IMG/VR virus record: IMGVR_UViG_3300032038_009890
Location: 128,001-192,000 of that record
Source of the DNA: a virus
Taxonomy: Duplodnaviria; Caudoviricetes
DNA length: 64,000 bases
Reading direction: 5' to 3' (one strand)
Under the pieces are notes generated by a model. That model ran no database searches, was not told where the DNA came from, and saw only the letters and a program-made list of their open reading frames with translations. Both the position numbers and the translations under genes were made by a program. Within the stretch, counting starts at the first letter, position 1; each line of letters opens with the position of its first letter. Positions 1 through 64,000 of this stretch are shown one piece after another.

Positions 1-68
1 CGGATGCAGGTGATGCTCCTGCGCCTTTGGTGTCAAAGACCAACTTGCTACTGTTACACCAATCCGCT
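1..68 (-). tRNA. tRNA-Gln(UUG), 3' end cut off by the window edge
   Basis: Reverse complement AGCGGAT-TG-GTGTAACAGTAGCA-AG-TTGGT CTTTGAC ACCAA-AGGC-GCAGG AGCATCA CCTGC-ATCCG; anticodon TTG; atypical T loop. Confidence 0.8.
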
Positions 69-141
69 ATTTGTCTTGAATCTATCTATAATTTCTCTAA
101 TTGGCGAGTCAAGATAATTATAGCTGTCATTCAAGGTTTAG

Positions 142-228
142 TACAGGTGAAGGGATTCGAACCCTCGATAATTCCTATAGAATTGACGGATTAAAAGTCC
201 GTTGCCATGGCCACTAGGCGACACCTGC
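142..228 (-). tRNA. tRNA-Lys(UUU) with a long variable arm
   Basis: Acceptor GCAGGTG/CACCTGT; anticodon arm ACGGA CTTTTAA TCCGT; extra arm AATTC-TATAG-GAATT; T arm GAGGG TTCGAAT CCCTT. Confidence 0.85.
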
Positions 229-394
229 ATGATTTCTGGCTACTAAACCCTCGCGGGAAAACGTTCACCAGAAAATCCGTTTTTTCTTAGTAAATAGCAT
301 TAGTGTTAATTATCGTCTGTAACATAAATCTTTGGAGCTTCGCTCCATTTTCTACACGCTATGTAGTTTTCAAGGATCAGGGGTACTACTAAAA

Positions 395-458
395 CAAAGC
401 GGAGGAAGTCGAATCCTCAACCTGCGCATCAGTGCCGCTCTCCGAGAGCTACACTTCA
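395..458 (-). pseudogene. Degenerate tRNA-like element with a shrunken anticodon arm
   Basis: Acceptor GAAGTG/CGCTTT, D arm GCTC TCGGA GAGC, T arm GAGGA TTCGACT TCCTC; no canonical anticodon arm. Confidence 0.55.
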
Positions 459-624
459 TAAAAATCGTCTACCAAAACCCTCGCGGGAAACAGTCAACGA
501 TCAATCTGTTTTTTACAAAACGAAACAAACACAGAAGGAAATCAAAATGAAGAAAAACTTCTTCACCCCTACGGTAACTGCCCCGTCACCGTTCTTTTAC
601 ACCTCACTTCTCAACACGAGGACT

Positions 625-653
625 ATTATACGCATATCCGACCCTCCTGTCAA
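625..653 (-). promoter_or_regulatory. sigmaA promoter for the tRNA cluster
   Basis: TTGACA-N17-TATAAT on the minus strand. Confidence 0.75.
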
Positions 654-672
654 TAGTTTACGCCTGTAAGTT

Positions 673-936
673 TTACTTCTCCTCCGAGAACATGATCATA
701 TAATCGTTACCCTTACAGGTAAACTCATATACATCATAGCTCTCATCATACTCAGCATTATCATCAATCTCAATCATCATATCTATAGTGTTATTTTGTG
801 CAGATAAAAGATTCTCAAACATCTCTACGTCACTAGGCGCAAACCATGCATGCAATATCTGGTTACCATTATTGTCATATACATAGATGTGCAAAAAACT
901 ATATTTGCCCTCTGAAATGCGCTCGGATAAATTCAT
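673..936 (-). CDS. Hypothetical protein
   Basis: ORF with AAGGAG RBS, downstream of the mrpR-like gene. Confidence 0.6.
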   Translation of the reverse strand: MNLSERISEGKYSFLHIYVYDNNGNQILHAWFAPSDVEMFENLLSAQNNTIDMMIEIDDNAEYDESYDVYEFTCKGNDYMIMFSEEK

Positions 937-974
937 TGATAAATAACTCCTTTCTTAAACACAGGGAGCCTACC

Positions 975-1898
975 TTAAAGATAGGCCCCATACTTCTGCA
1001 AATACATATACGGTATATTTGGTGACATATTGTATTGCGCGCGTAACTCATCAAAATGATTCATTACATATTGCTCTTTACTGATACCCAACTTCTCTGC
1101 ACGTCTAGTAATCATTGCAATCTGCCCAGACACAGCAATAGATGTGCTGTTGATGCCCTTATACAGGTTATAATTATCAGCAATCTGTTTAAGTATCTTT
1201 GCAACAATCTTATTATTATGCAAAGGATCGTTACTATACTGGTTAGCATTAGTAGCCTTCTTAAAGATATATTCAGATGCTCCTAAACGCTTCTTCTTCC
1301 CAGATACAACTAGCAGATACTCTAACTCAATATCTGCTTCTACTGCAACACTCACTAGCTTACTAGATACCTTAACTACGCGCCCAGTGCAAAGAGATAT
1401 AGTCAGATTCTTCTGATCAATATCAGAAAGCTTCATTTGCATTATCTCATCATAGTGCGATGTTTTTCCAAACTCAAAGAGACACAGCATCAGAAACTGA
1501 TCTCTTGGATTAACAATCCTCTCAACTACTTCATAAAATTCAATCTCATCAATATACCTTTTACTCTCCAGAACTTTGTTTATGTACATCGAGAAGTCTT
1601 TTGATGTAAATTCTGAGTAATGATTACATCCGTCCGGAACCAGTAACTGCTGATTGCACCACTCAGTATAACCGCTCAATCGACTATTAAGTGTTTTATA
1701 AACAAACTCATTAGAGTAGCAAAGCGCAGAGTAAAAATCTCCGATCTCACGGTTACTAAACTCGGCACAATCTCTGCCAAATAACTCCTCAAAAGGTGCG
1801 ACACGTATAAATGCCGACATAAGATTAGTTACATATGTAGGAGAGTACTTAGTCTCACATAAATCCAAATAACGTTGCTTCTGCTCGGCATTATACAT
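975..1898 (-). CDS. MrpR/YopR-like master repressor (tyrosine-recombinase fold, lacking catalytic residues)
   Basis: MYNAEQKQRYL start and VNPRDQFLMLCLFE segment resemble SPbeta YopR; integrase-like without HxxR; follows the DGQHR gene as in yopQ-yopR. Confidence 0.7.
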   Translation of the reverse strand: MYNAEQKQRYLDLCETKYSPTYVTNLMSAFIRVAPFEELFGRDCAEFSNREIGDFYSALCYSNEFVYKTLNSRLSGYTEWCNQQLLVPDGCNHYSEFTSKDFSMYINKVLESKRYIDEIEFYEVVERIVNPRDQFLMLCLFEFGKTSHYDEIMQMKLSDIDQKNLTISLCTGRVVKVSSKLVSVAVEADIELEYLLVVSGKKKRLGASEYIFKKATNANQYSNDPLHNNKIVAKILKQIADNYNLYKGINSTSIAVSGQIAMITRRAEKLGISKEQYVMNHFDELRAQYNMSPNIPYMYLQKYGAYL

Positions 1899-3135
1899 AA
1901 CCAGATACCTCCCGCAAAAGCTTAATAGCATATCTGTCAGCACTTACATTTAATATCTTTTTTTGATCGCTCTTGTATTCGTAGTTCCAAAGAATATTAA
2001 AAAGATCGATCAGTCTATCATCTTTTGGTTTTCCGTAATACTTGCAGATACAAAATGCAAAAATCCTGACTTCCGCAATGGTAAATATCCTGTTATCATC
2101 GAGTAGTTCCGTGTGCTCATCCGTGATGGCGTTAATCCCTCTCTCTAAGTCCCTGGGCACCGTAGCCAGGGCTTTTTTCTTTTCGTCATCGCTCATCTTT
2201 TTGATCAGGTCCTCGTTGATCATGTTAGCGAATGCGGAAAAATCCACCGCACCGCCATTGGAGATACGCCCTGCTAGGTTGCATGAGGACTCATTAATCC
2301 TGCGGACGATTTTAGTCGTAATATCACTTAGATTATACGACTTAATTGCATCCTTGGGAATAGGTGTATGTTGCTCCTCCTGCCAAATAAATTGGACAGC
2401 CTGATCATCTGAGAAGCACGTCAATCTAAGCTCCATGGGATAGTTAAAATTTGGGTCGGCATCTACTGCTTTCGTCAATGCTACAAGACGATGATATCCA
2501 TCCGTAAGGTCAAAGTATTCCAAACTGCTGATAATTAGCTCTTTTTTCTCCGCGTCGTAATAAAAATCAGCATCATCTGGTAAATTAACGGTAATCGTGT
2601 TAGGAATAAATTTTCCCTTAATAAAAAGATTCACCATAGCAGTAATTGCCTTCTCTTTGAGACTAATCACCCTGTAGGCAATACCGCCGCGAACCTTAAT
2701 AGCCAAGCGTCTTTGTATCTCCTTGTTGTAACGCAGTATATGCCCGCGCCATTTAACAAGCTCTTTTGCGCTGACTACACTAATCCATTGCGAATCAGTA
2801 ACCTGTAATGCAGAAAGTACAATCGGAAACTTAACTTGGTTACTCTCATTTTTGAGCTTAGAATACAAGCTTATCTCAGCATCCGTAAACCAGTCACTGA
2901 GGCGCACATGTTTGTCATTAAGGCAGTCCAAAATCCAATAAATCTCCACATCTTTAAGCTCGGCAATAGATGCACCCATCGACAAAATAGTTTTGGCGCG
3001 GAACATGGACATACCATACTTGTGGTAGGCACGAGTCATAACATCTTGCTGTACCTTTTTGTCTGTCACGGCTTTGGCGAGGATTTCTTCCAGGAACGCG
3101 TTAATCTCTCGCCTGTCTTTTTTCATCGGCCCCAC
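1891..3135 (-). CDS. DGQHR/DndB-like ParB-family protein (YopQ-like)
   Basis: DLTDGYHR motif, IPNTITVNL, QRR; position upstream of the mrpR-like gene. Confidence 0.75.
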   Translation of the reverse strand: MGPMKKDRREINAFLEEILAKAVTDKKVQQDVMTRAYHKYGMSMFRAKTILSMGASIAELKDVEIYWILDCLNDKHVRLSDWFTDAEISLYSKLKNESNQVKFPIVLSALQVTDSQWISVVSAKELVKWRGHILRYNKEIQRRLAIKVRGGIAYRVISLKEKAITAMVNLFIKGKFIPNTITVNLPDDADFYYDAEKKELIISSLEYFDLTDGYHRLVALTKAVDADPNFNYPMELRLTCFSDDQAVQFIWQEEQHTPIPKDAIKSYNLSDITTKIVRRINESSCNLAGRISNGGAVDFSAFANMINEDLIKKMSDDEKKKALATVPRDLERGINAITDEHTELLDDNRIFTIAEVRIFAFCICKYYGKPKDDRLIDLFNILWNYEYKSDQKKILNVSADRYAIKLLREVSGYV

Positions 3136-3290
3136 TCCTTTCTAAAACTCGATTTTACTATAGTAAACTATCTCCTGTCAATGTTAATATTGCACAAAAA
3201 CTAACGGAAAATCTCCCACATTTTCTCTCTTGACAAGCCCGGCTCAGGCGAATACTATTTATAACTGCCCTCGACTGATCAGTCCCTTAG

Positions 3291-3362
3291 TTATCCACAT
3301 TATCCACTCTATCAACACTTTCCACATTATCCACTTTGTCCACAACATCCACATTATCCACA
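3291..3362 (+). repeat. Tandem array of eight DnaA-box 9-mers
   Basis: TTATCCACA, TTATCCACT, CTATCAACA, CTTTCCACA, TTATCCACT, TTGTCCACA, ACATCCACA, TTATCCACA abutting at a 9-bp period. Confidence 0.85.
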
Positions 3363-3612
3363 TTCAAAACACATATACTAATACTCATAAATAATATATA
3401 CTATAGCATTATATAATTTACGCTATATAATTACACTATATTTAACACTATATACTATAGCGTTAATTACAGTATATACTTTAGTGATAAATATTAAAAA
3501 TCACCCTAAGCGCCAATATACACTAAAGCGTTAATTATATTAAATACTTTAGTGATATATTATAGCATACACTATAAAACCACCGAGTTTCTATAATCTA
3601 TATTATATAAAT
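3363..3612. other. AT-rich tract with short repeats, candidate unwinding element of a replication origin
   Basis: Very AT-rich and ORF-free; repeated TATACTATAGC, AGCGTTAATTA and TACTTTAGTGATA units; adjoins the DnaA boxes. Confidence 0.6.
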
Positions 3613-4099
3613 AGGGCTGACTTGCATCAGGTGGTGGATGAATACATGATAGACTCACTCCCGCATAATCTGCATCCTTCCCGACGCTCCAGAAGGCCTC
3701 TCTTTTGCACGTAAGCGGCCGTAGAGCCACCTCAAACGCCCCGCCCTAACAATTCTGCCACTGCAATCTCCTGCGCCTTCTGAGGCTGTTATATGCGAAT
3801 AATGTTTCCTTGCGTTTTGAGGGCCATACAGACCATCCTGCTCTGCACCCTAAGAAGATACCAACCAACTCCAAAGACAAAGAAAGAGGCCGTCTCTCTT
3901 TCGAAAGACAGCCTCTTCTGTTACGCTACACTCTGGAACTTCGGCCTCGTGATAATTGTCTGGTTTTCGTTGCGGTAAACGCTGTGGTCCTTAATCTTTG
4001 CTCTTACCATTGCCGTATCTCCCACATTGTCAATGATCAGTTTTCGCCTACTGCTTAAGGATGAACCTTCTGCAGTGGCTGTTCTCTTGAACTGATATA

Positions 4100-4128
4100 A
4101 GTGTACACCTATATAGTTCCCCTGTCAA
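4100..4128 (-). promoter_or_regulatory. Early promoter, copy 1 of 10
   Basis: TTGACA-N17-TACACT with AGGTGTACACTT core. Confidence 0.8.
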
Positions 4129-4184
4129 CACTTTTTTGAAAAAAAATAAAATCCCCTCACCATCGAGGCGAGGGGGACTCCTGA

Positions 4185-4388
4185 TCACTTCCCAGACTGA
4201 GCAATGTCCCTACGGATAAGGTCTTTTATGTATCCCTGCTTGCCTCCCTCCGCCTTAGACATATCCTCCAGCCTATCTAAGATATCTTTATCTGTATTAA
4301 AATTAAGTTTAAGCTTAACCTGCGTCGTATTGGCATTGTCATATATCTTGTTAGCAATGCGCTGTGCCTCTGTGGTAGTGTGCGTCAT
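4185..4388 (-). CDS. Small ribbon-helix-helix-type DNA-binding or antitoxin-like protein
   Basis: AQRIANKIYD..QVKLKLN..TDKDIL..KQGYIKDLIRRDI pattern; GGAGG RBS. Confidence 0.65.
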   Translation of the reverse strand: MTHTTTEAQRIANKIYDNANTTQVKLKLNFNTDKDILDRLEDMSKAEGGKQGYIKDLIRRDIAQSGK

Positions 4389-4546
4389 ATTATCTCCTCC
4401 TATCCCTTAATATACCACAAGAGCGCCGCATTAGACAACAAGTCCATACTCCCTGATCAGTCTCCGCATCACCATCTCATAACCATTCGCCTTCATGGTC
4501 CTGTCCACGTCCCTCTTACTATACGTCATTGCTCTAGCCCTCCTCT

Positions 4547-4726
4547 TTAGCGCGTGTTTCGCCTCTGCACCTCATCGTTGATCATCTGCATATACTTCTC
4601 AGGGGTAAGGGTGGGAGGCACCTCCCTGCCCTTGTATCTGTACAAATCAAGGTCCTTCCTCGCGGTATCAATATCCACCGCCGTGGTGACATGGGAAAAG
4701 ATTTCCTTCGCTAGTGCATATCCCAT
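4547..4726 (-). CDS. Hypothetical protein (59 aa)
   Basis: ATG..TAA ORF with AAGGGG RBS. Confidence 0.5.
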   Translation of the reverse strand: MGYALAKEIFSHVTTAVDIDTARKDLDLYRYKGREVPPTLTPEKYMQMINDEVQRRNTR

Positions 4727-4786
4727 AATTAGTTATCCCCTTTCCGAGGCCCCAGGGCTATGCCTAGGAGCCTCTCTCAGCAGTGG

Positions 4787-5800
4787 TTATCCCTCGATGT
4801 GTGAAAACATCTTATCACCCATCAGCCTCGCGACCTTCTCCTGCTTTCTACGATTGTCGATGTAGCGAGTGGTCACAGAAACGCTCCCATGACCCGCTCT
4901 GTCAGCAGCGGCGTAGATATCACCAGTCTCCAGATAGGTATTGGTGATGCACGTAACGCGCATCTTATGCGGCGTGATGTGCTTGTCAAGGCCCTGCGTG
5001 TGCTTGCGAATCATCTTTTCGATGGTCTTCGCGGTAATCCGCTCACGGCCTTCACCGTTCTCGGAATTCCGCAGGAACAGGGCGGAGGTGGTCTTCTCTT
5101 CGCCGCGCTCGGCGAGGTAAGCCTTGACGAGAGCAATCATGTGTTCATCAAGACGGATCGTCCGCTCGTGGTGACCCTTTTCGATGACCTCCAGAGTGCA
5201 GTGGTCAAAATCAAAATCGTCCACATCAACCTCGGAGAGGGCCTGTGCGCGAAGCCCGCTGTAGCACCCAAGCATAAATAAGCACTCGTCACGCTTAGCA
5301 AACAAGGAATGTTCGCGGATGTGCTGAACAACCTTATTCATCTCATCGTAGGTCATGGCTACGACTTTATGCTCAGTCTTTTCCTTTGGGACGATTGCCT
5401 GAAGGTCCTCTAAGTCGATCATGGGGGACTCCTCGATGATCTTGCGCTTAACGAGGAAGTTGAAAAACTTATTCAAAGCGAAGTACACACCCTTGATGGA
5501 GTCATACTTTACTGGTTTTCGAGTGCCATCCTTAAGAAGCCGCACCTTGATCGAATCAAAAAACGCCGTAATAACATCCACGTCGATCATGGTCCAAAGG
5601 TCCTTATCAAATGTGTCGAAACCCTGCTCATCAAGCCAGGTAAAAAACCGCTTAACGTGGTTAAGGTTGACATTCTTGGTAGTCTTCTGGCTCCCGGCAG
5701 ATGTGGAGTAGTACGACCGCAGGATGGGCGGGAACCCCTCCAAACCCTCGATAGCCTTCTGCTCCAACTGCATCTCATGCTCAAACCTTCCAGATAACAT
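4787..5800 (-). CDS. Tyrosine recombinase/integrase (YopP-like)
   Basis: Catalytic motifs SGLRAQAL, EKG, TPHKMR, AGH, TTRY. Confidence 0.9.
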   Translation of the reverse strand: MLSGRFEHEMQLEQKAIEGLEGFPPILRSYYSTSAGSQKTTKNVNLNHVKRFFTWLDEQGFDTFDKDLWTMIDVDVITAFFDSIKVRLLKDGTRKPVKYDSIKGVYFALNKFFNFLVKRKIIEESPMIDLEDLQAIVPKEKTEHKVVAMTYDEMNKVVQHIREHSLFAKRDECLFMLGCYSGLRAQALSEVDVDDFDFDHCTLEVIEKGHHERTIRLDEHMIALVKAYLAERGEEKTTSALFLRNSENGEGRERITAKTIEKMIRKHTQGLDKHITPHKMRVTCITNTYLETGDIYAAADRAGHGSVSVTTRYIDNRRKQEKVARLMGDKMFSHIEG

Positions 5801-5979
5801 TTCTCATTCCTCCTATGCGTTTGTTTAGATTACTTATCGCCTTGCAAGAAATATTTTACCCCCTCCCTCTCTGATTTGCAATAGGTAATTCTGCACAAAA
5901 AGTACCGGTCCCTTTTTGTACATATTGCACAAACCGCACAAAAGGATAAAAAAAAGAAGGGGCATTTGCCCCTTCTCAT

Positions 5980-7074
5980 TTACCCCTCAACTGCCGTATC
6001 TGCGGCCTCCGTGGTCTCCGTAGCCTCTGCCGCATCCGTGGTCGCCGCGGTGCATCCGAGATTATGCTCGGCGCAGTAGGTATCAAAGCTCTCTCCCATG
6101 ATCATGATGCGCGCAGTGGTAAGATCCCTCTTGATGGACCCGGAAGAACAGGCCTTAGCATAGCCATCCCCCGGCTTCCTATCCTTCGTGAACACATCAA
6201 ACCACGCGCCAAATTCCTCGGGAGACACACCCATCCAGATGGCCTTTTTGGCAGTTACCATCACAATGGGGATGTTGATTTTCTTCAGGTTCTTATGCCT
6301 TTTAGTAAAAGCCTTGCCGAGATAGTCCACAATACTCTCCAGAGTCTTGGTGTTCTCCTCGCCGTAACCATCCCGCAGAGACGTAGCATAGTCAAACATA
6401 TCTGCCTCAGAGATAGTCTTGTACTTATAGTCGTTCAGCAAGGCCATGCCCTGGATAAGGGCAAGCTGATCAGCACTCCTGCGGTACTGGAGCGGAGAGA
6501 AGGAGCAGTACTCAGCAAAAAAAGGCTTTGCCAGAAGCCTACTAATAAGCTCCGCGGTCTCCCTGCCCATCTTTGCTTTGCTCCTCTGATTCTTGGTCAG
6601 AGCTACGCCATTGTTGAGGCGAAAGAACATCTCCTCGATTTCCTCGTCAGTAAAATCCTCCAGATTGATGCAGGAAAAGCTATATCTCTTAATAGCCTCC
6701 TGCACATCCACAGGGAGATCACAAAAATACTTCCCGGCAAGCTCAATTTCCTGCTTGCGGAACGTGATGGGCGGAACATCGTCCCCCAGAGGAAACTCCC
6801 CGTTGATGTAGCCGATCACTACGGTGATACGCTGTAATCCGTCAACAATCTCCATGCGATACAGCACCCTGCCATTTTCCTGCCCCAGAAGGGCCTTGGA
6901 GAAATAGAGGTACGGAATAACATAACCACACAGCATGGAGTGGATGAGCAAGCCCTTGCTATCCTCAGACCACTGGTCACTCCTACGCTGAAGGTAGCTC
7001 TCCTCCACAAGAGTGCCATCCTCGAGCATATCCATGATCTCAATGGTCGTAAATGAAACAACATTAATCTTCAT
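5980..7074 (-). CDS. DUF262 (ParB-like, GmrSD N-terminal) protein
   Basis: QRRSDQW, SMLCGYVIP, IVDGLQR, MFFRLNNGVALT. Confidence 0.85.
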   Translation of the reverse strand: MKINVVSFTTIEIMDMLEDGTLVEESYLQRRSDQWSEDSKGLLIHSMLCGYVIPYLYFSKALLGQENGRVLYRMEIVDGLQRITVVIGYINGEFPLGDDVPPITFRKQEIELAGKYFCDLPVDVQEAIKRYSFSCINLEDFTDEEIEEMFFRLNNGVALTKNQRSKAKMGRETAELISRLLAKPFFAEYCSFSPLQYRRSADQLALIQGMALLNDYKYKTISEADMFDYATSLRDGYGEENTKTLESIVDYLGKAFTKRHKNLKKINIPIVMVTAKKAIWMGVSPEEFGAWFDVFTKDRKPGDGYAKACSSGSIKRDLTTARIMIMGESFDTYCAEHNLGCTAATTDAAEATETTEAADTAVEG

Positions 7075-7103
7075 CTTTGATATTCCTTTCTGTTAGTTTT
7101 CGT

Positions 7104-7346
7104 CTAGTCCAAACACAAGGATGCATATTCCTGATAATCCTCAATGAGTCTAGGCATATCATCATCAGTAGCAAGTACAATCTCATCCTCGGCGTACCAA
7201 AAACGCGTGGTATGCATCAGCAGAGTATCCACAATATAGTAATCACCAATCTTATGGATAATCTGTCCAATCTCACCCTGCACGTAAGGCTCGGTCATAC
7301 CCTGCGGATGATCTACAGTAATCCGAACCATATCACCTACACTCAT
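7104..7346 (-). CDS. Hypothetical early protein (ends in TAG)
   Basis: Translationally coupled ORF in the operon. Confidence 0.55.
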   Translation of the reverse strand: MSVGDMVRITVDHPQGMTEPYVQGEIGQIIHKIGDYYIVDTLLMHTTRFWYAEDEIVLATDDDMPRLIEDYQEYASLCLD

Positions 7347-7636
7347 GCGGCAATTACCACCCTCTCCTTGATATAGTCCCTGACAGCACCATATCCTCTG
7401 CTGACTACATCATACGGCACTTTCACGGCATCTCCGCCGGGGATGTACAAATGATAGGAATCTGCATCACACTCGCCGTAGATATAGCGAGGATTCTGCT
7501 CGGAGCGAATCATAACCTGTATCTCACAGCGATCATAGTCAAGCTCGAAGGGCTTCCTTTCGCGCATTAACTCCACAATGTAGGGAGTTACAATCAGAAG
7601 CATATACTGATCACCTCCTCTCCACAGCAATCCCAT
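7343..7636 (-). CDS. Hypothetical early protein (true start probably near 7603)
   Basis: GGAGGTG RBS before MLLIVTP. Confidence 0.55.
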   Translation of the reverse strand: MGLLWRGGDQYMLLIVTPYIVELMRERKPFELDYDRCEIQVMIRSEQNPRYIYGECDADSYHLYIPGGDAVKVPYDVVSRGYGAVRDYIKERVVIAA

Positions 7637-7919
7637 TTTCCCGCAGGCAGGCTTCCAGAAGATCAGGCGTAAATTCCTCTACTGCCGGGATTTTGACCAC
7701 ATACGCGCCAACATGGTTGATGTAGTAGTCATCCCCTACAAGTACCCCGCTCAGGTAGTCAGATGCCTCGGGGTTGCGCCTGATATGATCCCACGCGTCC
7801 TCGCCCTTGAGGATGCTGATAAGCAGGTGGGGACCAAATTGGCACTCCAGACGCACAAAGTCTTCGCGCTTCTCGATACATTCATAAACGGCATTATCCA
7901 TCGTAAACACTCTTTTCAT
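7611..7919 (-). CDS. Hypothetical early protein
   Basis: AGGAGG RBS. Confidence 0.6.
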   Translation of the reverse strand: MKRVFTMDNAVYECIEKREDFVRLECQFGPHLLISILKGEDAWDHIRRNPEASDYLSGVLVGDDYYINHVGAYVVKIPAVEEFTPDLLEACLRENGIAVERR

Positions 7920-7931
7920 TTCCGTTTCCTC

Positions 7932-8351
7932 CTAAGATGCCCTTCTCAGGGCGCTTTGCGTCATTCTCTGCTTCATAGCCTGGGCCTCTTCCAACGTCAA
8001 CCATGCGAGTCTGCCAGTGTCGAGATGCAGAGCCACAATAGCCATCTCAAGCTTCTTTCGCATATCTTTTTCTAAGAGTAATTCCCAGTCCTTAGATGCC
8101 CAGTCAACCTCCGGGGCATACTCGCTACCATACAGGTCAAGGTAGACCATAGAGTGCCACTCCTCATCAGGCCCCTTGAGATATAGCTCGTAAGAGGGGA
8201 TAATTCCATCGTCCTCTACGCAGACATCCAAAACTACCATCGTGGAGCCGATGATGCCCACTGCCATGCCAGGAAGCATTTGAGGGTTCCCTTTCACTTC
8301 CCCAGTAAGTAGCTGACGCACATCCCTGTGCACCAGATTCATAAAATCCAT
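7932..8351 (-). CDS. Hypothetical early protein (TAG stop in frame with the next gene)
   Basis: AGGAG RBS; ends in TAG. Confidence 0.6.
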   Translation of the reverse strand: MDFMNLVHRDVRQLLTGEVKGNPQMLPGMAVGIIGSTMVVLDVCVEDDGIIPSYELYLKGPDEEWHSMVYLDLYGSEYAPEVDWASKDWELLLEKDMRKKLEMAIVALHLDTGRLAWLTLEEAQAMKQRMTQSALRRAS

Positions 8352-8367
8352 TACGTCTCCTCCTCTT

Positions 8368-8673
8368 TTAAGTCACGGTTATTGAGCTTAACCTTGACCT
8401 CATAGCCCCCATAGGGACTCTCCTGCACGTAGGCAATGTCTTCCACCCTGCGGACCCATGAGCGCATTTGACCCACCCGAAGGATATGCCACACGCCCCG
8501 TGATAGCGCTTTACATTGTAATTTACGTTATCAGAGATGCCCTTGCCATTGTCAGGTACAAGTGCCCACTGAGTCACACCAGTGTTAACATTCTGACGAG
8601 AGACAAGGATGTAATCCTTGCCCCTCTGAATCATGTCGGGCTCCTCGGTAAAGAGGATAAATACTCGGCGCAT
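8368..8673 (-). CDS. Hypothetical early protein
   Basis: GGAGG RBS. Confidence 0.5.
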   Translation of the reverse strand: MRRVFILFTEEPDMIQRGKDYILVSRQNVNTGVTQWALVPDNGKGISDNVNYNVKRYHGACGISFGWVKCAHGSAGWKTLPTCRRVPMGAMRSRLSSITVT

Positions 8674-8674
8674 A

Positions 8675-8983
8675 TCAGGCCCTCCCCTCTAAGATGCTGT
8701 TAACCATCTCAATCACCTGCTCCCGCGTCTTAAGCCCTGCGGCGAACGTGTGTTCTTCATTTCCATATGCCACCAGAAACTACTCGGCATAACCGCTGTT
8801 CCACTGGTAGATGTGGATTCCATCAACGAAGAACCCATCACAGCGCCGCTCCCAGTCCTTCGGGAAGCGAGGACGCTTGTAGTCCGCGGGAAGCTGAACG
8901 TCAATAGTCTTTTTGGCCTTGTCGTAGTTCTCTGCGGGGAACTCGGAGTAACTCTTCTTGTAAAGCGAATACGGCATCCTCAT
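8675..8983 (-). CDS. Hypothetical protein with one in-frame TAG (8780-8782)
   Basis: Read-through adds FLVAYGNEEHTF..LEGRA and ends at a TGA adjacent to the next start codon. Confidence 0.6.
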
Positions 8984-9021
8984 TTTGATATTCCTTTCTA
9001 GGCCTCTGCGTGTGCGATGGA

Positions 9022-9264
9022 TTAGTGACGAATCCTCATCTCAAGGTGGCCATCACGGTGAATAGTCGCCTCTCCGGGAGCGTTAACCGGGGAGTTGATA
9101 AACACGGAGAACGTGATTGCCTCCGCCGGGAGATTTCCTTCAAAAGCCCTCATGACCTTATCGAAGATGAAGGAGGAACCGTGATACTCCCCGCCGATTG
9201 TGACAATCCGCCGAGCCAGAACGTCACAAGTCTTCAGGACAGCGCCGATGTTAAGATTGTCCAT
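9022..9264 (-). CDS. Hypothetical early protein
   Basis: AAGGAGG RBS; promoter at 9306-9334. Confidence 0.55.
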   Translation of the reverse strand: MDNLNIGAVLKTCDVLARRIVTIGGEYHGSSFIFDKVMRAFEGNLPAEAITFSVFINSPVNAPGEATIHRDGHLEMRIRH

Positions 9265-9384
9265 AATGACCTCCTTATGTGTGGGCTTCGTTGTTTACAT
9301 AGCCCATTATAATTACTTATCGCCTATAAAGCAATGTACAAAACTACCAAAACTTCATAGGCGATTTTGTGCAAGATTAACAAA

Positions 9385-9663
9385 TTAATCCGAAGACCTC
9401 CACGGCATCACATGGCAACCACAGCCACAAAGTTCGTTTCCGTTGCTGTCCTCGAAGCTGTAGTAATCGAGCCAGTACTTCCCGGTACCATGACCAGAAA
9501 GCTTCTGATACTTCCTAGTCTCGTGCGTGACGTAGATGGTTAACTCCTCATCACGGTAACAAACCACCTTACGGTTCGGGGAGCGCCTTGCCTTCTTGAT
9601 CGCCCTGCGCATCAGCCAGACAAGCTCGTGAAAACTGACATACACTTTAAAATTCATAGACAT
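9385..9663 (-). CDS. Hypothetical early protein
   Basis: AAAGGG RBS. Confidence 0.55.
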   Translation of the reverse strand: MSMNFKVYVSFHELVWLMRRAIKKARRSPNRKVVCYRDEELTIYVTHETRKYQKLSGHGTGKYWLDYYSFEDSNGNELCGCGCHVMPWRSSD

Positions 9664-9926
9664 TCCCTTTCTAGCCTCGTAACCTCCGGGGCGTGGTATG
9701 TGTGTTTTATCAGGTATTGTGATACCCTTTTCCGTCCTCGCCTCTTTCCCTAAGAACCATCCTCAGACTTTCAATGCTCAGACACCCAGGAATAGGCTCA
9801 CCGTTTACTGCCATCCAGATATAGTCTTTCAACCAGTTTGTTGTCTTCTTTCTTGCCTCTTTCAATTCCCACTCGTAAACCACTGTTACTCCTTTCTGCC
9901 TTCGTAACCTCCGGGGCGGGGTATCC

Positions 9927-10226
9927 TCAAATCCGCTGTTCGACCACTGCCTGTAGGATACTATACCATTTAAATCGCTTCCTAGTCCCCTTGTTGTTGT
10001 AGTAGCTTACACCACCTCTTGATCCTATGAAGATGTGGCATCGGCTTCTTGCAAAGATTTCTGCTAGTGTTCCTTCGTCGTTTACCAGTCCATATTCTAT
10101 GACCACCGATAGCGTTCCGGTCCCGATGTCCTTTACTTCCCATGTTTTCATTTCTTCGTTCGGTAAAAAGTCTTTCCTAGTAAGCATCTCCAGTTTTTTT
10201 AGCGCTCGTTCCTGGCTCCTAGTCAT
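9927..10226 (-). CDS. Hypothetical early protein
   Basis: First gene after the 10278-10306 promoter; RBS present. Confidence 0.6.
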   Translation of the reverse strand: MTRSQERALKKLEMLTRKDFLPNEEMKTWEVKDIGTGTLSVVIEYGLVNDEGTLAEIFARSRCHIFIGSRGGVSYYNNKGTRKRFKWYSILQAVVEQRI

Positions 10227-10277
10227 GACTGTACCCCCTTATTTAGTTTTCAAAGGTCTGTCCTGTTGACAGGTCTA

Positions 10278-10306
10278 AGTGTACACCTACATTTAAACCA
10301 TGTCAA
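10278..10306 (-). promoter_or_regulatory. Early promoter, copy 2, with downstream boxA-like element (10244-10258)
   Basis: TTGACA-N17-TACACT; GACCTTTGAAAACTA. Confidence 0.8.
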
Positions 10307-10372
10307 TAGTTTTTCTCTGCAAATGTTACATCATCATTTGCCTTAGAGAGAAGGGGGCAAAGCCCCTCCTCA

Positions 10373-10777
10373 TCAGTACTTGAAGCCGTAGAAGGTTATC
10401 TCCATAGGCGTAGCCTCATGGACATTGGCCTCAAGCTTCCTACCGCGCTTGTCCACTCCCCACTTCTTCGACAGAGTGAACAGTTCGTCCTCTCCGAAGC
10501 AGTACGGCTCCTCGGTGCCGAAGACCGTGGTGGGGTCAATTCCCTCGTTGATGTAGTATAGCTTCGGCTCATAGGAAGCCATCAGACGGAGAGAGTAGTT
10601 GATTCCTCCCTCCTTGTCGATCAGGCACTCGGCCCAGAGGTTTCCTTTCTCTTCTGCGTCATGCTGGACGAGCTTTGCACTCCATCCATACTGGCGGCAC
10701 AGCCTCTGGACGGCCTCAAAAGCATTGTCCCCCCTTCTCCAGAGGTGCTTACCATCGTACTCAATCTTGTATCTCAT
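10373..10777 (-). CDS. Hypothetical early protein
   Basis: AAAGGGG RBS; hairpin after the stop. Confidence 0.6.
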   Translation of the reverse strand: MRYKIEYDGKHLWRRGDNAFEAVQRLCRQYGWSAKLVQHDAEEKGNLWAECLIDKEGGINYSLRLMASYEPKLYYINEGIDPTTVFGTEEPYCFGEDELFTLSKKWGVDKRGRKLEANVHEATPMEITFYGFKY

Positions 10778-10813
10778 AGTAATTTATCCCCTTTCTTTTT
10801 TTAGAAGGGAGGA

Positions 10814-11155
10814 TTACTCCTCCCAATTTTCTACAAACTCAATTACCTGATCTGCCAAGTCCTCGCAGACCTCGCGAAAAGATGCATCCTCAAGAGTCTC
10901 CGTATCATACACCTGATCGCAGGAAGTCATTTCTTCATAGCCTTCGATGTTTCTTCTGGCCACAAAACACGCATCTTCACCGTCGGCGGAGCAAAGGAAG
11001 TGATAGCTGTCCTTACCCATCATTAAAACATGAAGATAATAATACGGAGCATCAGCTTCAAATTCACAGGTAGGCCAAGAAGAATTCGCCAAATGGTCAG
11101 CGATTTTCTCAATTAACTGCATCCTCATTCCCTTGGACTTTTTCATATCAATCAC
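10814..11155 (-). CDS. Hypothetical acidic early protein
   Basis: ORF after the 11202-11230 promoter. Confidence 0.6.
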   Translation of the reverse strand: MIDMKKSKGMRMQLIEKIADHLANSSWPTCEFEADAPYYYLHVLMMGKDSYHFLCSADGEDACFVARRNIEGYEEMTSCDQVYDTETLEDASFREVCEDLADQVIEFVENWEE

Positions 11156-11201
11156 CTTTCTCTTATTTAGTTGTCAAAGATCATATCTCATTGCAGATAT
11201 A

Positions 11202-11230
11202 AGTGTACACCTGTGGCAGAGGAAAGTCAA
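11202..11230 (-). promoter_or_regulatory. Early promoter, copy 3
   Basis: TTGACT-N17-TACACT; boxA-like element at 11168-11182. Confidence 0.75.
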
Positions 11231-11276
11231 CAGTAAATGTTATTTCTCTTTAACATTAACTTTCCCCTAAACCCGC

Positions 11277-12023
11277 TCAGATCGCGAACCTGCTCACAAC
11301 CCTTCTCCTCGGCGCTGTCTTTTCAATGATTGCCGCGGCTACATCCACCCTCCCGGCATCGTTTGCCATGTCGAGCAGGATTTTCATGTTCGCTTTGGTA
11401 ATCAGGTCCTCATTAACAAGGCGGATAATCGTGGCATCCGAAGTCCTGGAAAAGTAATCCTTTTCCTTTAACTCGTGCCCTGCGAATCTGTGGACATATT
11501 TACGAGATGCCTCACTGCCCTTCCCTGCATCTACCAGACCAAAGTAGGAATCAATCCAGAGCATCGGGTTATACCGTCTCTTATGACGACGCCGATCGGA
11601 AATAGTTATATATGTGTCAGCGAGATACACAAAAGCGCAAAACACATCATGAAATACAGACATAGACGTTCCTTTACGTATGGTAAATACTTCACCATAT
11701 ACATTTATATTTACATCATGACTAATAGCATCCTCATCAGACGCTATCAACATATCCATTAAATCATAAGATGTCAAAGACGCATAATCCAGATTGATGG
11801 TTTCTACGCAAGGGAAGTAGCAATCATGCTCACCCATCTTATAAAATGTGGAAAAGCCCAGAAAGTTCAGTGTTTTCGCTTTAATACCGAGATATACAAT
11901 ATCTTCCAAGCAAACGCCGCTGTGGAAGAAGATTGTCTCCACTCCCTCATACACGCCCTTGATGGAATCATGTCCATCTTTAAAAACGTGCAGTGTGGTC
12001 CCATTCCTCTCAAATCTTGCCAT
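11277..12023 (-). CDS. Hypothetical protein, paralog of 12151-12945
   Basis: Shared MARFxRxGxTLHV start, SDATIIRL, ANDxGRVDV and VVSxFAI end. Confidence 0.75.
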   Translation of the reverse strand: MARFERNGTTLHVFKDGHDSIKGVYEGVETIFFHSGVCLEDIVYLGIKAKTLNFLGFSTFYKMGEHDCYFPCVETINLDYASLTSYDLMDMLIASDEDAISHDVNINVYGEVFTIRKGTSMSVFHDVFCAFVYLADTYITISDRRRHKRRYNPMLWIDSYFGLVDAGKGSEASRKYVHRFAGHELKEKDYFSRTSDATIIRLVNEDLITKANMKILLDMANDAGRVDVAAAIIEKTAPRRRVVSRFAI

Positions 12024-12068
12024 TTCTTTTACCTCCTTATTCAGTTGCCAAGGTTCATCTCTTGTATA

Positions 12069-12097
12069 AGTGTACACTCATAAGATTAGGATGTCAA
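12069..12097 (-). promoter_or_regulatory. Early promoter, copy 4
   Basis: TTGACA-N17-TACACT; boxA-like element at 12042-12056. Confidence 0.8.
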
Positions 12098-12150
12098 CAG
12101 TAAATTAATTTTCCCTTTTACCGCTGACATCCATCTCAAGGCTCTCTTAT

Positions 12151-12945
12151 TCAGATTGCAAACTTGCTGACCACATTTCGCTTCGGAGCGGCCTTCTCCA
12201 GAATCTCCGCGACTACGTCAACCCGCCCGGAATCATTTGCCATACCTAGTAGGCTCAGCATCATTGCCTTGGTAAGCAAGTCCTCCCTGATCAGACGGAT
12301 AATCGTCGCATCAGAAGCTTTGGAGAAGTGCTTCTTTACGGCAGTACCTGCATGTCTGCGGACATATTTCCGGGATTCGTCATCGTCTTTGCCTACATCC
12401 TCCAGAGCAAAGAAGAGATCAATCCAGAAAAGCGGTTCACAGGAATCGTTCTTACGGTTCTCATAAGTCAGAAGTTCACACTGATTATAATAGCCAAAAA
12501 CGACTTGGCTGGCCCAGTTGACAATGCTCTGTGTAGTTCCCTTGGAGAACGTAGCCACGTAGGGAATTTTTCCATTGCGACGCCAACGCCTGACCGTCAA
12601 GTCATTTTCAAGTATAGGATCTTCCTTTCCGTAGTAGTGAAGACCCATCACCAGTCTGATGATATCATCAATACCGGTGACATCATCAATAAGAGAAGGA
12701 TACGAAAACACATCGATACTTTCCACACCATAGAAAACCCTGTCATATAAAGACAGCGAAGTAAAGCAATCCACATTATTGTTAAAATAAAGATGCTTTG
12801 CCTCGATGCCGGGAAATACCACATCCCTCAGGAGAACCCCTTCGTGGAAGTAGATAGAATCCACTCCCTCAAACACGCCGATGTTAGATTCCTTTCCATC
12901 AGCGTAAACATGCAGAGTAACGCCCTCCCTTACGAATCTTGCCAT
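12151..12945 (-). CDS. Hypothetical protein, paralog of 11277-12023
   Basis: Same shared motifs; GGAGG RBS. Confidence 0.75.
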   Translation of the reverse strand: MARFVREGVTLHVYADGKESNIGVFEGVDSIYFHEGVLLRDVVFPGIEAKHLYFNNNVDCFTSLSLYDRVFYGVESIDVFSYPSLIDDVTGIDDIIRLVMGLHYYGKEDPILENDLTVRRWRRNGKIPYVATFSKGTTQSIVNWASQVVFGYYNQCELLTYENRKNDSCEPLFWIDLFFALEDVGKDDDESRKYVRRHAGTAVKKHFSKASDATIIRLIREDLLTKAMMLSLLGMANDSGRVDVVAEILEKAAPKRNVVSKFAI

Positions 12946-12999
12946 TTCTCTTTCCCTCCCTGTATTCTGTTTTCAAAGGTCATCTCTGTTGCTGACATA

Positions 13000-13028
13000 A
13001 GTGTATACCTATAGATGTTCTTTGTCAA
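13000..13028 (-). promoter_or_regulatory. Early promoter, copy 5
   Basis: TTGACA-N17-TACACT; boxA-like element at 12967-12981. Confidence 0.8.
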
Positions 13029-13069
13029 CAATTATTTTTCCTTTTTTCAGAGCGGAGGAGAGCAGAGGA

Positions 13070-13342
13070 TTAATCCTCTGCATCATCCCACTGAGCAAGC
13101 TCCGCCTCAAGGCATCTGCGCTCGTACTCCTCCTCCGTTTCCGTTTCGGGAAGGTCAACAGTGGCCCAATCTTCATACTCATTGACCCAGACAGGGTCTC
13201 CCCAAGGATTAATCGTCAGGACCTCCCTGCCAGTGGCATGGACGAAACCCACACCATCCTCATGCCGATCAAACGGCATAGGACCAACAATCCTCCTGAT
13301 CTCCGTCATAGCTTTATCCTCCCTTAGTCTATCTTCGTGCAC
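13070..13342 (-). CDS. Hypothetical acidic protein (start probably 13309)
   Basis: GGAGG RBS before MTEIRR. Confidence 0.5.
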   Translation of the reverse strand: MHEDRLREDKAMTEIRRIVGPMPFDRHEDGVGFVHATGREVLTINPWGDPVWVNEYEDWATVDLPETETEEEYERRCLEAELAQWDDAED

Positions 13343-13614
13343 AGGGCAACCCGCATCAGGCCTTCCTGCGCATCATTTGCTCTCTCTTCCGCGATCAGAT
13401 CAGCATCTTTATAGCCCCAAGACGATAACTTGTAGGACATCCAAAGCGAAGCCAATTTGGCACAGTCAGTCACGCTCACGACACGATAAGCGTCGTCCTT
13501 CATATAGAGAAAACAACCCTCGAAGAAGTCGTAATGCCAGTCATCGTAGAATATACCATCCTTGGTATACGCCATAATGATATCATAAAGCCCGGTCTCG
13601 TCGAATATCTTCAT
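13324..13614 (-). CDS. Hypothetical early protein
   Basis: AGGAGG RBS. Confidence 0.6.
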   Translation of the reverse strand: MKIFDETGLYDIIMAYTKDGIFYDDWHYDFFEGCFLYMKDDAYRVVSVTDCAKLASLWMSYKLSSWGYKDADLIAEERANDAQEGLMRVALCTKID

Positions 13615-13691
13615 TTTCGCTTCCCTCCTGTACTAGATTAATGCTTTCATCTGGGAGAGCGACAGCAGTCGCCCTCTCAGTCAAAGCACAA

Positions 13692-13931
13692 TCATATAAA
13701 GTGAATTACCTTGTTTCCGTTGCTGTCTTCCACCCGCACCTTTCTTCCTTGGTTCAGATGATTGATGACAGCAAACGCCTCGTAAAAGGCGGCAAGTTCG
13801 TCGCTATCTTCGCTCCATCCAAGACGCGACAGCCAGTGCGCCTCTCTAGAGGGAACGCCGCCTCGATTCGCTTCCTCATCCTGCATGCAGTGCCTCATGA
13901 ATCCGTAGACGATGTTGTTTTTACTTTCCAT
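13692..13931 (-). CDS. Hypothetical early protein
   Basis: AAGGGG RBS. Confidence 0.5.
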   Translation of the reverse strand: MESKNNIVYGFMRHCMQDEEANRGGVPSREAHWLSRLGWSEDSDELAAFYEAFAVINHLNQGRKVRVEDSNGNKVIHFI

Positions 13932-14080
13932 TTCCGTTATCCCCTTTCTTAGTACATCCTAGTTAGTTTTCGCTTCGTGCAGGGGATTGCTCCCCTGCAT
14001 TTACCTTCGTCTTACAGATGCCGATTGTAGGTGAATCGGCTGTTGTTTCCCTCCTGTGTTGGTTTTCTCTTACGCATCTA

Positions 14081-14109
14081 AGTGTACACCTATCTGCGCT
14101 CGATGTCAA
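14081..14109 (-). promoter_or_regulatory. Early promoter, copy 6
   Basis: TTGACA-N17-TACACT. Confidence 0.8.
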
Positions 14110-14250
14110 CAACTTTTTTTGTTAATTTTCTCCTGCCCCGAAGGGCAGGTTTGCCTCCGTGCTTAGATTTTGTGGCAACGCGGGGAGCCTTCGCTTTCTC
14201 CCCGCCGCTCTTGGCCTAATGCCCTCGGCCTGTCGGCCCTGCCAAGACAG

Positions 14251-14568
14251 TCAGTCCGTAGTTTCAAAATAGTACTGAAGCTCATCATCCTTGAGATGGT
14301 CCATACAGTACTCATCTACCTTCTTCCAGAGGCTGTCGTACAGCCTGGAGAGTGCTTCGTCTCCGGCGTAGTAATGCTCCCAGATTTTGTGGTTAAGGAC
14401 CATCACAAGCTCCGTAAGATACTTGTAGTTCCCTTTCCAGTCCCGGAAGGCTCTGCTGTAGGTATCCCGCACCGCGGACGTTCCAAAGCGATCAGCAATG
14501 GAAAAGTCTTCCCAGAAGGTAGTGATGGGGGTATACCCCGGGATATCAAGCTTAAAATTGATCGTCAT
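14251..14568 (-). CDS. Phage hypothetical protein
   Basis: TTFWEDFSIADRFG..YLTELVMVLNHKIW; RBS present. Confidence 0.7.
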   Translation of the reverse strand: MTINFKLDIPGYTPITTFWEDFSIADRFGTSAVRDTYSRAFRDWKGNYKYLTELVMVLNHKIWEHYYAGDEALSRLYDSLWKKVDEYCMDHLKDDELQYYFETTD

Positions 14569-14653
14569 AGTAAATAATCCCCTTTCTCTTTGGCCCTGCC
14601 CCGAAGGGATTTCATTTCCCTCCGTACTGTGTTATTTATCGCTTGCAAGGATA

Positions 14654-14682
14654 AGTGTACACCTATATCTCGTCTTTGTCAA
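14654..14682 (-). promoter_or_regulatory. Early promoter, copy 7
   Basis: TTGACA-N17-TACACT. Confidence 0.8.
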
Positions 14683-14775
14683 CACTTATTTTATCCAACT
14701 TTTACTTCCACCAGAAGGGCTTTTGCCCCTCCGATGGTTTGCCTTCGACTTTCCCTTTGAGCGGGGCATCTAGTT

Positions 14776-15105
14776 TCAGAGGCTGATTTCCGTTGCTCCG
14801 TCGTACATCTCTAGGGCCTTGATGAGCCTCTTCAGGCGGCCTGTCTCAGAGACCCATGTCTTATAGGCCTCCCTGCTGTCGTGTCTGTCATCCGCACGAC
14901 AGTTGCCGTCCTCGTAGTAGCAGGAGAGCCAGTACTTAGCCTCCTTTTTCATCCATTCGACGGTGACTCTTCCTGCCTCGACTCCGTAGTACCTCGGGTT
15001 CTCGAAGATTTCGCCACCCTTCTCTACCATCAGATGATCGCATCCGATCGCCTCCATGGTCTTGTTAAACCGCTTCACGATCGTGGTAGTATTTGCCTTC
15101 TTCAT
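14776..15105 (-). CDS. Hypothetical early protein
   Basis: GGAGG RBS. Confidence 0.6.
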   Translation of the reverse strand: MKKANTTTIVKRFNKTMEAIGCDHLMVEKGGEIFENPRYYGVEAGRVTVEWMKKEAKYWLSCYYEDGNCRADDRHDSREAYKTWVSETGRLKRLIKALEMYDGATEISL

Positions 15106-15146
15106 TTTTTGTTTCCCTCCGTATTTGATTTTCCCTTGCAGGTATA

Positions 15147-15175
15147 AGTGTACACCTATACAGCAATGGTGTCAA
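15147..15175 (-). promoter_or_regulatory. Early promoter, copy 8
   Basis: TTGACA-N17-TACACT. Confidence 0.8.
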
Positions 15176-15238
15176 TACTTTTCCCTTGTAACTGTTACTT
15201 CTTCCCCCGGCTTTTCCTGCCGGGGGACTGATAAGGCA

Positions 15239-15580
15239 TCAATCGTAGTCACTCTCCTGCCGCGCCAGAATCCTGCCCTCCATGTGGCAAGCCATGTCGC
15301 TCACGTGGACGCGGGGCGTCTTTGAGGCAATCCTGCCGACAGGCTCCCCGTTGATATAGAGAGCGCCGTCATCCACCACAGGGACCATCTCAATGTCGGC
15401 CTGTTTGCCAACGCGCCACGCGGAGACCATCTTGACGATCTCAGAAGGCTCCGCGAGAGCTACATCAACGCCCACCTGCAGCAGAATCTCGGAGTTGATA
15501 AAGTTGATGATCGCCTTCCTTCTCATCGGCATTCCCTTCATGATTGTATTTCTCCTTTCGCTTTCGCTTGTTGTTGACAA
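15239..15580 (-). CDS. Hypothetical early protein (start probably 15541)
   Basis: AAGGAG RBS before MKGMP. Confidence 0.55.
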   Translation of the reverse strand: MSTTSESERRNTIMKGMPMRRKAIINFINSEILLQVGVDVALAEPSEIVKMVSAWRVGKQADIEMVPVVDDGALYINGEPVGRIASKTPRVHVSDMACHMEGRILARQESDYD

Positions 15581-15654
15581 CCTCCGGGAATTTCTCCCCG
15601 GAACGCTCCCGGCTTAATGCCCTTAGCCATCTCTGGCCCCGCCGGGACGGGTTA

Positions 15655-15972
15655 CTATTTGCCTTTGTATCTGTGACTGATGAGGCTCTCAGTGATTTCA
15701 AAAACGGTTTCCATCTTGTGGTAGATACGCGCCCGGAGGGTTCCATCCTCCAGATCATTTCCATCTTCCCAGAGGCCGCTCGCCATCAGGAAGTTCTCAT
15801 AGTCACTGTAGGTTTCATCCCAGTAGCAGGTGATGATCTCTTCCGCCGTCTCCCGTGCATTTCCCTCGTCGAGGCAGGTGTGGACTTCCTTTGCCATCTT
15901 TTTAAAGAGGCTCTCAAGCTTCAGCATGTAGGCCTCCGCCATCATCTCCTGCCAGACTTCATACTTCTTCAT
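15655..15972 (-). CDS. Hypothetical early protein (TAG-TAA double stop)
   Basis: GGAGG RBS. Confidence 0.6.
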   Translation of the reverse strand: MKKYEVWQEMMAEAYMLKLESLFKKMAKEVHTCLDEGNARETAEEIITCYWDETYSDYENFLMASGLWEDGNDLEDGTLRARIYHKMETVFEITESLISHRYKGK

Positions 15973-16011
15973 TTCCGTTCCCTCCAGTGCATGTTAGTTT
16001 TCGCTTACGAA

Positions 16012-16305
16012 TCAGTGATCAGTTCCGTATCCTGCGTCAAGCAGGTTCCCTTCTTCGTCACGGATTTCCATCCGCAGAGGGTCAAAGGGCTTGCTCAGAG
16101 AGCACCAAGTTCCGTAGAAGTAGCACTTCTTCGGGCCATCCTCGGTAACAAGGTAGATGTACTTGACGCTTTCATCCGTGCAGTCCGCCATGTCCATGCG
16201 ATTGAATAGTTCATTCGCGGTGCACAGGGTAGAGAAGTTGCTGAAAGGTTCAGTGATGCAGACTAAATACTTATTCATTTCGCTTTCCTTTCTGGTTACA
16301 GCCAA
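16012..16305 (-). CDS. Hypothetical early protein (start probably 16278)
   Basis: AAGGA RBS before MNKYLV; ends GYGTDH. Confidence 0.6.
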   Translation of the reverse strand: MAVTRKESEMNKYLVCITEPFSNFSTLCTANELFNRMDMADCTDESVKYIYLVTEDGPKKCYFYGTWCSLSKPFDPLRMEIRDEEGNLLDAGYGTDH

Positions 16306-16326
16306 TTACTTTTCGCTTTGTGTACA

Positions 16327-16355
16327 AGTGTACACCTATATAGGACTTTTGTCAA
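16327..16355 (-). promoter_or_regulatory. Early promoter, copy 9
   Basis: TTGACA-N17-TACACT. Confidence 0.8.
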
Positions 16356-16661
16356 CCCCCTTTTTCTTCTGGTGCGGGGGGAGATTTCTCTCCCCCCATT
16401 TCCCTTACCAGTTGCGAGTCATGAAGGCATTGCCCACAGCCGCAAGAGGCAGGCCGACGCGAAAGTTACGCTTGTAGATCAGGTATAAGCCTGACCCAAA
16501 CATAATCATCCCCGTCGTAATCATTATGTTTTTAAAGTTCATCTTCTCGTTCCCTTCTGTTATTCTTCGCTTGCCCCATCCTAGCAGTTTTTTACTCCCT
16601 TGGCAAGTAGCAGATTGCACAAAAGTTTTGGTTTGCCTTTGCGCAATCTGTACAACCTGTC

Positions 16662-16871
16662 TCAGTCCATGCCTAGGTCTTCCTCCGGGACTCCCGGCAG
16701 GTTTCCCATGCAGTAGGCCTCCCAGATGCCTTCCACGATTTCTTTGGCATATACTTCGTTATCGACTTCGGCTACCTCCCTGTCAGCAATCCGGTTCAGT
16801 GCCTCAGCGATTTCCTCCCAGTTGATAGGACACTCTGCCCCAAAGCTGTCCACGGTGAAGTATTCTTTCAT
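16662..16871 (-). CDS. Hypothetical acidic protein
   Basis: AAGGAG RBS. Confidence 0.6.
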   Translation of the reverse strand: MKEYFTVDSFGAECPINWEEIAEALNRIADREVAEVDNEVYAKEIVEGIWEAYCMGNLPGVPEEDLGMD

Positions 16872-16904
16872 TTCTATCTCCTTTCTGTTTGCCTTACAGG
16901 CCTA

Positions 16905-16933
16905 AGTGTACACCTGTATGGCGCCTTTGTCAA
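16905..16933 (-). promoter_or_regulatory. Early promoter, copy 10
   Basis: TTGACA-N17-TACACT. Confidence 0.8.
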
Positions 16934-16960
16934 CGGTAACATTAACTTCTGGCGGCTCCC

Positions 16961-17164
16961 TCACCTCATAGATGCAGTACACTGAACCGCATCCGCCAGT
17001 GTGGCATATGCGGTGGCACAGGTCTCCATGCGGTGATGACTATTGTCGTTGGTATACACCTTCCAGAGAGGTTTCCCTGCCTGGTACACCCTACAAGCTA
17101 TGTAGGGGTAATCATCTACCTCAAACCTGTATCTACTTTGACCCTCATATAAATTGTAATTCAT
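16961..17164 (-). CDS. Hypothetical protein
   Basis: AGGAGG RBS. Confidence 0.55.
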   Translation of the reverse strand: MNYNLYEGQSRYRFEVDDYPYIACRVYQAGKPLWKVYTNDNSHHRMETCATAYATLADAVQCTASMR

Positions 17165-17238
17165 AATTTCCTCCTATGACTTTTCTCTTGGTTACATCTC
17201 AGTGGGCGAGGGGCTTTTCCCTCCCCCACTCAGTGCAG

Positions 17239-17484
17239 TCAAGAAATCCGTAATACCTCGGAGAAAGGGATGAACATCTCCCCCCAGAGGAAGCCATCTA
17301 CCTCCTCGCCATCGTCGTTCTCCTGCGTGGTAAAGGGGCATTTCTCTGTTGACTTTACCTCGTCTTGGTCAGTCGTCACAGTGATGACATGGACCTCCTC
17401 CATGTAATCATCTACGTCAACCACCAGAAGCGCCGCGGTATTGCTCAGCACATACACGCCCATTGCATTGATTTTGTTAGTCAT
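17239..17484 (-). CDS. Hypothetical acidic protein
   Basis: GGAGG RBS; translationally coupled. Confidence 0.6.
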   Translation of the reverse strand: MTNKINAMGVYVLSNTAALLVVDVDDYMEEVHVITVTTDQDEVKSTEKCPFTTQENDDGEEVDGFLWGEMFIPFSEVLRIS

Positions 17485-17687
17485 CGCTTATTCCTCCTCC
17501 TGTCCTCTCTCCAGAGATTGTTCCTCCGCTCCCTCTCCTCATCCAAGTGGTCTTTGCCCAGAGCCAAAACAAACAGCACTGCGCAAACCAGAGCAATGAT
17601 CAGGGAGCCGTTGCCCTGCTCCGCATCCGCTACAAAGACGGACACAAGGACCACAGGGAGCATGACGGCCGCCGCAATTCCTGCCAT
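17481..17687 (-). CDS. Small membrane protein with two hydrophobic segments
   Basis: Two hydrophobic stretches and a basic tail. Confidence 0.5.
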   Translation of the reverse strand: MAGIAAAVMLPVVLVSVFVADAEQGNGSLIIALVCAVLFVLALGKDHLDEERERRNNLWREDRRRNKR

Positions 17688-18012
17688 AGTTGTCTCATGC
17701 TACTCCACGCGGGGAGAGGACTTTGTGCCCCCTCCCCTGTTGTCACGCCTTTGGCTTGACGGGGATAAATTCGCCCTCGATGATAAACGTCACCTTGTCG
17801 GACTGCTCACCCTCATCGGCCACCCGCCTGAAAAGACCTTCGAAGTTGACGCCCTCGGCCTCCAGGCGGATGTACACAGTACCATCGGCGTTACCGTGGA
17901 TGTGTAGCATGATGCACCTCCTCTCGTGTTGGATTTTGTGGGATGTGCCCACATCGCAGAGAGCAAGGCGCGTAGCCTTCCTCCCTGCATCTAGGTACAT
18001 CCTAGCAGATAG

Positions 18013-18639
18013 TTATCGCCTGCACGTAAACAGGCCGTTCCGCAGCGTGACCTCAGAGAAGACCTGCTGAAGCTCGGGAAGATACTGCCTCACCTTACGG
18101 TTAAGCTGATAGCAGTCCTTCTTCGTCTGACGGCCATCCGCGGAGCCGTCGCCGTCGTACACTGTGATGTACACGGTATCCGCCAGAGAGGCTAGTGTTT
18201 CTAGGACATCATGACGGGCCTCTTCTTCGGCGATGACATTGAGAACGTTGCTGCACAGGGCAGTGTCGTAGTGGTTCAGCAGGAGCCAGGGACGCGGCAA
18301 GTTGTACGGGTCGTGGCCAACCACGTTCTCGGGCAGGTCATACAGATCGAAGTACCTACCACAGCCAAAGTCGATCGTGGAACCTGTCTTGCTCACATCC
18401 ACCAGAGAGTAGATGCGTGGCATCTTGCTCGAGTTGATAGAGGTATCTGCGGAGGTGTATTCCTGCGCCACGCACGGCCTGATGGCCTCTACACGGGCCT
18501 GGAAGCTCTCCTCCCAGAGAGCCTTGACGACGTCGGCGTCATCCGCGGAGACCTGCTCCAGGGCTTTGTTCCAGTCTGCCAGAATGGTGTTCAGTGCGGT
18601 CTCAGTTGTCTCGATGGTGGTCATATTGGTATTCTGCAT
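18013..18639 (-). CDS. Class I SAM-dependent methyltransferase
   Basis: IDFGCG motif I, HDPYN, CSNVLNVI. Confidence 0.8.
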   Translation of the reverse strand: MQNTNMTTIETTETALNTILADWNKALEQVSADDADVVKALWEESFQARVEAIRPCVAQEYTSADTSINSSKMPRIYSLVDVSKTGSTIDFGCGRYFDLYDLPENVVGHDPYNLPRPWLLLNHYDTALCSNVLNVIAEEEARHDVLETLASLADTVYITVYDGDGSADGRQTKKDCYQLNRKVRQYLPELQQVFSEVTLRNGLFTCRR

Positions 18640-18684
18640 TGTAATATCCTCCTCAGATTGTAAAAAGTAGTTTTGTGAACCAAA

Positions 18685-18750
18685 TGGGCGCAGAGGAATC
18701 GAACCTCCAAGGGCAGGGATTGCTCACTCCCCGCCCCGCACCAACAGCCC
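18685..18750 (-). ncRNA. tRNA-like minihelix element F
   Basis: GGGCTGT/GCGCCC acceptor-like stem, TGG loop, 10-bp arm, GGAGG TTCGATT CCTCT T arm. Confidence 0.6.
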
Positions 18751-18753
18751 TAC

Positions 18754-19086
18754 TTAGAACCGCTTAATCCTTACAGATGCGGCTTTGTATTTATTGAGAA
18801 TGTAGGCCTTGAAAGCTTTCATGTCCTCAGTACGGACTTCAAAACAGCCCCTGTAATCATACCGATGATAGCCCCCGCGGTTCAGCTTTTCACCGTCCCA
18901 CGTCCACACGTTGCACCGCGTCTTATCCAGAGATAAACGCGCCTGGGAGAAATCTTCGCTCCCCTCTGCTATTAGTTCGCCGTCGGTGGTGTATTCTTTG
19001 TAGGAATACTCCACTTGGGTCCACTGCCTTTTCTCGCCGAACCACTCATTGAGAATCTTCCCGTAGATTCGTACAGTATTGCTCAT
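18754..19086 (-). CDS. Hypothetical protein
   Basis: AGGAG RBS. Confidence 0.6.
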   Translation of the reverse strand: MSNTVRIYGKILNEWFGEKRQWTQVEYSYKEYTTDGELIAEGSEDFSQARLSLDKTRCNVWTWDGEKLNRGGYHRYDYRGCFEVRTEDMKAFKAYILNKYKAASVRIKRF

Positions 19087-19132
19087 AGTCTTACACTCCT
19101 GTTGTTTTGATGATGGCTTTTAAAAAACCGAA

Positions 19133-19176
19133 TGGGGAAGGGGGATTGAACCTCAGAAGAGCATCCACGCTCCCCC
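19133..19176 (-). ncRNA. tRNA-like minihelix element E (degenerate)
   Basis: GGGGGA/TTCCCC, GCG TGGA TGC, GAGG TTCAATC CCCC. Confidence 0.45.
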
Positions 19177-19184
19177 GGTTGTAG

Positions 19185-19652
19185 TTAGTTTTCCTCTAGA
19201 TAATCGCTGTTGAGTGCATCTGTGTTATAATATTCGACTATAGTCCGCTTGATTTCCTCAAACGGAGTGTAACGCCGGAACGTACAACTCCCGGCACAGT
19301 TACCATCTTCTTTGGAGAAGTCAATAACCATTTCTCCCTGAAGATTGTTAGCTTTATGGCGCAGTGCAGGCCACTGCGCTTCCGTCGGGCAAACACTGAT
19401 GTCAATCCCGAACGGGGAGAGACGGATGGCGCCCATATTCATATAGGCAATAAGACCCGCCCCATATGTTGCAGGCAGGTCCCCATCGTCGAAACAGTCC
19501 ACGATTTCCCGGTGGTCAATGTCTCGCATGTGACCATCGCTAGAGAAACGCAGGAGTTTCCCCTGGGTCGTAATGTATCCCGCCAGGTCAAGATTTGAGG
19601 TGACCCCGAACATCTCTTCTGCACGGGATTCGATTGCTGCGGTGTTTGTCAT
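19185..19652 (-). CDS. Hypothetical protein
   Basis: AGYITTQG..DHREI..MGAIR motifs; RBS present. Confidence 0.65.
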   Translation of the reverse strand: MTNTAAIESRAEEMFGVTSNLDLAGYITTQGKLLRFSSDGHMRDIDHREIVDCFDDGDLPATYGAGLIAYMNMGAIRLSPFGIDISVCPTEAQWPALRHKANNLQGEMVIDFSKEDGNCAGSCTFRRYTPFEEIKRTIVEYYNTDALNSDYLEEN

Positions 19653-19698
19653 GTTTATTCTTCCCCTTTCATGTCATCTTCACAGAGGAGAGGCCCTT

Positions 19699-20469
19699 TC
19701 AGGCCGCTTCCTCTCTCCACTCGGTTATCAATTCCTCCCGGAACGCCCACCCGGCCTTTACGGCTCGGACAGTACGCGCCCCGGACTTTGTCGCCAACAG
19801 CACCAGAACCACCAGGTACCCGGCGGCCTGGACTACTCCCCAGATGATGACGGGAGCGACGGCCACGACCATCTGGCGGACAGTCAGAGCCACCTGGCGG
19901 GTAATCATAGCCGCCTTGACAGCTACCCGGGAGATAGTCTTAGCCATTTTGATGGCTCCTCTCCCGGCCTTGACGAAACCACAGGAGACCACAACAGCCC
20001 CGCGGCCCAGGGAGGCAAACACCTGCACCAGAACGGCCAGAACAGGGAGAACCATCTCCCAGGTGACCTCTATGGCAGAGGTAGCGCCGTCCCAGATACA
20101 CAGGACAGACTCCCAGACCCTGGCAAGGATGTCGAGCGGATGCCAGACGGGAGCGGGAGTAGGATTGACGGCGGGGACAGGCTCCGCCACGGCGACGGGA
20201 GTAGATGCCCGCACTACTACAGGAGCGGGAACGACGGGGACAACGGGAGCGGGAACGGCCTCTTCCACTTCTACGGGAGCCTGGACAGACTCAGCGGGGC
20301 GGGCATCCTCAGCGGGAGCCTCTTCCACGGCTACGGGAGCGGCTTTCTCGAGCCACTCCAAGACGGTTTTGGGGGCAGTGGTGTACTTGCGGACGGTGCC
20401 GCTTTCATACGTCACCGTGTAGACACCTTCCAGGACCTCGACAGAAACGATGCTGACCTTCTTTGCCAT
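19699..20469 (-). CDS. Pro/Ala/Val-rich protein with a long hydrophobic C-terminal half
   Basis: GGAGG RBS before MAKKVS; low-complexity linker. Confidence 0.6.
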   Translation of the reverse strand: MAKKVSIVSVEVLEGVYTVTYESGTVRKYTTAPKTVLEWLEKAAPVAVEEAPAEDARPAESVQAPVEVEEAVPAPVVPVVPAPVVVRASTPVAVAEPVPAVNPTPAPVWHPLDILARVWESVLCIWDGATSAIEVTWEMVLPVLAVLVQVFASLGRGAVVVSCGFVKAGRGAIKMAKTISRVAVKAAMITRQVALTVRQMVVAVAPVIIWGVVQAAGYLVVLVLLATKSGARTVRAVKAGWAFREELITEWREEAA

Positions 20470-20515
20470 GATAATACCTCCATACGTTTTGAAATGTGTT
20501 TGTATAGCTACAAAA

Positions 20516-20563
20516 CAGGCGGGAGGGAATCGGACCCTCACTCTATGGCAACCATGCCGCCCG
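20516..20563 (-). ncRNA. tRNA-like minihelix element D
   Basis: CGGGCGG/CCGCCTG 7 bp, ATGG TTG CCAT, GAGGG TCCGATT CCCTC. Confidence 0.65.
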
Positions 20564-20651
20564 TGTGGTTCAATCGACGTCAAAATCCTCCGCCGGGAGT
20601 ACGTCCCCGGCGGGGATGTAGGGGGCCGCGTCGCTCTCACGACGGAAGCCC

Positions 20652-20945
20652 TTAGTAGGGGCGGGGGCCGATGAACTCGGTCTCCCACTCCCGATGGAGA
20701 TCGGCGAGAACGGCATTGAGGCGTTTTTCCACCTCTACGGGGAGGTCCCATTCTTCCCAGCCACTCTGGCGGATCTCCCACGCCCGGAAGTAGACAGCCT
20801 CACCAAAGTAGGCATCTACTTCGAAATCGTCGCCGTCGATCTCGATGAAACCGACGGGGACCTTGACAGAAACCTCCAGAGAGGTGGAGGTGCACTCGGG
20901 CAGAACAGACAGGATACGGGAAACGACATCGACAGTATTCATCAT
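20652..20945 (-). CDS. Hypothetical acidic protein
   Basis: GGAGG RBS. Confidence 0.6.
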   Translation of the reverse strand: MMNTVDVVSRILSVLPECTSTSLEVSVKVPVGFIEIDGDDFEVDAYFGEAVYFRAWEIRQSGWEEWDLPVEVEKRLNAVLADLHREWETEFIGPRPY

Positions 20946-21075
20946 AACTTAGCCCCTCCTCCGGGCTTTTGAGAAACAGGTTTTTAACAAGTACCTTCCC
21001 ACTCCAGACACTTTCAACAAAACAGACAGCGCAAGGCTTGCCCGTCCCGCTTATTCGTGCAAGTGTATCAGGAAA

Positions 21076-21124
21076 AAGCAGGGCGGGCGTCGAACCCGCA
21101 CCGGGAGCCTTTGCTCACCTGCTT
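21076..21124 (-). ncRNA. tRNA-like minihelix element C
   Basis: AAGCAGG/CCTGCTT 7 bp, GAGC AAAG GCTC, GCGGG TTCGACG CCCGC. Confidence 0.7.
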
Positions 21125-21245
21125 AGATCGTCACCGCTTGATTACCATAACGGTGATTTTGTACGCCAGACGGCGAGGAACACCCGCCGCCCGGAGCTTT
21201 GTATACAGGTTGTTGCGCTTTTCAATCATGACTCTCCCTCCCCTC

Positions 21246-21647
21246 TCAGTCAAGGAACCACTCAGCAGGAGCCACGATCTCAGGCTTCCCCGGGACGGGA
21301 GCGACGGTGCACGCCGTCGGTTCCTGATTTGCCGCGGGGAAGATACCCTCATGCCGGAGCAGGTCCCCAATGAGGGAGGGGTTTACATAGACGGGAGCGC
21401 CGATGATATGGGTCCAAACAAGGGTCCAATCGTCGGGAACACCCGCAGGGCGACAGCACCCGCCGTTCATGGTGGTCTCGAAAGACCACGTCCCGTCGGA
21501 GTTGAAAGCGAGCCACAGGGAGACGGACTGACAGCCATCGAATTCCCTGTCGGCGTTCTTTACGAAGCTGACAGCGTCGCGGACGATGCAATCAAAAAAG
21601 CGGGTGGTGGTGGCGTTGATGGTGGCGCTGGTGGTGATCTTTTTCAT
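21246..21647 (-). CDS. Hypothetical protein
   Basis: AGGAGG RBS before MKKITTS. Confidence 0.55.
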   Translation of the reverse strand: MKKITTSATINATTTRFFDCIVRDAVSFVKNADREFDGCQSVSLWLAFNSDGTWSFETTMNGGCCRPAGVPDDWTLVWTHIIGAPVYVNPSLIGDLLRHEGIFPAANQEPTACTVAPVPGKPEIVAPAEWFLD

Positions 21648-21689
21648 GATAATATCCTCCTGTTTTGAAAAGTGTTTTATAGTTACCAA

Positions 21690-21740
21690 ACCCGGCAGGG
21701 GAGTCGGACCCCTGTGAAGCATGCCGCCACGGCGCCGGGT
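21690..21740 (-). ncRNA. tRNA-like minihelix element B
   Basis: ACCCGGC/GCCGGGT 7 bp, GCCG TGG CGGC, AGGGG TCCGACT CCCCT. Confidence 0.7.
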
Positions 21741-21753
21741 AGTTGTCGCCTTT

Positions 21754-22656
21754 TCAGGCGGCAAAGCTTTTCTGTGCAAGAAGAACCTGCACAAGTTCTT
21801 CCCAACGGGGGTCTTTCGTTGGGTCGTATTTTCTGTCCCCGTGCTTAAGGAACAGGACATGCTTCAACCTACTACATGCAGTACAGCCCTTGCAGTGGTG
21901 CCGCTCCTCTTTCGGGATATCCTTCTGGTCAAGGGCGCACAGGCAAATGTGCGTCTCAATTCCCATATCTAGAAGCATCTGGCGGGCCGCCAAGATTTCA
22001 TCGATGGTGCCAAAGTTGTACTGGCCCCAAGGAAGAATTGACTCTACCATGTTAAAGTTTGGCAGGGCGTTTAATCGCTCCGCGATGGTTTCCTTGGTGT
22101 ACGCCCAGAAAGCGCACCCCGGGACACGGGAGATGATATTCTCCCACATGGAGACATAACGCGGGGAGAAGAAGTCCCCGGTTACATGGATACGGCAAAG
22201 CTTGGAACAGACGCGACTCCAGTGCTTTATCTCGCCATCTTTCAGGCGTTGTCCGCGTTTGCCGTAACGCGGGACAAGCTCGACTTCGCAGTTCCATCCG
22301 TCGCCCCACATGAGCTGGGCGACAATGGCGTTTTCCAGCCATTCCGGGTACTCCCGGGCGGCTTTTGTTCTCCAGGCAAGGGCGTCCTGGACAGCGGGGT
22401 CCAGATAATGCCCGGTCAGGCAGTAACCGCCCTTGCAGGTATGGGAGCAGGTGCCATGCATGGTGACTTGCTCGCCGTTCACATTGACAGTGTAGTCAAT
22501 GTCCCCGGGAAGCATCGACCATCCGGCCGCCCAGGTTTTTGAGCCGACCACAAGGGGAAGGGGGACCCACTCCCCCCACGGAGCGAGGATGTTTCCATCC
22601 ACGTTCATGGTAATGCCAAAGCCGTGGAAAAATTCCATCTTCGTAGTCCTTGCCAT
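21754..22656 (-). CDS. Gp88-like protein (Cys clusters, radical-SAM-like)
   Basis: TCSHTCKGGYC, RIHVTGDFFS, FWAYTK, C-terminal CKGCTAC..FLKH. Confidence 0.7.
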   Translation of the reverse strand: MARTTKMEFFHGFGITMNVDGNILAPWGEWVPLPLVVGSKTWAAGWSMLPGDIDYTVNVNGEQVTMHGTCSHTCKGGYCLTGHYLDPAVQDALAWRTKAAREYPEWLENAIVAQLMWGDGWNCEVELVPRYGKRGQRLKDGEIKHWSRVCSKLCRIHVTGDFFSPRYVSMWENIISRVPGCAFWAYTKETIAERLNALPNFNMVESILPWGQYNFGTIDEILAARQMLLDMGIETHICLCALDQKDIPKEERHHCKGCTACSRLKHVLFLKHGDRKYDPTKDPRWEELVQVLLAQKSFAA

Positions 22657-22716
22657 TTTTACGTCCTTTCCGCCCCGCCCCGCGGGGTCTTTGTAAAGCA
22701 GGTTTATAGTTCTCAA

Positions 22717-22802
22717 AGCAGGGGGAAGGAATCGAACCTTCCTCACGCGCTGTACAAGCCGCGTTTCCCGTCGGCGGTCGTTTTGTTGCACCGCCCCCTG
22801 CT
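22717..22802 (-). ncRNA. tRNA-like element A (cloverleaf-like)
   Basis: AGCAGGGG/CCCCTGCT, two internal arms, GAAGG TTCGATT CCTTC. Confidence 0.65.
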
Positions 22803-23766
22803 CTTGTTACTCGTTCGGCTAGGAATAGCCGCTTTCGCCCCGTCCATGGTGGCTACTCACGGTTCACTCCCTTCGGGGGAGTAGCGAATTACCTAGTTAT
22901 CGCGTTTTTGCAAGGGTATCACGGCGGGCGGTTAGTTATCGCCTATGGCCGCTTATACTTGCATCCACATAGGGAGAATCCATCCCCGTCTATTCAGTTT
23001 TCAAGGTTCATAGTGGCAGCCGCTTGCCTTGCAAGGTCCCCCCGTAAGGGCGGGGAGCTGTTTCGGCGGGCCGCCGTCACACCCCGGACACCGATACCGT
23101 TGTGTGTGTGTGTTTCTCAGGAGCTTTGCTCCCTCATCGGCGTAGCTAAACTATAGCATACGGGGCCGGGTGTACAAGAAAAAATTGCAGTTTTTTACCC
23201 CCCCCCGCATCCTGTACCTGATCCTGTATCTATCACGGGGTGTAACCCCCTATTTTCAGCGTTTTGCCCCAGATCCCCGCCAGGGGATCTGGTAGCTGTT
23301 ACACCTACACACCAACCTCTCATAAAATCCCGATACATTCATCCCCTCCCCACAAACCCCGGCCAGATCGGCCTTTCCATCGCATCCTTCCCACCCCCAA
23401 AAATATTTTACCCCTTTCATTTTCCCGGTCTCCGCCCGAAAATCCTGCACCCCTCCCCTCTTTTCAGCATATAATAGGCGCATTCTGCGCCTATACATAC
23501 AGGCCAAAATACAGCGCAGTTACATTTACAGGCGAATACTGTTGACTTTCCTTGCCTTTTCTCGTATAATAACGGATGGTGGAGGAGGCCCCGCATATAT
23601 AGGGGCCCCGCCAATAAGAAAGGAGAATCCACAATGATCTGCTTCGAAAACTGCTATCATTACTATCAAAGCGAGAATGGGAAATTCTGCGACATCTGGG
23701 GAGACTATGGCCCAACTACTCCCCCTACTTTAGTTTGCTATTTTGAGCCTGAAAAAGGAGATTCAA

Positions 23767-24171
23767 ATGCACAATAACCTAGAAATTTATTCTATGCAAG
23801 AACTCACAGAAAAATACTACAAAAGTTTAAAAAATGAAGCGTTAAAACTAGCCAAAAAGAAACAAGAATACATCAACGCCAAGATAAAAGTAATTAATTA
23901 TGACCTAAATGTAACATCCGAATTTGGCAGGTCTTACATCGAAATAGGCATAGAGGAATGGGCTTACCCTGCTGTCGTTGAGCCTTTTATTTCAAAAGGC
24001 TATGTAGTAAAAATCCTCTATCGCTATAAAGATACAGATGGAACTCGCTATATAGTACCTGACCAGAACAAAAACTACTGTACATGCTATAAATGCCGTA
24101 TCTACATTATTCCACCAAAAGAAAATTTTCTTCAGACACTAATAGAAAGGACAAAATATTTATGCAAATAA
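23767..24171 (+). CDS. Hypothetical protein, paralog family A
   Basis: YINAKIKVIN..IEEWA..GY..CxIYI shared with 24984 and 25785. Confidence 0.65.
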   Translation: MHNNLEIYSMQELTEKYYKSLKNEALKLAKKKQEYINAKIKVINYDLNVTSEFGRSYIEIGIEEWAYPAVVEPFISKGYVVKILYRYKDTDGTRYIVPDQNKNYCTCYKCRIYIIPPKENFLQTLIERTKYLCK

Positions 24172-24509
24172 CCTACTTCGAACTAAACAACTGGATGTCC
24201 GGCGAAGACTATCCTGCCCGTGAACCCTTCCTTACATGGATGTGGGATTATCATCCCATCTTCCTAGACGAACGCTATGTCAAAAAGCAGAAGCTCTGTG
24301 TTCTCGCCTGTGTAATAGACCAGTCCACTAACTACTGTATCACTGCGCCCACCTCATGGGTCGAGGCTCACTGCCCTACTCTGCTTGACGAGGATGCCAA
24401 CTTCCTGCGCTTCCCAGATAAGCATGGCTCAGTATATGGTAACTTCGGTCATGAATTCCTCCCCTACTCCGAGGAAAACATCGGCATAACTTGGCTTCCA
24501 GATGAATAA
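24162..24509 (+). CDS. Hypothetical protein
   Basis: AAAGGA RBS; YFELNNW. Confidence 0.6.
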   Translation: MQITYFELNNWMSGEDYPAREPFLTWMWDYHPIFLDERYVKKQKLCVLACVIDQSTNYCITAPTSWVEAHCPTLLDEDANFLRFPDKHGSVYGNFGHEFLPYSEENIGITWLPDE

Positions 24510-24545
24510 AGTGCCGTTTCCAACAGCACTAGAAAGGACAAAACT

Positions 24546-24794
24546 ATGTTATATATCCAAGCAAATACTACAAGCAACGGCAATCCCTATACAGTAATTC
24601 TTGCGCTAAAACCACTATTCCCTGACAGCTACTACAGACTCATTAAGGGCGAGGCCCTAAAACTCTACACTGTAGACGTCGAGAGCATATACTCTATCCA
24701 CGGAGATGAACTGCGCCTTGGCTCTATGATGCAGTTTGACACTTTCGGCACTCCCTCGCACACTATTGTCTCATTCACTAAACCACTGCCCTAA
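24546..24794 (+). CDS. Hypothetical protein
   Basis: AAAGGA RBS. Confidence 0.55.
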   Translation: MLYIQANTTSNGNPYTVILALKPLFPDSYYRLIKGEALKLYTVDVESIYSIHGDELRLGSMMQFDTFGTPSHTIVSFTKPLP

Positions 24795-24810
24795 AAAGGA
24801 GGGCCCCGCC

Positions 24811-24987
24811 ATGTCAAACACAGACTATATTTTTTGGCTCATAATGCTAGATTACTATATAAAATTATGCCAAAATCCAACTATAGTCACAGATACCATC
24901 CAACATACAGAATATCCAACCAGATATTATACAGAAGGATATAATCCCTACGACCAACTACCAAATCAGAAAGGAAGAATAATATGA
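24811..24987 (+). CDS. Small protein, paralog family B
   Basis: YIFWLIML..QNP..EYPTRYYTEG shared with 25557. Confidence 0.55.
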   Translation: MSNTDYIFWLIMLDYYIKLCQNPTIVTDTIQHTEYPTRYYTEGYNPYDQLPNQKGRII

Positions 24988-25316
24988 GCAAAACGAATAT
25001 TATCATGCCCGCCGTCGAGACCCGCAAAATTCTCGCCGAGGCTAAACAGCGCAAAACACAAGCTCTCGCGGAGTACGAACAGACTTATATTAACGAGAAA
25101 ATAGCTAAGATCAACTTTTTCATTCTTCGAGCCGCCGAAAACGGCTCTATCTATACTGTAGAAGACATCGAGAATTGGGCTACTAGTTATATCATTCCTC
25201 TTTTCGAAGTAGAAGGATACTATGTAGAAAAATTAAAAAATCTTGGCGGCTATAACTGGAGAACATGCCATACCTACTCTGAGTATTGTTTTTATATTAA
25301 CAAGCCCGTAGAATAA
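24984..25316 (+). CDS. Hypothetical protein, paralog family A
   Basis: YINEKIAKIN..DIENWA..EGYY. Confidence 0.65.
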   Translation: MSKTNIIMPAVETRKILAEAKQRKTQALAEYEQTYINEKIAKINFFILRAAENGSIYTVEDIENWATSYIIPLFEVEGYYVEKLKNLGGYNWRTCHTYSEYCFYINKPVE

Positions 25317-25344
25317 TAACAAGCAAAGCACGAGAGGAAATACC

Positions 25345-25548
25345 ATGCCAATTCAAATCTATCTTAATACTATATATCCAATAATTTCGCAGATCGCAGA
25401 TGCTCAAGAAGCAGGAGAAAGTCACTACACTATCAGTGTCCCAAGATGGGGCGAAGACTTTATGATCGCTTTTCTGTGCAATCTGAGCCTTCGTATACAA
25501 ATTTTAAGTCGCTCTAAATACGAAACAACTATGGATGTTCTATTTTAA
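25345..25548 (+). CDS. Hypothetical protein
   Basis: GAGG RBS; weak similarity to 26123-26335. Confidence 0.5.
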   Translation: MPIQIYLNTIYPIISQIADAQEAGESHYTISVPRWGEDFMIAFLCNLSLRIQILSRSKYETTMDVLF

Positions 25549-25556
25549 CGAGCGAA

Positions 25557-25754
25557 GTGAGCGAGGTAATTACTATGGAAGAAGCCTATGAGTACTTATA
25601 TTGGATTTTAATGTTATATCTTTACGTACAATCGCAACAGAATCCAATTACTTACGAACTAGAAAAATATCCAGAATACCCAACTACATATTTTACAGAA
25701 GACAAACCATTTAAAACCTATACAGAAGGAAGCAATCCTTGCGACATAATATAA
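25557..25754 (+). CDS. Small protein, paralog family B
   Basis: YLYWILML..QNP..EYPTTYFTE. Confidence 0.55.
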   Translation: MSEVITMEEAYEYLYWILMLYLYVQSQQNPITYELEKYPEYPTTYFTEDKPFKTYTEGSNPCDII

Positions 25755-25784
25755 ACTAAAAACTTAGAAAGGAGCATAAGACAT

Positions 25785-26117
25785 ATGAACGACCCTTATA
25801 TCATACCTGCAAACGAAATCCGCCAGATTTTTGTAAAAGCACAACAGCACAAAATAGAAGAAGAAATAATCCGCCGCCAGAAATACTTCCAAGATAAGAT
25901 AGATAATATCAACTCTTCTCTACAAGATGCGGCTCATGAAGGTATTGATATTATAGGTGAAGATATTGAAGAATGGGCCGCAGATGATATTCTGTCATTA
26001 TTAAAAAAGGCAGGATATTATACTGAAATATTTGATACTATGTACTACAAGAAAAGATGCTTTATCTATATCAACCCGCCGCAGACTAATGCCGAGCGAA
26101 ACGAGGAAGAGAAGTAA
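25785..26117 (+). CDS. Hypothetical protein, paralog family A
   Basis: YFQDKIDNIN..DIEEWA..AGYY..CFIYINP. Confidence 0.65.
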   Translation: MNDPYIIPANEIRQIFVKAQQHKIEEEIIRRQKYFQDKIDNINSSLQDAAHEGIDIIGEDIEEWAADDILSLLKKAGYYTEIFDTMYYKKRCFIYINPPQTNAERNEEEK

Positions 26118-26122
26118 TATTT

Positions 26123-26335
26123 ATGACTATGCCATATTCCCCGTTGCCGCAAGTAGTAGATGAAGTATGCGGCTTAATACTTAAAGCAAAAAACCACGGC
26201 GAAAAACATATAACGTACTGTGATAGAAAACCAAATATCATATTGTTATCCTATATATTAGATGCATTAGGATATAAAAATGATACTATGCCATTATGGG
26301 GAGACTTATATAGAATAACTATTAAGTGGACCTAA
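26123..26335 (+). CDS. Hypothetical protein
   Basis: ORF within the operon. Confidence 0.5.
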   Translation: MTMPYSPLPQVVDEVCGLILKAKNHGEKHITYCDRKPNIILLSYILDALGYKNDTMPLWGDLYRITIKWT

Positions 26336-26637
26336 TTTCAGCAAATACCGAGCGTAGCGAGGGAGGTGATGTAAAAAATGGGCGAAGAACACAAATATAT
26401 CTTTGATGGATTTGGAAGATTCGTAGAGAATCCTAAGTATATGTAGCTAGCGCTGATGAGAGGAAGTGGTTCCATTGGACTGAATAAATATCCCCCACAC
26501 ACGTAATATTGACAAATGACGAGCGTCAGCGAAGTCATTTTTCAATATTACAACAACGCCCCCTCTGAGGGGGCGGCGTAGGAGGGGTGACTTTATGCGA
26601 GAATTAAAAAAGAATAATATATCAGGAGGTATTATAA

Positions 26638-27099
26638 ATGAAAAATAGCAATGGTATTAACGAACCAAATGGTGTTTACGCAATAAAAAACATCAAAACA
26701 AACAGAATCTATATAGGAGAAAGCGTCCACGTGCTTGAGAGATGGCAATAGCATATATACGATCTTAGCTCCAGAAATCATTATAACCCACAACTTCAAG
26801 AAGATTATAATATCCACGGCATAGCAAGCCTTGAATTCAGAGTTTTAATTACTTACAAAGAATCTCCTCTAGATACATATGCCATGCTTAAGCCGTTCCT
26901 AATACTATCAGAGGCCAAAATCATAGACAATCTAAGATCACACGGCAAAAAACTATATAATATTGGAAATACACTAGAGAGATATCTCACCACAGAATAC
27001 GACGAATATGATATAAACAATAAAATTAAATCAAATTTAATATAGCTAATTAAGCACAATAACATCACAGATTACATAGAGAAATACAACATACAATAA
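26638..27099 (+). CDS. GIY-YIG endonuclease with two in-frame TAGs (absent from the ORF track)
   Basis: GGAGG RBS; GVYAIKN..IYIGES..RWQ*H..NHYNPQLQEDYN..LEFRVL; TAG at 26749 and 27043. Confidence 0.8.
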
Positions 27100-27120
27100 T
27101 ATAGAAAGTAGGCTATAATA

Positions 27121-28356
27121 ATGGATAATACAGTAACTATAATAGATTCCATAATGGGATCAGGCAAAACAACTTGGGCAATTAACTATATGAAATCCCA
27201 CAGAGAGAAATCATTTATCTATATCACTCCATTTCTTGATGAATGTAAGAGAATACAAACATCTTGCGCTCCAGAATTAGATTTCGTTGCGCCAGTACGA
27301 AAATGGCCCAGACTATCAAAATTAGATAATATACAAGAGTTAATTAATGCGGGAGAAAATATAGTATCATCTCACGAATTATTTAAAAGATTTGATGATA
27401 ATGTAAAGTCATTATTATTATATAGTGTAGATTATACATTAGTCATAGATGAGGTGCTTGATATAATCACGCCATATAAAATCACAAAAGATGATATAAG
27501 AATACTAAAGTCAAGCAATGTAATATCAATAGATAATAATGGCCTTTGTCATTGGAATAAAGATATGGATGACTATAGTGGACGTTATGATGATATTCGT
27601 CAAATAGCTATATCTGGCAATCTTGTTTGTGTTGATAATACATTTTTCTTATGGAGATATAACCCAGAGATATTTAAGCTTTTTAAGGATATATTTATAA
27701 TGACTTATCTTTTTGATGGAAGCATTATGAAAGGATACTTCGACTATTATGGTATTAAATATAATAAAATGTCATTGCATGAAGGTAAGCTAATTCCTTA
27801 TCAACCATTTGACACAACTAAAATTCAAAAATTAATTAATATATATGAAGGAAAGCTTAATGATGGTTTTACTAAATCAGCGCTTTCTAAAACATGGTAT
27901 GAAGATAGAGATAACACAAAATACATTAATCAATTAAGAAATAATTTAGATAATTATTATAGACATATAGTAAATGCAAAATCAGATTCTAGGCTTTGGA
28001 CAACATTTGAAGACAATAAAGAGACAATTGAAAAACAAAGATATAAAAATAATTTTATACCATGTAATTCCAGAGCAACAAATATTTATGAAGATAAATA
28101 TAATCTTGCTTATTTAGTAAATATATATATGCATCCAGGAATAATACATTTTCTAGCGCAAAAACAAATTGTTGTAAATAAAGAATTATACGCATTAAGT
28201 GTGTTACTCCAATGGATTTGGCGGTCTAGAATAAGAAATGGTTTATCTATAAATATTTATATACCATCAAAAAGAATGAGAGAATTATTTAAATCGTGGC
28301 TTAATAATACTTCATATCTGTATACGAATTTAAATAATATAAATCCGAGTGAATAA
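27121..28356 (+). CDS. SF2 helicase-like P-loop protein
   Basis: DSIMGSGKT Walker A, IDEV Walker B, QWIWRSRIR. Confidence 0.8.
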   Translation: MDNTVTIIDSIMGSGKTTWAINYMKSHREKSFIYITPFLDECKRIQTSCAPELDFVAPVRKWPRLSKLDNIQELINAGENIVSSHELFKRFDDNVKSLLLYSVDYTLVIDEVLDIITPYKITKDDIRILKSSNVISIDNNGLCHWNKDMDDYSGRYDDIRQIAISGNLVCVDNTFFLWRYNPEIFKLFKDIFIMTYLFDGSIMKGYFDYYGIKYNKMSLHEGKLIPYQPFDTTKIQKLINIYEGKLNDGFTKSALSKTWYEDRDNTKYINQLRNNLDNYYRHIVNAKSDSRLWTTFEDNKETIEKQRYKNNFIPCNSRATNIYEDKYNLAYLVNIYMHPGIIHFLAQKQIVVNKELYALSVLLQWIWRSRIRNGLSINIYIPSKRMRELFKSWLNNTSYLYTNLNNINPSE

Positions 28357-28652
28357 AAATATATATAAAATAACTTGGACAAAAATCTTGTCCAAAAATT
28401 CAATTTTAGGTCCAAAAAACCCTTATAAACATTGGGTCTAATAATTTGAGTTATTAGAAGAGTTAGTATATTAAGTAATATTTATTTCCACAATACCAAA
28501 ATATATAACTATGTTTTTTTAAGCTTCACCTGCTTCTTCAACTGTATAGGCGATGAGGAAGCCAGTGGTTTTCTGGCTTCCTCATCGCAATGGGCCTCCT
28601 AACGGAAGCCAAGGTCAACATTAATATTTCTATATAGAAAGGACCCAAAACC

Positions 28653-29786
28653 ATGCAAATACTAACTGATCAATCCCAATACAACAACATCCATGGCAAA
28701 ATCGGCCTAATAGATGCAGACCTACTTGATGGTGGCACCAGATTCCCTAACCTCGTCATAGAAAAGCTTTCAGGTTACTATAAAGAGCGTGGCCTAGATA
28801 TCTCGCTTATCTGTTCCTATAAAGACCTCGATCCTTCTACTTACGACACTATCTTTCTATCTAGGGTCTTCGACTTCACAGAAGTACCTGAAGAAATACT
28901 TGCCGCGCCTAATGTCTATGTAGGTGGCACAGGATTCTTCTTTGACAAAGCTACTCCTCTCCCCTACTCTATAGAGCATCATATGCCTGACTATCATATC
29001 TACGACCGGTACATCGAATTAAACAAAACCAGATTCAAGGCTAAGAACTATTTTGATAATTATAACTATAGCGTAGGCTTTGCTACACGGGGCTGTTTTA
29101 GGCAGTGCCCATTCTGTGTGAATCAGAACTATAAGAAGGTAGAGTTCAATGCGCATATATCAGAATTCTACGATCCTTCTACTAAAGGTATAGTCCTGCT
29201 CGATGATAATATCTTAGGATATAGTAAATGGCATGAAATACTTACTGAATTGCACGAAATAAATAGACCTTTTATGTTTAAGCAGGGCATGGATATACGC
29301 TTAATGACTGTAGATAAGGCAAAGATGCTTAATGACTCTAAGTACATCGACAGATTTATCTTTGCATTTGATAATATCAATGATAGGCCGCAAGTAGAGC
29401 ATGGTCTTGCTATTTGGCGCGAATACTGTAAGCGCAGGTCTATGTTATATGTCTTAACAGGATTCTATAGTCAGGATGCAGAGGACATTAAAGCTATATT
29501 TGAGCGTTGTGATGTTTTAGAAAAATATGATTGTTTACCCTATCTTATGAGGCATAAAAACTATCTGAATAGTCCTTATAAGGGATTATATATTTCTCTG
29601 GCCAGATGGATGAATCAGCACAATATGTTTAAGAATAAGACCTTCAGAGAATTCGTTAATGTTAGTCAGAGTCAAATTAAGCGCGAAGGATTTATTGGCG
29701 CTGATTTAAGAGCATTGCGCCAGTTTGAAAATGATTGCCCAGAGATTGCTAAAAAGTGGTTCGACAAAAGATATAATATTAGCTAA
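28653..29786 (+). CDS. Radical SAM protein with a B12-binding-like N-terminus
   Basis: TRGCFRQCPFC (CxxxCxxC), FPNL, LLDDN, QGMDIR. Confidence 0.85.
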   Translation: MQILTDQSQYNNIHGKIGLIDADLLDGGTRFPNLVIEKLSGYYKERGLDISLICSYKDLDPSTYDTIFLSRVFDFTEVPEEILAAPNVYVGGTGFFFDKATPLPYSIEHHMPDYHIYDRYIELNKTRFKAKNYFDNYNYSVGFATRGCFRQCPFCVNQNYKKVEFNAHISEFYDPSTKGIVLLDDNILGYSKWHEILTELHEINRPFMFKQGMDIRLMTVDKAKMLNDSKYIDRFIFAFDNINDRPQVEHGLAIWREYCKRRSMLYVLTGFYSQDAEDIKAIFERCDVLEKYDCLPYLMRHKNYLNSPYKGLYISLARWMNQHNMFKNKTFREFVNVSQSQIKREGFIGADLRALRQFENDCPEIAKKWFDKRYNIS

Positions 29787-29798
29787 AGGAGAATACTA

Positions 29799-30230
29799 AT
29801 GAATAATAACGATCTATTACAACTACTCCAGGATAATGGCTATACCAAACAAGACTTACTTAACTACGCAAATGCTATTGCAGATGCCGATCGCAAAGCC
29901 GCGATTATTGCAGAAGATAATGAGAAGTTATCTTATTTAGGGAAATGCTATAAAGTGGATCATACTTACTATAAAGTAATATCACGCCTTGGTTATTATC
30001 ATAGAGAGGTAAGTTGTTTATTCTTTGGCGAAGACCCTGTTTTAACTTTGCATCTAGATTATAATGGAATTCGCGGTGAGGTTATACTGGACTCAGATAG
30101 TGTTATAGATGTAGCCTCCGTGAGCTTAGACAAATTACTACGAGGCGTTGAGATCACACTAGAAGAATTTAATAAGGCGTATGATAACTATGTAAATATT
30201 CTAAAGGAGATAGTATGGATAGAGGATTAA
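29799..30230 (+). CDS. Hypothetical protein, paralog of 34736-35170
   Basis: LGKC..YYKV..EITLEEF. Confidence 0.6.
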   Translation: MNNNDLLQLLQDNGYTKQDLLNYANAIADADRKAAIIAEDNEKLSYLGKCYKVDHTYYKVISRLGYYHREVSCLFFGEDPVLTLHLDYNGIRGEVILDSDSVIDVASVSLDKLLRGVEITLEEFNKAYDNYVNILKEIVWIED

Positions 30231-30607
30231 AACCCTGCTTAGAGGCAGTACATATTGTACAAGATATTTTAGCAGAACATCCAGATACAGGGCAGAAGTT
30301 ATATGAGGAGACTATATGGACTTTCGTGCTAGATAAGATGGCGTGGGCAGAGTTATATGCGGTGCCTGATAAAGAAAGTATTGTTTCTATTGATGTATTC
30401 GTGCATCCAAATTATCGAGGACATGATTTGGGCAAGCTCTGTGTAAAGAAATGCATAGACTGGGCGCAAGATAATGGTGTATATTGTATAGAATGGTATG
30501 TTAGGGCTAGGAATAAAGCATCTATATACCTTGCGCAAAGTTGCGGCTTTACTATAGTACCGTATATGAGTAATCATCTATGGACTACTTTGGCGCTTCG
30601 CTTATAG
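30215..30607 (+). CDS. GNAT acetyltransferase
   Basis: VHPNYRGHDLG motif A, NKASIYLAQSCGF. Confidence 0.85.
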   Translation: MDRGLKPCLEAVHIVQDILAEHPDTGQKLYEETIWTFVLDKMAWAELYAVPDKESIVSIDVFVHPNYRGHDLGKLCVKKCIDWAQDNGVYCIEWYVRARNKASIYLAQSCGFTIVPYMSNHLWTTLALRL

Positions 30608-30684
30608 GCGAAAACTATTGACTTTTATCCTCAAATGTCATATAATGTAAAGTGATGCAGATCAACTTGATTCGGAGGAAAGAT

Positions 30685-31311
30685 ATGAAGAAGAAAGCAC
30701 TTAAAAGTGATGGTTTGATTATCTATAACAACTTTGGTGATCTTTATCCTGCAAACGTCTATGCAGAGAGTCCTAATGCCGTGCAGACGGCGCCAGATGG
30801 CACCCGCCACCTCATGTATGGTTATTATGTTGTAGATACGCGCCACATTCTAGGCGGCGGGTTTAGACTGTGTGAAGCAAATAAGAACAACCCTGAAATA
30901 GAGCGAGAGCCTCGTCTTTATGACTCTGTTGCGGAAATTGAGGCCCTGCCTATGCTTTGTCCAGAAAGCGGCGAGTTTATTGGCTATAAGATAGTCTTTG
31001 TTGGCGAGCGTACGGGTGTATATGCCATTGCAAAGCTTCTTATTCCTGCTGATGCCAAGAGGACTAATGCCTACGGGCATACCCAGTGCCGTGCTGATAA
31101 GGTCAAGGTTCTGGATATCTATTCCTGTGGGCATCACTATAATGAGGGTCATAATTTGGGCCTTAACACGGCATCTGCTGAAACTACATATACTGTGGGC
31201 AAAATGGTCTATGCTAATGGGTTTTGCGGCGACAGGTGGAAGATCACGGAGCAGGGCATTCACTATTTTATGACTGAGAAAGATACTATGAGGTGGTGGG
31301 GAGATGAATAA
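30685..31311 (+). CDS. DUF5758-like domain protein 1
   Basis: YK..KLLIPADAKR..CRADKVKVL..GIHYFM; promoter TTGACT-N17-TATAAT upstream. Confidence 0.7.
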   Translation: MKKKALKSDGLIIYNNFGDLYPANVYAESPNAVQTAPDGTRHLMYGYYVVDTRHILGGGFRLCEANKNNPEIEREPRLYDSVAEIEALPMLCPESGEFIGYKIVFVGERTGVYAIAKLLIPADAKRTNAYGHTQCRADKVKVLDIYSCGHHYNEGHNLGLNTASAETTYTVGKMVYANGFCGDRWKITEQGIHYFMTEKDTMRWWGDE

Positions 31312-31930
31312 GAGAAAGTCTTTGGTAAGTGATGGTTATGTTCTTTCTGACTATGGCGGGGAGCTTTATCCTGTTGCCGTATATGTGCCGAATGCCTCTG
31401 TAATCCAAGAAGAAAAGGATGGGCGGCGCTTTATTCTCTATGGGCACTATATAGCAGATATGCGTAATATCATGGGCATTAAGGACTTTATGATCTTAGA
31501 TGCCGAGGCATCGCTCTGCGGGGTTAGTTCTACGCCCAGACTTTATGATTCTATTGATGAGATTAAAGCACTGCCGATGATCTGCCCAGAGCAGGGTGCC
31601 TTTGAGGCATACAAGCCTGTTCTCGTGGAGGATAATAGAGCATATAAGTATGGCACCGCGCGCATTATGGTCCCTGCTGATGCTCTGCGGGTTAATCCTT
31701 ATGGCCAGAAGTGGTGCCGTGCTAACAAGATCACTATTCTTGATATCTATGATGAGAATGGCGCTCATTATGCCGGGGCAACAAGCCCGAGTGTTTGTCA
31801 GGACAGCAGTGCGGGCGTTATGTATCATGTGGGCGAGACTATCTGCGCAGATTTTATGGACCTTGACAGGCGTATAATAAACACGCATGGCATTATCTTT
31901 TTTATGGAGGAAGAAGATTTATGGCAGTAA
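31304..31930 (+). CDS. DUF5758-like domain protein 2
   Basis: Close paralog of 30685; CRANKITIL..HGIIFFM. Confidence 0.7.
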   Translation: MNKRKSLVSDGYVLSDYGGELYPVAVYVPNASVIQEEKDGRRFILYGHYIADMRNIMGIKDFMILDAEASLCGVSSTPRLYDSIDEIKALPMICPEQGAFEAYKPVLVEDNRAYKYGTARIMVPADALRVNPYGQKWCRANKITILDIYDENGAHYAGATSPSVCQDSSAGVMYHVGETICADFMDLDRRIINTHGIIFFMEEEDLWQ

Positions 31931-32577
31931 AGTGTATTGACAATCTTGTGGACCCTGCTCTCAAATGCACCTACTCTAAAATTAGGTATCTTGTCGCTAA
32001 TTATGCAAGTAGTAGCGAGTGCCTATATGATATGATTATTAAGTTTAACAAGGATACTGGAGAAGGTATTATTGTTCTGGACGGCTATAATCACAACAAT
32101 GAATCGCAGAAGGTTTATGTTGATATTCATGCACAGGATATTGATGAGATGCCCAACGTCTTTAAGGTGTATTCGAAGGCGCTGAATTATCGCATTGACG
32201 AGAATGATATGCCGTGTCCTATAGTGGGTGAGTTTGAGGCTTATAAGATAGGTGCTAAAGGCATTCTAGACAAGCCTGTGTTGATCAAGCTGAGTATCCC
32301 TGTTAATGCGGAGAGGATTGCGCCGTGGTACTCTAGAAAGTGTCGCGCAAGTTGGGCGAAGGTGCTGTCTATTGAGGCCTTGGATGGGAGCAAGAGCTAT
32401 AAGAAGTGCAGGAGTGCTTATGATCGCAAGTTTAAGTATGTTGTGGGGAAAACTGTTCGCGCTGATTCTTTTGATGTTGATAGGCGGATTGAGTGTACGC
32501 ATGGCATTCATTTCTTTATGACTGAACGGGAGGCGCGGCATTATGAATCTAGCGGTGCCTTCTATGGGATTGTCTGA
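31921..32577 (+). CDS. DUF5758-like domain protein 3
   Basis: KCRASWAKVL..FDVDRRIECTHGIHFFM. Confidence 0.7.
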   Translation: MAVKCIDNLVDPALKCTYSKIRYLVANYASSSECLYDMIIKFNKDTGEGIIVLDGYNHNNESQKVYVDIHAQDIDEMPNVFKVYSKALNYRIDENDMPCPIVGEFEAYKIGAKGILDKPVLIKLSIPVNAERIAPWYSRKCRASWAKVLSIEALDGSKSYKKCRSAYDRKFKYVVGKTVRADSFDVDRRIECTHGIHFFMTEREARHYESSGAFYGIV

Positions 32578-32663
32578 GGAGGTACTAGATGGGCAAAAAG
32601 GAATATTATGCTCTATTCGCTTATAATAAAAAGGATTCTAGAATTGTAAAAATTACTGTTGAT

Positions 32664-34652
32664 GATTGTTTCGTAAAAGTGAAGTATAATTTGTCATATT
32701 AACTCCGTAGCCGGAAAGCTTGTTTGTGAAACGAGGTGAGAGGATGATGGAACAAGGCCAAACAATGACTATATCAAGCGGCAACAGGAAGGCGTATCGT
32801 AAGGCATCCCCGAGACATGTCGTAACGTTTGAGGCTAATATGACCGAGGATCAAAAACGGCATTGTTTCGCAATATCTAACCGTCTTCGTATCGCTGGAA
32901 ATAAGGTCGCTGAAATCATGAAAGACCGTCTTGAATCTCTGATGGCTTCAGAGGAGTACAAGAGTCTTCAAAAAACTTACGGAGAAGTAAGCCAAGAGCT
33001 TGGTAAGGTCAAAGCTAACAGTCCGGATTATAAACATCTGAAATCCGAACGCAAGAAGATAGGAGACTTGATGGACAAAGCCCAGTTAATGAACGGGATT
33101 TCGCAAGATGCCACGCGGGAAGTCATGAAGCAGTATGCCCCGGATCTTAAACTGAACAGCCAGATTGCAAGAAAAAGGGCAGATGACGTCTGGATGGGCG
33201 TACGTAATGTTTTGTATGGCAATGGGAAGACCATCCATTTCAAACCTCGTGGAGATCTTCCTGCCATAACGGCAGTTGAAGCAACAAGCGCAATTCCTAT
33301 TCATGTTGGAAAAGATGGTCATTTAGAATTCAGCATGAATGGGGTCGGAGACTTTGGAATCATCATTCCAGAAATGGACTATTTTCTTCAGGATGAAGAA
33401 CAGGCAATTGTAAACTTCTTAAGGAATCCGGCTCTAGAAGATGAATGCGTCCTGCAATATAAGGCTGACAAAACAGTCATTCCTGTATTCAGGCCATGTT
33501 ATGCCGCAATCATATGTAAGGAAATCAGGCATCGCTTGCGAGTATATGTACAGATATGTGTTGCTGATGAGCCATGCAGGAAATTAGATAGATGGGGACG
33601 TACCAGGCATATTTCTGGAAAAGGAAGAGTTGGTGTAGACTTAGGGCCTCAATCTTTCGCATCCGTATCTAATTCTGAGGTATCTTTGTCAAACTTGGCA
33701 GAGAGAAACGGGAAATGCACTAAATGTCATGAGGAAAGAAAAGCATTTCTTAAAAAAGCTATGGACCGTTCACGTAGGGGTACTAATCCTGAACGGTTCA
33801 ATAAGAACGGGACATACAAGAAGGGAACTAAAGGGAAGTGGAAGGAATCCAATCACTACAGGAACTTACGGTACGAATTACGAGAACTAGAAAGAAAAGA
33901 CGCTGAAAGCAGGCTTTATTCTATCAGGACTGATGCCAATAAGCTGAGAGAAGAAGCAGATGTGTGTATTATCGAAGAACCTAATGCGTCAAGACTGGCC
34001 AAAAGGTCCTTAAAAACCGAAAGACAAGAGACTGAGACTGAAATCGTTTCTAAAGATGGGACGGTTAAAAAGGTAAAAAAATATAAGCGCAAGAAACGTT
34101 TTGGTAAGTCCATACATCACCGGTGTCCAGGAGAATTTCAGGCGGAACTCGCAAATAAGTTCAGAGATGGATATCACGTAGTTCCCAAAATGTATAGGGC
34201 AAGCCAGTATGATCATATATTGGATGATTATATCAAGAAAAAGTTATCCGAACGGTGGCATACCCTTCCGGACGGAAAAAGAATCCAGCGCGATATATAC
34301 TCTGCGTTCTTACTATATTGTGCGGATGAGAATTTTAAAGCAATAGACCGTCAGAAGTGCATAGATAAATTTGACGAGTTTTGGATAAAACACAACAAAT
34401 TGATTGAAACAATTATAAAGAACGGATTGTCTATATGTAATTCCGGAATTTCTTTTAAGAGCTAAAATTCCGGGAAATTACTGCAAAATCAATCAAACGG
34501 GCGTTTGACTTAGCGCCTGGTCTGGTTCGCCAGACGAAAAGACTTTGCGAAATCGGGCGTCTTCTCCGAGAAGATACTTGGCGGGTCTATAATCCTGGCT
34601 CCGGGTAACCCTCATCCAAGAGCCCCACGGGCTTGCCCGTGGGTTAAGTCAG
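32664..34652 (+). mobile_element. Non-autonomous IS200/IS605-type element (tnpB only)
   Basis: Follows TTGAT; subterminal hairpin CCCACGGG-CTTG-CCCGTGGG at 34624-34643; ends TCAG; no tnpA and no target duplication. Confidence 0.75.
32744..34465 (+). CDS. tnpB: TnpB RNA-guided RuvC nuclease
   Basis: RuvC-I GVDLG, RuvC-II IIEE, RuvC-III QRDIYSA. Confidence 0.85.
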   Translation: MMEQGQTMTISSGNRKAYRKASPRHVVTFEANMTEDQKRHCFAISNRLRIAGNKVAEIMKDRLESLMASEEYKSLQKTYGEVSQELGKVKANSPDYKHLKSERKKIGDLMDKAQLMNGISQDATREVMKQYAPDLKLNSQIARKRADDVWMGVRNVLYGNGKTIHFKPRGDLPAITAVEATSAIPIHVGKDGHLEFSMNGVGDFGIIIPEMDYFLQDEEQAIVNFLRNPALEDECVLQYKADKTVIPVFRPCYAAIICKEIRHRLRVYVQICVADEPCRKLDRWGRTRHISGKGRVGVDLGPQSFASVSNSEVSLSNLAERNGKCTKCHEERKAFLKKAMDRSRRGTNPERFNKNGTYKKGTKGKWKESNHYRNLRYELRELERKDAESRLYSIRTDANKLREEADVCIIEEPNASRLAKRSLKTERQETETEIVSKDGTVKKVKKYKRKKRFGKSIHHRCPGEFQAELANKFRDGYHVVPKMYRASQYDHILDDYIKKKLSERWHTLPDGKRIQRDIYSAFLLYCADENFKAIDRQKCIDKFDEFWIKHNKLIETIIKNGLSICNSGISFKS

Positions 34653-34735
34653 AGAGAAATGGTATGCGGTGGTGGCATCCATCTTTTCATGAGAAAGGAA
34701 GAAGCAATTAATTACTGGACATAAGAGGTGAAGCT

Positions 34736-35170
34736 ATGTTTTCTGATGAAGAGCGCAATGACTTTGCGGAATTTATCAAAAAGTACAACTACACAGCAGA
34801 ACGTTTTCTGGAAGTTTTGGGCACTGAAGTAAAAGAAGTAAAGCGTGAAAACGCTAAAGCTAAGCAAGAAACACAGCGCAGAAAAAACGAGACTTTACTT
34901 GGCAAATGTTTTAGAGATAATAAGGAAGAATGCTACTATAAGGTAATGATGCTTGGACATGGTAATGACGTTGTTTGCTTAAGTAGTCCTTTCTGGTTGG
35001 AAGTGTATTATTCTGGAGATAGCTGTGATGAAGCGAGATTTGCTGATTATGTTGATCTTTGTAGCATCGATGCCGATCGTTTCTGGAATAGACTCAAAGA
35101 AGTTACTCTAGAAGAGTTTGACAATTCTGTACGCAATTGGACTGAAAAAGTGTTGAATTTAGTGATTTGA
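34736..35170 (+). CDS. Hypothetical protein, paralog of 29799
   Basis: LGKCF..YYKV..EVTLEEF. Confidence 0.6.
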   Translation: MFSDEERNDFAEFIKKYNYTAERFLEVLGTEVKEVKRENAKAKQETQRRKNETLLGKCFRDNKEECYYKVMMLGHGNDVVCLSSPFWLEVYYSGDSCDEARFADYVDLCSIDADRFWNRLKEVTLEEFDNSVRNWTEKVLNLVI

Positions 35171-35880
35171 TATCTAAGAGATGGAGCAGAGCTATGGCAG
35201 TGATGACATATAAGGAACTGAAAAAGCGCGGTCTGAATCACGGCGTTGTATGGTTTGGATATCTCGGTGTCTTAGAATATTTTATGCCTGATGGGACTTA
35301 TCTTATAAAGGGTGATTTTGGTAATGGTTCCAGTGAATATTTGAGCATATTAGATTGTTATGAATTAAGTGATGATCTTACAATGACAAAGGTATGTTGT
35401 GATATTGCTGGCATAAAGTTTAGGGATAGGCAAAATAATATTGTTTTTGCGAAAAATAGTAAAGAATTGATTAAGTACTGCAAGAATATGCCTATTCGCG
35501 TTCCTAGATATAAGGATGTAGGCACTTTGGCCTATAAGCTGTTGCGAGTGAATCAATGGGAATGGGACGAGGTTCAAAACGAATATGCAATGTGCGTTCT
35601 GGAGATTCCGCCCGAGGCAAGGTGTACTAGTCCCTATTTTGGCACAAAGTGCCGTGCAGATATGGCAAAGGTGCGCGGAATCTGGAAGCTGAATTGGGAC
35701 GGCTCTTTAGGCGAGAAATTGATTCTCGCCTACTCCCCTTTTATAGAGGGCGCAGATGCGATGTGTTATGTCTTGGGGATGACAATGATTTCAGAATATA
35801 ATCCCTCTAGACTTGTGGAGTGTACAAGGGGTATACATTTTTATATGACCAAAGAAGAGGTTCTGAATGTGTATAAATAG
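35167..35880 (+). CDS. DUF5758-like domain protein
   Basis: AYK..LEIPPEAR..KCRADMAKV..ECTRGIHFYMTKEE. Confidence 0.7.
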   Translation: MISKRWSRAMAVMTYKELKKRGLNHGVVWFGYLGVLEYFMPDGTYLIKGDFGNGSSEYLSILDCYELSDDLTMTKVCCDIAGIKFRDRQNNIVFAKNSKELIKYCKNMPIRVPRYKDVGTLAYKLLRVNQWEWDEVQNEYAMCVLEIPPEARCTSPYFGTKCRADMAKVRGIWKLNWDGSLGEKLILAYSPFIEGADAMCYVLGMTMISEYNPSRLVECTRGIHFYMTKEEVLNVYK

Positions 35881-36023
35881 CTTAGGCCTAGTACGGAGAT
35901 GAAAAGCAATGTTTGAAAAGGTTAGAGACTAATAGAAAATAATTGCGGCGGGAATATACGTATAGCATTTATTTCATTATGAGCAAAGAAGAAATGTATG
36001 AAGATGTAATATGAGGAGTAAAT

Positions 36024-37157
36024 ATGTTTAAGTTAAATGATGTGCTTTATGATAATGAAGATAAATCTTTACATGTATACGCATGGAGAGATTTTTCTAG
36101 AAAGTCTTTGCCGTTTGGAGTACATAATGTGCGGCTAAAGAATTGTAGAATTGGCGCAGAGACATTTAAGGGTGCTAAGTTGGATAATCTTGATGTTATT
36201 AACTGTGAGGTTGTACGCCCCGAGAATGATATTAATGAATACATAAATACCATTTGTGGAAATAATACGCCAGATGATTGTTTGCTGTATTATCTTTGTA
36301 ATGGTAATGCTGAGAATGTTTATGGGCACTATTGGATTAGTCAACATTTTTATTCGTATTGCACGACATTTGCGTCTGGAATGTTTAGCACCAAGAATGC
36401 AAAGAGATTCACTGGATATTATGAGGCGGATGTTGAGCTTCCAGAGGATTTGGATCAGCTTGCTATTGTAGATAGTATTGGGTCTTGTCACTCTAAGGTT
36501 ATTGTTAAGGCCGATTGTTTTTATGATGAGATTAAGTTGTATTCTGCCGAGTGTATTATTGCAGAGCAAGTGAATCCTATTGTTGTATATGTACAAGGTG
36601 GTAAGAGGATGTTTTGCGCCGACGTAAGTGCAAAGTTTCCAACTGATGGTGATATTAAGCTGTATAGGACGTTTGAGGAAGCTAGGAAAAAGAGTGATGA
36701 AAGAAAGTTGGTCACTGGTATAGCATTCTTTAATGGGCATGATACTTTGGCGAATATTCTTGCTTATAAGGATAGGGAGCTTGTTTGTTATAAATTGGTT
36801 AAGGCGTCTACTAATGCTGACAGCACGTCCTATAAACAGGCTATAGTAAAGCTTACTATACCTGCAAAAGTAAAGAAATATGTCTTTAATGGCGGAAAAT
36901 GTCGTTGTGAAAGTGCATATGTGGATGATATTAAAGTGATTAGTCCTAACGCAAGATCAATCTTTGGTGATAAGAGAGAAAAGTATTTGTTTTATACGGG
37001 AGGCTATAACAAGCTTTTTGATTATACTGAGAATCAAATATACTATAATGTTGGAGAGAATATTCGCGCAGAAAAATTTGATAAACGTTATACTCCAAGT
37101 GGTGATGGGATAATTTGTTATACTAGTTTGGAAAAAGCTTTGGAGGAAACATTATGA
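36024..37157 (+). CDS. Protein with a C-terminal DUF5758-like domain
   Basis: CYKLV..KLTIPA..KCRCESAYV..YNVGE..GDGI. Confidence 0.65.
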   Translation: MFKLNDVLYDNEDKSLHVYAWRDFSRKSLPFGVHNVRLKNCRIGAETFKGAKLDNLDVINCEVVRPENDINEYINTICGNNTPDDCLLYYLCNGNAENVYGHYWISQHFYSYCTTFASGMFSTKNAKRFTGYYEADVELPEDLDQLAIVDSIGSCHSKVIVKADCFYDEIKLYSAECIIAEQVNPIVVYVQGGKRMFCADVSAKFPTDGDIKLYRTFEEARKKSDERKLVTGIAFFNGHDTLANILAYKDRELVCYKLVKASTNADSTSYKQAIVKLTIPAKVKKYVFNGGKCRCESAYVDDIKVISPNARSIFGDKREKYLFYTGGYNKLFDYTENQIYYNVGENIRAEKFDKRYTPSGDGIICYTSLEKALEETL

Positions 37158-37390
37158 TAATATTAAATAAAGTAAACAACAAGGGATCTTTAGTCTCGGG
37201 AGATAATAACGATTACGATGGTTACCATTCTATAAAGATGTATGTAACCAGGGAACAGATGGATGAGTATATTCGCGCGAGATTAGACGATGAATCTAAA
37301 GAACAATTTAAAGATGCTTGGTTTGTGCCCACAAATGCAGTTCTTTGTATGGATGGCTCTTTGGAAGTAACGTTTATTACCGCGATTTGA
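37154..37390 (+). CDS. Hypothetical protein
   Basis: GGAGG RBS; translationally coupled. Confidence 0.55.
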   Translation: MIILNKVNNKGSLVSGDNNDYDGYHSIKMYVTREQMDEYIRARLDDESKEQFKDAWFVPTNAVLCMDGSLEVTFITAI

Positions 37391-37400
37391 GGGCAAGATA

Positions 37401-37616
37401 ATGTGGTATGATGATTGTTTTAATAGAAGTTATAATACAAAAGGGCTTTTAGATTTTAGTGGACCTAGTCCAGAGACGATTCTGCTTCAGCAGAAACTGT
37501 TGGAAAATCAAAAAAAGCTAGAAGAGCTTAAGAATGCTAGGCAGGAAGAAATCGAAAAGAGATTGACACGACTTGAAGGGGCTGTATTTGGTGATGGGAA
37601 AGGTATTACCTGGTAA
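37401..37616 (+). CDS. Small coiled-coil protein
   Basis: GAGG RBS. Confidence 0.5.
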   Translation: MWYDDCFNRSYNTKGLLDFSGPSPETILLQQKLLENQKKLEELKNARQEEIEKRLTRLEGAVFGDGKGITW

Positions 37617-37628
37617 AGGAAAAATCTT

Positions 37629-37769
37629 ATGGGTATTTTAGATATTGTAACTATTGTATTAATAGTGCTTAAAGCACTTAATATTGTGGAGCTTAGTTGG
37701 CTCCAAGTGTTTCTGCCGCTGATTATTGAGGTGTGCTTAGCACTGCTAGTTGAGATTTTAAAACATTAA
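37629..37769 (+). CDS. Small membrane protein
   Basis: LIVLKAL..SWLQVFLPL; 46 aa, hydrophobic. Confidence 0.55.
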   Translation: MGILDIVTIVLIVLKALNIVELSWLQVFLPLIIEVCLALLVEILKH

Positions 37770-38098
37770 TGAAATGGTTTGAGATGGAGACCCGTTTTGG
37801 AGATTTTCGTATCTGCATTGATAAGGATGGGTTCGTATGGTTCTGCGCCATGGATGTAATTAAGTATCTAGGTATTTCTAATTTTGTAGTTGTAAGTAGA
37901 TATTTGAAGAACTACATGGCGCAGGATTGGGTATATGAGAAAAATCCATATAAGATGCAGGTGTTTGATGGGTGCGATGTCCCTTGTTTTTATGATGATT
38001 TTGTTTGGTATATTTGTATATATCTTGGAATGTATTCTTTTGCGGAGTTTATTGAGAAGGAAATGCCGATGGTCATCGATAAGACTTGGATTGAATGA
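37769..38098 (+). CDS. BRO-N-like protein
   Basis: FGDFRI..DGFVWFCAMDVIKYLG. Confidence 0.6.
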   Translation: MKWFEMETRFGDFRICIDKDGFVWFCAMDVIKYLGISNFVVVSRYLKNYMAQDWVYEKNPYKMQVFDGCDVPCFYDDFVWYICIYLGMYSFAEFIEKEMPMVIDKTWIE

Positions 38099-38104
38099 AA
38101 GGAT

Positions 38105-41100
38105 GTGATTAATATAGGACTTTATGGGTGGTATATAAATATATACAAAGCGGCAACTGTAGTAGGAGTAATGCTTGGTGTAAGAGATGGTTATGATAGT
38201 ACCAAGGCAATGTTTCATCATAGTTTGTTTTCTGATTGGTTACATGAGAATGGAATGAAAACAGACAAAAGAGACGAATCTACACGTGATATTATTTGTA
38301 TGGATTATCAATTTGGATTACGTAGCTACGAGGAAGAAAAGTCACATATAAAAGAACTTAGAAAAAAAGCCCAGAAGATTGAAAATGAAAATGAAAGGAA
38401 TGAAAGACTAAATGTTATAAATGATATAGAATTAAAAATAGATAGTCGCAAAGATAATTACCATAAAATGAGCAAAGATGAAGTAAGAGAATACACTTAT
38501 GTAAATGGTATTTATATTGATTATCCTCAATTTGATAAAAAGAAAAATATTATTGGTTATGAAAGAATTTACTATAAATATTTATACCGAAATCCTTCTA
38601 TGGCTAAAGTAGGAAAAAATATTTGGATTAATGCCGAATTATATGATAAAGCATATGAGCATATTACAATGGGTATTGGTTCTAAAATGCCATTGCATAA
38701 TGCAAAGATAACTGAAATAAGTGCCTACGCTTCTCTACTTGCTTCATCAATTGAAGGATCTATTGTGATACCGGTTGAGAACATTCTTATTCTTCAAGAT
38801 GTAGATAGTTTTTATAAAACCGTAGCTGATGTAATTAGAACCGAAGAATATAAAGTGTACGAAGGTGCAAAGTATGGATGTTTGTCCAACCTAGTAACAA
38901 AAAAGAAATGTGTGATTAGTAGAGAAGATACCGAGGTAATGAACGAACTTTTTGATGGACAGGCCTTGATAGAAACGTCAATTACACCAGATTGGTGTAA
39001 TGGAATGTTATTGCTTAGAAATCATTTTTTTAAAGCGTGTGCATTTAAAACTAAAATCCAATTATTTATAAAAGAGTATTGTGAAGAGCGTGGTATAGAC
39101 TATGATACTTTTGAAGTAGAAGATATGTTTGGTCGTAAACTTGCAAAGAATATACAAATGATCACATCTAATAATGCGATTAAGTATTTGAAGTTTAAAG
39201 ACATACTTGGAGGTACTGCATTATCAGCATATGAATATTGGTGCAATTGGGTAAAAAATGATGGTGATATATTTGGAATAGTTAAAACAGATCATGTTTC
39301 ACATTATGGCATACTCCAGAGGTGTAGTTATCAATTTCTAAACTCATTGCCAACAACAAAAAAAGATATGGAAGGTATAGTTGATACTACTATAAAGTAT
39401 GTCGAAAATCTCAAAAAGGATACTAGCAGTTTTGTAGAGTACTTAAGACAAAATGCAAACTATGTAAATAGTTACGAAATGCTTGCATCATTATATGAGT
39501 GGAATAATGGTATAGGTAGAACAAAATTATTTAAAACACAAAAAAGAAAAATAATAAATGAATATGTAAATGTTTTAAAAAAAGGAAAGATTTTACAATA
39601 CGGAGATAATTTAACCGTATTGGGAAACCCATATGCAATGTTGTTATATGCTGTTGGAGAAAACTGGGAAAATGACCCAACTCTTGGACCAGAAGAGGGT
39701 GTTATTCAAGTATATACAAAACGCTTTAATGACGGGGAATATTTATGTGGTATAAGGTCGCCACAGAATGGCCCATCTAATTTGGGATATTTTCATAATG
39801 TTAGGCACCCGTTGATGGAGAAATATTTTGATTTTAGTCCCAACATTATGGCTGTGAACTGTATCCATACAGATGTACAGGCTAGGCAAAATGGTGAAGA
39901 TTTTGACTCAGACTTTAATTTTGTAACTAATCAGCCAGAAATGGTGAAGGCTGTAAAGAAAGCTTATGAATTATATCCTACTGTTGTAAATATGGTTCCA
40001 GAAAGCAGTACTTCGTATGATAACACAATGAAAGATTATGCCATAATGGATTCTAAGATGCAATCAGCGCAAAAGGCAATTGGTGGTGCGTCTGATACAG
40101 CACAACTAGCACTTAGTTATTATTATGATAGAATTGAGAAAGGAATTGATGATGAGGTAACGAAACAATTATATGAAAATGTTTGCATCCTTGCTGTGTT
40201 GGCTTAACTAAATGGGTCAGTTCTAGAGAAATCTAGTTCTAAAAATATTCGGTGAATTCTGGGAAGGTTTGAAATTTATTACATTAGCAAGGAGAAAATA
40301 ATGAATACTAACGATAGAACATTTACGTTATATATGATGACGTTTCCTGACAAAAAAGTTTATATTGGGATTACAAGTCAAAATCTATCTAGAAGATTTG
40401 GGTATAAAGGTTCTGCTTATAAAATGCAACCAGTATATGAAGCAATTCAGAAGTTTGGCTGGGATAATATTAAGAAAGAAGTAATTGAAGAAAATCTTAG
40501 TGTGGAAGAAGCTAAGAAAAAAGAGCAAGAATATATTGAATTGTATCAAAGTAAAAATGGCGTATACAATAAGTCAAAAGGAGGAGAATGTGGTTCTTTA
40601 ATTACTGCAAAGTTTGAAGTGGACGGAGAAGTATATGATTCTCATGAATTAGCTGAAATGGCTTTGGCAGAAGGTGTTGATTATCATGATATTACTACAA
40701 GGATTAATCAGCATGGGTGGTCTTTAGAAAAAGCACTTACTAAAGAAAAGATGAAGAAAAATCAAAAAAGTGGAATACAAAGGCAATTTGTATTCGTTTA
40801 ATGAATTGATTCAATTTTCAACAGTAGATGGATTGACAGTAGATGATTTGTATACAAGAATTAATCACCATGGATGGGATGTTGAAAGAGCTTTGACACA
40901 ATCCAAAGATGTTAAACTTCAACCAAAAGGCGTTGGTGAAAGAAAATATTTCTATAATGGAAAATGGTGTAATTCATACGATTTGTTTTTATTAAGGAAA
41001 GATGAACGTATTAAACAAAGCGATATTGTATCAAGAATAGAACGTTCAAAATGGGATATTGAAAAAGCAATATCATACCCGCCCAAAAATATGAATAATA

Positions 41101-42134
41101 AATATATGTATAATGGGAAATATTATACATCTAAAGAATTAGAAGCGTTATGCCCAAATGGATTACAATATAATACGATTGTATCTAGAATATAATCAGG
41201 ATGGTCTGTTGAAGATGCCGTAAATCTTCCGGCGAATGAAAAACCTGACAAATTAAGTAAAAATTAATAATATTTATCAAACTAACCCAGAGCCAAGATT
41301 GTGAAGTTGAAATGTAACAATAAGGCGTAGAGACTAGAAAGGTGACTAGACAAAGAATAATCCTTTCCACGAGTGCCGAACATCTAACCAGATAATGCTG
41401 AAGATGAAGATATAGTCCGATACTCCAGAGTATTTGGAGACGCCCAAGATAAAGAGCTTGGGATATAACATATGCAATTAGCAATAGATGGATGTAAAAA
41501 GATTTTTGATATAGATGTAAATGATGAAATAAAACGTATACGCGCGCAGGAATGTATGAATAGAGAGAAAGATTTTCCTAAGTTTATGGCGTATACGCAT
41601 AAGATTCCTGTTACCAAAAATGGGAAAGATCGTCCTTATGAAGATATTCAAAAAGACAAAAAAAGAGTCCAAGAAAGAATAGATGAAACAATCGAATGCC
41701 CAATGAATTGGATGCATGATTGTTTAGATAAAATTCAAGGTGCTGAGCATGAAAGTAATATTGATACACTAGAATTTTTAATTGATAAGCCAACAAAAAG
41801 AGTTGATCCTCGTCAAATGAATAAAGTAAGAGATATTATTGAAAAATATGATAGTCTTGTTAGGCATTATATTGCTACAAATAATAACGAAGATGACGGG
41901 ATTGACGAAATTGATCAACTTCAAAAAGCGACGGATGAAGTAGTTGAAGCTGTTTCAAAGATAAAAATGTCCCAAGCAACTATGTTTAGATTAATTCAAA
42001 CATGTTTAGGATATGAGGGACGTGTTAATAAGAATAAGTCATATAAGAATGCTACAAAATATGCAATTAGAACTATGAATATTCTATATAAATCAAACCC
42101 GGAACGATTTTTATCATGTTTTAAAAAGGGATAA
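38105..42134 (+). CDS. YonO-like single-subunit RNA polymerase; exons 38105-40204 and 41475-42134 (about 919 aa spliced)
   Basis: FDGQAL, LLRNHFFK, RSP, NGEDFDSD catalytic loop; spliced junction ILAVLA|QLAIDGCKK; followed by HU as in SPbeta yonO-yonN. Confidence 0.85.
40205..41474 (+). ncRNA. Group I intron in the RNA polymerase gene
   Basis: P1 GGCT|TA..TGGGTC with U.G pair; GAATTCTGGGAA at 40254, AACCCAGAGC at 41284, GTAGAGACT at 41327, AAGATATAGTCC at 41407; terminal G. Confidence 0.9.
40301..41267 (+). pseudogene. Intron-encoded GIY-YIG homing endonuclease with a frameshift and a premature TAA
   Basis: TLY..KVYIGIT; four RIxxxGWxxExA repeats; frameshift near 40765-40770, TAA at 41193. 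Confidence 0.75.
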
Positions 42135-42294
42135 CGTGTAGCAAGTCAATTATAGAATTCGAAAAAGCCAAGAAAACATTATAATATAAACACGCATCAC
42201 AAACGTCTATATAATGAAGGATAATTACATCCTTCCTCTGACAAGAATCAGAGAGTAATTAGATTATTATAGGATTAAAAGGAGAAATAAAAAA

Positions 42295-42567
42295 ATGTTA
42301 AAGAATGATTATATTAAAGCTGTTGCCGAGAAGACTGGCCGCACCCAGAAGGACGTCAGGGAGATTATTGATGGAGGCTATGAGGTGCTGTGCGAGAATG
42401 TTGTAAATGAGCCTGTAAAGATCATGGATGCTATTACTGTTGAGTGTGTAGAGCGCGCTCCGCATACTTCACGGAATCCTAAGACTGGAGAGGCTGTTGA
42501 AGTCCCGGCAAAGAGGGTTCCGCATGTAAAGATTGGAAAGAATCTGAAGGACCGCGTTAGTTATTGA
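42295..42567 (+). CDS. hup: HU-like DNA-binding protein
   Basis: [26 protein letters not shown]. Confidence 0.92.
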
Positions 42568-42689
42568 TTATGATGTGACATTAAGAATAATATTAGTCAA
42601 AGGGGATGAGTTTTAGAAAGACTTATCCCCTTTTTTTAGCGTTTTGAGTTAATGCAAGATAACATAATTTAATACTATAGTTAGGAACG

Positions 42690-43520
42690 ATGATGGAAAC
42701 TGAGAAGATTTATAAAGGATATAAGAGGATCGTTGGTGATTCTGCTTATATCAACGAATATATGGATAATATTGATTGCAACGAGTGGAATATCAATGAG
42801 TATCTAATTATAGAGAATACAGATTTAGATGATAAGAATAAAGAAACTGAAATGCGGTGGGATGGCGAGAAGTTTGTCACGCTGAAGTTGCCGCCGCAGA
42901 AATATATAAAAGGGCGGAATGCGCTCCAGAGGTGTGCATTGGATATGTTGAATAACCCAGACATAACTATTTGTGTTTTGCTAGGGGTTCCCGGAAGTGG
43001 AAAAACGAAAATCGCCACGAGTATGAGTCTTTATGCTGTCAGAGAAAAAGGTTGGCAGTCTAAGATTTGTTTTGTGCGGGAACCTTGGGGAGAAGGCAGA
43101 TCTATGGGATATCTTAAGGGAGATTTCTCAGAGAAGAATGCCGTATGGGAATTACCTATAATTCAACAATTTGATGGACAGGAATTTGAAGTAGATCGTC
43201 TGAAACAACAAGGTATAATTGAATTTAATATACCTACTTATATGAAAGGACTAAGTTTTCCTAGTGAGATTGTAGTTGTGGACGAAAGTGAAGATATGAG
43301 TGAGAAACAATTACGATTGATTGGTACTCGTGTTGGAGAAGATGGAAGAATATTCTTTGCGGGAGATATTAAGCAGAGTCTATTGGATGCTTCTTCTCAG
43401 AATCCTTTAATTAAGATGTGTAACTATTTTAAGGGGAATCCCATGTTTGGATGTATTTGGCTTGATGAGGATGTTAGGTCTGAGACAAGTAAACTATTTG
43501 CGAATATGTATTTTGATTGA
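42690..43520 (+). CDS. phoH: PhoH-family ATPase
   Basis: GVPGSGKT, MGYLKGD, MKGLSF, VDESED, TRVGE, GDIKQ. Confidence 0.9.
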   Translation: MMETEKIYKGYKRIVGDSAYINEYMDNIDCNEWNINEYLIIENTDLDDKNKETEMRWDGEKFVTLKLPPQKYIKGRNALQRCALDMLNNPDITICVLLGVPGSGKTKIATSMSLYAVREKGWQSKICFVREPWGEGRSMGYLKGDFSEKNAVWELPIIQQFDGQEFEVDRLKQQGIIEFNIPTYMKGLSFPSEIVVVDESEDMSEKQLRLIGTRVGEDGRIFFAGDIKQSLLDASSQNPLIKMCNYFKGNPMFGCIWLDEDVRSETSKLFANMYFD

Positions 43521-43668
43521 GGTGGATATGAATAAGTTTGATAAAGAATACTTTACTGAGCATACATCTGAAAAAGAATATTTAATGAGTTTAGGGATTA
43601 AACAATCATTTGTAAAAGTAATAAACGAAGTTATATTTTAAGGACAATATGATTAAAAGGAGTTAATT

Positions 43669-43980
43669 ATGGAAATTTCTAATAATAATGCAATGTTTTT
43701 AGAGAATACTGATACTGTAGCAGAAGATACTGCTGAGAAGATGGAAGTCTATACGATTATTAACCCTGCCGTTGCTAGGCCTCTGATCAGGATGAGGGCA
43801 AAAGACGGCAAGAGCATGAAGCACAATCTGATTGATATTAGCCCGAATAAGGATAATCGAAACAGTTCTGTGTGGGTGTTTGAGGATTCGCTTGCACTTA
43901 GGAAGGACCTGCTTGCGATTACGAAAGCGCACAAGCGCGCCAAGGCTGAGCAGGAGAAGAAGCAAGAGAAGGAGGACTAA
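43669..43980 (+). CDS. Hypothetical protein
   Basis: AAAGGAG RBS; DISPNKDN..VWVFE. Confidence 0.6.
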   Translation: MEISNNNAMFLENTDTVAEDTAEKMEVYTIINPAVARPLIRMRAKDGKSMKHNLIDISPNKDNRNSSVWVFEDSLALRKDLLAITKAHKRAKAEQEKKQEKED

Positions 43981-43984
43981 TACT

Positions 43985-44596
43985 ATGGACCTTCTGGAAT
44001 TGACAAGTAATACGTCTGATGAGTTTTATAATGAGATAATGCGAAATTGTCTAGATAACAGGGTCCTCGTATTTAATCGTTCTGTAGATGAAAGCCTGAT
44101 TGAGGATATGATTTTGTATATTCTCAAGTGGAATAGAGATGATAAGGATGTGCCGAAGGAAAAGCGCAAGCCTATTACAATTTTAATTCACTCTCCCGGC
44201 GGAGAAGTGTTCTCAGGGAATGCGTTTGTTAATGTATTACTTGCAAGTGAAACACCTACCCGCGCAGTGGGTATTGGTATTGTAGCTTCTGCGGCATTTG
44301 ATATCTTCTTAGCGTGTGATGAAAGGATTTGTTGGAGTCGTAGTATATTCCTTATTCATGATGGAGCGCTAGATATTTCAACATCTTCCAAAAAAATGCG
44401 TGACGTTGTTACATTTTTTACGGAATCTATGGTCCAAAAAGATAAGGATTTTATTCTGTCTAGGACTAATATGGATGAAGATTTTTATAATGATATTTAT
44501 GGCGAAGAATTCTACTTTTATGCGGATAAAGCGAAAGAATATGGTGTTGTTCACAAGATTATTGGAGAAGATTGTGATTTGAGTTATATACTATGA
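43985..44596 (+). CDS. ClpP-like protease
   Basis: IHSPGG, VASAAF, LIHDG, AKEYGVVHKI. Confidence 0.85.
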   Translation: MDLLELTSNTSDEFYNEIMRNCLDNRVLVFNRSVDESLIEDMILYILKWNRDDKDVPKEKRKPITILIHSPGGEVFSGNAFVNVLLASETPTRAVGIGIVASAAFDIFLACDERICWSRSIFLIHDGALDISTSSKKMRDVVTFFTESMVQKDKDFILSRTNMDEDFYNDIYGEEFYFYADKAKEYGVVHKIIGEDCDLSYIL

Positions 44597-44614
44597 AAGA
44601 ATATAATATATATC

Positions 44615-45535
44615 ATGGATGATATTTGTGGAATTTATCAAATAAAGAATATTGTAAATGGAAAAGTATATATTGGGAGTTCTAAGCGAATTGGATCAAG
44701 ATGGAAAGACCATATTAGAATGTTGAACAATAATAAACATCATAGTTTGCATTTACAATCAGCTTGGAATATGTATGGGCCAGATAATTTTGAGTTTTCT
44801 GTATTAGAGAAGTGTTCTGTTGATGAGATATTTAAAAGAGAACAATATTACATTGACAAGACAAAGTGTTATGATATGGAATATGGTTATAATATTATGA
44901 GAACAGCAGGAGAATATGATAGAGTACAAACCGACATTAATAATTCCATTGCTCATAAAAATAAACCAAAATTAAATCAGCTAACTCCTCAAGCGAGACA
45001 CACTGAAGAACAAGTTAAAAGAATAATTAATTTACTGTTGGATAATAAACTTAGTTGCGCAAAAATAGCGGAACTTGAAAATGTAAATGAGCAAATAGTA
45101 AAAAATATTCTTTACAAACATAATTGGAAATATCTTACGTATGAAATAGAATTTCCGAAGCGAGAAGGAAAGAAAAAAGATTCTCGTGCAAAGTTAACTG
45201 ATGAAGATGTTGTAAATATATGTGAATTATTAATGAGTGGCGAAACATCTAGAAGTGTTGCTGAAAAATATGGTGTAACATATCAAGCAATAGATAAAAT
45301 TCGTGAACATAAGAATTTCAAATATATTACTGAAAAATATGATTTTCCTCCATCGGTTGGAAGTGGAACGAGAAAATTAACTCGTGATGATGTTGTTGAT
45401 ATTTTGAAAATGTCTAAGAATGGATGCACAGTAACTCAGATAATGGATAAATATACAAATATCAAATCCAGAAGTACAATTACTAATATATTGGCGAATT
45501 CTACATGGAAAGAGATTGATAGGAATTCGATTTAA
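44615..45535 (+). CDS. Free-standing GIY-YIG endonuclease with C-terminal HTH repeats
   Basis: GIYQIKN..VYIGSS..RWKDH..EQYYID..GYN; repeated KLTxxDV HTH units. Confidence 0.9.
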   Translation: MDDICGIYQIKNIVNGKVYIGSSKRIGSRWKDHIRMLNNNKHHSLHLQSAWNMYGPDNFEFSVLEKCSVDEIFKREQYYIDKTKCYDMEYGYNIMRTAGEYDRVQTDINNSIAHKNKPKLNQLTPQARHTEEQVKRIINLLLDNKLSCAKIAELENVNEQIVKNILYKHNWKYLTYEIEFPKREGKKKDSRAKLTDEDVVNICELLMSGETSRSVAEKYGVTYQAIDKIREHKNFKYITEKYDFPPSVGSGTRKLTRDDVVDILKMSKNGCTVTQIMDKYTNIKSRSTITNILANSTWKEIDRNSI

Positions 45536-45714
45536 AATGATTAGCATTACTTTTTTTAGACGGCAAAAGTGTTACGTATGATCGAGATGAGCATATTGAA
45601 TATGAATATGATAAGCTGTTTTCTATTATGAAATATAATGAACAATGGATTTTGTTATATAACATTAGTTATATTAGAAGTATTCAGATATATAAATGAG
45701 TAAAAGGAGATAAA

Positions 45715-45927
45715 ATGGCAAATTATACTTATAATCGTAAGACTGTAGATAAACTGAATGTTAAAGGGACTTTGTCCGAGGATTTGAGCAAGATTTCCTG
45801 CACTGATAAAGATGGCAATGATTTTGATGTGATGGTGCGCGACTGTCTGGAGCATTTTTCTGGCGAGTTGATCACGTTTAGCATCACGCTGTCTAAGGAT
45901 GAGGATTTGCTTGATGATGATATCTGA
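45715..45927 (+). CDS. YonK-like small protein
   Basis: LNVKG..LEHFSG..FSI pattern; precedes the metallophosphoesterase as in yonK-yonJ. Confidence 0.6.
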   Translation: MANYTYNRKTVDKLNVKGTLSEDLSKISCTDKDGNDFDVMVRDCLEHFSGELITFSITLSKDEDLLDDDI

Positions 45928-47128
45928 TCTTAATAAAAGGCCAGAAGAAGGAGAAGTTGAGTATCTCTGGCGTCTTGGTAATCTTCGGGCGGATGGTCTT
46001 GTAGATATGACTTGGACGGAGCTTACGGATGTGCTGAATGAGAATCTGCATGAGCCAGAGGACTATCTTGGTGAGTCTAGTTATAGGAAGCGCTATACGA
46101 TTATGAAACAGGCGTATGACGAGATTTTCAGCAAGATGTCTGGGTGTGAGGAAGAGAAGCTGACCATTCTTCAGAGGGAACTGGAGAAGGAAAAAGTCAA
46201 GGTTCGCGACGAAAAGAATGATTATAAGCGAATACTTAGAGAACAGGCGCGGAGAGAATCTTTTGAGGATATTATTAGGTCTGGTATCCAGAAGATAAAT
46301 GAGAAGACCCCTTTGAGCATTTTGAATGCAAGCTTCCCGGCGCTGTGTTCCGAGAAGGAGGCTGTAGCCTGTTTTTCTGACTGGCATTACGGTCTTATTA
46401 CGGATAATGTCTGGAACAAGTATGATACAGAGATTTGCGCCGAGAGGGTTCTGAAGTGTGTGAAATATATGGCGCAGTATTTGGTAGATCATAAGATTCG
46501 CAAGTTAGATATTGTTGTTCTAGGAGATATGTCACATGGGTGTACCCATTCATGTGCCTTATATACGCGCGAAGATGTCTGTGATCAGCTGATGCATGCC
46601 TCCGAGCTTTTGGCCGAGGCTGTTACCCTCCTTTCTAGGGTGGTTGATAGTGTCGAGGTTTATTTTTGTTATGGTAATCATATGAGAACCACGCAAAAGA
46701 AGGAAGAGGCGAAGCCTAGCGACAATATGGAAAAGATTGTGCCGTGGTGGCTTCAGTATCGACTCGCAGATAATAAGCGTATACATGTGAATATGTCGGG
46801 ATATGGAGAATTTACTTATTTTAAGGTACTGAATAAGTACAACATAGTTTGCATGCACGGCAATGATATTGACTTCAAAAGTATTGGCGTAACTGCCAAC
46901 TCGCTCTTCACTAGGATACTTGGTGAAAATATTGATTATACGATATCTGGCGACAAGCATCATCTTGAAGAGTTTGAAAAGTATGGAATTGAGAGTATTC
47001 TGGTTCGCTCTCTTTGCGGGACAGATGACTATGCTAGTTCGAGGCATCTGTTTGGTAAGGCGGGGCAAACCTTGATGATATTTAACGAAGATTATGGGCG
47101 GGAGTGTACATATCATATTCCGCTATGA
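45914..47128 (+). CDS. Metallophosphoesterase (YonJ-like)
   Basis: SDWHYG, LGD, GNH, MHG, DKHH. Confidence 0.85.
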   Translation: MMISDLNKRPEEGEVEYLWRLGNLRADGLVDMTWTELTDVLNENLHEPEDYLGESSYRKRYTIMKQAYDEIFSKMSGCEEEKLTILQRELEKEKVKVRDEKNDYKRILREQARRESFEDIIRSGIQKINEKTPLSILNASFPALCSEKEAVACFSDWHYGLITDNVWNKYDTEICAERVLKCVKYMAQYLVDHKIRKLDIVVLGDMSHGCTHSCALYTREDVCDQLMHASELLAEAVTLLSRVVDSVEVYFCYGNHMRTTQKKEEAKPSDNMEKIVPWWLQYRLADNKRIHVNMSGYGEFTYFKVLNKYNIVCMHGNDIDFKSIGVTANSLFTRILGENIDYTISGDKHHLEEFEKYGIESILVRSLCGTDDYASSRHLFGKAGQTLMIFNEDYGRECTYHIPL

Positions 47129-47138
47129 GGATGAAGAA

Positions 47139-47738
47139 ATGAAGAAACGTTTATTTGATGATTCTATTGATGTTGCAGAGGAGCTTTTTGAGCTTACTTT
47201 GAATGATGAGGACGTAGCATTTATTGGAGACTATTATGATACTTTGGATGCGCTGAAGAGTATTTATATTGTTGATGGCGAAGATATGCTCTTTACAAAG
47301 TTTATTAATTTGGCCGCTCCTGAGCTTTGTGAGGGAGAAGGAAGTGGCTATTATATGATTGGTATCATTGACGGCGAAATCTATGTTGATGATATTGAAT
47401 TTAATAAGGATGGTAAACTGCTTAATGTTCTTGAAGACTATGAAGAGATTTATATCAGGTGCGATGTATTTGATGGTGTAAAGGATATTCCTGATGTAAA
47501 TGTTACTACGGTTTATTATCCTGATGAACAAGATGAGATGTATGAAGAGGAATCTGATGGAGCGCTGACTATTCTGTTTGATGAAGCTCAGAGGCCTAGG
47601 GGTTTCCACTTTGAAACGAATAAGGATGATAAGTGTTTTAATATGGAATATTGTTCTTGCAATGCACTCGATGAGAATGAACTGGCGCATGTAATTAACA
47701 AGATGATTAATAGTTATTTTGATAAAAGGGAGGACTAA
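47139..47738 (+). CDS. Acidic hypothetical protein
   Basis: GAGG RBS; long ORF. Confidence 0.65.
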   Translation: MKKRLFDDSIDVAEELFELTLNDEDVAFIGDYYDTLDALKSIYIVDGEDMLFTKFINLAAPELCEGEGSGYYMIGIIDGEIYVDDIEFNKDGKLLNVLEDYEEIYIRCDVFDGVKDIPDVNVTTVYYPDEQDEMYEEESDGALTILFDEAQRPRGFHFETNKDDKCFNMEYCSCNALDENELAHVINKMINSYFDKRED

Positions 47739-47742
47739 GATT

Positions 47743-48318
47743 ATGAGTTTTGGTGGGTGGACTGTAGATGTTAATGTAGGTGGCGCTCCGCAGAAGGTCG
47801 CTAGTTTTATGACTGAACTGGCGGATACTAAGCTTGGCGCACAGTATAAGGATATTGCATATATTGGTTCTCAACTTGCAAATGGCGAGAACCACGCTCT
47901 GCTTGCAGAGCAGACTGTTGTGACTGGGCGCGACACGAAGAACGTTGTGCTTTGTGTAATTAATGAGAGGCCCGAGGGTCTGTCTCTTGTTGGTATTGAT
48001 AGGCTTGTAGAGAGCGGCGCTCCTATGGGCGGCACTGTTGTGGATGTGAAGACCGAGATTCCTGCCGAGGCTATGGATGTATGGAATAAGGCTTTTGAAG
48101 GTTTTACTGGGAGCAAGGTTGTACCGTTTGCTCTTCTGGGCACTCAGCTTGTAAATGGTACTAATTGGATTTTCGCTGTTGAGATGGCCACGGTTACTCC
48201 TGACCCGGTGAAGAAGGTCGCTATTGTTACGATTAATGATAAGGAGAAGACTGTGCATTTTGCAGATATGTTGAGGAATAGGCAGAATGCTTCTCTTGGA
48301 TATAGTTTTACTTGGTAA
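47743..48318 (+). CDS. Hypothetical protein with an internal duplication
   Basis: AYIGSQLANGENH and ALLGTQLVNGTNW repeats. Confidence 0.7.
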   Translation: MSFGGWTVDVNVGGAPQKVASFMTELADTKLGAQYKDIAYIGSQLANGENHALLAEQTVVTGRDTKNVVLCVINERPEGLSLVGIDRLVESGAPMGGTVVDVKTEIPAEAMDVWNKAFEGFTGSKVVPFALLGTQLVNGTNWIFAVEMATVTPDPVKKVAIVTINDKEKTVHFADMLRNRQNASLGYSFTW

Positions 48319-48424
48319 TTTGTCGGGCCAGAGACGTTAAACCTGTCCCAATCCAAATACATGAAAAACTTGCGGAGTACTACGTAAAGGTGGCTAAGTT
48401 TAATGGTTATATGCCGCCTGTTGA

Positions 48425-48499
48425 GGTTCTGTGGTGTAGTCCAGTTAACACACTAGCCTGTCACGCTAGAGATCGTGGGAGCAAAGCCCACCAGAATCG
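48425..48499 (+). tRNA. tRNA-Asp(GUC)
   Basis: GGTTCTG/CAGAATC; CTAGC CTGTCAC GCTAG; GTGGG AGCAAAG CCCAC. Confidence 0.85.
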
Positions 48500-48589
48500 C
48501 TATGCGCAGTTAAGTCACTGCGCCATATCCCTTAAGGAGAAATTAATGGAGTCGCCTTGCCCGAGGCATGTTCGCAATATTGGGCATTA

Positions 48590-48660
48590 CGAGTGCGTGG
48601 TGTAATGGAAGCACAAGACATTTGGGTTGTTTAGGAGACGTTCAAATCGTACGCATTCGA
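48590..48660 (+). tRNA. tRNA-Pro(UGG), possibly an 8/4 fold
   Basis: CGAGTGCG/CGCATTCG; AGACA TTTGGGT TGTTT; GACG TTCAAAT CGTA. Confidence 0.7.
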
Positions 48661-48823
48661 CTGGTATTTTTGAGTGTGTCACACCATGCTCAGGAATACT
48701 TTGCTAGTGATGAGACTAGCTACTTTTGTACGGAATAACTTTGGATAGGTTGTTATAATTTAACACTGATAAACATTGGTTCGTGTTTTCCACTATAATA
48801 TTATGAACCAGAAAGGCTTAAAA

Positions 48824-49561
48824 ATGATTAAGTAGGAACTGATTAAATTAAAAGGGATGAATCTCTTAGAACAAGACTTTGATGGAGATTCTATAATGAC
48901 TGTGTAGTTGAAAGATACTGGTAAAATTTATGTTGGTGTGAAATGGATTACAGAAGCATTGGGCATGAATAAAAATCATCACGATAGACAAGTGAAGAAT
49001 ATTCAAGCAGATATTGTACTTTCTCAAGGTGCGTCATATTTGACGCTCCCTACAAAAGGTGGAAATTAGAAGTCGTTATGTATTGAATTAGATTATTTAC
49101 CGTTATGGTTGGCAAAAATTCATGTGACACCAAATATGCTAAATGAGAATCCAGAAATAGCAGAAAAACTTATAGAATATCAGTTAAAGGCAAAAGATGT
49201 TTTAGCTAAGGCATTTTTAGGGAAATCAGAAGAATGGAATCTGCAACGTGAAGTTGGTAAGCTTGATCGAAAGAGATTAACAACGAGTATATGCAAGAAT
49301 ATAATTGATGCAAAACCATTAGATTATGCTCTATATACAAATATGATTTACGAAGTGTTGTTCAATAAAACAGCGGCACAGATACGAGAAGAAAAAGGAT
49401 TGGAAAAGAAATCACAATTAACAAGAGATCATTTTACAGAAAAAGAGCTAGGTTTGATAGATGAAGCTGAAACAATTGTAACAGCATTAGTTTCGTTAGG
49501 TTTTAAGAAAGATTATATCTTAGATCAATTAAGAAGGAAATATCAAAAGGCAATTGAATAA
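48824..49561 (+). CDS. P22_AR N-terminal antirepressor-like protein with three in-frame TAGs
   Basis: IYVGVKWITEALG..PTKGGN*KSLCIELDYLPLWLAKI; TAG at 48833, 48905 and 49067 (the last at the conserved GGxQ Gln). Confidence 0.85.
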
Positions 49562-49846
49562 CCTAATCTTTTTCCCTACTCCACAATTAGTAGAGGGAGA
49601 TTTTACGTACCTCAGCCACACATGAGGTGCTTATATGCCCTGACCCAAGGTGCTAAACAGGGTCATAATTGCATGAAAAAGCCTCTAGAACCACGTCGAG
49701 CGCTTTAGACGATAATTAACTTGTCTATGCGTCTGGCGTGTGTCTGAGGGCTTTCTGAGCGAATCCGCGGCGGCTCGTAAATAGGGTTTCGACTACCCTA
49801 GCGGATTTTGGCTAGTTTAGGGCCGTGAAAAGCTAGACGAAATTAG

Positions 49847-50131
49847 AGGGGATTAGTTTAAAGGGAAAACAGCTGACTCTCATTAAAAATAGGACGTTTT
49901 GATTGAAAAGTCAAAAATGAATAGTGTCAAATTCGGCGGAGGTCTTAATAAGAAAACGCCGAGCTAAGCTTAATTGAAAGTGTAGAGACTTAATGGCACG
50001 ACCTAAGTTTAAAATATGGTGAAGACAAAGTCCAGACTACAATGCAATATGCAGTTACGGCGACGTAATGTAGTAAGAAATCAGTAAGTGCGTTGAAGCC
50101 GCAATTGAGCGTTCGAATCGCTCATCCCCCA
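49847..50131 (+). tRNA. Amber suppressor tRNA(CUA); exons 49847-49880 and 50078-50131
   Basis: D arm GTTT AAAGGGA AAAC; GCTGA CTCT|AAA TCAGT gives loop CUCUAAA; long variable arm; GAGCG TTCGAAT CGCTC; GGGGAT/ATCCCC. Confidence 0.88.
49881..50077 (+). ncRNA. 197-nt ORF-less group I intron inside the anticodon
   Basis: P2 TTTTGATT-GAAA-AGTCAAAA; P3 GTGTCA/TGGCAC; P4 TTCGGCG/CGCCGAG; R GTAGAGACT; S AAGACAAAGTCC; U before the 5' site and terminal G. Confidence 0.9.
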
Positions 50132-50525
50132 GCAAAACACAGTTAAATATGAGGATTTGCAAACCTTATATGGGAAGGTGTCTTCTATCCCCTCCCCTTT
50201 CTGTGTTTGATTTAGATGATCAAAAACATTATGTTTTCCAAGGGATTGGCCTCGTTAGTCAGTTCTTGATTTTAGTAAAGGAGCAAAGTGACTTGAAGAA
50301 TTATTTTCACGCGACAATTAATTTTATCACAGAATATAATCGCATACAATACAAAATGGCTTATGGTTAGCAAGACACGTCTGACTAGGAAGACGAGTTT
50401 ATCCAAGATTTTAGCGAGAATCTAGCCGAGGCGCTGATGCATGACGTGGGTGAAAGCGAATTTGCGCAGAGACAGCTTTACGACTCGGCCAAGATTATTT
50501 GTGAAGAGTATAAGGAAAAAGAGAT

Positions 50526-50927
50526 ATGAAACGTATACGAAATATTGAGCTTGTTTTAGAGAATTGTGAGTTTGTAATTATAGATACCGAATATATTAAT
50601 GAAATAAAAATTATGGATATTCAGAAAAATATTATTGGCTATTCTGGCGCAAGCCATCCTAGTGTATATGAATATTGTGATAATGTACATATGGTAATTT
50701 ACGGCAGAATTAATGATACGGAGCAAGAAGGTTTGTTCTCTGATGATTATTCTATTGCGCAGAGATTGAAAGAAGGCCGAGATATTACTCAGATAGAGGT
50801 GCTTTATGATGATTATCCGCCCGAGATTTTGTGGGTGAATTTTAAGGGTGATTATTTTAATCAGTATCAATCTGGGTGTGTGGATGAAGAAGGTAATATT
50901 TGGATTGATATAAAGCGCCCTGTATAA
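50526..50927 (+). CDS. Hypothetical protein
   Basis: AAGGA RBS; IELVLENCE..DITQIEV. Confidence 0.65.
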   Translation: MKRIRNIELVLENCEFVIIDTEYINEIKIMDIQKNIIGYSGASHPSVYEYCDNVHMVIYGRINDTEQEGLFSDDYSIAQRLKEGRDITQIEVLYDDYPPEILWVNFKGDYFNQYQSGCVDEEGNIWIDIKRPV

Positions 50928-50938
50928 CTAGGGTGTTT

Positions 50939-51025
50939 GCAGTTGTGGCAGAGTTTGGTTGAATGCACCTCCCTGCTAAGGAGGCAATCCTTCGGGATTC
51001 ACTAGTTCAAATCTAGTCAACTGCG
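50939..51025 (+). tRNA. tRNA-Ser(GCU)
   Basis: GCAGTTG/CAACTGC, G73; CCTCC CTGCTAA GGAGG; variable arm AATCC TTCG GGATT. Confidence 0.92.
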
Positions 51026-51029
51026 GTTC

Positions 51030-51101
51030 GCCGATGTAATTCAATTAGTAGAATATTGGATTTGTAACCCAAAAACTACGGAGCATAACCGTACTTCGGC
51101 T
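51030..51101 (+). tRNA. tRNA-Thr(UGU)
   Basis: GCCGATG/CTTCGGC; TTGGA TTTGTAA CCCAA; TACGG AGCATAA CCGTA. Confidence 0.75.
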
Positions 51102-51212
51102 TTATGAGTAGGAAATACCGAGGATTGGCCTCCTTGGTATGAGTGTGTATCCTCGTTCAGCACACTCCCCTACTCTATTACAGATTGAACGAGAGAAATA
51201 CGAGGTGATAAA

Positions 51213-52460
51213 ATGGGTTATACACATGGTATATCGAAAGATGCAAAATTTAGACAATGTACGTGTTGTGGAGAAACATATCCAAACACAAATGAATATT
51301 TCTATAAAAACAATAGAAATGGTTTAGGTTCTATTTGTAAACAGTGTACAAGTAAGAGAAATAGAGAGATAAATAGTGAATTAAAGAAGAGATTTGTTAA
51401 TAATAATATAGAATACGATGGAGATAAAACGTGCATTTGTTGTGGTAGATCATTACCAAATTCATACAAGTATTTTCCAATAGATAAAACAACTAAAACT
51501 GGACTTAGGAATAAATGTCGTGAATGTAGTACAAATTATGGCCATTTTTTAGATGATGATGCTTTACGATATGAAATATGGACTAAAGAAGAAGATGAGA
51601 TACTTATAAAATACTATAAGGATTATCCCGGAAAAGAATTGAAGGAAAAGTTTCTTCCCAATAGAACAGTAAGAGCGATAGAATGTAGGGGTGGTTATTT
51701 GGGCCTTCAAGGGAAAAGTGAAGAAGGCAAGGAAAAAGCGAATAAGTATCGTTCGGAAATAATTAGTGATATTATGACTGGAAGAACATTTAGCGATGAG
51801 TGGAAGAAAAAGATTTCAGATTCAACTAAAAAATATTACGAAATACACGATGGTTATTGGAAAGGAAAACATAGGTCTCCTGAGCAAGTAAAGCAAATGA
51901 GCGAAAGAATGAAAGGGAAATGGGCGGGAGATAAAAATCCAAGACATATTCATCCCTTAAATGGCGCCGAAAACGGACGGTGGAAGGGTGGTATAAATCA
52001 GACATATATGGAGCTTCGTTCTGAAACAAAAGACTGGCAAAAAGAATCTATGGAATTCTGTAATTATGAATGTATAATAACTGGATTAAAATTTGATGAT
52101 ATTCATCATACTTTTCCTTTCAGAGATATTGTTGATGAGATATTTTCAAACATCTGTTTAGATATAAGAGAACAAGTGTTAGATTATACAGAAGATGAAT
52201 TTTAGGTTTTACAAGACGAAGTACATTATATGCATATATTGTATGGATTTGGAGCATGTTTAAAAAAAGAAATACATAAATTATTTCATGATAATTACGG
52301 ATATACTAGTATTACGCAATATGATTTTCTAGATTTTATTTATAGAATTGATTCTGGCGAATTTGATAAATGGTTTATAGATAATAATATCCCAATAAAT
52401 ATAAATTATAATTATGTTGATTATCTAGAAAAGATTGCATTTGTTTTAAATAATGAATAA
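51213..52460 (+). CDS. Zn-finger/NUMOD3/HNH-like endonuclease with one in-frame TAG (52203)
   Basis: CxxC pairs, WKGG, CIITG..DIHH, CLKKEIHKLFH; two ORF-track pieces in frame across the TAG. Confidence 0.75.
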
Positions 52461-52477
52461 AAGGAGGTACTGCTTCA

Positions 52478-53674
52478 ATGGCAGTTATAAAAGCACCAAA
52501 GAAGCTGACTCCAACACAGCTTCGTGAGGAAAATGAAAAATTAAAAGAAAAACTAGAAAATGGTGTTCGTTGTATAGTTTGTGGCATTATGAAAGATAAA
52601 AGTAAGTTTTATATAAATACAGATCCACATTGTAAATGTGAAGTTGGATGTGTATGTAAAGATTGTGCCAGAAAAATTGCATTAAGGGTAGATGAGAATG
52701 GTGAAGAACATGAAGTAACCAAAGAATCTTGTATAGAAGCGCTTAAACTATTAAACAAGCCATTTATCAATACTGTATGGGATGCTAGTGTTCAAGAATC
52801 TGATAATTTAATCGCAGGGAAAACAAAATCAAATCCTTGGGTCGCTTATATTAAGAACATAGCTATGGTCCAATGGGTCGGTAAGAATTTCTTTGACTCT
52901 GATATGTTTAAAAAAGGTTATGTAGATAATTCCTCTGATGGAAAAACAGAAATAACGTCTATACATGATATGACAGATGATGTACGTTCAACTTATGAAA
53001 TTAATAAAAAAACTACTATAAGGTTTTTAGGTTATGATCCTTTTGAAAACGAATCTATTGAAGAACAGCCACTGTTGTATGCAAAATTAGTTAGTTATTT
53101 TGATGATTCTGTAAAAGATGACGGATTAAAGTTGGAAGCTGTTATAGAAATAGTATAGAGTTTTAAAGATATAAAAACAATTAATGATGCTATTTCTAAA
53201 TACAAAAAAATGTTAGGTGATAATCCATCAGTAATATCTACTATTAAATCACTTGCTGAAACAAAACAAAAAATGATTAGTTCTGCTTTAGCACTTGCCA
53301 AAGACAATGGAATATCTGTGAATCATAATAATAGTAAAAGTAAAGGTGCAGGAACATTAAGTGGAATTATAAAAGAAATGTCAGAGATGAATCTGGATGA
53401 TATTGAAATTAACACATTTGACTATGAAACTAATAAGGCTATTTCAGATATAATGGAAGCCAATTTCAGAAATCAAATGAATCAATTAAATCCTGATGAA
53501 AATGATTGGGAAAAAGAAATATATCACCAAGCAAAGTTATTGCATAGCTTACAAAATGAGAGAGATAAGGCGGTCGAATATTGTAGGTTACTTCGTAAAG
53601 AGAATAAAGATTTAAAAGAGTTTCTTAAAGAGCGAGGTATTATAGACGATGCGTTGAATGTAATAGATGAATAA
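52478..53674 (+). CDS. YonG-like protein (candidate terminase small subunit) with one TAG (53156)
   Basis: CxxC..CKDC; pieces in frame across EIV*SFK; precedes the large terminase. Confidence 0.75.
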
Positions 53675-55586
53675 AGACATCACATTAATGGGTGATGCTA
53701 TTGAGGAATTTAATCCTAAGAATTTTACATATTTTGTAAAACCTACTTATTATGATATGTCAAATCTTAGACTTGAAGGACTCAAAAAAACCGCAGAAAT
53801 TGTATAGTGGGGGCGAAGAAATCCTGTTAAATTCTGCGAACGATTTATGGGAATAGAGTTCCTAGATTACTAGAAATATGTTTTTATGGAAAGTTGGATA
53901 ACACCATATGTTGTTTGGTGTATGACAAGAAATGGTGGTAAGACTACGTTGGGTAGTCCGTTCCTAATGGCAAAAACTCTTTTAATTCCATATTTCGAAG
54001 CATATATTTTATCTGGTACTGGTGCGCAAAGTATTGGTATGATGAAAAAGATAGAATAGATAACTAAAAAAGAGATTGCTAGTTTTACTGGATTGACAGA
54101 TGTATTTATGAATGAATTAGTTAAAAGTCAAGCCAATTCAACTGGTATATCACATAATCCTAATTCGTGGTCTTACAAATTGTATTCAGGATCAAGTCTT
54201 GCGACAATTAATAGTAATTATGACGGGTCGAGAGGTAAACGTAGCAGATTAAATTTTTATGATGAAGCCTCGTATGTAATGGAAGATATGTATAATGCCA
54301 CCCTTCCATTTGTTACGCAGAATTCAGATTTCGCATTAGGTGGGAATGTCGATGTTTCTCTTCTTGCGCCTAATTTTCCGAATCAGATTATATTTGCTTC
54401 ATCTGCGGGGTCAGTAGATGATTATTTTTACAAGATGTATAAAGAATATTCTCTTCATAGTATGGCAGGAGATAAACGTTATGCTTGTTTTGATATCGAT
54501 TGTGATCTTGTTATGAATGCTACATATAACGGAAAAGTATACCCTGTCCCACTTTTGACGCAAGAAAAAATTGATACTGAAATGAAGATTAATCCAATAA
54601 AAGCGAATAGAGAATATAGGAATAAATTTGATATTGATGGTGGCGATGAGATTATAGTAAAGAAATCGCAAATACTTCGCAATAGCGTAGTAAGGCCACC
54701 AGAGTTAGTAAACATAGACGGGAAAAGTTTATACGCAATTGGTTGGGATTTGGCCGCAAAAAAAGACAACAGTATATTAACTGTTGGTAAATTGATACAT
54801 TCAGATAAACGTGGATGGAGAATGGAAATAGTAAATTGTATAAATTTATTAGATAAAGAAACTAAAAGGCCATTAACTACACCAGAGCAAGTAAAACGTG
54901 TAAGAGAAGAAATGATTAACTATAATGGTACTGGTTCAGCTGATTATGAAAATATCAAGTATCTTATGATGGATGCAGGATCTGGTGGTGGTGCAAGTCA
55001 AGTATTAACATATTTATTTGATGATTTTTATGAAGATCATCACAAAGGCGAAGAAGAATTTCACCATAAAGGAATGATTGATAAAACATATGATTTCTGT
55101 CAACCATATATTAAAAGATATCCAGATAACGTTGATATTGTTAGAATGATTGAACCAACAAAATACAAAGTATAGATGTATACAAATTTAATAGAGCTGG
55201 TTGAACAAGGATTGATATCATTTACGGCAGACTATGATTATCATGGCATCTTGACAACATTAATTGAGGAAGATGGCGAAGAAAAAGAATAGATATATAA
55301 ACTATCATATTAGGAAGAGCAAGCATTGAAATAGATTGATGCTTTAAAAGAAGAAATATGTCACATGTATAGATATAAATCATCTAATGGTAATATAAGA
55401 TACGATCTTGCTCCCGGTTTCGAGAATATTATTGGCGATGATAGAGCATACACACTTGCTTTATTGTCAAAATGTTTAATGGACATGAGACAACAGGATA
55501 GTATAAAAAAGAAGCCGAAAAGTGATAGTGAATCTATGAAATAGATATTTACTGTTCGTCAACCCAGAAAAGTAACAAGATTTTAA
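53667..55586 (+). CDS. terL: Terminase large subunit with eight in-frame TAGs
   Basis: LDY*KY Q-motif, TRNGGKT Walker A, FYDEA, ASSA, IGWDLA, MDAGSGG, DDRAY; TAG at 53805, 53871, 54057, 55173, 55290, 55311, 55332, 55542. Confidence 0.92.
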
Positions 55587-55600
55587 AGGAGGTGCCGCTT

Positions 55601-57163
55601 ATGGCGGACAATAAAAAAACCACTGATAGTGGCACAAAAGAATCACAGTATAAGCAAGGATTTAATTCTGCTTATTCTTACAAGCGTGATCGCGCGCAAA
55701 TAATGGATTTTGCTAAAATATAGGACTATATACAGCGGAATCCTACTAAAACATCTAATAGAGTCTTTACGCAATATACAAAAGACATTGTAAAAACCTA
55801 TCTGCAATCACCTGCTACCAATCAAGATACATTGCGCGAGATATCTAGGTTCTTATGTAGAAACTCTATGTTATATCAGAAGATGATAATGTACCTTGCT
55901 TCTATGCCTTTGTTTTATTACACTATCACTCAAGTAAATAATCTTGATGAAGAAATAGATTCCGAAAAGGCAATGAAGGATTATCAAAAGGTGCTTGAGA
56001 ATTTTAATAGATTTAATATAAAAAAAGATATGTATACGGCGTTATATATCGCAATTAGAGATGGCTTCTACGTTGGATATGTTTATGATGATAAACAAGG
56101 TAGAACGTTTTTGATGCCTCTTGATGTACAGTATTGCCGTATTATGGGTAAGAACTATGCCGGGGAATGGGTAGTATATTTTAATGCGGCTTTCTTTGAC
56201 GCAGGGACAAACTCTGAATTTGTTGAAGGAATTGATGGAAACGTTGAAGGGGCCACATGGGCACCAGAGTTTATTGAAGGATATAAGGCCTATAAGAGTA
56301 AAGGTCGTGACTTTCAGTGGTTCCGTCTTGACCCAAAATATTGTTGTGTGCTTTTAATTGGCCCAGATGATGAATTTTCCTTCCCTCTTCCGCATTTTCT
56401 CCCATTGTTTACTGATTTGATGGACTTACTTGATTTACAGCAGATTCTCATGTCTAAACAAGAATTAGAGAATTACGCGTTGATTATAAATAAGATTCCT
56501 CTTGTGGATAACGGAAATTCTGGGGACATTGATGACTTTGCTATTTCTAATGAAATGATTAATTATTTTCGCAATCTAGAAGAAGAGGCTGTACCTGACC
56601 TAGTTGGCGTAGTTACCGCACCATTTGACGTAGATAAGATTATGTTTAAGGACAGCGCGGTGGCAGGAGATACTGATGCTCTTGGACAGTCGCTTAAGAA
56701 TCTATTCTCTAATAGTGGACTTACCGAGACAATTGTTTCTGGTGGTGACTCATCTTCTAATATGTCAATTAAGTTAGCACAATTGTGCGATCAAGCTAAT
56801 GTATGGGTTTGGGTAAATAGATTAGAGTCATGGCTTGATTTTTATATTAAAGAGAATATTGCTAAAGGATATATTTTTGAGATTCTAAGAATAACTTGGT
56901 ATAACGAGGATGATTATATCCAAAAATATAAGGATATAAGCACGCTCGGAGGCCCCGCTTTGGATTATTTAAGCGTTGTTGAGGGATCTCCTTATAAAGC
57001 GATTAATAAGATAAGATTTGAGAATGCTATTGGGATTAAAGATATAATGATTCCGCTTCAGTCGAGTTATAATTCTTCCAGTAATTCTCCGGGAAGGCCA
57101 ACAACTGATGATGATGAATTGTCTGGGAGTGCGGAAAGAAGTAGGAATACCCAGTCTAAGTAA
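55601..57163 (+). CDS. Portal protein (YonE-like) with one TAG (55721)
   Basis: Follows terL; AGGAGG RBS; C-terminal PLQSSY..GRP. Confidence 0.8.
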
Positions 57164-57186
57164 AATAGAAATGAAAAGGTGAAGTA

Positions 57187-57366
57187 ATGTTAGGACATTT
57201 TGTAAAAACATCTGATGAAGAAACAGCACGAAGACTCAGAGAGGCAGGTTTTGTAGAGCTTGCTAAAGAAGATTCTAAGTGGGTATTTCTTAATGAGGGT
57301 GGAAAATTAAACTTTGAAGAAAACAAGGATTTAAAAATTACATATAATGATATGTTGTGTGTATAA
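57187..57366 (+). CDS. Small hypothetical protein
   Basis: FVKTSDEETA..GF..WVFLN; 59 aa. Confidence 0.55.
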   Translation: MLGHFVKTSDEETARRLREAGFVELAKEDSKWVFLNEGGKLNFEENKDLKITYNDMLCV

Positions 57367-57415
57367 GCTCTCCTCTCTTCTGGAGAGTTAATCTATAAAG
57401 AAAGGAGGAGAAAAA

Positions 57416-59044
57416 TTGCACAAGATACTTACTTATAATGATTTAATGAGGTTTTGTGAAGAACAGAATTATACTAGTTTTAGCGCAAAGGATTCTGGAT
57501 ACTAGATTTGTGTATAGGTTCCTGCTACATTTGAAAAAGATGAGGAATACGAGGATGATTCTCTTCTTGTTGGAAATGTAAAACTTCTGCACACAGAAAT
57601 TAATCGTAATAACTCTGCTGTGACCGAAGCCGCCGCGAAGAAGATGATGAAGACGATTGCCTATAAGCCTATTCTTGCAAACTTTACAGATGTTAATGGT
57701 GAATTAGATTTTACATCTCATGATTTTGATCTGAATGATGATGGCACGATCACGTACTATGAGAAGCAAGTTGGGTGCTTTACGTCTGATAAACCTTATA
57801 TGGAAGAAGACGGAGAACATAAGGATAGGAAATACGTATATGCGAAGTGCGCAATCCCTCGTCAGTATACTGAAGCGGCAAATATTATTGAGCGCAAAGG
57901 TGGTACAGATATTAGCGCGGAACTTGGAATAAATAAACTTTCTTATGACAGCAAATCCAAATGTCTTATTCTTGAGGATGTGGTGCTGATGGGTGCTACT
58001 CTTCTTGGCGTAGACGCTGTATCTGGAGATCCGATTGCTCCGGGTATGGAAGGTGCAAAAGTAGATATTGCGGATTTTAGCGTAGACAAAAATTCTGTTA
58101 TAAATAAGACTGATTTAATTAATGAGATTACTCAAGCAGTTGTTGCGAAGCTTGATGATCATATTGCGAAAAATTTCGCGAACGACAACCAAGGAAAGGA
58201 GGAATGTGGTTTGGAAAATTTTGATGAAAAAATCAAAGATGTTGAAACTGAGACCGTTGAAGATAAGACTGTCGAGGAAAATACCACTGAAGAGGAAACT
58301 CCTGAAGTGGTTGAGATGAATGCAGAGGAATCTGAACAGGAAGTTGAAGAGACTAATGAGGAAGATAATTCTGAGCAAGAAGTTGAAGAGGAAAGTACCG
58401 ATGATAAGGTAGTAAATATTGAATACTCTGTAAATTACAACGGTGAAGTAAAAGTATTCTCTTCTTCGCTAATGGAGAAGCTTAACGCACTGTATGAGTT
58501 AGTTAACACTACGTATGGTGAGGCTGATAATACTTGGTATGATGTTGACGCTTATGATGAAGATAAACTTGTTATTATGCATGATTATTGGAATGGTAGG
58601 CACTATAGACAAAATTATCAGGTAAGGAATGATGTGTATTCTCTTAAAGGAGATCGTGTCGAAGTGTTCACGACTTATCTTACGAAAGATGAGCAAGCTC
58701 AAGTTGAGTCTATGAAAGCTAATTATGCTGTTATTTCTGAGAAACTCGCCAAGTATGAGGCAGAGCCTGAGAAGATTGCTATTTTGGATTCTAAGGAATA
58801 TACAAGTATTCGTGAGTCTGCGGAATTTGCCGAGCTTCGTGAGGAAAAGAATCATTTTGATTTTTCTGTTGATGAGGTAAAGAGTAAGCTTGATAGTATC
58901 CTTCTGGCCTATGCAAAATCTGGGCAGTTAAATTTTGCCCGGACTAAACAGGAAGAAAAGACCGAAGCGCCGAAGAAAGATTTCTATGCATTTGCTAGGA
59001 TTGAGAGAAATACAAGTTTTTTGGATGGGCTTCTGAAGAAGTAA
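57416..59044 (+). CDS. Prohead protease/scaffold (YonD-like) with two TAGs (57503, 57515)
   Basis: AGGAGG plus TTG start; LHTEINRN, KPILA, SAEL, PGMEGA; acidic coiled tail. Confidence 0.75.
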
Positions 59045-59123
59045 TAAAAGAAATATAAATTATGTAAGTAACAGGAATTGGCCTGTTATTCTTCTATTAA
59101 AATATGAAAGGAGATAGATAGAT

Positions 59124-59741
59124 ATGGCTATTTATGGGAATTTGGACGAGCGTCCAATTGGACAGCATGGTGTGTTTGAAGCTTCGCTTCTTAAAGCCAC
59201 CATTTCCGGTCATCTTTGGGATTGTCTTGCAGTGACCGAGACCACCACTGGTTCTGGAGATAATATCAAGACCGAGAGAACACCTATTGATATGGACAAC
59301 GGTGTATGTGTTAAAGTAGGGGATTTTACAAACTTTAAGGACGGACTGCAAGAGAGGTATTGCACTATTGCGGGAGCGAGGGATAAAGTTGGTGTTACCG
59401 GGTCGGTCGTAAATGTAAAGGATGGGCGTACGGCTCTTGAATCGACTGAGCCTTATTTCTTTGTTCGTGCAGGAGAGGATTCTAAGGTTTATGAGGTTCA
59501 AGGAGATCTGTATGATGGTGATATCTTTGGCGTTGGTTTGCATCAGTTTACCTAGGCTACTCAGAGTCTTGTAAAGCGCGGTAACTATGTTGTACTTGAT
59601 GGTACTGGGAAGTATGTTGCTCAGGCGGCTAAGCCAACCATGACGAATTATGGATTTGTTGCTTAGATTCATAGTACTTGGACAAATAATGTTTATACTA
59701 TTGTTCGTCTGTACGTTATTCAGAATGTTGATAATAACTAA
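59124..59741 (+). CDS. Capsid decoration-like protein (YonC-like) with two TAGs (59553, 59664)
   Basis: DMDNG..GDIFGV; lies between the protease and capsid genes. Confidence 0.65.
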
Positions 59742-59764
59742 TTTAAGAAGGGAGGGAAAGATAT

Positions 59765-60868
59765 ATGAAAGATATTACTTATTTTAGTGCTAATGTTGTA
59801 AAATGTTTTGATAATAGCATTGACAACATGAAGGTATTTAATGATCTTATGATGGATACTGCTAATAATGTTTATGACAAATATTCTAAAGCAGATTCTA
59901 ACGAGATGATTCGTAATCAGTTTAATAAAGTTCTTGGTATTAATTATCGTTCCGCTACCCGTACCGAGCGTCGTTAGGCTCTGAGGGCACACGGTATTGA
60001 GATTAGTTCTATTATCGAGAACGTGCTTATTGACAGGATGGTATCTGGTATTAATGAGCAGAACATGCCTATTATGCGTATTGTTGAGGATAGGAATATT
60101 GCTCTTGGTGATATCAACTATTTTACTATTGACGCGAAAGCCCTGCTTCAGGTTTCTAAGTGGGGGAGCGGCCATCATGATATAGTACGTTAGAAAATCT
60201 TACCTGGTAAAGGATTTTCAATTGATGTCTCCAAGTATGTAATTAAGACTTATGCATCTTATGATGAGTTTATGATGGGCAAGGTAGATTTTGCCGCTCT
60301 TATTGACCTGCTTTACAGGAGTATTGAGAAGTATCGTTTCCAAGCTCTATATGAGAATGTTATGGCTCTGGATACTTATCTTCCTGCCGACATGAAGGCT
60401 AGTATTGGTATTGCAGAATCTACTAAGCAGGATATCCTTAACCATATTGAGAAGGTCAGTGCTACCACTGGTAAAGAGGTTATGCTTGTTGGCACCCGTT
60501 TCGCCCTTCAGAAGCTTCAGAGTACTGTAAACTACAATATGTGGTCTGACAACATGAAGGACGAGCGTTATCAGAATGGTATTCTTGGCAATTACGAAGG
60601 TTATGAGTGCATGGTACTGAACCGTATTAATGCCGAGGGCACTAGGGATTCTATCTTTACCGCTAACGATAATAAGAAGATTTATATTCTTCCGATTGAT
60701 CCTGACTTCAAGCCGATTAAGCGCATTAACAGCGGTGATGTTGAGTACTTTGAGCGTGGCATGGATGGTTCTATGCAGGACCGTACCATGGAAGGTGAGG
60801 TTTGGTACGAGGAAGGTATTGGTATCATAATTGACGAGCTTTATGGCGTAATCATTGATAACGCTTAA
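59765..60868 (+). CDS. Major capsid protein (YonB-like) with two TAGs (59975, 60191)
   Basis: Continuous 367-aa frame once TAG is read; GSGHHDIVR*KI; position in the head module. Confidence 0.8.
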
Positions 60869-60903
60869 TTAAATGTTACATTGATTAAAAGGAGAAGTAA
60901 ATA

Positions 60904-61581
60904 ATGAAAGTATTTGAATTGTCAAAGGAATTTGACGTTACAAATAAAGAAATGATTGACTTTCTTAAAGGGAAGGGATACAAGGTTTCTAGTCATAATC
61001 AAACTTTAACTGATGAGATGATTGACTCCGCCAGAAAGGACTTTATGAAATCTGAGGATGAGAATAAGTCGGTCAAAGAGGAAGAAGTGGCTCCAGTGAA
61101 GAAAACAACTAGAAAAGCTGTTCCTGCTAAGACTGTGAAGCATTTTGAGCCTACGGATATGATTAGGTGTCATAGTGTTTCTCCATGGCCTGTTGTTAAG
61201 CCGGGTGCAAATCAGGTTTATCGTTGGCCATATTTTGGCTATGAAGAGCTTGTTGCGTACCGCGATCTTCAGTCATGGAAGCAATCTCAAACTATTAAAG
61301 GACCTGAGATCATTATTGATGACCCAGATCTTTGCGAGCTTTGGAAAAATGATCTGGATAAGGTTTATAAGATGTATTTTAATGTTTCTTATCCAGAGGA
61401 ATTTTTTGATGTCGAAGATGAGGAATTTGAGGATTTGCTCAAGAAAGCACCAAAGACCTTCCAAGAAGTTATCAAATATACTGCAATGGATATGATTCGT
61501 AACGAGAATTATCCCAGTATTCAAAAGATTAAGATTATTGATGATGTGTTGAAGACTGGCATTATTGAGTTTGTAATTTAA
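60904..61581 (+). CDS. Protein with an IF2-N-terminal-like domain (YonA position)
   Basis: MKVFELSKEFDVTNKEMIDFLK..VSSHNQTL. Confidence 0.7.
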   Translation: MKVFELSKEFDVTNKEMIDFLKGKGYKVSSHNQTLTDEMIDSARKDFMKSEDENKSVKEEEVAPVKKTTRKAVPAKTVKHFEPTDMIRCHSVSPWPVVKPGANQVYRWPYFGYEELVAYRDLQSWKQSQTIKGPEIIIDDPDLCELWKNDLDKVYKMYFNVSYPEEFFDVEDEEFEDLLKKAPKTFQEVIKYTAMDMIRNENYPSIQKIKIIDDVLKTGIIEFVI

Positions 61582-61601
61582 TATTAACGGAGGTGATGTT
61601 T

Positions 61602-62057
61602 ATGACCTCTGAAACCGAAAATATCTTTTCGCGGTTTTATAACCGTGTCGAAGATTACAAAATAGCAGGTTTAGAACAATAGATAGTAGATGAAATGTTG
61701 AGTGGATATTTAAAGACGGCTATATCTTAGCCACGTGTGCGAAGATTATTTAAAAAAATATTCTTTGATCCAGATATAGGAGAAGTTGAATATACTATGT
61801 TAGATGTTTGGGATAACGACACTGATTAGGAATATGTTGAGGAAGTTTTAGCATTTGGTATGGTGTTAGCTTGGATGTCTCCAAGATATTACTCTACTCT
61901 GCTGACTCAATAGGCATTTACTAATAAGGAACAGTCGTTTTATTCTCAAGCAAATCATATGGCTGAAATCAAGAACATGTATGAAAAAGCTAAAATTGAT
62001 TTTAATAAGTATATTCGAGATAGAGGGTATTCGCTCTCTTTAGTTAACGCAGAATGA
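61602..62057 (+). CDS. Head-tail adaptor-like protein (YomZ-like) with four TAGs (61680, 61728, 61827, 61911)
   Basis: GGAGG RBS; LAFGMVLAW, FYSQANH. Confidence 0.7.
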
Positions 62058-62389
62058 TAACAAAATATGGTGAATTACCAGATCATTAGATATCTACCAT
62101 AAAGAAATATCTGCGTTCCAAAATATTTTATTTACTATTATATGTTGACCCAAAAGAATCGATTAAATACCAAGATGTTGATGTTAATAAAGCTTTTAAT
62201 GATATATTTCATCAACTTGTTGGTTTTAATAATATAATGTTTGAGCCACCAGAATTGGTTATAGTGATGAATTATTTAGAAGCCGCACGAACTATTTATA
62301 ATAGCGCGGATTTTGATTTTCATTAGTATCGTAAACTGATCTTGGATGCGGGAAGCAAGATTATGGAAGTGAAAGAAGGTGATTCCTGA
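62054..62389 (+). CDS. Hypothetical protein in the virion module with two TAGs (62087, 62324)
   Basis: Start and stop overlap the neighbouring genes; KIFYLL..YRKLILDA. Confidence 0.65.
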
Positions 62390-62929
62390 TGGCAATCACC
62401 AAAGAAATGTATTCTAAGTTATTAGGAACAAATACTATGGGTAGAGCTAGAAAAGCGGATTCTGATATGGTAATGGCGGAAACTTGGTGGAATGACATTT
62501 AGGCTCAGACGGCCTATTGTTATGATTATTCGCATGATATTGGGGATGAAAGGTTCTTTTTGCGGGACCTGCACCCAGATAGAGATGCGAATAAAACACC
62601 CATTGCCGTAAAGTTTATTCGCCATGAATTGCAGTCTCTTAACAAGGACCCTGTGAGCTTTTGGCTCTAGTTTATGCCGGGGCAAGAATGTAATTTAGAT
62701 TACTATTCGTCTACGCTTGGCAGATATAGGGCTACGTGGCCTGTAGGGTTGTATTTTGATATACGGGCCGAGGATGGAAAGTATAACAAGTGGTTATGTG
62801 TGAATACTGCGAATTATTGGGGAAATCAGTTTCCTACTTATCAGATTCTACCTTGTGATTATGTTTTTTAGTGGATTCATGATGGATATAAGTATGAGTG
62901 TCCGGGAGTACTTAGCTCACAAAATTCGT
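62389..62929 (+). CDS. Head-closure/neck-like gene, exon 1, with three TAGs (62500, 62668, 62869)
   Basis: TWWNDI*..WL*FMP..PVGLY..KWL..ILPCDY..GVLSSQNS, then intron. Confidence 0.65.
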
Positions 62930-64000
62930 AGGTTATGCGCTTTACATTGGAAACAGTGTATCGAAAGTTCCTTAATTTCTGGGAGGACTTTATTGAGGAT
63001 AAAGTTTATCAGAAGCGAAGTCGGATTTATTCGAAACGTTCAACGAGCAAAGTAGGGCAAGTGCCTGAAAATAGGAACCACCTAAGTCGTAAAGATATGG
63101 TGTTGATGTGCTCTAAACTTATAGGTGACTATAAGAAAATCATCTTATTACTTAGGTTATAAGACAGGACAGGGAGTAGCTACCTTTTGTAATGGCCTCT
63201 AACGTTACAATTACTGTCTTTAACATATTATTTTATAGAGGAGGAATAATATATGTATAAAGTTGGCAATAGATTCGAATTTACAAATGAAGAAAAAGAA
63301 CAAATTGTAAAAATGTTTGTAGAACAAGGATTGTCCATGAGAAAAATACAATCGATGTATAATATAGCTAGATCCAATCCAATCGCAAGAGTGTTAGATG
63401 AATATGGTATTGATCATAGTAGAGGAAACTTATCTGCATTTAAACCAAATTTTCCGGATGGAATATATAATAAAAAAGAAGAAAAAAGAGTTATTGATGA
63501 AATCAGCAAAATACCATCAAAAGATCAAAAATATAATATAAATGATAAGTTTTTTGATGATTTGAGAAATCCGACATCAATATATATTATCGGTTTATTA
63601 TATGCTGATGGATGTAATCATAGTGAAACGTCTATTACTCTATCACTTGAAGAATGTGATCATGAAATTTTGGAAACAATAAATCAATTATTGAAAAATG
63701 AAAAACCAGTTACATTTCAAGATAAAAGTAATAAACATGATTTCGGATATGATTATGAAAACCAGTATCAACTGACGATAAATAATAAAAGGATTGCTAA
63801 AGTATTAAGTATACTTGGAGTAGTACCAAGAAAAAGTTTGATATTGGAATTTCCGAAATGGCTTCATCCAAGTATGTACTCGCATTTTATAAGGGGAGTA
63901 TATGACGGAGATGGATCTGTATATAGATATTATAAAGATGGAGTTCCTCGTAACACTACATTGACAATTACATCTACATAGCAGTTTTGTAAAGCAATTA
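62930..64000 (+). ncRNA. Group I intron (5' boundary approximate; runs past the window end)
   Basis: P3 GTTCCT/AGGAAC; AATTTCTGGGA at 62974; ATCAGAAGC at 63008; GTTCAACGAGC at 63038; GATGTGCTCT at 63105 (covarying P7). Confidence 0.75.
63253..64000 (+). CDS. Intron-encoded LAGLIDADG homing endonuclease; TAG at 63979 read through, truncated by the window
   Basis: YIIGLLYADG and HFIRGVYDGDG motifs, PRKSL. Confidence 0.85.

What the first reader, a model, noticed from the sequence alone, without database searches (positions are those of the whole stretch)
18685..22802. Six tRNA-mimic minihelices punctuate the first early operon, each in a different intergenic gap
Seen on the transcribed minus strand at 22717-22802, 21690-21740, 21076-21124, 20516-20563, 19133-19176 and 18685-18750. 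Each has a roughly 7-bp acceptor-like stem stacked directly on a 5-bp stem (4 bp in the degenerate copy E) closing a T-loop: TTCGATT, TCCGACT, TTCGACG, TCCGATT, TTCAATC, TTCGATT. Most also have a mini D-like hairpin or loop, often containing GG, and none has a proper anticodon arm. An example is ACCCGGC-GCCG TGG CGGC-ATGCTTCAC-AGGGG TCCGACT CCCCT-GCCGGGT. Stem sequences differ but the geometry is kept, which implies selection on structure. Each lies in an intergenic gap upstream of the next gene's RBS, usually just after a stop codon. Established: the 12-bp acceptor-T helix is what RNase P, RNase Z and CCA-adding enzyme recognise. Inference: this is tRNA-punctuation processing of phage mRNA into stabilised units, or release of small tRNA-elbow decoys against tRNA-targeting defences or T-box/stringent sensing. 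I know of no described phage system like this.
Basis: partly seen in the sequence, partly recalled or inferred. Interest (0 to 1): 0.85.

Follow-up and report, generated by a model that had tools for sequence, protein, structure and literature searches.

The report
tRNA-like cut marks between phage genes
Six small RNA folds that copy the top half of a tRNA (no anticodon arm) sit between the first genes of an accessory-gene operon in a 217-kb provirus. Related phages carry self-cutting ribozymes in equivalent gaps of the same kind of operon, so the folds most likely tell the host's tRNA-trimming enzymes where to cut the long message.

Summary
Elements A-D are clean: a 7-bp acceptor stem stacked directly on a 5-bp T stem with a TYCGAYN loop. 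F has one acceptor mismatch and E is degenerate. All lie on the coding (minus) strand in intergenic gaps.

A descriptor scan finds 5 hits on the coding strand of the 20.5-kb high-GC region. Shuffles give 0.11 and the other strand gives 0. No Rfam family or tRNA finder calls them.

The same class occurs in three other phage lineages that share the operon's first gene (GP88): L001 (4-5 copies), L015 and L017/L018. Other GP88 operons carry Pistol, Twister-P5 or type II hammerhead ribozymes on the coding strand. The four in L012 lie in gaps 24-32 nt before the next gene.

B, D, E and F each end 42-46 nt before the next ATG. B and D share a conserved leader, yet their acceptor stems differ at every position and still pair.

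Best reading (about 0.55): cis-acting signals for host RNase P and RNase Z, a phage counterpart of plant mitochondrial t-elements and an alternative to ribozyme punctuation. No RNA data exist, so cleavage is inferred.

This scan has already noted the same class in other phages. I found no published description.

The parts
22717..22802 (-). Element A: 84-86-nt tRNA-like RNA in the 5' leader, 61 nt before the GP88 start codon. It has a 7-9-bp acceptor stem, a 6-bp D-like stem, a third hairpin without an anticodon-type loop, and a T arm GAAGG-TTCGATT-CCTTC.
   Evidence: MFE -41.4 kcal/mol, z -3.3; tRNA-Sec 26.7 bits, below gathering score
21690..21740 (-). Element B: 51 nt. Acceptor ACCCGGC/GCCGGGT, a mini D-like hairpin with a TGG loop, and T arm AGGGG-TCCGACT-CCCCT. 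It starts 13 nt after the GP88 stop and ends 42 nt before the next ATG.
21076..21124 (-). Element C: 49 nt. Acceptor AAGCAGG/CCTGCTT and T arm GCGGG-TTCGACG-CCCGC, followed by T5. It starts 6 nt after the stop of a 32-codon ORF.
20516..20563 (-). Element D: 48 nt. Acceptor CGGGCGG/CCGCCTG (one G-U pair) and T arm GAGGG-TCCGATT-CCCTC. It ends 46 nt before the next ATG. It is a paralogue of module B.
19133..19176 (-). Element E: degenerate copy. Outer stem GGGGGA/TTCCCC, a D-like hairpin with a GTGGAT loop, and a T arm with TTCAATC but only 3 standard pairs. It is followed by T6 and ends 46 nt before the next ATG.
   Evidence: missed by both descriptors
18685..18750 (-). Element F: acceptor TTGGTGC/GCGCCCA (6/7 pairs), one long internal hairpin, and T arm GGAGG-TTCGATT-CCTCT. 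It ends 45 nt before the ATG of the 208-aa methyltransferase-like gene.
21648..21689 (-). Conserved 42-nt leader behind B (TTTGGTAACTATAAAACACTTTTCAAAAC-AGGAGG-ATATTATC). Related leaders follow D (20470-20515), E (19087-19132), F (18640-18684) and, in part, A and C. Together with the element it forms a portable 5'-UTR module.
   Evidence: alignment A6. The motif occurs nowhere else in the genome.
21754..22656 (-). First gene of the unit, GP88 family (PF17338), 300 aa. It is the conserved anchor used to find relatives.
18013..21647 (-). Seven further genes with strong SD sites (133, 32, 97, 256, 155, 110 and 208 aa). The first six have no family match. The last is a widespread methyltransferase-like phage protein.
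23150..23177 (-). Putative promoter of the unit (TTGTAC-16 nt-TGc-TATAGT). It would give a structured leader of about 330 nt before element A.
   Evidence: Read from the sequence. The consensus scan did not call it. Inference.

Best explanation
The six elements are tRNA-derived RNA structures that have lost the anticodon arm. They keep the acceptor stem stacked on the T arm, usually with a small D-like hairpin, and are transcribed as part of one polycistronic message.

They act in cis as recognition sites for the host's tRNA-maturation nucleases. RNase P would cut at the 5' end of the acceptor stem. RNase Z would cut after the discriminator base. Cutting splits the transcript into single-gene or short mRNAs, each with a uniform leader of about 45 nt. 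It would also release 48-84-nt mini-tRNAs as by-products.

Functionally they do the same job as the self-cleaving ribozymes that punctuate related operons, but with host enzymes doing the cutting.

Shown: the structures, their excess over chance, their strand and gap placement, their recurrence in relatives, and ribozymes in related operons.

Inferred: transcription as one unit, cleavage, which enzyme cuts, and the benefit to the phage.
For: 1. The anatomy matches what the tRNA end-processing enzymes need. There is a continuous 7+5-bp helix. The closing G53-C61 pair is invariant (12 of 12). The T-loop is T-(T/C)-C-(G/A)-A-N-T, with 5 of 7 positions invariant or nearly so. These counts come from 12 elements in four phage lineages, whose connectors vary from 10 to 53 nt.

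2. Pairing is kept while sequence is not. Each acceptor position shows 3-5 different pair types. Swapping 3' strands between elements leaves only 2.98 of 7 pairs. Modules B and D share the T-loop and most of their leader, but their acceptor stems differ at all 7 positions and both still pair.

3. There are 5 hits on the coding strand against 0.11 expected and 0 on the other strand. In 35 non-redundant GP88 loci, T-arm-only motifs occur 14 times on the coding strand and twice on the other strand. Thirteen of the 14 are closed by an acceptor helix.

4. Related GP88 operons carry self-cleaving ribozymes, all on the coding strand. L012 has two Pistol and two Twister-P5, each in an intergenic gap ending 24-32 nt before the next ORF. 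L025 has a Twister-P5 starting at the upstream stop, and L039 has a hammerhead II starting 10 nt after a stop and cut off by the contig end.

5. The phage's own tRNAs encode no CCA, and all 11 have T straight after the discriminator. In 8 of the 12 elements the two bases after the acceptor stem are TT, and T predominates at each position (9 and 10 of 12). RNase Z cuts CCA-less precursors right after the discriminator (PMC8549757).

6. The element-to-ATG spacing is regular: 42, 46, 46 and 45 nt.

7. The punctuated 5-6 kb has none of the ten promoter-like repeats that head the genes further downstream. That fits one long transcript that needs processing.

8. There is precedent. Plant mitochondrial t-elements share the GGTTCRANYCC motif and act as RNase P/Z signals at mRNA ends (PMC1920247).
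Against: - No RNA evidence at all: no RNA run holds this sequence.
- The host is unknown.
- No orthologues at intermediate divergence were found, so covariation is shown only across paralogues and distant lineages. These were partly selected for pairing.
- The small genes beside the elements have no homologues in the ribozyme-bearing loci. The equivalence is therefore at the level of operon type, not an identical slot.
- Many relatives of the array have tightly packed genes with no element of either kind, so punctuation is dispensable.
- C, D and E are followed by T-rich runs and could also terminate transcription.
- RNase Z cleavage would leave a 5'-monophosphate on the downstream mRNA. In many bacteria this destabilises a message (my knowledge), so the benefit is unclear.
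Confidence: 0.55

Rival explanations
1. The released mini-tRNAs are the point. Once excised, they act in trans. They might be decoys or sponges for host factors that recognise the tRNA elbow or acceptor end, such as tRNA-targeting defence nucleases or 3'-end-cleaving toxins. They might instead be partners of a phage RNA-binding protein. This is compatible with cleavage but puts the selected function in the small RNA.
For: The same genome carries further anticodon-less tRNA-like RNAs outside any mRNA context. Examples are genome 127845-127905 and window 49763-49806, inside the tRNA islands. Earlier notes on this genome list about ten more, which I did not check. All 12 tabulated connectors contain GG, and in several it lies in a hairpin loop that could form a tRNA elbow with the T-loop.
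Against: Ribozymes in related operons leave no tRNA-like product, so the shared property is cutting. The acceptor and connector sequences differ completely from copy to copy, which is unexpected for a specific ligand. No Pfam TROVE/Ro60 domain, CCA-adding enzyme or RNase Z was found in the phage.
Confidence: 0.13
2. They are structural elements that act without being cut. They could be leaky intrinsic terminators or attenuators. They could also be stable folds that block exonucleases or uncouple translation of neighbouring cistrons.
For: T-rich runs follow C (T5), D (T4) and E (T6). The consensus scan flags C's T arm plus T run. In some relatives the gap after GP88 holds an ordinary hairpin terminator (L002, L012, L019). 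In L001, L015 and L017 a small stable hairpin follows 3-6 nt after each element.
Against: A, B and F have only 2-4 T in the eight bases after the discriminator. That is no more than behind the phage's real tRNAs. A terminator or roadblock does not need a conserved T-loop, an invariant G53-C61 pair, or an exact 7+5-bp stack. A closing stem across a 35-70-nt multiloop makes a poor terminator hairpin (my knowledge).
Confidence: 0.12
3. They are decaying tRNA genes. An old tRNA array was invaded by small genes, and the remnants have no present function.
For: The phage has tRNA islands with many odd tRNAs. A still has a cloverleaf-like shape. E and F look eroded.
Against: Decay should hit the T-loop and the stems as often as the anticodon arm. 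Instead, 12 elements from four lineages keep the same 12-bp stack and T-loop while the middle shrinks to as little as 10 nt. They are tied to a conserved leader at fixed spacing, and all face the coding direction.
Confidence: 0.08
4. They act at the DNA level. Folded or tRNA-like attachment sites would let a tyrosine recombinase gain and lose single-gene cassettes, loosely like integron attC sites.
For: Gene content between the conserved anchors (GP88, the methyltransferase-like gene, the integrase) is almost completely different in the closest relative. Each extra gene in the window comes with its own element plus leader. An integrase lies in the same array. tRNA genes are classic integration targets (my knowledge).
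Against: The copies share no core sequence beyond the T-loop. Strict co-orientation with transcription and tRNA-type tertiary positions point to RNA. Ribozymes in related operons have no DNA-recombination role. The one variant junction seen between close relatives (L107 against the L001 contig) does not fall at an element.
Confidence: 0.05

Closest known systems
Plant mitochondrial t-elements (Forner et al. 2007, PMC1920247) and the mitochondrial tRNA-punctuation model
   Same: Both are non-canonical tRNA-like folds with the GGTTCRANYCC T-arm motif. Both lie in untranslated parts of polycistronic transcripts. Both are read as signals for RNase P and RNase Z that create mRNA 5' and 3' ends.
   Different: These are in a bacterial virus, not an organelle. 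They form a dense series of six in about 4 kb, each tied to a conserved 42-46-nt leader. Most are far more reduced, down to 42-51 nt. Cleavage is mapped experimentally for t-elements and not at all here.
Clustered self-cleaving ribozymes flanking single genes in prophages near integrases (Perreault et al. 2011, PMC3088659; Pistol and Twister near phage genes, Harris et al. 2015, PMC4604425)
   Same: The genomic setting is the same: an array of small, variable accessory genes in a provirus with an integrase, and an RNA element in each gap on the coding strand. Relatives of this very operon carry Pistol, Twister-P5 and hammerhead II.
   Different: The elements here have no ribozyme core (no Rfam hit). 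They would depend on host enzymes. The cleavage chemistry and end groups would also differ.
mascRNA / MALAT1 3'-end tRNA-like element (PMC8457004; title and abstract start seen, paper not read)
   Same: A tRNA-like fold inside a long transcript that is cut by RNase P and RNase Z to define the end of the long RNA and release a small tRNA-like RNA (the cleavage details are my knowledge).
   Different: It is eukaryotic, nuclear, a single copy and has a full cloverleaf. There is no relation in sequence or context.
Genuine tRNA genes (Rfam RF00005) and phage tRNA clusters with small stable RNAs (T4 species 1 and 2)
   Same: Acceptor stem, T arm, T-loop consensus, CCA not encoded, and a T-rich trailer like the phage's own tRNAs.
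   Different: There is no anticodon arm. ARAGORN and Rfam call none of them. They lie between protein genes, not in a tRNA cluster.

Membership tests
tRNA (RF00005 / ARAGORN) | Complete cloverleaf with an anticodon stem and a 7-nt anticodon loop; score above the Rfam gathering threshold | tested here: not met
   ARAGORN finds only 4 tRNAs elsewhere in the window. Rfam at gathering threshold finds none in 18-23 kb. At E<=10 only A matches, to tRNA-Sec at 26.7 bits against 47. Elements in relatives get no hit at E<=10.
tRNA (RF00005 / ARAGORN) | 7-bp acceptor stem continuous with a 5-bp T stem, a T-loop of TTCRANN type, and a closing G53-C61 pair | tested here: met
   A-D are perfect, F has one mismatch and E is degenerate.
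t-elements / tRNA-punctuation signals | tRNA-like fold with the T-arm motif, placed in a non-coding part of a polycistronic transcript next to a gene end | tested here: met
   All six lie between a stop codon and the next SD on the coding strand. That the unit is one transcript is inferred from the absence of the downstream promoter-like repeat.
t-elements / tRNA-punctuation signals | mRNA ends coincide with the element's ends; cleavage by RNase P and/or RNase Z | not testable with these tools
   No RNA run holds the sequence. This needs end mapping or in vitro cleavage.
Self-cleaving ribozyme punctuation of prophage gene arrays | Several RNA elements flank single genes or short blocks of variable genes in a prophage near an integrase | tested here: met
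   There are six elements among eight genes. The integrase is at 4787-5800 in the same array, and the record is classed as a provirus. The published layout is described in PMC3088659.
Self-cleaving ribozyme punctuation of prophage gene arrays | A catalytic core of a known self-cleaving class | tested here: not met
   No ribozyme family was found in the window at gathering threshold, or in 18000-23500 at E<=10. Ribozymes were found only in relatives.
Intrinsic (Rho-independent) terminator | A G+C-rich hairpin followed directly by a run of at least about 5 T in 8 bases | tested here: inconclusive
   C, D and E have T4-T6 after the closing stem. A, B and F have no more T than the trailers of the phage's real tRNAs.
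Bacterial Y-RNA-like (YrlA) tRNA-like modules with Ro60/Rsr | A tRNA-like domain joined to a Ro60-binding stem, encoded next to a Ro60/TROVE gene | tested here: not met
The genome has no match to Pfam TROVE.

The most novel reading that the evidence does not exclude
Phages have evolved a portable 5'-UTR cassette made of a mini-tRNA and a fixed leader of about 45 nt. The cassette is copied in front of newly acquired accessory or anti-defence genes. Host RNase P and RNase Z then cut every gene out of the long transcript with the same leader. The excised mini-tRNAs accumulate, perhaps with CCA added, and serve a second role as decoys for host defences that attack the acceptor end or elbow of tRNAs.
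Probability: 0.12. Interest if true: 0.85.

Novelty: new variant of a known kind. Interest (0 to 1): 0.62.

Why it matters
If the elements are cut as proposed, tailed phages use the same trick as mitochondria. They would borrow the cell's tRNA-trimming enzymes to turn one long transcript into separate messages.

It would also help explain why self-cleaving ribozymes cluster in phage accessory-gene arrays, a question open since 2011-2015. Both kinds of element would simply be interchangeable cut marks.

It would add phage mRNAs to the natural substrates of bacterial RNase P and RNase Z. It would supply compact natural parts (42-51 nt) for insulating genes in synthetic operons. It would also flag a class of RNA that tRNA finders and Rfam both miss.

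The test is direct: map the RNA ends, or cut the transcripts in vitro.

Tried and rejected
- RNA evidence: no RNA holder is listed for window 18000-23200. Only one DNA run holds it, with a share of 0.08.
- Covariance model: a model from B alone (R1) found only B, isolated T arms and one mini-tRNA at 49763-49806. MAFFT could not align the 5' acceptor strands because the connectors differ in length. I therefore built no family model and used my own descriptor scans with shuffles and strand controls instead.
- Close orthologues for true covariation: short-query blastn of 14 elements against all loci found only identical copies. Contigs 97.5-99.4% identical to the L001 contig carry identical elements.
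- DNA search of 50,697 phage records with the 5.5-kb region: no match.
- Single-protein scans of IMG/VR with GP88 and with the 155-aa gene: nothing.
- The shared 22-nt leader as an exact pattern in IMG/VR: nothing.
- GP88 profile against species genomes: only distant partial hits, so no host was identified.
- Function of the genes: Pfam, PHROGs and NCBIfam name nothing except GP88 and a weak methyltransferase signal. The GP88 profile finds no solved structure.
- Phage-encoded CCA-adding enzyme, RNase Z or TROVE domain: none.
- Sigma-70-type promoter inside the elements or leaders: none called. My manual attempts to fit -35/-10 boxes to the leader failed.
- Same-slot swap test: the genes flanking the elements have no homologues in the ribozyme-bearing loci. 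Homologues of the 208-aa gene in other contigs sit in tightly packed arrays with no element.
- The idea that window 4-24 kb is a separate mobile element inserted in the phage: rejected as the simple reading. A relative (L001/L109 contig) is syntenic across the integrase into the ParB-like and MrpR genes.

Full report
SETTING

The window is bases 128001-192000 of a single 217,075-bp record. IMG/VR classes the record as a provirus, 98% complete. The genome averages about 35% G+C, but window 4000-24000 reaches 46-58%. All genes in that stretch run on the minus strand.

The finding covers the first part of this stretch. Eight genes with strong Shine-Dalgarno sites follow one another between 22656 and 18013. 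The first gene belongs to Pfam family GP88. The last is a methyltransferase-like protein with more than 250 relatives in phage-like contigs. The rest match no family.

About 13 kb further down the same strand lie a tyrosine integrase (4787-5800), a 411-aa protein and an MrpR-like recombinase.

THE OBSERVATION

- A, B, C and D each have seven acceptor pairs, five T-stem pairs and a seven-base loop of the form T-(T/C)-C-G-A-(T/C)-N. The pair closing the loop is G-C, and no base separates the T stem from the 3' acceptor strand. This is the coaxial 12-bp arm of a tRNA.
- F has one acceptor mismatch.
- E is eroded. Its T stem has only three standard pairs.
- None has an anticodon arm. A has a third hairpin, but its loop is not of anticodon type.

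ARAGORN and Rfam call none of them. Only A reaches 26.7 bits on the tRNA-Sec model, which needs 47.

A descriptor that requires the loop motif, the closing G-C pair, and at least 11 of the 12 pairs of the two stems combined finds five elements on the coding strand of the 20.5-kb region. One hundred dinucleotide shuffles give a mean of 0.11, and the other strand gives none. Across the whole genome, further hits fall only in the two tRNA islands, apart from one AT-rich hit that is probably chance.

Each element sits between a stop codon and the next ribosome-binding site. B, D, E and F end 42, 46, 46 and 45 nt before the next ATG.

MODULES

The gaps align beyond the elements. B, D, F, E, and in part A and C, share a leader of the type TTTGGTAACTATAAAACACTTTTCAAAAC, then the SD, then ATATTATCATG. 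This leader occurs nowhere else in the genome.

B and D are clear paralogues. They have the same unusual TCCGAYT loop and most leader positions are identical. Yet their acceptor stems (ACCCGGC/GCCGGGT and CGGGCGG/CCGCCTG) differ at all seven positions, and both pair fully. This is the best evidence in the window itself for selection on pairing rather than on sequence.

RELATIVES

No phage record resembles the region at the DNA level. Profile searches with GP88 gave 100 loci from IMG/VR and metagenomes, plus loci fetched from other assemblies. Of these, 35 non-redundant loci hold full-length relatives.

The closest relative has a GP88 56% identical to the window's. It is a 27.5-kb contig (L001/L106/L109) that is syntenic from GP88 through the integrase to the 411-aa and MrpR-like genes. 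Almost all the small genes in between are different.

That contig has four or five elements of the same class on the coding strand, all in gaps. One lies upstream of GP88, in the same position as element A. One of the five (at about 2597-2658) is less clear and is left out of the 12-element table. Two more distant lineages, L015 and L017/L018, also carry the elements just downstream of GP88.

Over the 35 non-redundant GP88 loci, a bare T-arm motif occurs 14 times on the GP88 strand and twice on the other strand. Thirteen of the 14 are closed by an acceptor helix, and five of those lie in L027's tRNA cluster.

I tabulated 12 elements from four lineages. The connector ranges from 10 to 53 nt. 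The closing G-C pair is invariant. Five of the seven loop positions are invariant or nearly so. Every acceptor position shows three to five pair types. Pairing falls from about 6.8 to 2.98 of 7 when 3' strands are swapped between elements. Because the elements were partly found by their pairing, the independent evidence is the excess over shuffles and the strand bias, not the pair counts.

THE KEY COMPARISON

Rfam at gathering thresholds finds six self-cleaving ribozymes in GP88 loci, all on the GP88 strand and none on the other:

- L012: Pistol, Pistol, Twister-P5, Twister-P5.
- L025: Twister-P5.
- L039: type II hammerhead.

In L012 the four ribozymes fill successive gaps between small ORFs and end 24-32 nt before the next start. 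In L025 the Twister-P5 starts at the upstream stop. In L039 the hammerhead starts 10 nt after a stop and is cut off by the contig end.

This layout is published. Multiple hammerheads flank single genes or short blocks of variable genes in prophages near integrases, including an ardA gene. The authors suggested that long phage transcripts are processed into single-gene mRNAs (PMC3088659). Pistol and Twister are likewise associated with phage genes (PMC4604425).

Other relatives of the present array carry ArdA, ArdC-N, SprT-like, DUF932 and GmrSD/DarA-like genes. The array therefore looks like an anti-restriction or establishment region. Many relatives have tightly packed genes and no element of either kind.

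MECHANISM

What ribozymes and mini-tRNAs have in common is that they lead to a cut in the RNA. The 12-bp acceptor/T arm with its T-loop is the part of a tRNA that RNase P, RNase Z and the CCA-adding enzyme recognise, and minihelices of this kind are known substrates (my knowledge).

The phage's own 11 tRNAs encode no CCA, and each has T straight after the discriminator. The elements have similar trailers: T at the first position after the stem in 9 of 12 and at the second in 10 of 12. RNase Z cuts CCA-less precursors directly after the discriminator (PMC8549757).

The phage encodes no RNase Z, CCA-adding enzyme or TROVE domain that Pfam models can see. Host enzymes would therefore act.

The punctuated stretch lacks the promoter-like repeat (TTGACA, 17 nt, TACACT inside the palindrome GTGTACAC) that precedes genes ten times between 16933 and 4128. 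This suggests two designs side by side. Upstream, one long transcript is cut at mini-tRNAs. Downstream, there are many short units, each with its own promoter.

The unit's own promoter is probably at 23177-23150. That would put A about 330 nt into a structured leader. This is inference.

RIVALS

- A trans-acting role for the excised mini-tRNAs cannot be excluded. The genome holds other anticodon-less tRNA-like RNAs in its tRNA islands. However, the ribozyme equivalence and the lack of any shared sequence outside the T arm argue for a function in cis.
- Termination or attenuation is plausible for C, D and E, which are followed by T4-T6. A, B and F have no more T than real tRNA trailers, and a terminator does not need a T-loop.
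- Neutral decay of tRNA genes does not explain why only the middle is lost in 12 elements from four lineages.
- A DNA-level cassette-recombination role fits the variable gene content. It lacks any shared core site, and ribozymes in related operons cannot be explained that way.

KNOWN AND NEW

The closest described systems are plant mitochondrial t-elements and tRNA punctuation (PMC1920247) and ribozyme-punctuated prophage arrays (PMC3088659). Full-text searches found no report of tRNA-like punctuation in phage operons.

This scan has reported the same class several times in other phages, with the same reading. This window is therefore a further case, in a new phage lineage with new relatives. 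It adds a paralogue-based covariation argument and the pairing of each element with a fixed leader.

VERDICT

The structures are real and far beyond chance. The proposed processing function is well motivated but untested. I rate the finding a new variant of a known kind, with interest 0.62.

Noticed in passing
window 4128, 10306, 11230, 12097, 13028, 14109, 14682, 15175, 16355, 16933 (minus strand): Ten copies of a promoter-like repeat: TTGACA, 17 nt, then TACACT. The -10 half lies inside the perfect palindrome GTGTACAC. Most copies follow a hairpin and precede one to three small genes. This may be a promoter/operator array under one repressor. There are no copies in 17000-23200.
   Followed up: partly
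window 4000-24000: A 20-kb stretch of 46-58% G+C lies in a genome of about 35% G+C. The syntenic relative (L001/L109) shows a weaker rise (0.47 falling to 0.39). The cause is unknown.
   Followed up: partly
window 49763-49806 (+): Another 44-nt anticodon-less mini-tRNA (AATCCGC ... AGGGT-TTCGACT-ACCCT-A-GCGGATT) sits inside the plus-strand tRNA cluster. A further one lies just outside the window at genome 127845-127905 (minus).
   Followed up: partly
window 22803-23135 (minus strand): A leader of about 330 nt lies between the putative promoter and element A. Its last 143 nt fold with z -2.6, and no shuffle folds as well. There is no Rfam match.
   Followed up: partly
L001 gaps (e.g. 1137-1215, 3758-3839, 5126-5261, 7422-7553, 8825-8957, 10002-10127): The closest relative has its own repeated gap motifs: TGTACAAATTGCACA-type sites, and a leader GACTAACAATCAAATCTGG..TATGCTTYCCATGCC. 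One L001 gene (start 4306) has the same 22-nt SD region as the window's gene behind element B.
   Followed up: no
L001, L015, L017 (e.g. L017:5686-5710 and 6379-6405): In the relatives, each tRNA-like element is followed 3-6 nt later by a small stable hairpin. It might protect the new 5' end after a cut.
   Followed up: no
L128:1739-4762; L109:8820-13784; L125/L126:2346-3332: Relatives of the array encode ArdA, ArdC-N-like, SprT-like, DUF932 and GmrSD_N/DarA_C proteins. This suggests the whole array is an anti-restriction or establishment region.
   Followed up: no
genome tRNAs (e.g. 127632-127705, 176425-176500, 179030-179101): Three of the phage's tRNAs have an unusual T-loop region (GGGAGCATAACCC or ACGGAGCATAACCGT) in place of GGTTCGAATCC.
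   Followed up: no

Follow-up and report, generated by a model that had tools for sequence, protein, structure and literature searches.

The span from 48.8 to 64 kb of the window, by which the whole analysed stretch of 64,000 nucleotides is meant, covers, with a probability of about 0.85, the end of the late arm that bears the head genes, in an SPbeta-like 217-kb provirus that uses genetic code 15, UAG being read as glutamine. The genes for virion, lysis, and tail use TAG as glutamine and the early genes do not, a pattern familiar from many gut phages. What is unusual is a single detail, the splitting of the TAG-reading tRNA gene by an intron predicted to be self-splicing. The genome is listed as a provirus in IMG/VR (217 kb, CheckV completeness of 98%), and the record itself names no host; the putative host type is Clostridia of the gut or rumen.

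TAG codons across the provirus

Tiling of ORFs with TAA and TGA as the sole stops, on the plus strand of the window from 48776 to 64000, gave 33 in-frame TAGs spread over 13 of the 15 plus-strand ORFs, and the ends of these ORFs were always TAA or TGA. The ORFs at 50526-50927 and 60904-61581 are free of TAG. The preliminary description had arrived at the same total of 33 and its counts per gene agree save for small exceptions, but three of its TAGs fell outside the span that it gave (two in the GIY-YIG gene at 26638-27099, one in the 8675 ORF), the neck gene at 62389-63162 carries four rather than three, and the 50149 gene with its two was missing from its list. The late genes are the following.

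48776..49561 (+): antirepressor (P22_AR_N, phrog Ant), 3 TAGs at residues 20, 44, and 98, probable start ATG at 48824
50149..50529 (+): late ORF, 2 TAGs, no matches in family searches
50938..51101 (+): tRNA-Ser(GCU) and tRNA-Thr(UGU)
51213..52460 (+): HNH/endonuclease VII-like gene, 1 TAG, its column Q in 14 of 25 standard-code homologues
52478..53674 (+): YonG-like gene, 1 TAG, its column Q in 37 of 51 homologues; PF27269 YonG_N on the syntenic gene of relatives
53667..55586 (+): large terminase (terL), 8 TAGs; tblastn matches to annotated Bacillus phage terminases
55592..57163 (+): portal protein, 1 TAG; phrog_2739 (E 1e-83) and phage portal matches
57416..59044 (+): YonD-like head-module protein, 2 TAGs close to the N-terminus; phrog_3313; PF27290 YonD_N on the syntenic gene of relatives
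59124..59741 (+): head-module ORF, called a protease in the preliminary description, 2 TAGs; no family match, six homologues
59765..60868 (+): YonB-like protein, probably the major head protein judged by its position, 2 TAGs; phrog_4088; syntenic PF27364 YonB
61593..62057 (+): head-tail joining ORF, 4 TAGs
62054..62389 (+): head-tail joining ORF, 2 TAGs
62389..63162 (+): head-tail joining ORF, 4 TAGs
63253..64000 (+): late ORF that continues beyond the window to genome position 192218, 1 TAG

The antirepressor is the first gene with TAGs in the recoded block, and TAG makes up 36% of the glutamine codons of terL (CAA 11, CAG 3, TAG 8). In the late arm as a whole, 255 TAGs are found in 47 of the 63 ORFs (29,492 codons, 8.6 TAGs per 1000 codons), the other 16 having none, and all stops are TAA or TGA save for one ORF that runs off the end of the record. 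Tiled ORFs cover 0.81 of the 217-kb genome under the standard stops and 0.92 of it when TAG is taken as sense, as compared with 0.82 for TGA and 0.87 for TAA as sense, and the gain is limited to 1-55 kb and 175-217 kb of the genome. Hence, in the comparison of codes 11 and 15 that had been suggested earlier, it is TAG as sense alone that restores the coding density.

The early and middle arms present a different picture. The early arm on the minus strand has 92 ORFs and 20,808 codons (PolIII alpha, DnaB, RecJ-like, Pnkp/Rnl1, and NrdD among them), for which about 180 TAGs would be expected at the late-arm rate in this arm alone, and the middle arm in the window has 26 ORFs and 6,446 codons (PhoH, ClpP, and phosphoesterase among them). 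Well-placed internal TAGs are found in only a handful of the ORFs of both arms, two of which have a recognisable function, namely the GIY-YIG gene and an endonuclease fused to a ligase half. The representative features are given below.

4787..5800 (-): tyrosine recombinase (PF00589), no TAG
26638..27099 (+): GIY-YIG homing-endonuclease gene (PF01541) in the TAG-free arm, 2 TAGs at positions 38 and 136 of 153
42690..47128 (+): middle genes for PhoH, ClpP, a GIY-YIG endonuclease, and a YonJ-like phosphoesterase, directly upstream of the recoded block, no TAG

The absence of TAG from middle and lysogeny genes thus holds as described earlier, as it does for the replication and nucleotide genes, PhoH, ClpP, the RNA polymerase, the phosphoesterase, and the tyrosine recombinases, and the late bias of TAG is borne out by the recoding of structural and lysis genes. 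The density of off-frame TAG is approximately equal across the arms (17-20 per 1000), and therefore the late pattern is not mutational. TAG is also rare as a terminator, ending 5 of 118 ORFs here against 147 of 831 (17.7%) in standard-code relatives (p = 1e-5), although two middle genes do terminate with it. With TAG stops nearly purged across the genome, the whole phage is thus suited to a state of the cell where UAG has ceased to end translation.

A suppressor tRNA gene with a group I intron

The sole UAG decoder found is a tRNA(CUA) gene at 49847-50131, at the start of the recoded block, and tRNA searches revealed no uninterrupted tRNA-CUA in the genome. The gene consists of three parts.

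49847..49880 (+): 5' exon, with the acceptor strand, D arm, 5' side of the anticodon stem, and loop CUCU
49881..50077 (+): group I intron of 197 nt, placed between U35 and A36 of the CUA anticodon
50078..50131 (+): 3' exon, with loop AAA, 3' side of the anticodon stem, a 21-nt extra arm, T arm, acceptor strand, and A73

The joined exons are recognised by ARAGORN as an 88-nt tRNA with the anticodon CUA. Uninterrupted forms of this tRNA occur on 13 other phage contigs, and the joined loop CUCUAAA is identical to the loop of these 13 orthologues, making the insertion point exact. One intron-less orthologue (L015:7000-7087) shows compensatory changes, and in the cloverleaf of the tRNA family covariation is seen at 12 of 24 pairs, with 96% of the cells paired. 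The intron scores 53.5 bits against Rfam RF00028 (gathering cut-off 50, E 4e-12), a match obtained from the search of a short stretch but missed in that of the full 64 kb. The 5' splice site is preceded by U and the last base of the intron is G; the P1 pairing, drawn by eye, is just about 3 bp and is poorly aligned by Rfam. As the 197-nt intron splits the anticodon, CUA would exist only once the intron is removed.

The D arm, acceptor stem, and anticodon arm of the tRNA resemble those of tRNA-Trp; the 1:72 pair is weak and the extra arm long. Positions 8-43 are 80% identical to the phage tRNA-Trp(CCA), while over the full length the closest is tRNA-Tyr(GUA) at 69%. The body is thus not Gln-like, and the charging with glutamine rests on protein alignments and on precedents from E. 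coli, in which amber derivatives of tRNA-Trp are charged with glutamine. Likewise, TAG suppressors are glutaminylated in E. coli (Borges et al., 10.1101/2021.08.26.457843). The preliminary description had proposed a search of the rest of the genome for RF2 or GlnRS; the domain search found neither a release factor domain nor a Glu/Gln synthetase encoded by the phage. Two Lachnospiraceae MAGs with related prophages each encode a GlnRS-type domain.

Glutamine at TAG and the alternative readings

Homologue alignments support the reading of TAG as glutamine. A clean test at the codon level comes from 52 unique terL homologues, each without an in-frame TAG in terL, in which CAA or CAG stands at three of the eight TAG columns in 44/52, 52/52 (the LDY*KY site), and 46/52. 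For 27 TAG columns of 10 window genes, aligned to table-11-intact homologues of standard-code relatives, Q is the sole residue with positive log-odds (+23.2), the next best being K at -32; S stands at -47, with W and Y below it. Applied to the query's own codons of Q, Y, S, K, L, and E, the method returns the right residue. In the antirepressor, Q stands opposite TAG 98 (the GGN* site) in 105 of 150 representative homologues, and opposite TAG 44 in 80 of 150. Both motifs highlighted at the outset, LDY*KY and GGN*, thus fall at predominantly glutamine positions. Other examples include residue 143 of the YonB-like protein (Q in 33 of 39), one invariant column of the 62054 gene (14 of 14), two columns with a Q majority in the 62389 gene, and a reverse transcriptase column that is Q in 120 of 120 homologues, in a comparison that is partly circular. 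Within the recoded clade, TAG swaps with CAG and CAA at the same columns.

An assignment of TAG to another amino acid (Trp, Tyr, or Ser) is suggested by the Trp-like body of the suppressor with its identities to tRNA-Trp and tRNA-Tyr, by the length of the extra arm, a trait of Tyr, Ser, and Leu tRNAs, and by the few columns where S, Y, or E is in the majority. It is nevertheless very unlikely given the log-odds and the precedents of glutamine charging, and TAG stands at columns that are glutamine in all 52 or all 14 standard-code homologues, and there it is shared by several recoded relatives. Even less can be said for decay, in which the TAGs would be damage and the genes pseudogenes of a degrading prophage. 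The element does sit integrated as a provirus, and under table 11 the late genes seem broken into pieces; however, the frames are interrupted by TAG alone, and the ORFs of 6327, 2858, and 2282 aa that open on TAG read-through contain none of the TAA, TGA, or frameshifts that had been named beforehand as a sign of decay. The TAGs lie on conserved glutamine sites common to relatives, a matching suppressor tRNA is present, and the genome is nearly complete by CheckV. Decay is ruled out by the intact frames and the conserved glutamine columns.

It has also to be considered that UAG is decoded by a tRNA of the host or of another resident element, the split phage gene being inactive. The splicing of the phage tRNA is predicted, no other intron-bearing allele was found in IMG/VR, and some published recoded phages are without suppressor tRNAs (PMC10607447). 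This is improbable to a high degree, for both exons are undamaged and their fold is no worse than that of the 13 intron-less orthologues, the intron exceeds the curated Rfam cut-off, and the avoidance of TAG in early genes argues that a naive host terminates at UAG. A permissive drift without any adaptive lock is a more serious contender, though still the less favoured one. According to this, once the lineage had an efficient glutamine-inserting amber suppressor, the change from CAG to TAG was neutral wherever the tRNA is present and still lethal in genes needed before, and the late bias is a passive trace of expression timing with no regulatory role. TAG and CAG do interchange freely among close relatives at conserved and non-conserved columns alike, the TAG share of glutamine codons is broad (0-68%) and extends beyond lysis genes, and the late-arm TAGs (255) are almost as numerous as CAG (353), which is what a 38% GC genome close to mutational equilibrium should show. 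Against drift, TAGs are present in homing-endonuclease genes embedded in the early arm; the endolysin (12 TAGs), antirepressor, and DGR reverse transcriptase (13 TAGs) are heavily recoded, comparable to the lysis genes in Borges et al.; and the purge of TAG stops from early genes is not predicted by drift alone.

Known systems and a possible late lock

The temperate character proposed earlier is supported by the provirus record and the recombinases, and the SPbeta-like backbone is made probable by the Yon and Yom Pfam families of close relatives, where the PF27xxx matches were precomputed for proteins of 83%-identical relatives and a local Pfam search of the window's own proteins gave none. 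The likeness to SPbeta (temperate, 134 kb, standard code) would lie in the Yon/Yom structural families, which have the same order in close relatives, in the character of a large temperate siphovirus of Firmicutes, and in a candidate YonO-like single-subunit RNA polymerase. It does not extend to integration or to close descent. The Resolvase domain is absent genome-wide, meaning that the serine recombinase of SPbeta (SprA-type) is missing; instead there are two PF00589 tyrosine recombinases (window 4787-5800 and genome 55811-57007) and a third recombinase-like ORF with a core-binding domain (window 975-1943), all without TAG. The genome is larger at 217 kb, and cultured SPbeta-like phages are distant, the portal being 25-28% identical at best to portals of large siphophages of Bacillus, Lactococcus, and Brevibacillus. 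In the tree, the recoded relatives form one clade that is sister to standard-code relatives (SH-aLRT 99).

Code-15 gut phages and prophages include crAss-like, Lak, Garnet, and Topaz (10.1101/2021.08.26.457843). The present provirus shares with them the concentration of TAGs in structural and lysis genes, TAG-free integrases, recoded homing endonucleases within early genes, a phage suppressor tRNA, prophages in standard-code Firmicutes/Bacteroidetes hosts, and the rise of recoding in closely related lineages. It differs in its lineage (an SPbeta-like siphovirus module, 217 kb, Lachnospiraceae-type relatives), in having no release factor or synthetase gene, and in the group I intron held by the suppressor gene; an intron in a suppressor tRNA is unmentioned in that paper, where the three uses of "intron" concern other matters. 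Likewise, phAss-1 (proposed Phassvirus) is a 136-kb TAG-recoded Clostridia siphophage whose predicted host is a member of Clostridia, as here. It too reads TAG as glutamine in virion genes, among them those for terL, portal, and tape measure; its tape measure protein is likewise very long, and it lacks a dedicated synthetase. Unlike the present phage, it encodes three plain tRNA-Sup-CTA, and lysogeny has not been reported for it (PMC10607447). The window's terL, searched by tblastn against a phage collection expected to hold phAss-1, matched only Bacillus phages at about 25% identity, so phAss-1 is not a close relative.

Theta (HDV-like) ribozymes adjoin the suppressor tRNAs of recoded gut phages, about 19% of which are predicted as Trp isotype though the phages use code 15 (PMC10879173). 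Both cases would couple a self-processing RNA physically to the maturation of a code-switching tRNA, and the Trp isotype of some of those suppressors recalls the Trp-like body here. The Theta ribozyme, however, lies beside the tRNA and trims an end only, whereas here the intron is within the anticodon and there would be no anticodon before splicing. Group I introns are found in the anticodon loops of several bacterial tRNAs, such as cyanobacterial tRNA-Leu(UAA) and tRNA-fMet and Azoarcus tRNA-Ile. These share with the phage intron a small ORF-less form, the position in the anticodon loop, and a very short P1, but they interrupt ordinary cellular elongator or initiator tRNAs and not a phage amber suppressor on which a whole alternative code rests. 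The insertion point U35|A36 also sets the phage intron apart from them.

The layout fits the earlier suggestion that the late genes may be locked until the suppressor accumulates, and this lock hypothesis and the same pattern have already been published (Borges et al., bioRxiv 10.1101/2021.08.26.457843). The suppressor lies inside the recoded block and may be co-transcribed with the genes that it would unlock, which weakens a simple picture of its accumulating first. In the mechanism proposed here, the group I intron would self-splice and free the CUA anticodon, and the host GlnRS would charge the 88-nt spliced tRNA with glutamine, the phage having no synthetase. The charged suppressor would then compete against host RF1, so that early and middle proteins could be made in a naive host. 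A late protein with n TAGs would be finished at a probability of about (suppression efficiency)^n, giving a steep threshold. In the lysogen and in early infection, such a threshold would hold back the proteins of the virion and of lysis, the antirepressor, and most homing endonucleases.

TAG is a sense codon in the late arm

The genome is a single record of 217,075 bp (37.6% GC), classed as a provirus in IMG/VR, with a CheckV completeness of 98%. The TAG-bearing late arm occupies genome 1-55 kb and 175-217 kb, and its head-gene end lies at 48.8-64 kb of the window, which spans bases 128,001-192,000 of the record and whose coordinates are used unless the genome is named. Two genes of this end recur below.

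48776-49561: antirepressor
53667-55586: terL

Under table 11 the head-gene end breaks into short ORFs, and reading through TAG resolves it into 15 contiguous ORFs on the plus strand, with 33 in-frame TAGs in total. All terminate at TAA or TGA, or at the window end, which confirms the interruption of late genes that the preliminary description had reported for 48824-64000. The comparison of coding density that it proposed also favours TAG as sense: tiled ORFs cover 0.81 of the whole genome with TAG as a stop and 0.92 with TAG as sense (0.82 with TGA and 0.87 with TAA as sense), and the gain falls entirely within the two segments of the late arm. The same gain does not separate codes when used as a classifier for 20-kb loci. 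Among the long ORFs opened in this way are those of 6327, 2858, 2282, 1752, and 1496 aa, with 36, 10, 14, 23, and 19 TAGs, respectively. Altogether, the 63 late ORFs (29,492 codons) carry 255 TAGs, or 8.6 per 1000 codons, which amounts to 19% of the presumptive Gln codons, and 47 of the 63 have at least one. Under table 11 about one third of the genome's late genes are called in pieces.

A decaying prophage would be expected to collect TAA, TGA, and frameshifts as well. However, TAG is the sole interruption in ORFs of up to 6327 aa, and the off-frame density of TAG is similar across all arms. Hence, decay is excluded, and the in-frame count is far above chance.

Heavy TAG loads are also found outside the window. 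For example, a CHAP and SH3 endolysin (genome 47288-48880) has 12 in-frame TAGs, or 22.6 per 1000 codons, in agreement with the published bias toward lysis genes. A DGR-type reverse transcriptase (genome 214037-215284) has 13, and no gene in the genome has a higher share of TAG among its Gln codons (68%). Just upstream of it is a match to RT-2 RNA, and BspA-type LRR proteins nearby have 11 and 14 TAGs.

The other arms are almost free of TAG. The minus-strand early arm (genome 55.8-131 kb) encodes PolIII alpha, DnaB, a RecJ-like DHH protein, NrdD, a kinase-phosphatase-RNA ligase, and adenylosuccinate synthetase. In the middle arm (25-48.6 kb), PhoH, ClpP, a phosphoesterase, and an RNA polymerase candidate have none, in line with what the preliminary description had stated for the long genes there. 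TAG is also missing from two tyrosine recombinases of family PF00589 and from a further ORF whose recombinase core-binding domain is PF22822. Apparent TAGs in these arms fall mostly in the first ~16 codons of over-extended ORFs or in antisense ORFs. Only a handful of ORFs have well-placed internal ones, and two of these have a recognisable function, both as endonucleases (a GIY-YIG protein at 26638-27099 and an endonuclease fused to a ligase half).

TAG is also nearly absent as a terminator. No late ORF ends in it, and in the TAG-free arms it ends 5 of 118 ORFs or fewer, against 147 of 831 (17.7%) in standard-code relatives (p = 1e-5). Together with the distribution of sense TAGs, this implies that the whole genome, and not the late genes alone, is written for a state where UAG does not stop translation; TAG stops have been purged even from genes that never use TAG as sense. 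The only middle-arm genes that end in TAG, 30215-30607 (+) and 35167-35880 (+), would gain 15 and 11 residues, respectively, up to the next stop if the suppressor were active.

The RNA polymerase candidate of the middle arm is split in appearance, as follows.

38105-40207 and 41472-42134 (+): RNA polymerase candidate, TAG-free
40208-41471: gap between its two parts
41162-41439: group I match within the gap, below threshold (30 bits, cut-off 50)

Its matches include genes of Enterocloster phages, one of which is annotated as 'RNA-dependent RNA polymerase.'

Glutamine at TAG columns

Close relatives of the phage number in the hundreds and are found in metagenomes. Its terL and portal are only ~25-28% identical to those of cultured relatives, which are large siphophages of Bacillus, Lactococcus, and Brevibacillus. 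Pfam recognised neither terL, capsid, nor the YonG-like protein among the window proteins; on proteins of the closest relatives, the SPbeta-derived families YonJ, YonG, YonD, YonB, YomW, and YomU are found in SPbeta order. Two related prophages occur in Lachnospiraceae MAGs. The terL of several standard-code relatives (e.g., loci L013, L058, L070, and L091) reaches 965-1010 aa, and the insert responsible has an intein-like look, with LAGLIDADG or Hom_end as its precomputed Pfam assignment.

In first alignments of the reverse transcriptase (13 TAGs) and terL (8 TAGs), Q made up ~31-41% of residues at TAG columns (background 3%). These are partly circular, since the recoded relatives in the protein collection had themselves been translated with TAG as Q. 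They were therefore replaced by a codon-level test on homologues intact under table 11, with codons read directly from the DNA of 84 related loci. The terL genes of six relatives (81-83% terL identity) have 1-9 TAGs each, and those of the 78 loci at ≤70% identity have none. Columns 47, 69, and 556 of terL, which are TAG here, are CAA or CAG in 44, 52, and 46 of 52 unique TAG-free homologues, and TAG, CAG, and CAA interchange at the same columns within the recoded clade.

The test was then extended to 10 window genes with 27 TAG columns, and in 11 of the 27 most homologues have Q. Codetta-style log-odds over these columns give Q +23.2, with K at -32, N at -41, and S at -47; as a control, the same calculation recovers the correct residue for the genome's own Q, Y, S, K, L, and E codons. 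Both motifs that the preliminary description had read as Gln agree with this: the terminase LDY*KY site is Q in 52 of 52 homologues and the antirepressor GGN* site in 105 of 150 representatives. The reading of TAG as Gln is thus supported. Pyrrolysine at UAG is ruled out: the columns show Q rather than K, and the decoding tRNA combines a long extra arm with an anticodon stem of the normal 5 bp.

The decoder is a split tRNA gene

No plain tRNA-CUA was found in the whole 217 kb by ARAGORN at default settings or by a custom cloverleaf scan, and a low ARAGORN threshold returned only noise. The decoder lies directly after the antirepressor and is interrupted by an intron.

49761-49808 (+): minihelix with acceptor and T arm and no anticodon arm, seen by eye, ~40 nt upstream of the suppressor
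49847-49880 and 50078-50131 (+): two exons of the tRNA(CUA)
49881-50077 (+): 197-nt group I intron

The intron match (49865-50054) reaches 53.5 bits, above the gathering score of 50, if only this stretch is searched; a gathering search of the full 64 kb with Rfam missed it, along with several tRNAs that stretches of 2-9 kb reveal. The joined exons form an 88-nt cloverleaf with the loop CU-CUA-AA, a U precedes the intron, and G is its last base. Such a decoder escapes standard tRNA finders. The minihelix possibly serves as a processing signal for the suppressor precursor.

A blastn search with the suppressor gene gave no match in related loci, and orthologues were detected by motif search and ARAGORN. 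Uninterrupted orthologues with the same anticodon arm occur in 13 IMG/VR loci. One of them, on the contig of the recoded relative L015, lies in the syntenic place 3 kb before terL, and three of its stems show compensatory changes. Across the family cloverleaf 12 of 24 pairs show compensatory changes, and 96% of cells are paired against ~40% in slid controls. Comparison with these intron-less orthologues fixes the exon junction. None of the 13 loci has a 185-215-nt insert in the tRNA, and searches of IMG/VR for a gap of that size or for the intron core found no intron-bearing allele; so far, the intron appears to be confined to this genome.

Other tRNA-like genes were considered as well. Those at genome 124-128 kb were rejected as suppressors, as no 7-nt CUA loop could be constructed. 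The group consists of three tRNA genes with inserts and a 62-nt tRNA-like RNA (genome 124070-124208, 125265-125378, 127213-127331, and 127844-127905, minus strand). The inserts, of 54-67 nt, lie in the anticodon region and two are mutually homologous; the 62-nt RNA has no anticodon arm, and a CUA anticodon is impossible throughout the group. At 142-228 (-) lies a tRNA of 87 nt whose extra arm is long; its D arm is like that of tRNA-Tyr(GUA) of standard-code relatives, but its anticodon loop is CU-UUU-AA, so that a Tyr-type body carries a Lys anticodon.

The D and anticodon arms of the suppressor are nearest to a phage tRNA-Trp(CCA) (80% identity, one loop base different), a better match than tRNA-Tyr, the origin first considered. 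Across the family the 1:72 pair is A-U, G-U, or A.C, G2 never varies, and G predominates at position 73. The 21-nt extra arm, whose loop always has a pyrimidine followed by UGA, could not be set into canonical loop register. In E. coli, amber derivatives of tRNA-Trp are charged with Gln. A GlnRS-type protein is encoded in both Lachnospiraceae MAGs with related prophages. According to Borges et al. (10.1101/2021.08.26.457843), TAG suppressors are glutaminylated in E. coli. The preliminary description had proposed to seek RF2, GlnRS, or an RF1 inhibitor elsewhere in the genome. The suppressor it supposed is present; no RF1/RF2 domain and no Glu/Gln synthetase is encoded in the genome.

Timing of late genes and origin of the recoding

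The code, its amino acid, the distribution of TAG, and the split decoder gene with its family are shown; the steps by which the recoding would work are inferred. The intron would splice itself out, the host GlnRS would charge the suppressor, and the charged tRNA would compete with RF1. A protein with n TAGs would then be completed at about the efficiency to the power n, a steep threshold that may keep virion, lysis, antirepressor, and homing-endonuclease proteins from being made while the tRNA is scarce. This lock on late genes is put forward as a hypothesis. The suppressor lies within the recoded block, and so its accumulating first is not evident from the layout; likewise, a promoter and terminator scan around it gave chance level. 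Passive drift, by which TAG is tolerated wherever the suppressor is already present, is a live rival to the lock.

A stronger version, in which splicing itself gates the switch by making the anticodon of the sole UAG decoder, so that 47 late genes depend on RNA catalysis, is unlikely. The conditional genes would be those for virion, lysis, antirepressor, and DGR, and splicing efficiency (guanosine cofactor, Mg2+, folding) would set the timing or threshold of lysis, perhaps jointly with the YonO-like late RNA polymerase candidate of this window, whose gene also appears to be split by an intron. As none of the 13 orthologous loci has an intron-bearing allele, such gating would be a recent, lineage-specific layer on a known system.

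The recoding pattern itself is known. Borges et al. (10.1101/2021.08.26.457843) describe other phages, including prophages of hosts with the standard code, in which TAG is biased to late and lysis genes, integrases lack it, and early genes contain recoded endonucleases; every element of the preliminary interpretation is already published for them. PhAss-1, a TAG-recoded siphophage of Clostridia, has plain suppressor tRNAs (PMC10607447), whereas the decoder here is intron-split, the one less ordinary feature of the present phage. Ribozyme-coupled suppressor tRNAs are known from theta ribozymes (PMC10879173). For a phage suppressor tRNA that contains a group I intron, no precedent was found in the part of the literature covered. 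The split suppressor is a small addition to the known phage couplings of RNA processing with a code switch.

A quick terL tree, with a midpoint root only, groups the six recoded rows in a single clade (SH-aLRT 99), with 35 standard-code rows as its sister. Such a topology would fit one recent origin of recoding in this phage family. With a recoded clade placed beside a large standard-code clade of the same family, it would offer a clean and datable origin of code 15, and hence a useful case for how a code change begins.

Follow-up and report, generated by a model that had tools for sequence, protein, structure and literature searches.

How does a phage whose late genes are open only when TAG is read through obtain a reader of that codon, if the one tRNA gene able to supply a CUA anticodon is itself interrupted within the anticodon, and what is the interruption doing there? 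The question is raised by a locus in a 64,000-nt stretch of viral DNA (the window), which runs from base 128001 to base 192000 of a single IMG/VR virus record of 217,075 bp. This record has 37.6% G+C, is estimated to be 98% complete and is assigned to the provirus class in IMG/VR. An earlier note on the window had proposed an amber-suppressor tRNA whose anticodon is created by group I intron splicing, and had gone on to suggest that splicing could time the translation of late genes or keep a lysogen free of suppressor.

A tRNA gene in two halves

On the plus strand at 49847-50131 the sequence reads as a tRNA(CUA) gene in two halves with 197 nt between them (Table 1). The 5' half ends in GCTGA-CTCT and the 3' half begins with AAA-TCAGT, as the earlier note had claimed, and the insert bears the two marks ascribed to it, a U before the 5' splice site and a G as its last base. 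Among the possible joins of this kind (a U before the 5' site, a G at the intron end), CUCU/AAA is the only one to leave a loop of 7 nt between the stem strands GCUGA and UCAGU, which places the intron between U35 and A36 (here a slash marks a splice junction in exon sequences and separates the two strands of a helix). Joined in silico in this way, the exons give an 88-nt sequence that ARAGORN folds into a complete cloverleaf with the anticodon loop CUCUAAA and calls tRNA(cta); the same call, with a 197-nt intron, is obtained on the precursor when introns are allowed. The CUA anticodon exists only once the group I intron has been removed, which upholds the central structural claim of the note. 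As read from the spliced sequence, the mature tRNA has an A1-C72 mismatch, G2-C71, G3-C70, G10, A73, a 21-nt variable arm and no encoded CCA, and its ligated exon junction would be expected to read GCUGACUCU-AAAUCAGU.

That the insert is a group I intron is borne out by the Rfam model RF00028 (Intron_gpI, gathering score 50 bits), which scores 53.5 bits over 49865-50054 (E 1.1e-12) when 49600-50400, 801 nt, is searched by itself. Genome-wide it is the top-ranking group I match (E 7.4e-14), and a scan of the whole window at the Rfam gathering threshold missed it. The earlier note had warned that standard scanners may overlook the split gene, and they do: within the window default ARAGORN reports 4 tRNAs and the Rfam tRNA model 6, in neither case with tRNA(CUA), which ARAGORN recovers only with introns allowed. 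No second CUA tRNA was found in the 217,075-bp record, searched with and without introns allowed.

Table 1. Features of the suppressor locus and its surroundings, with positions in the window
Feature	Position	Strand	Description	Basis
tRNA-Asp(GUC)	48425-48500	+	In the tRNA cluster around the suppressor (48425-51101)	ARAGORN/Rfam
tRNA-Pro(UGG)	48590-48661	+	In the same cluster	ARAGORN/Rfam
tRNA(CUA), 5' exon	49847-49880	+	Acceptor 5' strand (A1 opposite C72), D arm, anticodon stem GCUGA, loop CUCU through U35	ARAGORN with introns allowed and on the spliced sequence; sequence
P1	49878-49894	+	Exon UCU (49878-49880) with guide GGA (49892-49894); U35·G wobble at the 5' splice site	Guide co-varies with exon, suppressor vs Leu
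Group I intron	49881-50077	+	197 nt, no ORF, putatively IC3-like, omega-G at 50077	Rfam RF00028, 53.5 bits; nhmmer homology to phage tRNA-Leu(UAA) introns
P2	49897-49916	+	Hairpin UUUUGA/UCAAAA	Paired in 5/5 introns, sequences differ
P3	49924-49999	+	GUGUCA (49924-49929) with UGGCAC (49994-49999), enclosing P4 (49932-49938 with 49957-49963), P5 and P6	Compensatory changes in L081, L015, L076 and L053
P7	49987-50032	+	GACUU (49987-49991) with AAGUC (50028-50032); bulged A, flanking G-C; guanosine-binding helix; encloses P8	Pairing check
P9	50037-50073	+	CUACA/UGUAG, with P9a; P9b UUACG-GCGA-CGUAA, GNRA tetraloop 50060-50063	Sequence; pairing check
tRNA(CUA), 3' exon	50078-50131	+	A36 A37 A38, anticodon stem UCAGU, 21-nt variable arm, T arm, acceptor 3' strand, A73; CCA not encoded	Sequence; ARAGORN
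tRNA-Ser(GCU)	50938-51026	+	In the tRNA cluster	ARAGORN/Rfam
tRNA-Thr(UGU)	51030-51101	+	In the tRNA cluster	ARAGORN/Rfam
Late genes	51213-64000	+	Tightly packed, open only with TAG read-through; portal at 55592-57163	TAG aligns with Gln in relatives

Related suppressors and the intron family

With the portal protein and a pair of conserved intron motifs as queries, relatives were fetched from IMG/VR and JGI/ENA metagenomes. Related contigs yielded four more CUA tRNAs with an intron, all split at CUCU/AAA and all called tRNA(cta) by ARAGORN when spliced. Their introns measure 201 nt in L081 (a 1.6-kb contig whose downstream flank matches that of the window), 231 nt in L015 (record G004, 202 kb), 196 nt in L076 (record G001, 205 kb, with terminal repeats) and 674 nt in L082 (a 25.7-kb contig), the last containing an ORF with HNH and HNH_3 domains. 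A sixth suppressor, in the sister phage L004 (77% portal identity), is intron-less; it matches the intron-bearing G001 copy exactly in both the anticodon arm and the variable arm, and it lies 75 nt upstream of late ORFs with 4, 5, 14 and 3 in-frame TAG. The intron is thus present in five of the six related suppressor genes, a distribution as compatible with some benefit as with a homing element, but a heavily recoded phage with an intron-less CUA tRNA indicates that it is dispensable. Matches to group I introns number nine in G004, three or four in each other related genome and four in the present one.

In a further relative, G002 (IMGVR_UViG_3300021387_001709; loci L005, L059-L068), which is estimated to be 98% complete and has late ORFs with 12, 9, 7 and 3 in-frame TAG, no CUA tRNA was detected with introns of up to 3 kb allowed, by a CTCTAAA hairpin scan or with a suppressor-exon HMM, so this clade may have another route for decoding UAG. 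Searches for more distant copies gave little: an exact 18-mer from J6/7-P3 had no match in IMG/VR, a 16-mer junction scan returned 54 loci that were all chance matches, a pattern scan of genome contigs gave no host or prophage copy, and blastn of the suppressor locus against GenBank phages gave no match.

The helices in Table 1 were assigned by hand and their pairing verified by script, because MAFFT alignments shift P3 and P7 by one base and RNAalifold puts a spurious GUGUAG/CUACA helix in place of P3. P2, P3 and P4 (TTCGGCG/CGCCGAG) lie where the earlier note had placed them, with complementary strands, and so do the R and S elements, inside which the P7 pairing is also complementary. P2, P3, P4, P7, P9 and P9b are fully complementary at homologous positions, with differing sequences, in the window, L081, L015, L076 and one Leu intron. 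Across these five introns P3 reads GUGUCA/UGGCAC, UGUAUU/AAUACA, GAAGC/GCUUC, GGAAC/GUUCC and GCCAUC/GGUGGC; P7 is found as GACUU/AAGUC, GGACAU/AUGUCC, GAUCAU/AUGAUC and GACUA/UAGUC; and the P9b loop is always a GNRA (GCGA, GUGA or GAAA in relatives). RNAalifold, run on three sequences, counts 16 pairs changed on both sides. All five suppressor introns end in GUAAG. P1 extends over 4 bp in L015 and L076; the window copy has a P1 of 3 bp and a weak P10.

The guide tracks the exon, suppressor UCU or CUCU being paired with GGA or GGAG (GGA(G/C) overall) and tRNA-Leu CUU with GAG. This co-variation lends independent support to the 5' splice site and indicates that the ribozyme has been retargeted. 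By nhmmer the suppressor intron is homologous to introns of phage tRNA-Leu(UAA) genes split at CUU/AAAA (E 1e-46 to 1e-61 for L053 and L050), with about 70% identity in the core; such introns occur in phage contigs L053, L050, L054, L072 and L078, the source of one contig being a human gut assembly. More distant relatives are introns in apparent tRNA-Arg(UCU) genes (L048, L051, L052, L056-58). HNH_3 ORFs occur in long members among the Leu and Arg-like introns and, together with the HNH ORF of the L082 suppressor intron, point to mobility. In a tree from 104 core columns, suppressor and Leu introns intermingle and neither one origin nor several is supported. As regards the Arg-like introns (L048 6179-6368; L051 6818-7509; L052 1722-2408; L056-L058), the spliced loop would be CUUCUAA and P1 is not cleanly fitted; ARAGORN mislabels the tRNAs that carry them as Gln, Ser or Stop.

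Judging from its size, its host site and the homologous phage Leu introns, the suppressor intron can be classed as IC3-like. Like the tRNA-Leu(UAA) IC3 intron, whose classical reports in 1990 reportedly came from the Shub and Palmer laboratories, it is about 200 nt long and lies in the anticodon loop, with a U·G at the 5' splice site, a terminal G, a P1-P9 core and a GNRA-capped P9 branch. It differs in its host, a CUA suppressor in a phage genome, and in its site, which follows loop nucleotide 4 (between U35 and A36) and not nucleotide 3 (between U34 and A35), one position further 3'. Williams 2020 (10.1101/2020.01.27.920355) names the bacterial and plastid tRNA-Leu(UAA) site Leu.3Ug (CUU/.../AAAA) and gives 21 site classes in bacterial genomes; under that naming the suppressor site would be 'Sup.4Ug'. 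Group I introns of tmRNA sit in the T-loop, unlike this one.

Our full-text literature search brought up no paper describing a phage suppressor tRNA with a group I intron. Phage-encoded CUA tRNAs with TAG = Gln are known from code-15 gut phages (crAss-like, Lak and jumbo phages; PMC7886860, PMC6784885, 10.1101/2021.08.26.457843, PMC13037316). The suppressors described there are uninterrupted and were found by tRNAscan-SE, whereas in the present gene a ribozyme interrupts the anticodon and default scanners are blind to it. Unclassified 'enigmatic' introns have been described in tRNAs of Lak megaphages (Devoto et al. 2019; PMC6784885) and of jumbo phages (PMC13037316). They too occur in large recoded phages and vary in presence among close relatives, but their reported hosts are Tyr(GTA), Thr(TGT) and further tRNAs, the papers give no Rfam class for them, and one of them may contain a tRNA gene of its own; neither group I identity nor a place in a suppressor was described for any (PMC6784885, PMC13037316).

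Three more tRNA genes of the present phage, at 123-128 kb of the record (L001 4414-4532, 1271-1409 and 2466-2579, all on the minus strand), have inserts of 40-65 nt in or next to the anticodon arm, which are too short for group I introns. Two of these inserts share ACGTGRCT..ATAGTCA..CAGCAAAT with a conserved hairpin. They may be tRNA inserts of another, unclassified kind, comparable to the 'enigmatic' Lak introns. As sources of a CUA anticodon these genes were rejected, since none can yield one.

TAG recoding and the genome around the gene

Along the record, the density of in-frame TAG is near zero at 55-120 kb (minus strand) and 0-0.6 per kb at 155-175 kb, and it reaches 1.8-6.9 per kb from 175 kb to the end (1.1 in one 5-kb bin) and through 1-55 kb. 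The suppressor gene, at 177.8 kb, lies at the boundary of the TAG-poor and TAG-rich blocks. The earlier statement that it heads the TAG-rich region is right as to the rise in density from 175 kb but not in the strict sense, as TAG-bearing ORFs also occur upstream, such as that at 48776-49561. As in the code-15 gut phages, recoding is found mostly in late and structural genes, and early and integrase genes are standard-coded. Two tyrosine recombinases (integrases) are encoded, both without in-frame TAG; the one in the window (4787-5803, minus strand) has none at all.

Once TAG is read through, ORF coverage of the plus strand rises from 33 to 52 kb. At 29 TAG sites in late ORFs, relatives have Q at every conserved column, which indicates that TAG is read as Gln in this phage, as in code 15; at variable columns the relatives mostly have K, E, R, N, D or T. 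The long variable arm of the tRNA had prompted us to consider Ser, Leu or Tyr as the meaning of TAG, and these were ruled out by the Q at all conserved TAG columns. No release-factor gene, GlnRS or other recoding gene was found in the phage genome. The portal belongs to phrog_2739 (E 1e-83) and is 25-28% identical to portals of large Bacillota siphoviruses, a weak hint of a Bacillota host.

Charging of the predicted suppressor with glutamine can be proposed from the protein alignments and from the likeness of its acceptor stem to that of tRNA-Gln, with a weak 1:72 pair, G2-C71, G3-C70, G10 and U35. In the L004 and L076 suppressors, the D arm and the anticodon stem also resemble tRNA-Gln. The 21-nt variable arm of the window tRNA is unlike that of canonical tRNA-Gln, and the discriminator is A73 in the window and L082 and G73 in four of the five other suppressor copies. 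A type II-like variable arm of about 19-23 nt is common to all six CUA suppressors (window 49847-50131, L004 3878-3969, L076, L081, L015 and L082), with a similar loop in five (UUGAAGC, CUGAAG or CUGAG) and a different one in L082. The 1:72 pair is weak or mismatched in all six (A-C, A-U, G-U or U-U), each time with G2-C71. A Gln-type tRNA with an extra arm is unusual. Descent of the suppressor from an intron-bearing tRNA-Leu(UAA) was considered and rejected, the bodies being 37-51% identical to Leu and no closer to it than to other tRNAs. Elsewhere in the window, a tRNA-Lys(UUU) at 141-228 (minus strand) is 88 nt long and carries an extra variable arm of 15 nt, an unusual feature in Lys tRNAs.

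Several neighbours of the gene deserve mention. Just upstream, at 48776-49561 (plus strand), lies a homologue of the P22-type anti-repressor (Ant) with three in-frame TAG; if the phage is temperate, synthesis of the anti-repressor would itself need the suppressor. The first ORF past the tRNA cluster, 51213-52460 (plus strand), has an N-terminus like those of HNH, endonuclease VII or Lar proteins (phrog_5558, phrog_2255) and could be a free-standing endonuclease adjoining the ORF-less intron. A promoter and terminator scan around the suppressor gene gave nothing better than shuffled sequence. Further away, a GIY-YIG endonuclease ORF (40256-40801) followed by a match to the group I core (41162-41439, 30 bits) lies between ORFs 38099-40207 and 41469-42134, and the stretch 40256-41439 probably represents another group I intron, one that carries an endonuclease ORF and interrupts a protein gene. 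Weaker hits to the group I model occur in the record at 194407-194698 and 10897-11254.

Passenger, switch or relic

We consider it likely, at a probability of roughly 0.75, that the locus is a working UAG-to-Gln suppressor gene that has been colonised by a mobile self-splicing group I intron, and that the intron is a tolerated selfish passenger and not an evolved timer. The gene is almost certainly functional and dependent on splicing, judging from sequence comparison, since the ribozyme core is intact and has changed in a compensatory manner, the exons have been maintained, and a UAG decoder is needed with no other at hand. The precursor would lack a CUA anticodon and would be unable to decode UAG until the ribozyme had ligated CUCU and AAA: guanosine would attack at the U35·G wobble of P1, and the exons would then be ligated after the omega-G. 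The intron would come from a mobile IC3-like family that inhabits anticodon loops of tRNA genes in phages, its guide having been retargeted from the classical CUU/AAAA of tRNA-Leu(UAA) to the CUCU/AAA of the suppressor. Splicing competence would have been kept because the tRNA is needed for the translation of the late genes.

The reading put forward in the earlier note, that of a splicing-gated code switch in which the intron delays the suppressor or makes it conditional, leaving lysogens and early-infected cells without UAG read-through and holding back late-gene translation until splicing takes place, is disfavoured and appears improbable. It can draw on the gene being the sole CUA tRNA in the genome, on its place at the boundary of the two blocks, on the temperate life style suggested by two TAG-free integrase genes and by the provirus class, and on the intron being there in five of the six related suppressors. 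It can also draw on published models in which recoding regulates late or lytic genes (10.1101/2021.08.26.457843). The boundary position and the temperate features do fit that idea (10.1101/2021.08.26.457843), but the idea needs no intron, and control of transcription of the tRNA gene would gate equally without one. A gating intron would always be present where the switch operates, and the L004 CUA tRNA, directly upstream of a heavily recoded late module, has none. The HNH-bearing copy at the same site in L082 marks a homing element, and the family also occupies tRNA-Leu and Arg-like genes unlinked to recoding. The three to nine group I matches per genome likewise tell against a timer or lysogen safeguard. 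At 197 nt the intron is a minimal core, with no sensor or extra domain. Small group I introns of tRNAs are in general fast self-splicers at cellular GTP levels, which also argues against a delay. Co-option of such an intron, whereby ribozyme folding and guanosine supply would control the suppressor and thus the translation of TAG-bearing late, lysis and anti-repressor genes, is likewise doubtful; if it were true, the efficiency of splicing would determine when the code switches or would prevent read-through in lysogens, and the phage would have a ribozyme-controlled change of genetic code.

It is still less probable, and in our view very unlikely, that the intron is protective, either by conferring immunity to the homing endonuclease of its own family or by hiding the anticodon loop from anticodon nucleases of the host or of rival phages until maturation. 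HNH endonucleases do travel with the intron family, an HNH/endonuclease VII-like N-terminus is encoded 1 kb downstream in ORF 51213-52460, and an occupied homing site is immune to cleavage. However, immunity to its own endonuclease is an ordinary consequence of homing and not a separate function, the loop of the mature tRNA is as exposed as in any suppressor, and no anticodon nuclease was identified.

That the intron has simply killed the gene, with UAG decoded by a host suppressor or another phage tRNA, is hardly credible: the recoded G002 without a detectable CUA tRNA (which would allow for another decoding route in the clade) and the odd inserts in several other tRNA genes of the phage speak for it, but the ribozyme core is complete, five diverged copies having preserved its pairing through compensatory changes, a full cloverleaf is formed by every set of exons, the insert-bearing tRNAs cannot give a CUA anticodon, and no release-factor or other recoding gene was found.

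With the suppressor read as functional and its intron as a passenger, this phage would have a reassigned codon that becomes readable only after RNA-catalysed splicing, a link not described in the literature searched. Recoded phages in which no suppressor could be detected have been noted before (Yutin et al., PMC7886860; PMC12386605), and intron-split suppressors may be one concrete answer for them. The comparison with the Leu introns catches a mobile tRNA intron family in the act of changing hosts, with its guide retargeted to a new tRNA and a new loop position. Finally, the natural intron-plus, intron-less and endonuclease-bearing alleles of one suppressor provide a test system for telling neutral from regulatory introns.
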